Notes: generated by a model not told the origin, from the letters alone. Shown: positions 1 through 21,070, counted from the stretch's first letter. The stretch is DNA of 21,070 nt from Armatimonadota bacterium (GCA_037446215.1 JBBIJB010000013.1:7765-28834), one strand, 5' to 3'. Translations and numbers: made by a program.

Positions 1-1
1 C

Positions 2-988
2 GAGCTGCTCGACGGGACGCCCGGGCCGCCCCGGCTCCACGACGTGCTCGCCCGCGACAACGGCGTCTTCGCGGCGTTCTCCGACCAGGTCGGCTTCGAC
101 GGGCACTCGACCCACGTCGGCGGCGCCTACGTGCTCGGGCCGGACGACGTGATAGAGGTCTCGGTCTTCGCCAACGACGAGCTCTCCCGCGTCGTCATGG
201 TCAGGCCCGACGGCATGATCTCCCTGCCGCTTGTAGGCGAGGTCAGGGCCGCCGGCCTCACCCCCGAGCAGCTCCGCGAGCGCCTGGTCCCCATCTATGC
301 CCGCTACATCAGGAACCCCCAGGTCTCCATCATCGTCCGCGAGTTCCGCAAGGTCCGCGTCACGGTGCTCGGCCAGGTCACCAGGCCCGGCGTCTTCGAG
401 CTGCGGTTGGGCTCCACGGTCCTCGACGCCATCGCCGCCGCCGGAGGCCTCACAGACGCCGCCGGATTGGGTGAGGTACGCCTCAACCGGATCGGCTCCC
501 CCCAGATGACAATCGACCTCGAACGCCTCCTCCTGCGCGGCGAGGCCAACCTCAACCGGCCGCTGGAGGCAGGCGACTCCCTCGTCATACCCGAGGACCT
601 CGCCTCCCGCATCTACGTGCTCGGCGAGGTCGCCAGGCCAGGCGTCTTCCCCTTCAGGGGACACATGACCGCGGTCCAGGCGCTCGGCCTCGCCGGCGGA
701 CCCACCCGTAAGGCGCTGCTGGGCCGCGCCTACGTCATCCGAAGGAACCCTGAGGCCGCCACCACCTCGCCCATGCCCATCCAGACCGTCACCGTCGCCA
801 GGCAGACCGGCCCTGCGATCCGCCTCCTGTCCGTCGACTTCTACAAGATCCTCCGCGAGGGCGACATAGCCCGCGACATAGCGCTGCAGCGCGGCGACGT
901 CCTATACATGCCAGACAACCCGCTGGCCCTGGAGAACATCATCCTCGTGCTCGGCGGCATAGGTGACGTGCGATCGCTGTTGAGGTAG
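2..988 (+). CDS. wza: Polysaccharide export (OPX/Wza-like) protein with Poly_export and SLBB domains; probably 5'-truncated by the window edge
   Basis: The Poly_export motif YVLGPDDVIEVSVF...VRPDGMISLPLVGEVRAAGLT is present, followed by two SLBB repeats (VTVLGQVTRPG, IYVLGEVARPG) and a C-terminal amphipathic helix. The frame is open from base 2, so the GTG at 44 is probably not the true start. Confidence 0.9.
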   Translation, partial: ELLDGTPGPPRLHDVLARDNGVFAAFSDQVGFDGHSTHVGGAYVLGPDDVIEVSVFANDELSRVVMVRPDGMISLPLVGEVRAAGLTPEQLRERLVPIYARYIRNPQVSIIVREFRKVRVTVLGQVTRPGVFELRLGSTVLDAIAAAGGLTDAAGLGEVRLNRIGSPQMTIDLERLLLRGEANLNRPLEAGDSLVIPEDLASRIYVLGEVARPGVFPFRGHMTAVQALGLAGGPTRKALLGRAYVIRRNPEAATTSPMPIQTVTVARQTGPAIRLLSVDFYKILREGDIARDIALQRGDVLYMPDNPLALENIILVLGGIGDVRSLLR

Positions 989-1005
989 GCACACTCGCGG
1001 CCGCG

Positions 1006-2577
1006 TTGGGGCGCCGTGCGCTTCCCGGCCTGCGCCGCCGTGCGGCCGCGGTGATCCTGGCCGCCGCGCTGTTGGGCTGGCTATTCCCGGCGGCCCCGGC
1101 GGCCGCCCATCCCCTCGAGGTCGTCCCCTCAGACCACCGGGCCTACCAGACCCTCTACCGGCTCGCCTCCTGGGGGCTGGCGCCTCTGTGGGCGGCATCT
1201 GCCAGGCCGCTCTCGCGCATAGAGCTCGCGGGGATGGTCGCGTGGGGGTTAGAACGGCTGGCAGAAGAAAGGAAGCGCGGCATCAACCGCCCGACCTCGG
1301 CCCTCGAGGAGCTCGAGGGCCTAGTGCTTGAATTCGCGGACGAGCTCAACCTGCTCGGCTACCGCGTCATAGACCCTCCCATGGCTCCCTCGGCGCGCTC
1401 GATAACCGGATGGGGCGTGCGCTTCGACCGCGCGCTGGTCGCCCGCGTGGAAGCCGGCACCCTGCCGCGCGGTGAGCGCTCGCGAGGCAGCGGCGTCTAC
1501 CTCGAGGGCAGGGGCACCATGGGCTTCGGGCCGGGGCTCGTGGTCGGGGCCGAGGCGAAGCTGGGCTTCAGATGGGGCGAGGACCCATGGAACGGGCTCC
1601 GCAGGGTATACCTGGGCGGGCCTGTCATGCCCGAGCGGCCCGGGAACGCGCTCGTCCAGTTGGGCAGGGACTCGCTGTGGTGGGGGCCGGGACACAGGGG
1701 CGCCTTCATGCTCTCCGACAACGCCGGGCCGATGGAGTTCCTGCGGGCGTCGGTCACCCGGGGCAACCTGCGCTTCGAGAAGATCGCGGGGCTGGTGGGC
1801 GACGGGCTGACGCTGCACGCGATCCGGGTGGACTGGCTCGCGCGCGACAACCTTCGGATCGGCGCGGGAGAGACGGTGATCGAGCAGAAGGGAGTATGGT
1901 GGCCCTACCTGCTCAGCCCGTTCCCCGGGGTCTCGAGCGCGCTGGGGCCGTGGCTGCGCGGCAAGAACATGGGCGTGGACAACAACTACAACATCTCGCT
2001 CGACTTCGACTGGAGGATCCGGCCCGGCCTGATCGCCTACGGCGAGCTGTTCGTGGACGACCTCACCTACTACCCGATCTACCCGCTTCCGAACCGGGGC
2101 GGCGCGCTGGTGGGGCTGTTCATGCCGGGCGCCTTCGGCGGCCGCGCCGACCTGCGCTTCGAGCACTCGCGCGTCAACAACTGGACCTACGCGACCTCCG
2201 ACGGGAAGACCAACTACGTGCGCGGAGGGCGATCGCTCGGCCACTGGTGCGCGCCCGACTGCGAGCTCTGGTCGGTGGCGGCGGTGGCCCGCACAGGGTC
2301 CGACGCGCGCCTGGAAGTGGGCTACGACCTGGTGCGCAAGGGCGAGGGGAAGCTCGGCGAGTTCTGGAGCGACGGCAGCGAGGCCTGGCAGAAGCTCTAC
2401 CTGTGGGGTGTGATCGAGACGACCAACGTGGCGCGGCTCACCTACGGCTGGGGCCGCACGAACGGCCTCGACCAGTCCCTGACCGTCGGCTACGCCTCGG
2501 TGACGAACGTGGGGCATGTAGCGGGACAGTCGCGCGGCGACTGGTTCCTGCGCTGGGAGGCACGCTATGGATTCTGA
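1006..2577 (+). CDS. Capsule assembly Wzi-family outer-membrane beta-barrel with signal peptide and N-terminal SLH-like segment
   Basis: Sec-type signal peptide ending AAPAAA. Wzi-family motif GRDSLWWGPGHRGAFMLSDNA. Alternating beta-strand pattern and C-terminal barrel signal WEARYGF. It lies between wza and wzc. The start codon (TTG 1006) is uncertain. Confidence 0.8.
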   Translation: MGRRALPGLRRRAAAVILAAALLGWLFPAAPAAAHPLEVVPSDHRAYQTLYRLASWGLAPLWAASARPLSRIELAGMVAWGLERLAEERKRGINRPTSALEELEGLVLEFADELNLLGYRVIDPPMAPSARSITGWGVRFDRALVARVEAGTLPRGERSRGSGVYLEGRGTMGFGPGLVVGAEAKLGFRWGEDPWNGLRRVYLGGPVMPERPGNALVQLGRDSLWWGPGHRGAFMLSDNAGPMEFLRASVTRGNLRFEKIAGLVGDGLTLHAIRVDWLARDNLRIGAGETVIEQKGVWWPYLLSPFPGVSSALGPWLRGKNMGVDNNYNISLDFDWRIRPGLIAYGELFVDDLTYYPIYPLPNRGGALVGLFMPGAFGGRADLRFEHSRVNNWTYATSDGKTNYVRGGRSLGHWCAPDCELWSVAAVARTGSDARLEVGYDLVRKGEGKLGEFWSDGSEAWQKLYLWGVIETTNVARLTYGWGRTNGLDQSLTVGYASVTNVGHVAGQSRGDWFLRWEARYGF

Positions 2578-4687
2578 GGGGCGCTCCGGCCGCAACGCCG
2601 GGGACGGGCCGGCACTGCGGGACTACATCGAGGTGATGCTGCGGCGGTGGTGGGTGGTGGTGGCGGCGCTGGCCCTGACCGTGGGCGCGGCGCTCGCCTG
2701 GAGCCTCCTCTCCTCGCCGGTCTACCGCTCCGAGGCGATGGTCGTGGTGGACCGGGGCGGCTCGAGCCTGAACCTATCGCCCGACCTGATGGGCTTCAGC
2801 CAGCAGACCTACGTGGAGACGCTGGCGGGCATCGTCAAGAGCAGGGCGGTCACCGGGCGTGCGGTGGAGGCGCTCGGCGTCTCAGAGGAGCGCCGCGGTC
2901 CGACCGCGGCCTCGCTGCGGCGGGGGCTGCGCGTGCAGCGGGTGCGCGGGTCGGACCTGATACGAATCCAGGCGGAGGGGCCGACCGGCGAGGCGGCCGC
3001 GAAGGCGACCAACGCCGTCGCGCAGTCGTTCCTCTCCTGGCACGTCGAGCAGCGCAGGGGCAGGGCGTCTGTCGGCAGGCAGTTCATCGAGGGCCAGATT
3101 GGAAGCCTGTCCGGGGAGCTGCGCCAGGCCGAGAACGCCCTTGTGAAGCACAAGGTCAGCGGAGGCCAGGTGGCCCTGACCGAGCAGACCGTCGCGAAGG
3201 TGGAACGGCTGGCCGAGTTCGAGGCGCTGCAGCGCGTGGCGACGACCCAGCGCCAGGCTGCCGCGGCGAGCCTGCGCCAGATGAGGGCGTCGCTGGTGGA
3301 GCACAAGGCGACCGTGCCCTCCACGTTTGTCACCTCCGAGGACCCGGTGGTCGGTCAGCTTCGGGCCGACCTGGCGCGGCTCGAGGTGGAGCTGGCCGGC
3401 CTGCGACCCCAGTTCACGGACCGCCATCCCCGGGTGCTCGAGGTCCAGTCCCGCATCGAGGAGACCAAGGAAGGGCTGCGCCAGCAGGCCGCCCGACGGC
3501 TCGCCTCGGAGACCGCGGCGCTGAACCCGATCCACCAGCAGCTGGTGGGGCAGGCGATCACGCTTGAGGTAGAGCAGCAGGCGCTCGAGGCCCGCGAGGC
3601 GGCGCTCGGCGCGCAGGTGCGGCGCTACGCCCTGGAGTTGGTGGGCCTGCCGCCCAAGGAGATCGAGCTTGCCCGGCTCACCCGCGACGTGCGGGTGGCC
3701 GAGGAGACCTACCTGCTGCTATCGCAGCGGCTGGCCGAGGCCAGGATCTCGGAGGCGTCGGTCGTGGGCGACCTCGCTATAGTGGACAGCGCCGAGCCGT
3801 CGCCGTTCCCTGTCAAGCCGAACCTGCTGTTCAACCTGATCCTCGGCGCGCTGGCAGGGATGGTCCTCGGCGTGGTGGGCGCGGCCGTGGTCGAGGCGAT
3901 GGATACCACCTTCCGCAGCCCGGAGGAGGCTGGACTGGCTCTCGGAATCCCGGTGCTGGCGACGGTGCCGGACGAGAAGGGGCCGCGGAGGCCGGAAGCC
4001 GAGCAGAGGATCGCCCTGATGACCGGTGAGGGGAGGGCATCGCCGTTCGCCGAGTCGCTGCGGCTGCTGCGGGCGAGCCTGCTCTACCTCAGCCCGGACC
4101 GGCCCCTCCACACCCTGATCGTGACCAGCCCAGGCGCATCGGAGGGCAAGAGCACGGTGGCGGCCGCCCTCGCCGTCGCGATCGCCCGGGGAGGGCAGAC
4201 GGTGCGGCTGGTCGAGTGCGACCTGCGCAGGCCCACGCTGGCCTGGACCTTCCAGCCCGAGGGCACGCGCGGCCTCACCGACCTGCTGGCGAGCGATCTC
4301 CCGGCGGAGCAGGCGGTCCAGAAGACCGCGGTCGATAACCTCTGGCTGCTGCCCAGCGGCACCAAGCCCCCCAACCCGGCCGAGCTGCTCGGCAGCCGGA
4401 AGATGCGCGCGCTGCTCGAGCAGGGAAGGCAGGAGGTGGACGTCCAGGTGCTGGATGCGCCGCCGATGCTGCCGGTGGCGGACACCACGCTGCTGGCCCC
4501 GGCGGTAGACGGGGTGGTGCTCGTCGTCCACCTGGCGAGGACGCCCAGGGAAGCGGCGGAGCGCGCGCGTCAGCAGCTAGATGCCGTGGGCGCGCGGGTT
4601 CTCGGAGTCGTGGTTAACGGCGTCAAGCCGCGGCGCGGGGCGTACTACACCTACACGAACGACGAGCGCCCCAACTCGGGGCGATGA
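2567..4687 (+). CDS. wzc: Polysaccharide co-polymerase/BY tyrosine kinase (full-length Wzc type)
   Basis: N-terminal Wzz-like segment LRDYIEVMLRRWW plus a TM helix, long coiled-coil region, PVKPN plus a second TM helix. Walker A SPGASEGKST, Walker A' LVECDLRRP, Walker B VLDAPP, and a C-terminal YYTY. Confidence 0.93.
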   Translation: MDSEGRSGRNAGDGPALRDYIEVMLRRWWVVVAALALTVGAALAWSLLSSPVYRSEAMVVVDRGGSSLNLSPDLMGFSQQTYVETLAGIVKSRAVTGRAVEALGVSEERRGPTAASLRRGLRVQRVRGSDLIRIQAEGPTGEAAAKATNAVAQSFLSWHVEQRRGRASVGRQFIEGQIGSLSGELRQAENALVKHKVSGGQVALTEQTVAKVERLAEFEALQRVATTQRQAAAASLRQMRASLVEHKATVPSTFVTSEDPVVGQLRADLARLEVELAGLRPQFTDRHPRVLEVQSRIEETKEGLRQQAARRLASETAALNPIHQQLVGQAITLEVEQQALEAREAALGAQVRRYALELVGLPPKEIELARLTRDVRVAEETYLLLSQRLAEARISEASVVGDLAIVDSAEPSPFPVKPNLLFNLILGALAGMVLGVVGAAVVEAMDTTFRSPEEAGLALGIPVLATVPDEKGPRRPEAEQRIALMTGEGRASPFAESLRLLRASLLYLSPDRPLHTLIVTSPGASEGKSTVAAALAVAIARGGQTVRLVECDLRRPTLAWTFQPEGTRGLTDLLASDLPAEQAVQKTAVDNLWLLPSGTKPPNPAELLGSRKMRALLEQGRQEVDVQVLDAPPMLPVADTTLLAPAVDGVVLVVHLARTPREAAERARQQLDAVGARVLGVVVNGVKPRRGAYYTYTNDERPNSGR

Positions 4688-6285
4688 CCCTGGAGGCAGT
4701 AGGCGAGGGGCCCCGCTTCCGCGTCAACGTGGCGGCCAGCTTCGCCTACCTCGCCGTCAACACATTGGTCGCGCTATGGTTCATCCCCTACCTGATACGG
4801 AACCTGGGGGTGGCCGCCTACGGGATGGTCCCGCTCGCCATCTCGATCACGTGGTACCTGAACGTCTTCACAATCGCGATCGGCGGGTCTGTGGGCCGCT
4901 TCCTGACCATGGACCTGGAGCGCGGCGACCTCGCGGCGGCAAGCCGCACCTTCAACACTACGCTCTTTGCGAGCGCGGCCCTGGTCGGCTTCCTGCTGGT
5001 TCCCGCCGGAGCCGGGATCGTGCTGGCGCCGCGGCTGCTGAGCGTCCCCGAGGGGATGGAGGGCGCGATGCGCGCGCTCTTGCTCTGGGGGCTGGCGGCG
5101 TTCTTCGTCATGACGATCGGCAACAGCTTCGGCGCCGCGGCGTTCGCGCGGAGGCGGTTCGACATGCAGAACGGGGCCAACGCCGCCGGGGTGCTGGCCA
5201 AGGCCTGCATCGCGGCCGCCCTGTTCTCGCTGCTCGTACCGAGACCCTGGCAGGCGGGCGCGGCCATCTTCGGCGGTCAAGTGGTCACGGTTGCAGGAGG
5301 CATCCTGATCTTCAGGCGGCTCTGCCCCGAGATCCGCGTCCGGTGGAGCGACTTCGATGCGGACCATCTGCGGGCGATACTGACCATGGGAGGATGGATG
5401 CTGGTCAGCCAGGTGGGCGCGGTGCTGATAACCAGCACCGAGCTCCTCATCGTGAATGTGATGGCGGGCTCGTCCGCCACCGGGTACTACGCGCCGGTGC
5501 TCCAGCTCGCGGTCCTGCTGCGCATGGCCGTCGGCCTAGTGGCAGGGGTGCTCTCGCCGGTCATCATCGGGTTCCATGCCAGGGCCGACTCGGAGGGGCT
5601 GCTGGCGGTCTCGTACCGCTCGGTCAAGCTACTAGGGCTGGCCGCCGCGCTCCCAGTCGGGCTGCTCTGCGGGCTGGCAGGCCCGCTGCTTCGCACCTGG
5701 CTCGGCGCGGAGTTCGAGGGGTTCGCGCCGCTGGTGTGGGTGATGATCGCCCCGCTCGCCGTCAGCCTCGCCTCCGCGCCGCTCGCATCGGTCAACACAG
5801 CGCTCAACAGGGTGCGCCTTCCCGGCCTGGCCACCCTCGCGGGCGGCGTCCTTAACGTCGCCCTGGCGGTGGTGCTGGCCGGGCCGGCAGGCCTCGGGAT
5901 GTACGGCGTGGCCGCGGCCAGGAGCGTCGTCGTGACGCTGCGCAACGCGGTATTCGCGCCGCTCTACACGGCGAGCACGCTGCGCAGGCCGCTGCTGACC
6001 TTCGCCCCGCCGCTGACCCTGCCGCTCGCCGCCGCCCTGCTCGCGGCCGGCATCGCCGCCGCTGCCTGGCGGCTGGCTGGAGTCACCGGGTGGGCAGGGC
6101 TCTTCCTGTGCGGCGCGGTCACCACGGCACTGTACGTGCCGGCCGTCCTCTTCGCGGCGCTGGGCAGGGAGGAGCGGAGGTTCGCGGTGCGCGTCGCGCT
6201 GGGAGAAAAGGCGATGCGCGCGCTGTTGGGGCGTGGGCCCGGGCCGGGCGGCGCGTACCCGCCCGAAGAGGAGCGGAAGGGATGA
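4684..6285 (+). CDS. wzx: Wzx-type oligosaccharide flippase (MOP superfamily); resembles Bacillus EpsK
   Basis: Polytopic hydrophobic protein of 533 aa with PYLIRNLGVAAYG and GLAGPLLRTWLG motifs. ATGA overlaps at both ends. Confidence 0.88.
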   Translation: MTLEAVGEGPRFRVNVAASFAYLAVNTLVALWFIPYLIRNLGVAAYGMVPLAISITWYLNVFTIAIGGSVGRFLTMDLERGDLAAASRTFNTTLFASAALVGFLLVPAGAGIVLAPRLLSVPEGMEGAMRALLLWGLAAFFVMTIGNSFGAAAFARRRFDMQNGANAAGVLAKACIAAALFSLLVPRPWQAGAAIFGGQVVTVAGGILIFRRLCPEIRVRWSDFDADHLRAILTMGGWMLVSQVGAVLITSTELLIVNVMAGSSATGYYAPVLQLAVLLRMAVGLVAGVLSPVIIGFHARADSEGLLAVSYRSVKLLGLAAALPVGLLCGLAGPLLRTWLGAEFEGFAPLVWVMIAPLAVSLASAPLASVNTALNRVRLPGLATLAGGVLNVALAVVLAGPAGLGMYGVAAARSVVVTLRNAVFAPLYTASTLRRPLLTFAPPLTLPLAAALLAAGIAAAAWRLAGVTGWAGLFLCGAVTTALYVPAVLFAALGREERRFAVRVALGEKAMRALLGRGPGPGGAYPPEEERKG

Positions 6286-7307
6286 AGCGAGCAGGGCCTT
6301 CGCCGCCGGCCGTGACCGTCGTCACCTCGGTGTACAACAAGCGGGACTACGTGGGCCTCTGCCTCGACTCCCTCGGCGAGCAGACGTGCATAGACTACGA
6401 GCTCATAGTCGTGGACGACGCATCGACGGACGGCGGCGCCGACGTGATCATCCCCCGCCTGCGGGACGGTGACAGGTACATCCGCCTGGGGCAGAACTCC
6501 GGACCGGGTGTGGCGCGCAACCGAGGCATACGGGAGGCGCGCGGCGAGTTCACCGCCTTCCTGGACGCGGATGACGCGTGGAAGCCCTCGTTCGTCGAAC
6601 GCATGCTCGCGTTCATGCGGTACAACCCCGACCTCGCGATGGCCTCCTGCTGCTCCGAGGTCGCTTCGACCGGCCTGCCCTGGCGGCCGTTCGATGGACT
6701 GCCCGCCGGCCGAATCGACGGTAAGCGGGAGTCCGTGACATACGACGGATTTCGAGGGTGGCGGGACCTGAGGGCCTTCGTGGCCTACGCCAGGCCGCCC
6801 GCGGTAGTGGTGCGAACCGAGGCCGCGCGCGCGGTGGGCGGATTCGAGGAGCGGCGCGTCCACTCAGAGGAGGAGATCCTGTGGATGAGGCTGGCCCTGG
6901 CGCACCCGGTCGGCTGCATGCGAGAGGCCCTCGCGCTGTACCGCACCGACGCGGTAGGGCAGCTATCGGAGAGATGGGACCCTCTGGACCGGGCGGAGAT
7001 CCTCTACCCCCAGGAGTTCCTGGAGGCCTGCCCGGCACGCCACCGCGCGCTACTCCACGGCTACCTGACGGATCGAGCCGCGGAGGCCGCGATAGACCGG
7101 ATCTTCAAGGGGCATGGGGCCGAGGCACGCGAGATACTGCAAGACCACATGCGCGCCGTGGGCGTCCACCGCGATCTGATCCCGGCGTTTCGCAGGATCC
7201 TGGTGGCCAGCTACCTCCCGCACGCGGCGATCATGTGGTACAGATCCGCGAGGAAGGCGATCCGGCAGGTGAGACGAAGAGGACCGGGAGGCGGACAGGG
7301 ACGTTGA
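6282..7307 (+). CDS. Glycosyltransferase family 2
   Basis: Motifs VTVVTSVYN, IVVDDASTD, ARNRGI and AFLDADD. The start was moved from the track's 6090 to the ATG at 6282, which overlaps the wzx stop (ATGA) and follows a purine-rich GAGGAGCGGAAGG. Confidence 0.88.
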   Translation: MKRAGPSPPAVTVVTSVYNKRDYVGLCLDSLGEQTCIDYELIVVDDASTDGGADVIIPRLRDGDRYIRLGQNSGPGVARNRGIREARGEFTAFLDADDAWKPSFVERMLAFMRYNPDLAMASCCSEVASTGLPWRPFDGLPAGRIDGKRESVTYDGFRGWRDLRAFVAYARPPAVVVRTEAARAVGGFEERRVHSEEEILWMRLALAHPVGCMREALALYRTDAVGQLSERWDPLDRAEILYPQEFLEACPARHRALLHGYLTDRAAEAAIDRIFKGHGAEAREILQDHMRAVGVHRDLIPAFRRILVASYLPHAAIMWYRSARKAIRQVRRRGPGGGQGR

Positions 7308-8614
7308 GGGCCGCCCGGATTCTCATCTACGGCGGCTTCGGCCCGTTCCACAACCTGGGCGATGAGGCGATACTCCGCTCGGCCGCGGCGAGGCTGCGGA
7401 AGATCGGCGGAGTGACCCTCACCGTGGGCGTGGACGACCCGGATGCCGCCCCGAGCATAGAGGGGTGCTCGTTCGCGCTCGGCGTGGCCGGCTACCTCCT
7501 GGCCGGCGCGAGGAACAGCCGCGTGCCGCGCGCAAGGAGGATCGTGCGGGGCGCCGTGTGGCGGGTCCGCTACCTGCTGCGGGCCGCCGCCCTCTGCGGG
7601 GTCATCGCGCTGCCTCGCCTGGCGCCGCTCCTCGCTCGGGGCCGGGGCAGGCTCGGCGCGGTGCTGAGGCCCCTGGTAGAGAACGACGCCGTCCTCTTCG
7701 TAGGCGGGGGCTACCTGAACTCGCGCTGGGTGTCGTCATCGCTGCAGCCGTCCGCGATTCAATCGGCGCTGGCCAGGCGCCTGCGCGTGCCCCTCTACCT
7801 GACGGGCCAGGGGTTGGGGCCGTTCCGGACGCGCTGGCACCGCTTCCTGATAGGAGTGCTGCTGCGGGGGGCCCGGCTGATCGGCGTCCGCGACTACGGC
7901 CACGACTCGCTGCGCCTGCTCCGCGACTTGGGAGTCCCCGGGGGCGTGGTGCGCTTCCTGCCGGACGACGCGCACGGACTCGTCGGGAGCGGCGGGGTCG
8001 CTCGCCGGAGGCGGGCGCGGCCCTCCGATCCAATCGTCATCGGCGTCAACTGGCGGAGCCAGGCATATGACACGCGGGCAGAGGAAGCGGGACTGATACG
8101 GTTGATCCTGGCCATCGCCGCGAAGCGCAGCGTAGAGGTGCGGCTGGTCCCGATGCTGATCGGCCCCGGGGGAGACGCCTCGTGCGACGCGCGGATCGCC
8201 GAGCAGCTGAACCGCATGGGGGTTCCCGCCGCGGTGAGGCCGCCGGGGCTCGAAGGCGTCCCCGCGGCGCTGGCTGGGTGCGACGTGGTGCTGGGCGGCA
8301 CGTACCATCTCGTCGTGCTGGCCCTCGACTCCGGGGTACCGGCGATGGGATTCGTCCGCGGAAGCTACTCGGAGCAGAAGATGAGGCCGCTCGTCTCCAG
8401 CTTCGGCTTCCCGCAGTGGGCGGTCTCCATAGAGCGGCTCACAAGCGGTGGGCCGGACCTGCCGCGGCTGGTCGAGGACGCGATCGAAGGCGGCGAGGAG
8501 CTGCGCGAACGCCTCCGCGAGCGGGCGCGTGAGAAGTCCGAGGCCCTGGATCGGGGCTATAGGGAGATGCTGGACGAGATGAACCGGGGGGCTCGATGCC
8601 GTCGGTCCGGGTGA
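7304..8614 (+). CDS. Polysaccharide pyruvyltransferase family protein (CsaB/WcaK-like)
   Basis: Motifs ILIYGGFGPFHNLGDEAIL, VGGGYLN, GQGLGPF, IGVRD, and YHLVVLALDSGVP. The TTG at 7304 overlaps the previous stop (TTGA). The track extension back to 6758 overlaps the GT2 gene and is rejected. Confidence 0.85.
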   Translation: MRAARILIYGGFGPFHNLGDEAILRSAAARLRKIGGVTLTVGVDDPDAAPSIEGCSFALGVAGYLLAGARNSRVPRARRIVRGAVWRVRYLLRAAALCGVIALPRLAPLLARGRGRLGAVLRPLVENDAVLFVGGGYLNSRWVSSSLQPSAIQSALARRLRVPLYLTGQGLGPFRTRWHRFLIGVLLRGARLIGVRDYGHDSLRLLRDLGVPGGVVRFLPDDAHGLVGSGGVARRRRARPSDPIVIGVNWRSQAYDTRAEEAGLIRLILAIAAKRSVEVRLVPMLIGPGGDASCDARIAEQLNRMGVPAAVRPPGLEGVPAALAGCDVVLGGTYHLVVLALDSGVPAMGFVRGSYSEQKMRPLVSSFGFPQWAVSIERLTSGGPDLPRLVEDAIEGGEELRERLRERAREKSEALDRGYREMLDEMNRGARCRRSG

Positions 8615-9675
8615 CGGGAATCGAGGCGCTGGGCCACAGGACCTACCTGGGGTACCTGGAGGCCCATCTCCGTTCCCGCCCGGAGTTCGGAGGCGTCCAC
8701 GTGGACCGGGTCGCGCCCGGGCCTGCGCTGCGGCTCTTCACCAACCGCTACTGGGTGGTCGGCAGCCACCGCAGCCGGACGATCCGCTTCTACAGGTGCC
8801 GCCACGCGCTCCTCTCCCCCGTGAGGGCGCGCTGCGACATTGAGCTCTTCCACACCCAAAACGTGGCAGGAGGCGCGCTCGACTCGAGGGCGGCGGTCGT
8901 CGTCTCGATCGACACCACCGGAGTCCTCACGGAGAGGATGACCGGGCGGCGGCACGACGGTGCGATGTTCAAGCTGGAGCAGGCGATCCTGCGGCGCGCG
9001 GATCTCGTCGCGGCGATGTCGCGTTGGGCCGCGGAGTCGGCCGCGGCGGACTACGGGGTCCTGCCTTCGAATATCCTGGTGGTGCGTAACGGCGTTCTCC
9101 CCACGGAGGCGCGCGCACACGTGGGCGGGGGCGGGTGGCTCTTCGTGGGAGGCGAGTTTCGCCGCAAGGGCGGCGACCTGCTGCTCGGGGTCCATCAGGA
9201 GCGGTTCCGGTCGGTGCCGCTCGTCGTCGTCACGTCGAGGCGGGAGGCCGGGCAGATCAAGGGCGAGAACGTCCGCGTCCACCATGACGTGTCGCGGGGG
9301 CGGCTGCTCGAGGAGTTCTATCCGCGGGCAGACCTCTTCGTCCTGCCGTCGAGAGAGGACTACTCGCCGTGGGTGATACCGGAGGCGCTCTGGTCAGGGG
9401 TGCCCGTGGTGGCAGCGCGCGTGGGCGCGATTCCCGAGATGCTGCGGGAAGGGCTGGACGGCTGGATGCTGGACCGAGTCGATAGAGGGCGCCTGGCCGA
9501 GACCCTCGGCACGGCGCGCGAGGCGCTGCGCGACCCTGCGGCGGCGCGGCGGATGAGCCGGTCTGCCAGGCAGAGGGCGGAGGAGATGCTGGACGTCGGC
9601 CGGAATCTGGACGCGCTGTGCGACCGCCTCCTGGAGATCGCTCCCGGGCGCGGCGAGGCGGGTCGCGGTGGCTAG
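8596..9675 (+). CDS. Glycosyltransferase family 4 (GT-B)
   Basis: Motifs LFVGGEFRRKGGD and ADLFVLPSREDYSPWVIPEALWSGVPVV (a D-x7-E variant), plus GAIPE. Confidence 0.88.
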   Translation: MPSVRVTGIEALGHRTYLGYLEAHLRSRPEFGGVHVDRVAPGPALRLFTNRYWVVGSHRSRTIRFYRCRHALLSPVRARCDIELFHTQNVAGGALDSRAAVVVSIDTTGVLTERMTGRRHDGAMFKLEQAILRRADLVAAMSRWAAESAAADYGVLPSNILVVRNGVLPTEARAHVGGGGWLFVGGEFRRKGGDLLLGVHQERFRSVPLVVVTSRREAGQIKGENVRVHHDVSRGRLLEEFYPRADLFVLPSREDYSPWVIPEALWSGVPVVAARVGAIPEMLREGLDGWMLDRVDRGRLAETLGTAREALRDPAAARRMSRSARQRAEEMLDVGRNLDALCDRLLEIAPGRGEAGRGG

Positions 9676-10504
9676 CGCGCCGCTCCCCAGGGTCAGCGTC
9701 CTCATGGGCGCCCACAACGCCGCGGGGTCTATCGTACGGGCGGTGCGATCGATCCAGGAGCAGACGCTGACCGACTGGGAGATGGTCGTCTGCGACGACG
9801 GTTCCAGCGACGCCACGCCCGATCTGCTGGCGGAACTCGCGCGTGAGGATCCGCGCATCCGGCCCTTCCGCAGTGAGCGCAACCGCGGGCTGGCCGCGGC
9901 ACTCAACCTCTGCCTGCGGGAGGCGCGGGCCGAGCTGTGCGCGCGGCAGGACGCCGATGACGTCTCGCTGCCCCGACGGCTCGAGACCCAGGTGCGGGCC
10001 TTCGAGGAGGACCCGGGGCTGGTGCTGGTAGGGTCAGCGGTGCTGTACGAGGATGAGGAGGGCCGGCAGTGGGGCGTCTCATCACCGGTGGAGTTCCCGG
10101 GTATGGCAGACCTGATCCGGGGGGCCCGCTTCGCGCATCCATCGGTGATGTACCGGCGGTCCGCGGTCACGGCCGTGGGCGGATACGACGAAGGGGTAGG
10201 CCGGGTCGAGGACTACGACCTCTGGTTCCGGTTGATGCCCGCGGGGCGGTGGCGAAACCTCCGCGAGCCCCTAGTGCGATACAGCTCGAGCCGCACGTCT
10301 CACGCGCGGCGCACCTTCGCCGACCGGCTGAACGAGGCGCGCGTTCGCCTGCGGGGCTACCGGAGGATCGGGGCACCCTGGTACGCCTACGCCTACGCGC
10401 TGAAGCCGCTCATGGTGGGGCTGCTGCCCACCTCCTGGCTGTGGCGTTACCACGCGGCGGCCAAGGGGCGCCGGATGCGCGCCGGCAGGGGCCGCGGTGG
10501 ATAG
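9668..10504 (+). CDS. Glycosyltransferase family 2, EpsE-like
   Basis: Motifs VSVLMGAHN, CDDGSSD, NRGLAAALNLCL, ARQDADD, FAHPSVM and VEDYDLW. Resemblance to B. subtilis EpsE along its length is from memory. Confidence 0.9.
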   Translation: MASAPLPRVSVLMGAHNAAGSIVRAVRSIQEQTLTDWEMVVCDDGSSDATPDLLAELAREDPRIRPFRSERNRGLAAALNLCLREARAELCARQDADDVSLPRRLETQVRAFEEDPGLVLVGSAVLYEDEEGRQWGVSSPVEFPGMADLIRGARFAHPSVMYRRSAVTAVGGYDEGVGRVEDYDLWFRLMPAGRWRNLREPLVRYSSSRTSHARRTFADRLNEARVRLRGYRRIGAPWYAYAYALKPLMVGLLPTSWLWRYHAAAKGRRMRAGRGRGG

Positions 10505-11609
10505 GGGGAGGGTGCTGCTCTTCATCCCCACGCTCTCCGGCGGCGGGGCGGAGCGGGTGGCGGTCAACCTCGTTCGGGCCACCCCCGGGCTGGACTGGCA
10601 CGTGGTCGTCTGGCGCGGCGGAGGCGTCTTCGAGCGCGAGCTGCCGCCGGGCGTCCCACTGCGCGTACTGGGTGGCCGGCGGCTCCGTTACTCGGCCCTC
10701 GCCCTGCGCAGGGCCGCCTCGGAGATACGCCCCGACATCCTCCTGTCGAGCCAGTGGGAGGCGGGGATCCCGGCCCTGCTGGCCCTCTCACCCCGCGTGG
10801 CCTGGATACCATGGGAGCACGTGACGGACGTCTCGCAGAGGCCCTGGGTCCTCGCGCGCTGCACCACGCTCGCATACAACCTGAGAGCCCACCGGGTCGT
10901 GTGCGTCTCCGACGACCTGCTCGGCCGCCTCGTGGGCGGGGGAGTCGCCCCGCGCAAGGTCGCCCGAATCTACAATCCCGTCGTTGGGCCGTGGATCGAG
11001 GAGGGGTGCCGGACGCGGCCGGAGCATCCGTGGCTCTCGGCGGGCGCCGGCGCCGAGGTCTTGGTCGCGGCAGGCCGGCTCGTCCACCAGAAGGGCTTCG
11101 ACCTGATGCTGGAGGCGATGGCAAGGGTCGTCCGGGCTCGCCCCTCGGCGCGGCTGATCGTGCTCGGCGAGGGACCGCGTCGGCCTGAGCTGACCGCGCT
11201 GCGCGCCAGCCTCGGGCTGGACCGATTCGTGGAGTTCGCGGGATTCCAACCGAACCCCTACGCGTACATGGCGGCGAGCGCGGCGTTTGTGATGTCCTCG
11301 CGGTGGGAAGGACTGCCCACGGTGCTGATCGAGGCCCTCGCGTGCGGCGCGCCCGCGATCTCCGTCGACTGCCCCTCCGGCCCGAGGGAGATCCTCCAGG
11401 ACGGCAGGGCAGGGATACTGGTGCCGCCCGAGAATCCGGATGCACTCGCGGATGCGGTGCTCCGCGTGCTGGAGGACGGCGCGCTCCGAAGGCGCCTGAT
11501 CGAGGAAGGCAGGGAGCGCTCCAGGGAGTTCTCAGTGGAGGCATCGGCCCAGGCCTTCGTCCGGCTGTTCGCGGAGGTCGCGGGCGGCGGGCGAGTGGAG
11601 GACGGATAG
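10497..11609 (+). CDS. Glycosyltransferase family 4 (GT-B; PglJ/WabH-like)
   Basis: Motifs LSGGGAERV, IYNPV, AGRLVHQKGFD, GFQPNPY and SSRWEGLPTVLIEALACG. Confidence 0.92.
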   Translation: MDRGRVLLFIPTLSGGGAERVAVNLVRATPGLDWHVVVWRGGGVFERELPPGVPLRVLGGRRLRYSALALRRAASEIRPDILLSSQWEAGIPALLALSPRVAWIPWEHVTDVSQRPWVLARCTTLAYNLRAHRVVCVSDDLLGRLVGGGVAPRKVARIYNPVVGPWIEEGCRTRPEHPWLSAGAGAEVLVAAGRLVHQKGFDLMLEAMARVVRARPSARLIVLGEGPRRPELTALRASLGLDRFVEFAGFQPNPYAYMAASAAFVMSSRWEGLPTVLIEALACGAPAISVDCPSGPREILQDGRAGILVPPENPDALADAVLRVLEDGALRRRLIEEGRERSREFSVEASAQAFVRLFAEVAGGGRVEDG

Positions 11610-11613
11610 AGAC

Positions 11614-12843
11614 GTGAGCGCAACCCTGACACCGACCATGCTCGGGCTCGCCGCCGCGGTGATGTTCCTGGGGCCGGAGCTGCCCGTGGGCGAGGCGAGC
11701 ACCCTGTCCCTGGCAGGCCCGCTGCTGGCCGTGGCCCTGGCCGTCGCCCTTTGGCAGAGGCTGCCCCGTCTGTGGATGCTTGGGTCGCGTGAGGCGTACG
11801 CGGTGGTGCCGGCCTACTTCGCAGGGGGATCGATCGTCTTCTTCCTCCTGGGCGAGATGCCGGCGCTGATCCTGCTGGCCGCGTTCCAGTGGGCGGTCTA
11901 CGCGGGGTACTTCCTCATGCCGGCGGCCTTCGGGCCGAGGGATCGCGCCGGCTTCCTCGGGGTGGTGCTGCCGCTGCTGCTGGGGCTCTACGCGCTCGCC
12001 GCCATTTGGTCCGCGTTCTACGGACCGATCTACCCCTTCATACAGAAGAGCCTGCACCTGCTGCCCGGCACGCCTCTGTTCCGCGCCGTGGCCACCGGGG
12101 AGAGCCCGAACGGCTGCGCGGTCGTGCTGGTGACCGCGCTCGGCCCGCCTCTGTTCGCCTGGAAGCCGCGCCTGCGCCTCCTCAAGCCCCTGCTGGTGGG
12201 GACGGTGGTGCTGGCGCTGCTGCTGACCGCGTCCAGGGCCGGGTGGCTCTCGCTCGCGGTCGCTGCGGGCGTCTGCCTGGCGCTGATGACGCTGGGCGGC
12301 GGGAAGGGGCGGGGGTGGGTGCCGGTCGCGCTGGTGCTGGTAGCGGCGCTGGTCGGCATCTACATAACAATGGCCATGGCGCCGATCCACGCGCTGAGGG
12401 CGGTCGGGGCCGAGGAGTTCGGGCTCGGGCGAGATCTCGCCTTCCGCGTGGAAGTCCTGTGGTCTCGGGGCGTGGAGCTCTTCCGTGATGCATCTGTCCC
12501 CACCCAGATCTTCGGGAGGGGGTTCCGGAACACGTCGCAGATCTACCACGAGGGCGACGTCGCGCTGTACGGGTCCTACCACAACTCCTGGATCCAGTTC
12601 CTCCTGGACGGCGGGATCGTCGGGCTCGCCCTGCTCCTTTGGTGGATCCTGACGGTCGCATGGCGCGCCGCACTACGCAGGGGCGACGACCGCGGCCTGG
12701 CCGCGATCTGGATGGTGGTCGCGACGGTCGTGGCCGGCACAACCGAGAACTTCCTCTACGGAACGACAACGATCATGCTGCTGGGGCTGGCGACGTGGCT
12801 GGCCTTCTCCCCGCCCGATGAGCCGGAGGTAGCAGGTGGCTAG
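11614..12843 (+). CDS. wzy: O-antigen ligase/polymerase family membrane protein, probable Wzy
   Basis: Multi-TM protein with ESPN, LLTASRAGW and a Wzy_C-like FGRG...YHNSWIQFLLDGGIVG motif. It sits in a wzx/wzc operon. Confidence 0.8.
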   Translation: MSATLTPTMLGLAAAVMFLGPELPVGEASTLSLAGPLLAVALAVALWQRLPRLWMLGSREAYAVVPAYFAGGSIVFFLLGEMPALILLAAFQWAVYAGYFLMPAAFGPRDRAGFLGVVLPLLLGLYALAAIWSAFYGPIYPFIQKSLHLLPGTPLFRAVATGESPNGCAVVLVTALGPPLFAWKPRLRLLKPLLVGTVVLALLLTASRAGWLSLAVAAGVCLALMTLGGGKGRGWVPVALVLVAALVGIYITMAMAPIHALRAVGAEEFGLGRDLAFRVEVLWSRGVELFRDASVPTQIFGRGFRNTSQIYHEGDVALYGSYHNSWIQFLLDGGIVGLALLLWWILTVAWRAALRRGDDRGLAAIWMVVATVVAGTTENFLYGTTTIMLLGLATWLAFSPPDEPEVAGG

Positions 12844-14011
12844 GCCCGGCCCGGAGCGGCCCGTTCTGGTCGTTCAGGCAACGGTTCCGGGAACGCTGTC
12901 CAGGTTCTTCAGGGGCCTGCTGGGGTGGCTGCGGCGGCAGGGCATGGAGGTTCACGCGGTCGCGAGCCCCGGCCCGGCCATGGAGGAGATGGCGGGTAGG
13001 GAGGGCATAAGCTGCCACGAGCTCCCCATGTCGCGACGGATCTCGCCGCTGGCCGACCTCCTGTCGCTCCTTCGAGCCGTGCGGCTGTACGCGCGGCTGC
13101 GCCCTTCGATAGTGCACGGCTTCACGCCGAAGGCCGGGCTGACCGCCATGCTCGCCGCCTGGATCACGCGCCGGCCTGTGCGGCTGTACACGATCTTCGG
13201 CTTCCCGCACCTCACGAAGAAGGGGCCGTTGAGGTGGCTGCTGGTGAGCTGCGATCGGATCTCCTGCGCGCTTGCGCACCGGGTCTACTTCCAGTGCGAG
13301 TCGATCCGCCAAGTGGCGATCGCCGAGCGGATCTGCCGCGCCGAGAAGAGCCGTGTGATGCCGGCCTGGAACTTCAACACCATCAGCGACAGCTTCGCGA
13401 GGACCGAGGGTCTGCTGGAGTCGGGTAGAGAGCTCCGCCGCGATCTGGGCATACCCGCCTGCGCGCCGGTCGTCGGCTACATCGGCCGCCTGACCAGGGA
13501 CAAGGGCCTGCCGGAGCTCATCGACGCGTTCGAGCTCCTGGCCCCGCGGTTCCCCGAGCTGCGTCTCGTGCTCGTGGGCAGAAGAGACGGAACCGACCGC
13601 GTACCCGAGAGAACCCTCTCCCGGATTGAGGCCCACGACCGGATCCTTGAGGTAGGCCATCAGCGCGACGTCCCCCGGTATCTTGCCGCGTTCGACCTGT
13701 TGGTGCTGCCGTCGCTGCGCGAGGGCATTGGGACCGTCTCGTACGAGGCGGCCGCCATGGAGCTGCCCGTCGTCTCGACCCGGATACCGGGCAACATCGA
13801 TACGGTAGCGGACGGCCTGACCGGCACCCTGGTGCCGCCGTGCGACGCCGAGGCCCTGGCGGGCGCGATACGACGCTACATCGAGGATCCGGGGCTGCGC
13901 GCATCGCACGGCCGGGAAGGCCGACAGCGCCTGATGCGGAACTTCCCGCTCGAACGGCTGTGGGAAGGTCTCCTCGACGAGTACACGCGCCTGCTGAGGC
14001 CGGGCGCCTAG
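12836..14011 (+). CDS. Glycosyltransferase family 4 (CapM-like)
   Basis: Motifs RRISPLADL, VHGFTPKAGL, IGRLTRDKGLPEL and LPSLREGIGTVSYEAAAMELPVV. GGAGG RBS upstream of the GTG start. Confidence 0.92.
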   Translation: MARPGPERPVLVVQATVPGTLSRFFRGLLGWLRRQGMEVHAVASPGPAMEEMAGREGISCHELPMSRRISPLADLLSLLRAVRLYARLRPSIVHGFTPKAGLTAMLAAWITRRPVRLYTIFGFPHLTKKGPLRWLLVSCDRISCALAHRVYFQCESIRQVAIAERICRAEKSRVMPAWNFNTISDSFARTEGLLESGRELRRDLGIPACAPVVGYIGRLTRDKGLPELIDAFELLAPRFPELRLVLVGRRDGTDRVPERTLSRIEAHDRILEVGHQRDVPRYLAAFDLLVLPSLREGIGTVSYEAAAMELPVVSTRIPGNIDTVADGLTGTLVPPCDAEALAGAIRRYIEDPGLRASHGREGRQRLMRNFPLERLWEGLLDEYTRLLRPGA

Positions 14012-15216
14012 CGCGCGCTCCCGGCCAGCCCCCGAAGAGCCCTCCTGATCCGCTTCAGCAGCCCGTAGATCCGCGACGATACGGGATGCCGCATGGCCGC
14101 GGCCCGGATGCGCTTCTTGAGCTCGCCGGGCCAGAGCGGCCGGGCGAGGACGCTACGCAGCGCGCGGCAGTACTCCTCCTCGCCGCCTCGCTTCTCCAGC
14201 GCCCTGAGGTTGTCCATCGCGGCAAGGCGCACCCTCACCGGGGCAGGGTCGATACTGAGAATGTTTCTCACTTCCAGCGGCGCGTCGAAGGTCGTGCACC
14301 GCTCCAGCGCGCCGAAGGCCCGGAGCGCCAGCATCGTCCGCACGCACTTCTCGCAGCGCCCGCAGTTGTAGGCGCCGTCCGTGTTCGTAAAGCAGACCCG
14401 TAGCGACCTCAGCACGATCTCGTGGCCCGAGATCACGGCGACCTTGTCCACCCGCGTCGCCTCGCAGCCGTCGTGGATGAACTCGAGCGCCTCCGAGCTC
14501 CACAGCGGGTCGAGCAGCGGGTGGGAGCCGCCCACGTAGAGCCGAGAGTAGGTCTGGCTCGCCGGGATGTAGATCCGCGCGAGGGATGAGGACAGCAGGT
14601 GGCCGACCGCGGCCATGGCGGCGCCGTGCGAGATGCACGCCCAGTCCACGTGGGGGTCGAGCAGCGTCCGCAGGTTGGTCTCGACCTCGACGACACGTTT
14701 GCCGTAGAACGCCCCCACCTCCGCGATCATGCTCGAGGTCCTCTGGTAGAGGGATTCGCTCTCGAGGCTCATGTCGAAGCCGCGGACGAAGACCAGGTCG
14801 GTGATCTCGTCCCGGTGCTTGAGCAGCGTGTAGAAAGAGTCCACGCCCCCGGAGAAGAACATGCCGGTCCTGGCGCCGCGCGGCGCGGCCCTCTCCGCGG
14901 GGACGGCGCCGCGCACCTCCACCCTCCGCAGCGACGGCTCCCAGTCGCAGAAGATGTCCTGGATCGTGGGAAGCGCGGAAAGCAGGCGCCGGCTGACCTC
15001 GGGGCCGTCCCCACCGCCGATGGCGAGGGCCTCGGCCGCCCGCATCGCCGGGAGGAGCGCGCACGCCAGCAGGCCCTCGGTGCTCGCACCGAGGGCCGCG
15101 TTGGGGCTCTGGAAGTAAACGGGGTAGCGCTCGGCGCCGAGGCAGAACTCGACCTCGGCCCTGCGTCCCTGGTCTGTCGTCCTCACCTCTCCGATCCGCA
15201 GCTCACTCGCGACCAC
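14008..15216 (-). CDS. Uncharacterised PP-loop (adenine nucleotide alpha-hydrolase/QueC-like) protein with C-terminal four-Cys cluster, paralog A
   Basis: PP-loop FFSGGVDS and LRVC-x9-CGRCEKCVRT. GTG start preceded by GGAGGTGA. Confidence 0.75.
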   Translation of the reverse strand: MVASELRIGEVRTTDQGRRAEVEFCLGAERYPVYFQSPNAALGASTEGLLACALLPAMRAAEALAIGGGDGPEVSRRLLSALPTIQDIFCDWEPSLRRVEVRGAVPAERAAPRGARTGMFFSGGVDSFYTLLKHRDEITDLVFVRGFDMSLESESLYQRTSSMIAEVGAFYGKRVVEVETNLRTLLDPHVDWACISHGAAMAAVGHLLSSSLARIYIPASQTYSRLYVGGSHPLLDPLWSSEALEFIHDGCEATRVDKVAVISGHEIVLRSLRVCFTNTDGAYNCGRCEKCVRTMLALRAFGALERCTTFDAPLEVRNILSIDPAPVRVRLAAMDNLRALEKRGGEEEYCRALRSVLARPLWPGELKKRIRAAAMRHPVSSRIYGLLKRIRRALRGLAGSAR

Positions 15217-15219
15217 CCG

Positions 15220-16410
15220 TCACCTCCAGACCTTCCGAAGCGCCCGGTAGTACCTCTCCAGCGCGGGATACCGCGCCGCCGCGCCACGCAGGCGTCCTTT
15301 GACCCCCGCGTGCCAGCGCGGCCGGTTGAGGATCTTGCGAAGGGCGCGGCAGAGCTCCTCCTCGCCGCCCTTCTTCTCCAATGCCTTCAGGTTGTCCATG
15401 GTGGCTCCGCGCCTGCCCGCGCGGTCCACGTCGATCCTCACCACGTTCCTTACGTCCAGAGGCGCGTCGAATGTGGTGCAGCGCTCCAGCATGCCGACAG
15501 CACGCAGGGCGATCATCGTTCGGAGGCACTTCTCGCATCGGCCGCAGTTGTAGGCCTCGCCTGGATTCACGAAGCACACCCGCAGGCTCCTCAGCGCGAT
15601 CTCACTCTCTGAGATGAGCGCCGCCTTCATCGGCCTCGTTGCCTCGCAGCCGTCGTGGACGAACTCGAGCGCCTCCGAGCTCCACAGGGGGGCCAGCAGC
15701 GGGTGGGTCCCCCACGGGACGATCCTGGCGTAGGTGCGGCTCGCGGGGACGTAGATCTTGTCCAGGTCCGCCGACAGGAGGTGGGCGACGGCCGCGAGCG
15801 CGGCGCCGTGCGCCAGCAGCGCCCAGTCCGCGTAGGGGCCGAGGAGCGAGGGCAGGTTGGTCTCAACCTCTACGACCCGCTTGCTGTAGAACGCGCCGAC
15901 CTCGCGGATCATGTCAGACGTCCTCCGGCGCAGCGAGGCGCTCTCAAGGCTGATATCGAAGCCGTGGACGAAGAGGAGATCCGTGATCTCGTCCTGGTGC
16001 TTCAGCAGCGTGTAGAACGAGTCCACGCCTCCCGTGAAGAACGTGCCGACCCGTCCCCCCTGACGCCGGATCCTCCGCACAGGAGTGACGCCGCTCAAGG
16101 TGACCCTGCGAAGCCCGGGATCCCAGTCGTGGTAGATGTCCTGGATCGTGGAGAGGGCACGGAAGAAGCGCTCGCTGATCTCAGCCCCAGTCCCCCGCGT
16201 TGCCTCTTCGCCGATCGTCAGGCGATCGGCGAGCCTCATGGCCGGCAGCAGCGCGCAGGCGATCAGCGACTCGGGGTTTGGCGAAAGCGCCGCGTCGCCG
16301 CCGCTGAAGTGGACGGGGTGGTGCTCCTGGCCGAGATCGAACTCCACCTCCACCCTGCGCCCGCCATCGCCGGACCGCACCTCAGAGATGCACAGATCCC
16401 TAACCGTCAC
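15220..16410 (-). CDS. Uncharacterised PP-loop (QueC-like) protein with four-Cys cluster, paralog B
   Basis: PP-loop FFTGGVDS and LRVC-x9-CGRCEKCLRT. Colinear with 14008-15216 over its full length. GGAGG RBS precedes the GTG. Confidence 0.75.
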   Translation of the reverse strand: MTVRDLCISEVRSGDGGRRVEVEFDLGQEHHPVHFSGGDAALSPNPESLIACALLPAMRLADRLTIGEEATRGTGAEISERFFRALSTIQDIYHDWDPGLRRVTLSGVTPVRRIRRQGGRVGTFFTGGVDSFYTLLKHQDEITDLLFVHGFDISLESASLRRRTSDMIREVGAFYSKRVVEVETNLPSLLGPYADWALLAHGAALAAVAHLLSADLDKIYVPASRTYARIVPWGTHPLLAPLWSSEALEFVHDGCEATRPMKAALISESEIALRSLRVCFVNPGEAYNCGRCEKCLRTMIALRAVGMLERCTTFDAPLDVRNVVRIDVDRAGRRGATMDNLKALEKKGGEEELCRALRKILNRPRWHAGVKGRLRGAAARYPALERYYRALRKVWR

Positions 16411-16542
16411 CCACCGCCTCCGCGCCGTGTGGTACCCTGTCTGTCAGGAACACCTGGGCCATCCGCGCACGAATCGCCACCGCGTATGCTTTGCCGCGGA
16501 CCAGGTGAATTCCCGCGGAGTAGGCACCGAGGGAGAGGGCCG
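16411..16542. promoter_or_regulatory. Divergent intergenic control region with an imperfect inverted repeat
   Basis: This 132-bp gap between divergent genes has an RBS at each end. CACCTGG (16451-16457) pairs with CCAGGTG (16501-16507), and TCCGCG (16462-16467) pairs with CGCGGA (16495-16500). Possible extended -10 TGGTACCCT at 16430-16438 (+). Confidence 0.5.
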
Positions 16543-18345
16543 TTGATAACCGTAGTCATCACAGCGGCCGGGGGCGGGGTATGCCAGGCGGTGCTCCGCG
16601 CGCTGCGGTACGGCCCGCTCTCAGTGCGGACCGTCGGCGTCGACCCGGATCCCATGGGCGTCGGCCTCTACTGGGCCGATGCCGCCTATCTCGTGCCGCC
16701 CGCCTCGGACGAGGAGGCCTACATCCGGCGCCTGCTCGAGATCTGCAGCGCCGAGCGCGCCGACGCGCTGATACCCGGATCGGACCCCGAGCTCGTCCCC
16801 CTGGCGCGCCATCAGGATCGCTTCCTCCGGCAGGGCACCAGGGTGATCGGCGGGAGCCCCGCCGCGGTCGAGCTCTGCCGCGACAAGCTCGCGCTCGCGC
16901 GGTTCTGCGGTGAGCGCGGCCTGCCCTTCGTCGAGACCTGGCCGCTGGCAGAGGCCCGGGAGATGCTCGGCGGGCAGGCGCCGTTCCAGTTCCCGGTGAT
17001 AGTCAAGCCGCGCGCGGGATCGGGATCGGTCGGGGTGCGGCTGGTGCACGACCTGGACGACCTGCTGCGGGTCCCCCCGGAGGCCGACTTCGTCGTCCAG
17101 AGGTACATGCCGCCGCTTTGGCCCGGGCAGTCCGGGCAGCCGGCCCCCTCCGGCCGCACGGGCGCGGCCGGCCGCTGGAGCCAGCGCCTCGACCAGTCGA
17201 ACGAGGTATCGACCCAACTCCTGATCGGCAGGTCCGGCGAGATCATCGGCTACTCCCTGACCATCAACCGCCTTAAGGACGGCGTGCCGATGGAGGTCGT
17301 GCCGGATCCGCATCCATCGGGTGTGAAGGCCTCCCTCGAGGTGGCCTCTGCGCTGGCCGCCCAGGGGATGCGGGGCCCGCTCAACCTGACCGGCCGCGTG
17401 ACGCCTGACGGGGTGCGATTCTTCGAGGCCAACCCGAGGTTCGTGGGATCGACGGGGGCGCGCGCGGCGCTCGGCAGCCAGGCCGTGCACGCCGCGCTGC
17501 TCGAGTTCGTGCTGGAGCGAAGCGAGGAGGCCCGCGCCTGCCTGAGGGAGCCGCCCGACGCCCTGGTCCTCCGCCACGTCGAGGAGACCGTGGTGCCGCT
17601 CGATCGGGTCGAGAGGGTAAGGGAAACCGGCGCAGGCGCCGTGACCGTACCCCTGCCCCCGGCGCCGCGCCGCGCGCTGATCACCGGCTCCTCGTGCCGC
17701 CTGGCCGCGGCGCTCGCGGGGAGGCTGGCGGCCTCGGCTGAGGCAGCCGGATCTCCCGGCCCGTTCGAGGTCGGGACGCTGCCGGGAATCGAGGAGACCC
17801 AAAAGCGGCTCCGACAGGCGCTCGAAGGGGTGGACGCGGTGGTGCACCTCGCGGAGCTGAGGCCCGCCGCGACGGACCCCCAGCCGCCGGAGGAGCTCTT
17901 CCGCGCGAACACCGAGGGGGCCAGGATCCTGGCGGAGGCGGCCCGCCGGGCAGGCGTCCGCCGCCTGGTCTACCTCTCTACGCAGGAGGTCTACGGCGGC
18001 GCCCCGCGGCCGTGGTCGGAGGCGCTGGTGCCGCGTCCGGAGTCGGCGTACGCGCTCAGCAAGTGGATCGGGGAGATGGCGTGCGCGGGCCGAGGAGGCG
18101 AGGGTACGAGCGCCGTGATCCTAAGGGCGCCGCCCGGCGGCCAGGGGGCGGCGGGCGGCCGCTCTGAGGCCGCGGGCGGCGAGGAGACCCGTGAGGAGCT
18201 CTGCGAGGCGATCGCGCGCGCGTGCGCGCTGCGGATGCCGCCTGGGGGAACGCTGGTCCTCAACGTCGGCGGATCCGCCGATACGCGCCGCGCCCGGCTC
18301 TACCTGGGCGGGCCCGGCGCGCAGGCCCAGGAGGAGGAGCGTTGA
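16543..18345 (+). CDS. ATP-grasp (carbamoyl-phosphate-synthase-like/PylC-like) domain fused to a truncated NAD-dependent epimerase/SDR-like domain, copy 1
   Basis: TTG 16543 follows GAGGGAGAGG. ATP-grasp motifs LIPGSDPEL, CRDK, PVIVKPRAGSGSVGV and FFEANPRF. SDR motifs DAVVHLA, RRLVYLST and SAYALSK. The track extension to 15655 overlaps the - strand gene and is rejected. Confidence 0.8.
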   Translation: MITVVITAAGGGVCQAVLRALRYGPLSVRTVGVDPDPMGVGLYWADAAYLVPPASDEEAYIRRLLEICSAERADALIPGSDPELVPLARHQDRFLRQGTRVIGGSPAAVELCRDKLALARFCGERGLPFVETWPLAEAREMLGGQAPFQFPVIVKPRAGSGSVGVRLVHDLDDLLRVPPEADFVVQRYMPPLWPGQSGQPAPSGRTGAAGRWSQRLDQSNEVSTQLLIGRSGEIIGYSLTINRLKDGVPMEVVPDPHPSGVKASLEVASALAAQGMRGPLNLTGRVTPDGVRFFEANPRFVGSTGARAALGSQAVHAALLEFVLERSEEARACLREPPDALVLRHVEETVVPLDRVERVRETGAGAVTVPLPPAPRRALITGSSCRLAAALAGRLAASAEAAGSPGPFEVGTLPGIEETQKRLRQALEGVDAVVHLAELRPAATDPQPPEELFRANTEGARILAEAARRAGVRRLVYLSTQEVYGGAPRPWSEALVPRPESAYALSKWIGEMACAGRGGEGTSAVILRAPPGGQGAAGGRSEAAGGEETREELCEAIARACALRMPPGGTLVLNVGGSADTRRARLYLGGPGAQAQEEER

Positions 18346-20095
18346 TCACGGTCGCGGTGACCGGCTGCGGGAGCGCCGCCGGCCACACCGTGCTGCGCTC
18401 GCTGCAGTACGCGCCCCAAGCGGTCAGGACCGTGGGCGTAGACCCGAGCCCCGCGGGCGTCGGGCTCCACTGGGTGGATGTCGCGTACATAGTGCCCGCG
18501 GCCTCGGACGAGAGGGCCTACATCGAGCGCCTGCTGGAGATCTGCCGCGCCGAGCGCGTGGAACTGCTGATCCCCGGCTCCGATCCCGAGTTGATCCCGC
18601 TGGCGCGCCACCAGGAGCTGTTCCTGCGTGAGGGCACCCGGGTGTTGGTCGGGAGCCCGGCCGCCGTCGAGCTGGCACGCGACAAGTGGGCGCTGGCCGA
18701 GTACTGCCGTGCGCGCGGCCTGCCGTTCGTGGAGACATGGCTGCTGGAGGACGCGCGGCAGCGCATCGCAGAGCTTGCCTTCCCCGTGATAGCCAAGCCG
18801 AGGTCCGGGTCGGGATCGGTCGGCGTCCGGCTCGTGCACGATCCGGAGGACCTCCTCCGGATCCCGCCCGACGCGGAGTTCATCGTCCAGCGATACATGC
18901 CGCCCCTACCGCCGGTGCGCCCCGGATCCGGCCTCCGGCCCGGCACCGCGGTGCCGGGCGGCGAGGCCTCCTTGGGCGTCCCCACAGGCTGGCCGGGCGA
19001 CGGGTTGAAGAGGTGGCTGCAGCGGCTCGACCAGCGCAACGAGTGCTCGAGCCTGGCGCTGATCGGCCCGTCCGGAAGGGTGCTGGGATGCTGCACGTCG
19101 GTCAACCGCCTCAAGGACGGCGTGCCGATGGAGGTGGTGCCGTACCCCGCTCCCTCTCCGGAGGAAGTACCCGCCCTCGCCCGGGCGATGGCCGAGGCGG
19201 GGATGCGGGGGCCGCTCGGGCGCTGTCGGGCCGCTCCACGCCCGATGGGGTGCGCTTCTACGAGATCAACGCCCGCTTCATCGGGTCCACCTCGGCACGC
19301 GCCGCCTTGGGGTTCCGCGCCGTAGGCGCCGCGATCTGGGCGTTCGCGCTCGACCGTGAGGACGAGGCAGAGAGGTGCCTGGGATGGACGGCGTCCGCGG
19401 CCGTGATCCGGCACGCCGACGATACGGTCGTGCCTAAGGAGGGCATCGCGCGGCTGGGGCGAGCGCGGGGGATACCGGAGGCGCCCCCACCGATGCCCAT
19501 GCCGCGCCGCGTGCTGCTGACCGGCGCCTCCGAGCCCGTCGGCGCGAGCCTCGTCGAACTGCTCCGCGCCGCACCCGGCGTGGAAGAGGTCAGGACGCTG
19601 ACGGGGACCGAGGATGAAGAGCGGCTCTCCGGCGCCATGGAAGGTATCGAGGCGGTGGTGCACCTGGCGGAGCTCCGCCCTGCGCCCCCTATCCGGCCCG
19701 AGGAGCTCTACGCGGCCAACGCGGAGGGCACGCGGCGGCTGGCCTCTGCGGCCCGCGGGGCCGGAGTCTCCCGGATGGTCTACCTGTCCTCCACCGAGGT
19801 CTACGGGAGCGCCACGCCGCCGTGGTCCGAGACCCAGGCGCCCAGGCCGGAGACGGCCTACGGGCAGAGCAAGCTGGCCGGCGAGATGCTGTGCGCGGAC
19901 GGGGCCGCGATCGCCGTCATCCTCCGCGCCGGGGATGCCTCCACCGCGGACCTGTGCGGGGCGATCCTGCGGGCCGTCGCAATGCCCCCTTCCCCAGGCC
20001 AGTCGCTCGTCCTCAACGTGGGGAGCGGACCCGGGCTCGACACGCGGCGCATACGCGCCCGGCTGGGGTGGGCGCCTTCGGGCAGGAGCGGTTGA
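18342..20095 (+). pseudogene. ATP-grasp::SDR-like fusion, copy 2; frameshifted at about 19218-19222 (true pseudogene or sequencing error)
   Basis: TTG 18342 overlaps the copy 1 stop and follows GGAGGAGGAG. Homology to copy 1 runs in the 18222-ORF frame up to GMRGPL. It then continues in the 18686-ORF frame (LSGRSTPDGVRFYEINARF...TAYGQSK) to the TGA ending at 20095. Confidence 0.8.
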
Positions 20096-20116
20096 CCTGG
20101 TGCCCGCGGCACCGCC

Positions 20117-20152
20117 TTGACGGGCACATCCTGATGGTTCCATAATGGTTCC
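20117..20152 (+). promoter_or_regulatory. Sigma70-type promoter of the TA operon with direct-repeat operator
   Basis: TTGACG (20117-20122), an 18-nt spacer, then CATAAT (20141-20146). ATGGTTCC direct repeats at 20134-20141 and 20145-20152 overlap the -10 element. Confidence 0.7.
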
Positions 20153-20182
20153 GAATTGCATCCAGCACTCGGACCCTGCACA

Positions 20183-20416
20183 ATGCCCAAGAACCTGTCG
20201 ATGAAGAAGGTGCCGGACGAGCTGATCGCCCTCCTCAGGGAGAGGGCCAGGAGGAGGCACCGGTCCCTGCAGGGGGAGCTGCTCGCCACCCTGGAGGAGT
20301 CCCTGCTGCCTAGACGGCTGACGGTCGCCGAGCTCACGGGTCGCATTCGCGATCTGGGCCTGCGGACGCCGCAGGAGGCGACGCGGATGATCCGGGAAGA
20401 CCGCGATGGCCGCTAG
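20183..20416 (+). CDS. FitA/VapB-like ribbon-helix-helix antitoxin
   Basis: MPKNLSMKKVPDELIALLRERARRRHRSLQGEL matches the Arc/FitA RHH pattern. It ends in IREDRD and overlaps the PIN gene by 11 nt. Confidence 0.85.
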   Translation: MPKNLSMKKVPDELIALLRERARRRHRSLQGELLATLEESLLPRRLTVAELTGRIRDLGLRTPQEATRMIREDRDGR

Positions 20417-20792
20417 GGTGGCGGATGCCTCGGTCCTGGCGGCCATCGCCTTCGGCGAGCCGCGGGCGGAGGAAGGCGTCGCGCTCCTCGAAGGCGCCGT
20501 GCTGCACGAGCCCACCCTCCTCCCCGACGAGCTGGCAAGCGTCGCCAGGCGGAAGATCCTCTCCCACCCCGACCGCGCGGAAGCCATCGCGCAGGCGCTC
20601 GGCCTTGCGCTGGCCCTGGAGATCCGCTGGGTGGAGGTGGATCACAGGGCCGTGCTTCGCCTGGCGCTGGAGGAGGGGCTCACGACGTACGACGCCGCCT
20701 ATCTCCATCTCGCCCGGAAGCTGGACGCGCCGCTGGTCACCTTCGACGACCGCCTGCGTGACATCGCCGGGGGTCGATCACGGCCAGGGTAG
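20406..20792 (+). CDS. vapC: VapC-family PIN-domain toxin
   Basis: 128 aa with the PIN acidic residues in VADASV, DELAS, LTTYDAAYLHLA and LVTFD. Confidence 0.9.
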   Translation: MAARVADASVLAAIAFGEPRAEEGVALLEGAVLHEPTLLPDELASVARRKILSHPDRAEAIAQALGLALALEIRWVEVDHRAVLRLALEEGLTTYDAAYLHLARKLDAPLVTFDDRLRDIAGGRSRPG

Positions 20793-20803
20793 CCCCTAGA
20801 CAG

Positions 20804-21064
20804 ATGCGCCTCGACAAGTTCCTCCAATCCAGCCGACTCGTGAAGCGGCGCACCATGGCCAACCGCCTCTGCGATGCGGGCCGGGTCACTCTCAATGGTA
20901 GGAAGGCGAAGCCGGCGGCCGACGTCGAGCCCGGCGACCTGGTAGGGCTGGAGTTCGGCTCGAAGCATCTCACGATCCGGGTCCTGCGCCTGCCCGAGGG
21001 CCGGCCCTCGAGCGAGCCCGTCTACGAGACCGTGGAGAGCCGCAGGACTCCTGGGGCCTGGTAG
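20804..21064 (+). CDS. rqcP: S4-domain RNA-binding protein, RqcP/YabO (Hsp15-like) type
   Basis: MRLDKFLQSSRLVKRRTMANRLCDAGRVTLNGRKAKPAADVEPGD closely follows the YabO/RqcP N-terminus. 86 aa. Confidence 0.8.
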   Translation: MRLDKFLQSSRLVKRRTMANRLCDAGRVTLNGRKAKPAADVEPGDLVGLEFGSKHLTIRVLRLPEGRPSSEPVYETVESRRTPGAW

Positions 21065-21070
21065 GCCTCG

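Follow-up and report, generated by a model that had tools for sequence, protein, structure and literature searches.

The window, by which we mean the whole 21,070-nucleotide stretch of the Armatimonadota bacterium assembly analyzed here (GCA_037446215.1, JBBIJB010000013.1:7765-28834), carries a polysaccharide operon followed by two pairs of paralogous genes transcribed away from each other (Table 1). The preliminary description, made from sequence alone, had placed tandem paralogous PP-loop/Cys4 genes on the minus strand, sharing one 132-bp region between divergent starts with a pair of ATP-grasp fusions. The arrangement proved correct: PP1 and PP2 are 63% identical, their fold is confirmed by a structural model, and the cassette abuts the operon as described, its last GT4 gene (12836-14011) being convergent with PP2 so that the stops of both overlap. 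The pyruvyltransferase gene lies 5.4 kb and five genes away from the PP pair. Upstream of the window the operon continues with pglC-like, DegT and PglF-like genes together with a third, full-length ATP-grasp::SDR gene, making the actual count 2 + 3 in place of the 2 + 2 proposed earlier, and a PglD-like acetyltransferase gene lies just beyond the window end. The divergent gap yielded no sigma-70-like promoter, which is weak evidence at 70% GC, and there are no repeats apart from the paralogy.

Table 1 Features of the locus, in window coordinates unless a contig is named
Feature	Position	Strand	Description
Operon Wza-Wzi-Wzc-Wzx-GT2-pyruvyltransferase-GT4-GT2-GT4-Wzy-like-GT4	44..14011	(+)	
Pyruvyltransferase-family protein (PF04230)	7304..8614	(+)	likely functional partner of PP1/PP2
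PP2 (P0003, 402 aa)	14008..15216	(-)	QueC/QatC-fold PP-loop enzyme
PP1 (P0002, 396 aa)	15220..16410	(-)	PP2 paralogue, TGGVDS loop, intact Cys4
Divergent intergenic region, 132 bp	16411..16542		between PP1 and AG1 starts
AG1 (P0001, 600 aa)	16543..18345	(+)	TTG start; ATP-grasp (PRK12767-like) fused to truncated SDR
AG2	18342..20095	(+)	second ATP-grasp::truncated SDR; split frame in present assembly
Third ATP-grasp::SDR, full-length, 694 aa	G000:C13:5397-7481		~280 bp before window start, within operon

Fold and motifs of the PP-loop proteins

No significant match to the PP-loop proteins came from Pfam, NCBIfam, PADLOC or PDB sequences, with none at E <= 1 in NCBIfam and, in PADLOC, none among the six proteins tested. 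PP2 scores 10.3 bits against the QueC model PF06508 (gathering score 22), and a Pfam scan of each of 112 family members gave sub-threshold matches to QueC in 46 and to DUF6395 in 30; no publication on DUF6395 was found in the literature searched. The Atlas neighbors of the PP-loop protein are unnamed clusters first, then DUF6395 (0.89) and QueC (0.87), and serve as leads only. The PP-loop and ATP-grasp::SDR families are not homologous to each other.

Structural comparison bears out the QueC-like identity suggested earlier. The PP model matches QatC, a component of the anti-phage system qatABCD (PDB 9y01/9y02; PMC13279940), in its complete domain layout, the additional N-terminal domain included (Z 15.7, rmsd 4.9, 294 aligned positions, model residues 2-360), and shares with it the SGGxDS loop and a substrate pocket predicted to differ from that of QueC. 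PP proteins are, however, only 13-14% identical to QatC, carry a basic membrane-type tail, and lie near pyruvyltransferases and glycosyltransferases with no qatA/B/D-like neighbors. The PP-loop core and four-cysteine site resemble those of QueC (PDB 3bl5, 2pg3) and Cap9 (9nto) at Z 11-12.5, the QueC match having Z 12.5, rmsd 3.4 and 182 aligned positions, and the acyl-adenylate chemistry of these enzymes is likely for PP as well. Unlike QueC, with about 220 residues, PP proteins comprise about 400 (396-402).

The pyrophosphate loop reads SGGVDS in PP2 (residues 122-127) and TGGVDS in PP1, and [ST]GGxDS occurs in 100 of the 112 members. The cysteines of PP2 (C275-x9-C285xxC288xKC291) form a variant motif, C(x)9CxxCxKC, which is present in 110/112 and is a predicted zinc site. 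The QueC substrate motifs YxQxHxxE, VPxRN and YPDC (PMC13329287), which bind CDG, are each found in 0/112, and we therefore propose a different substrate. PP-loop tailoring of surface polysaccharides is likewise performed by the WbpG-type N-sugar amidotransferases (cluster 5 in PMC13329287), although their motif, CxxC(x)6CxC plus a YDC triad, is reversed relative to QueC, whereas that of the PP family is C-terminal and matches no model. The C-terminal helices of PP2 are basic and amphipathic, with a net charge of +12, and the C-terminal net charge is at least +5 in 107/112 members. PP1 alone departs from an otherwise invariant column, with Ala (base 15692) where 110/110 relatives have Asp; Asp is also found here in run X3 and in the sister protein P0149.

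Genomic neighborhoods of the two families

The preliminary description had read the cassette as a single carboxylate-modifying module whose PP-loop and ATP-grasp members form cognate pairs or hetero-oligomers. Neighborhood counts largely refute this, giving the very outcome, homologues that do not co-occur, that the preliminary description had named as counting against it: the ATP-grasp family is present in 0/79 PP-loop loci, the PP-loop family in 0/80 ATP-grasp::SDR loci, and the two co-occur in 0/20 loci of an evenly drawn sample. Likewise, no ATP-grasp domain was found in 57 long PP proteins or among 134 Pfam-scanned PP neighbors, and no ATP-grasp::SDR fusion in six PP-positive relatives. 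What stands of the earlier claim is that both families occur at glycan loci, with activation of a pyruvate ketal the best reading for PP.

The PP-loop family, comprising 7,491 clusters with no Pfam assignment, is tied to polysaccharide pyruvyltransferases. A pyruvyltransferase was detected in 35/79 PP loci (within 1.5 kb in 28, within 300 bp in 21) using a profile trained on PP-linked sequences, with 4 of the 35 matches scoring below 45 bits. It was detected in none of the 80 ATP-grasp::SDR control loci, 35 of which contain GT2 or GT4 genes and whose median length is 10.9 kb vs 20.8 kb for PP loci. Pfam verified it in 13/39 PP loci scanned, the scan covering 134 of 226 picked proteins (88 others and 4 near-duplicates were left out, as were 14 PP loci without a gene pick). 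The evenly drawn phylum sample contains it in 7/20 loci; the other 13 have no nearby GT2, GT4 or pyruvyltransferase, so that many PP members may act in trans or on other targets. Among the long PP forms, PF04230 is fused in 33/57 (34/57 using the local profile). Tandem PP copies occur in 10/79 loci and 15/57 long proteins, none with an ATP-grasp. A second pyruvyltransferase is adjacent or one gene off in four of the six PP-positive relatives; P. aryabhattai (Priestia) carries a pyruvyltransferase plus a tandem PP pair that retains SGGVDS, and A. brasilense Sp7 a two-gene unit of pyruvyltransferase (AMK58_RS27455) and PP-loop gene (AMK58_RS27450), its PP-loop protein failing the [ST]GGxDS pattern. 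In the pyruvyltransferase tree the PP partners are drawn from several branches, a pattern consistent with action on a product they share. No description of this link was found in the literature searched (outside subscription journals and supplements, including the cluster tables of PMC13329287).

The ATP-grasp::SDR family belongs to a different setting, a pglC-DegT-PglF module. Its loci contain pglC-like genes in 40/80, DegT in 38/80 and PglF-like genes in 21/80, with pglC less than 200 bp from the ATP-grasp::SDR gene in 28 loci and DegT in 17, and the pglC-DegT-PglF order upstream of the window matches that of the family loci. The module is like that of Pyl from B. cereus ATCC 14579, an ATP-grasp enzyme described in the available text as ligating 2-oxoglutarate to a UDP-4-amino sugar in the UDP-yelosamine pathway (PMC11626204). 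Compared by description, both genes have amino-sugar genes and one for a small phosphoglycosyl transferase alongside, but in the window family the ATP-grasp is joined to an SDR by fusion or coupling and is locally triplicated. Amide formation is likewise ascribed, in the text available, to the C-terminal TupA-like ATP-grasp of Cj1438 from the Campylobacter jejuni capsule (PMC11800379), which acts on glucuronate, whereas the window proteins match PRK12767-like models. A search of the literature for ATP-grasp amide formation with an aminotransferase on capsular polysaccharide yielded nothing relevant. The idea that the ATP-grasp simply replaces PglD is weakened by the PglD-like gene past the window end and in 17/80 family loci.

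State of the ATP-grasp::SDR copies and the pyruvyltransferase

Domain profile searches found ATP-grasp (PylC-like N, PRK12767-like) and Epimerase domains in the window fusions, with a score of 172.8 against PRK12767.1-1, below the cut-off of 218. The twin fusions proposed earlier are thus confirmed in their domains, but AG2 is not one open frame in the window. Two extra bases near 19220 break it in the present assembly; they are present in the contig of run X1, a possible source of this assembly, and absent from those of X2 and X3 (the X4 contigs do not cover the site), and sister assemblies hold an intact 583-aa form (P0130, P0142). AG1 differs at 2 of 45 conserved ATP-grasp columns, with the ATP-binding core kept, and AG2 at 7 of 45. 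K115, K155, G159/S162/G164 and E300/N302/R304 are retained in all three copies, and we presume for them the core roles of their counterparts in biotin carboxylase and CarB. Gln288, present in 36/37 relatives, has been replaced by A, T and S in the three local proteins; as the Gln of N-x-Q ahead of the ExNxR strand it is presumably a metal ligand. Thr306 and Glu319 are also lost in all three, so that possibly none of the copies works as an ordinary ligase. In AG1 and AG2 the SDR half has degenerated: 96 aligned columns are missing from AG1 and 124 from AG2, and the GxxGxxG NAD(P) motif is lost (TGSSCRLA and TGASEPVG, respectively), surviving solely in the upstream copy (TGAAGYVG). The catalytic S500, Y525 and K529 (Ser + YxxxK) are retained in all three.

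The 7304-8614 product is a pyruvyltransferase-family protein, as first described (PF04230, 84.7 bits vs a cut-off of 25.3). It keeps R196, H335 and K359, which correspond by motif, without a CsaB alignment, to CsaB R148, H308 and K328. A new detail is that it lacks the predicted PEP-binding Arg, reading GGTYH in place of the PEP-site RLH of CsaB and Pvg1p. The same Arg is missing (xYH for RLH) in 33/34 fused pyruvyltransferases; the fused xSYH forms are one clade and thus represent roughly a single event. A search of 93 other genomes of the phylum at E <= 1e-22 revealed no close relative of the window pyruvyltransferase.

Candidate reactions and competing readings

We favor, at about even odds, an explanation in which the PP and ATP-grasp::SDR pairs are two independent, separately duplicated glycan-tailoring modules, with the PP enzymes probably amidating a pyruvate ketal and AG1 and AG2 being partly degenerate extra copies of the probable N-acylating enzyme within the operon. 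Judged from neighbors and fusions, the PP family likely adenylates and amidates the pyruvate carboxylate. PP1 and PP2 would convert ATP and R-COOH to acyl-AMP and PPi on the carboxylate of the ketal produced by the operon's pyruvyltransferase; NH3 or a small amine would then attack the acyl-AMP to give an amide, as in QueC and Cap9. The reaction likely takes place on the repeat unit while it is lipid-linked, at the inner membrane face, with the basic amphipathic tail as holder, and the outcome would be that the negative charge of pyruvylation is cancelled. The ATP-grasp family, by analogy with Pyl, may act as acyl-phosphate amide ligases; the in-operon fusion likely N-acylates the 4-amino-4,6-dideoxy sugar from PglF and DegT, and its SDR half would reduce or epimerize the product. 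Locally, the three copies appear to have divided this work among themselves or drifted, the upstream one retaining the SDR and AG1 best retaining the ATP-grasp. More tentatively, and at rather less than even odds, a bacterial and archaeal family of at least 7,000 clusters may install undescribed pyruvamide (or cyano) ketals that switch off charge, and in one branch, including the present locus, the Arg-less transferase may use an amidated donor. No amidated pyruvate ketal was found in the literature searched or in a pyruvylation review, subscription journals and supplements lying outside the search.

The least probable alternative is one four-gene module of cognate pairs. The common divergent region, the near-equal divergence of the two pairs (63-64% identity, dS about 0.70) and the presence of all four genes on one 48,040-bp contig of a sister assembly are consistent with it, but similar dS is anyway expected at GC3 near 0.9, the families are never together in any set surveyed, PP tandems occur elsewhere without any ATP-grasp, and the ATP-grasp::SDR copies number three. 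Because the PP-PP/AG-AG order requires two tandem duplications and the AG gene is triplicated, the 2 + 2 symmetry is incidental. A further reading takes the extra window copies, AG2 and PP1 in particular, to be dispensable and in decay, leaving the upstream ATP-grasp::SDR and a single PP copy as those that count; it is improbable as a full account, yet it can hold beside the explanation we favor. The SDR deletions, the AG2 frameshift, the lost Asp of PP1 and the high paralogue dN/dS of 0.38-0.54 point to decay. Against it, both the frameshift and the Asp loss rest on contigs of depth 5-7 and are missing from sister populations, open frames have been maintained across about 40% divergence, and compression of dS at this GC3 inflates dN/dS.

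Other substrates for the PP enzymes must also be weighed. They may act on another glycan group, either a uronic acid carboxylate or, in WbpG fashion, the oxygen of an acetamido group, which would become an amidine. The fusion of 18/57 long forms to GT2 instead of a pyruvyltransferase argues for this, as do the 12 of 44 glycosyltransferase-bearing PP loci without a pyruvyltransferase match. We nevertheless consider it unlikely, given the absence of NCBIfam matches, a cysteine motif unlike that of the WbpG cluster, a specific enrichment for PF04230 and no UDP-sugar dehydrogenase gene among those of the window. We give only a slim chance to a donor route in which PP amidates PEP and an Arg-less pyruvyltransferase passes neutral pyruvamide to the sugar. 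The missing Arg, which docking puts on PEP (Pvg1p R337, CsaB R306), suggests it, and the window's and fused Arg-less transferases group together in a fast tree (SH-aLRT 89, not starred), but most adjacent partners retain RxH (30 rows of the tree set). Moreover, the available text does not report mutation as proving R337 or R306 essential. That xYH transferases require a PP-loop partner was rejected, with a PP gene near 1/7 xSYH genes sampled regardless of PP (the sample covered 20 of 27 non-centre matches, and three of the seven genes lie on contigs of <=4 kb); genome G365 gave no PP match. Very improbable, finally, is a Cap9/QatC-like reaction joining activated pyruvate to a protein N-terminus or larger amine, with the ketal as linker. 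QatC is the top full-length structural match and Cap9 acylates an N-terminal Gly, according to the text available (PMC13279940), but PP neighbors include no recurring small partner protein, PADLOC gave no match, and the reaction needs cytoplasmic ATP, yet capsule assembly is outside.

Ketal pyruvylation sets surface charge and provides an epitope for S-layer anchoring, antibodies and phages. The particular 2 + 2 cassette appears to be a local accident of little weight by itself. If the favored explanation is true, however, a pyruvate-amidating enzyme would add a new level to glycan tailoring, with QueC-fold chemistry reaching glycans, beyond nucleobases and proteins. It would also provide a function for thousands of "hypothetical proteins" outside Pfam and the 2026 QueC-family survey, directly testable in A. 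brasilense Sp7 and P. aryabhattai, cultured hosts of the compact transferase and PP-loop unit.

Organization of the locus

The divergent arrangement drawn in the preliminary description is present: twin minus-strand PP-loop/Cys4 genes (PP1 and PP2, 63% identical) stand back-to-back with twin plus-strand ATP-grasp::SDR genes (AG1 and AG2), with 132 bp between PP1 and AG1. Its 2+2 count holds for both tandem pairs but omits a third ATP-grasp::SDR gene upstream, found in the operon order pglC-like, DegT, PglF-like, ATP-grasp::SDR, wza. AG1 is an open fusion, whereas AG2 is split in this assembly.

Features of the locus and its flanks
Feature	Coordinates	Strand or position	Remarks
wza-wzi-wzc-wzx operon	ends at 14011		with five glycosyltransferases, PF04230 pyruvyltransferase, Wzy-like gene
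PF04230 pyruvyltransferase	7304-8614	in operon	
PP2	14008-15216	convergent on operon	402 aa
PP1	15220-16410	convergent on operon	396 aa
AG1	16543-18345	+	TTG start, 600 aa
AG2	18342-20095	+	
Third ATP-grasp::SDR gene	C13:5397-7481 (L001:5397-7481)	just upstream of window	694 aa, full-length (genome search)
PglD-like hexapeptide acetyltransferase	L002:858-1538 = G000:C13:28857-29537	just past window end	

The PglD-like gene is preceded by an S4-domain gene, and the whole operon lies between it and pglC/DegT/PglF. Upstream of the pglC-like gene, an ORF at L001:515-1594 is presumably HNH-like and of repeat-element type, judged from its translation. A FitA-like ribbon-helix-helix antitoxin and PIN-domain toxin pair (20183-20792) follows immediately 3' of AG2, and the region's sole promoter-like site (20117-20146) lies by this pair.

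Each tandem pair contains one lesioned copy, only in the possible source sample. The AG2 frame is broken by two extra bases near 19220, present in run X1 (the possible source) and absent from X2 and X3 contigs, those of X4 not spanning the site; intact AG2 forms on record comprise 583 aa. PP1 has Ala at base 15692, where 110/110 relatives have Asp; Asp occupies this column in run X3 and in the sister-assembly protein P0149, the X2 row of the comparison being paralogue-derived. Read depth is low, and both lesions may be mutations or assembly errors.

Two gene families that do not co-occur

The four genes had been read as one carboxylate-modifying module of cognate PP-loop/ATP-grasp pairs, to be checked by a neighbourhood survey of homologues. 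That survey refuted the single module: the ATP-grasp-half profile matched 0/79 PP-loop loci and the PP-loop profile 0/80 ATP-grasp::SDR loci, and the ATP-grasp family or domain was absent from 20 further PP-loop loci and from 57 long PP-loop proteins, respectively. Six of 40 relatives carry the PP-loop family, and none of the 40 matches the ATP-grasp half over its full length; weak matches to residues 4-180 only were found in six relatives. The two modules are thus very probably independent of each other. Gene order PP-PP|AG-AG requires two separate duplications. The PP-loop family is in itself prone to tandem copying, seen at 10/79 loci and in 15/57 long proteins. Runs of at least three PP-loop domains, some fused in one chain, were seen at three loci (L215 on G208:C21, L041 and L035), that of L215 with no glycan gene nearby.

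The PP-loop family and Arg-less pyruvyltransferases

The PP-loop proteins have no match in Pfam, NCBIfam, PADLOC or PDB sequences, and their family comprises 7,491 clusters at 50% identity with E <= 1e-10. The structure model (pLDDT 94) matches QatC across residues 2-360 (Z 15.7, rmsd 4.9, 294 aligned), whereas QueC and Cap9 match the core only (Z 12.5 and 11.3). Family members keep the [ST]GGxDS loop (100/112) and the C(x)9CxxCxKC site (110/112), but the three substrate motifs of QueC, defined in PMC13329287, occur in 0/112; the terms 'polysaccharide', 'pyruvyl' and 'capsul' do not appear in the main text of that source. QueC and Cap9 use ATP to activate a carboxylate, the acceptor being NH3 or an N-terminal amine (PMC13279940). 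The C-terminal 45 residues of the PP-loop protein have a net charge of +12 and include amphipathic helices, and C-terminal charge is +5 or more in 107/112 relatives, which suggests a membrane-bound substrate.

A link of the PP-loop family to polysaccharide loci was borne out in part. The local pyruvyltransferase profile matched 35/79 PP-loop loci (28 within 1.5 kb, 21 within 300 bp) and 0/80 ATP-grasp::SDR control loci, 35 of these with GT2/GT4, in a comparison where PP-linked sequences served as the training set of the profile, 4/35 matches score below 45 bits and control loci are shorter. PF04230 beside the PP-loop gene was Pfam-confirmed at 13/39 loci scanned (134 of 226 picked neighbour proteins). 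An evenly drawn phylum sample, with the family in 31/301 genomes and 20 loci fetched from 15 genomes, had a pyruvyltransferase within 9 kb at 7/20 loci, but GT2, GT4 and pyruvyltransferase were all absent from 13/20. A second, non-housekeeping pyruvyltransferase is adjoining or one gene off in 4/6 PP-positive relatives. The 57 long forms carry PF04230 in 33 cases (34 by the local profile) and GT2 in 18, with five lacking a Pfam label and one spurious. A. brasilense Sp7 has a two-gene unit of transferase and PP-loop, and on a plasmid of P. aryabhattai two PP-loop paralogues come after a transferase gene.

The window pyruvyltransferase reads GGTYH at the RLH position of CsaB and Pvg1p and, unlike these, lacks the Arg, a PEP ligand by docking (PMC4872226, PMC10435577). 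Among PP-fused transferase domains, 33/34 have xSYH; the fused xSYH domains form one clade and cluster with the window enzyme (quick tree, SH-aLRT 89). This shared absence of Arg and the grouping had suggested that the donor might be neutral. An unbiased search across 1,354 genomes (20 of 27 non-centre matches fetched) gave seven xSYH genes, three on contigs <= 4 kb, and an adjoining PP-loop gene at 3 of 20 fetched transferase loci. Arg-less transferases are enriched with the PP-loop family, yet not dependent on it, since only one of the seven xSYH genes has a PP-loop gene nearby. Transferases with xYH for RLH mark a PF04230 branch that is seen in several phyla, whether a PP-loop gene lies nearby or not.

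ATP-grasp::SDR triplication and a proposed function

Neighbours at the 80 metagenome ATP-grasp::SDR loci, which include some near-duplicates and were labelled by clustering with a Pfam check on local copies, were pglC-like (40), DegT (38), GT4 (32), PglF-like (21) and PglD-like (17), with 28 loci having pglC, and 17 having DegT, no more than 200 bp away. The SDR frequently stands as its own adjoining gene. A unit pglC-ATP-grasp-SDR-DegT-PglF recurs, fused or with two adjoining ATP-grasp/SDR genes; a literature search found no paper on it. By analogy, the closest precedent appears to be the B. cereus enzyme Pyl, a ligase joining 2-oxoglutarate to a UDP-4-amino sugar (PMC11626204).

The ATP-binding core survives in each of the three local copies, but Q288, T306 and E319 are gone from all of them. 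Changes at 45 well-conserved ATP-grasp columns number six in the upstream copy, two in AG1 and seven in AG2, most of 37 relatives having 0-2. GxxGxxG is missing from both AG1 and AG2, along with 96 SDR columns in the former and 124 in the latter, whereas the upstream SDR is whole. These SDR losses and uneven ATP-grasp changes fit split functions or drift after triplication. Among the copies, dN/dS is 0.38-0.54, and therefore selection acted on them, to a degree blurred by GC3 near 0.9.

We propose that the PP-loop enzyme would form an acyl-adenylate on the pyruvate ketal carboxylate of a lipid-linked repeat and then amidate it, and that the ATP-grasp family would N-acylate a 4-amino sugar; we give this reading as a whole an even chance. 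Given the PglD-like gene just past the window end, an acetyl group may also be placed on this amine. A literature search found nothing on the PP-loop family or amidated ketals, and review PMC6801904 has no passage on either for the terms searched.

A Sinorhizobium terangae chromid (L233:6935-8911) carries adjoining ATP-grasp and SDR genes related to the family, near GT4 genes, and S. fredii has similar matches. Cultured rhizobia offer a tractable setting for the ATP-grasp/SDR unit. The locus itself contributes the refutation of a four-gene module, an ATP-grasp::SDR triplication and an Arg-less transferase branch.
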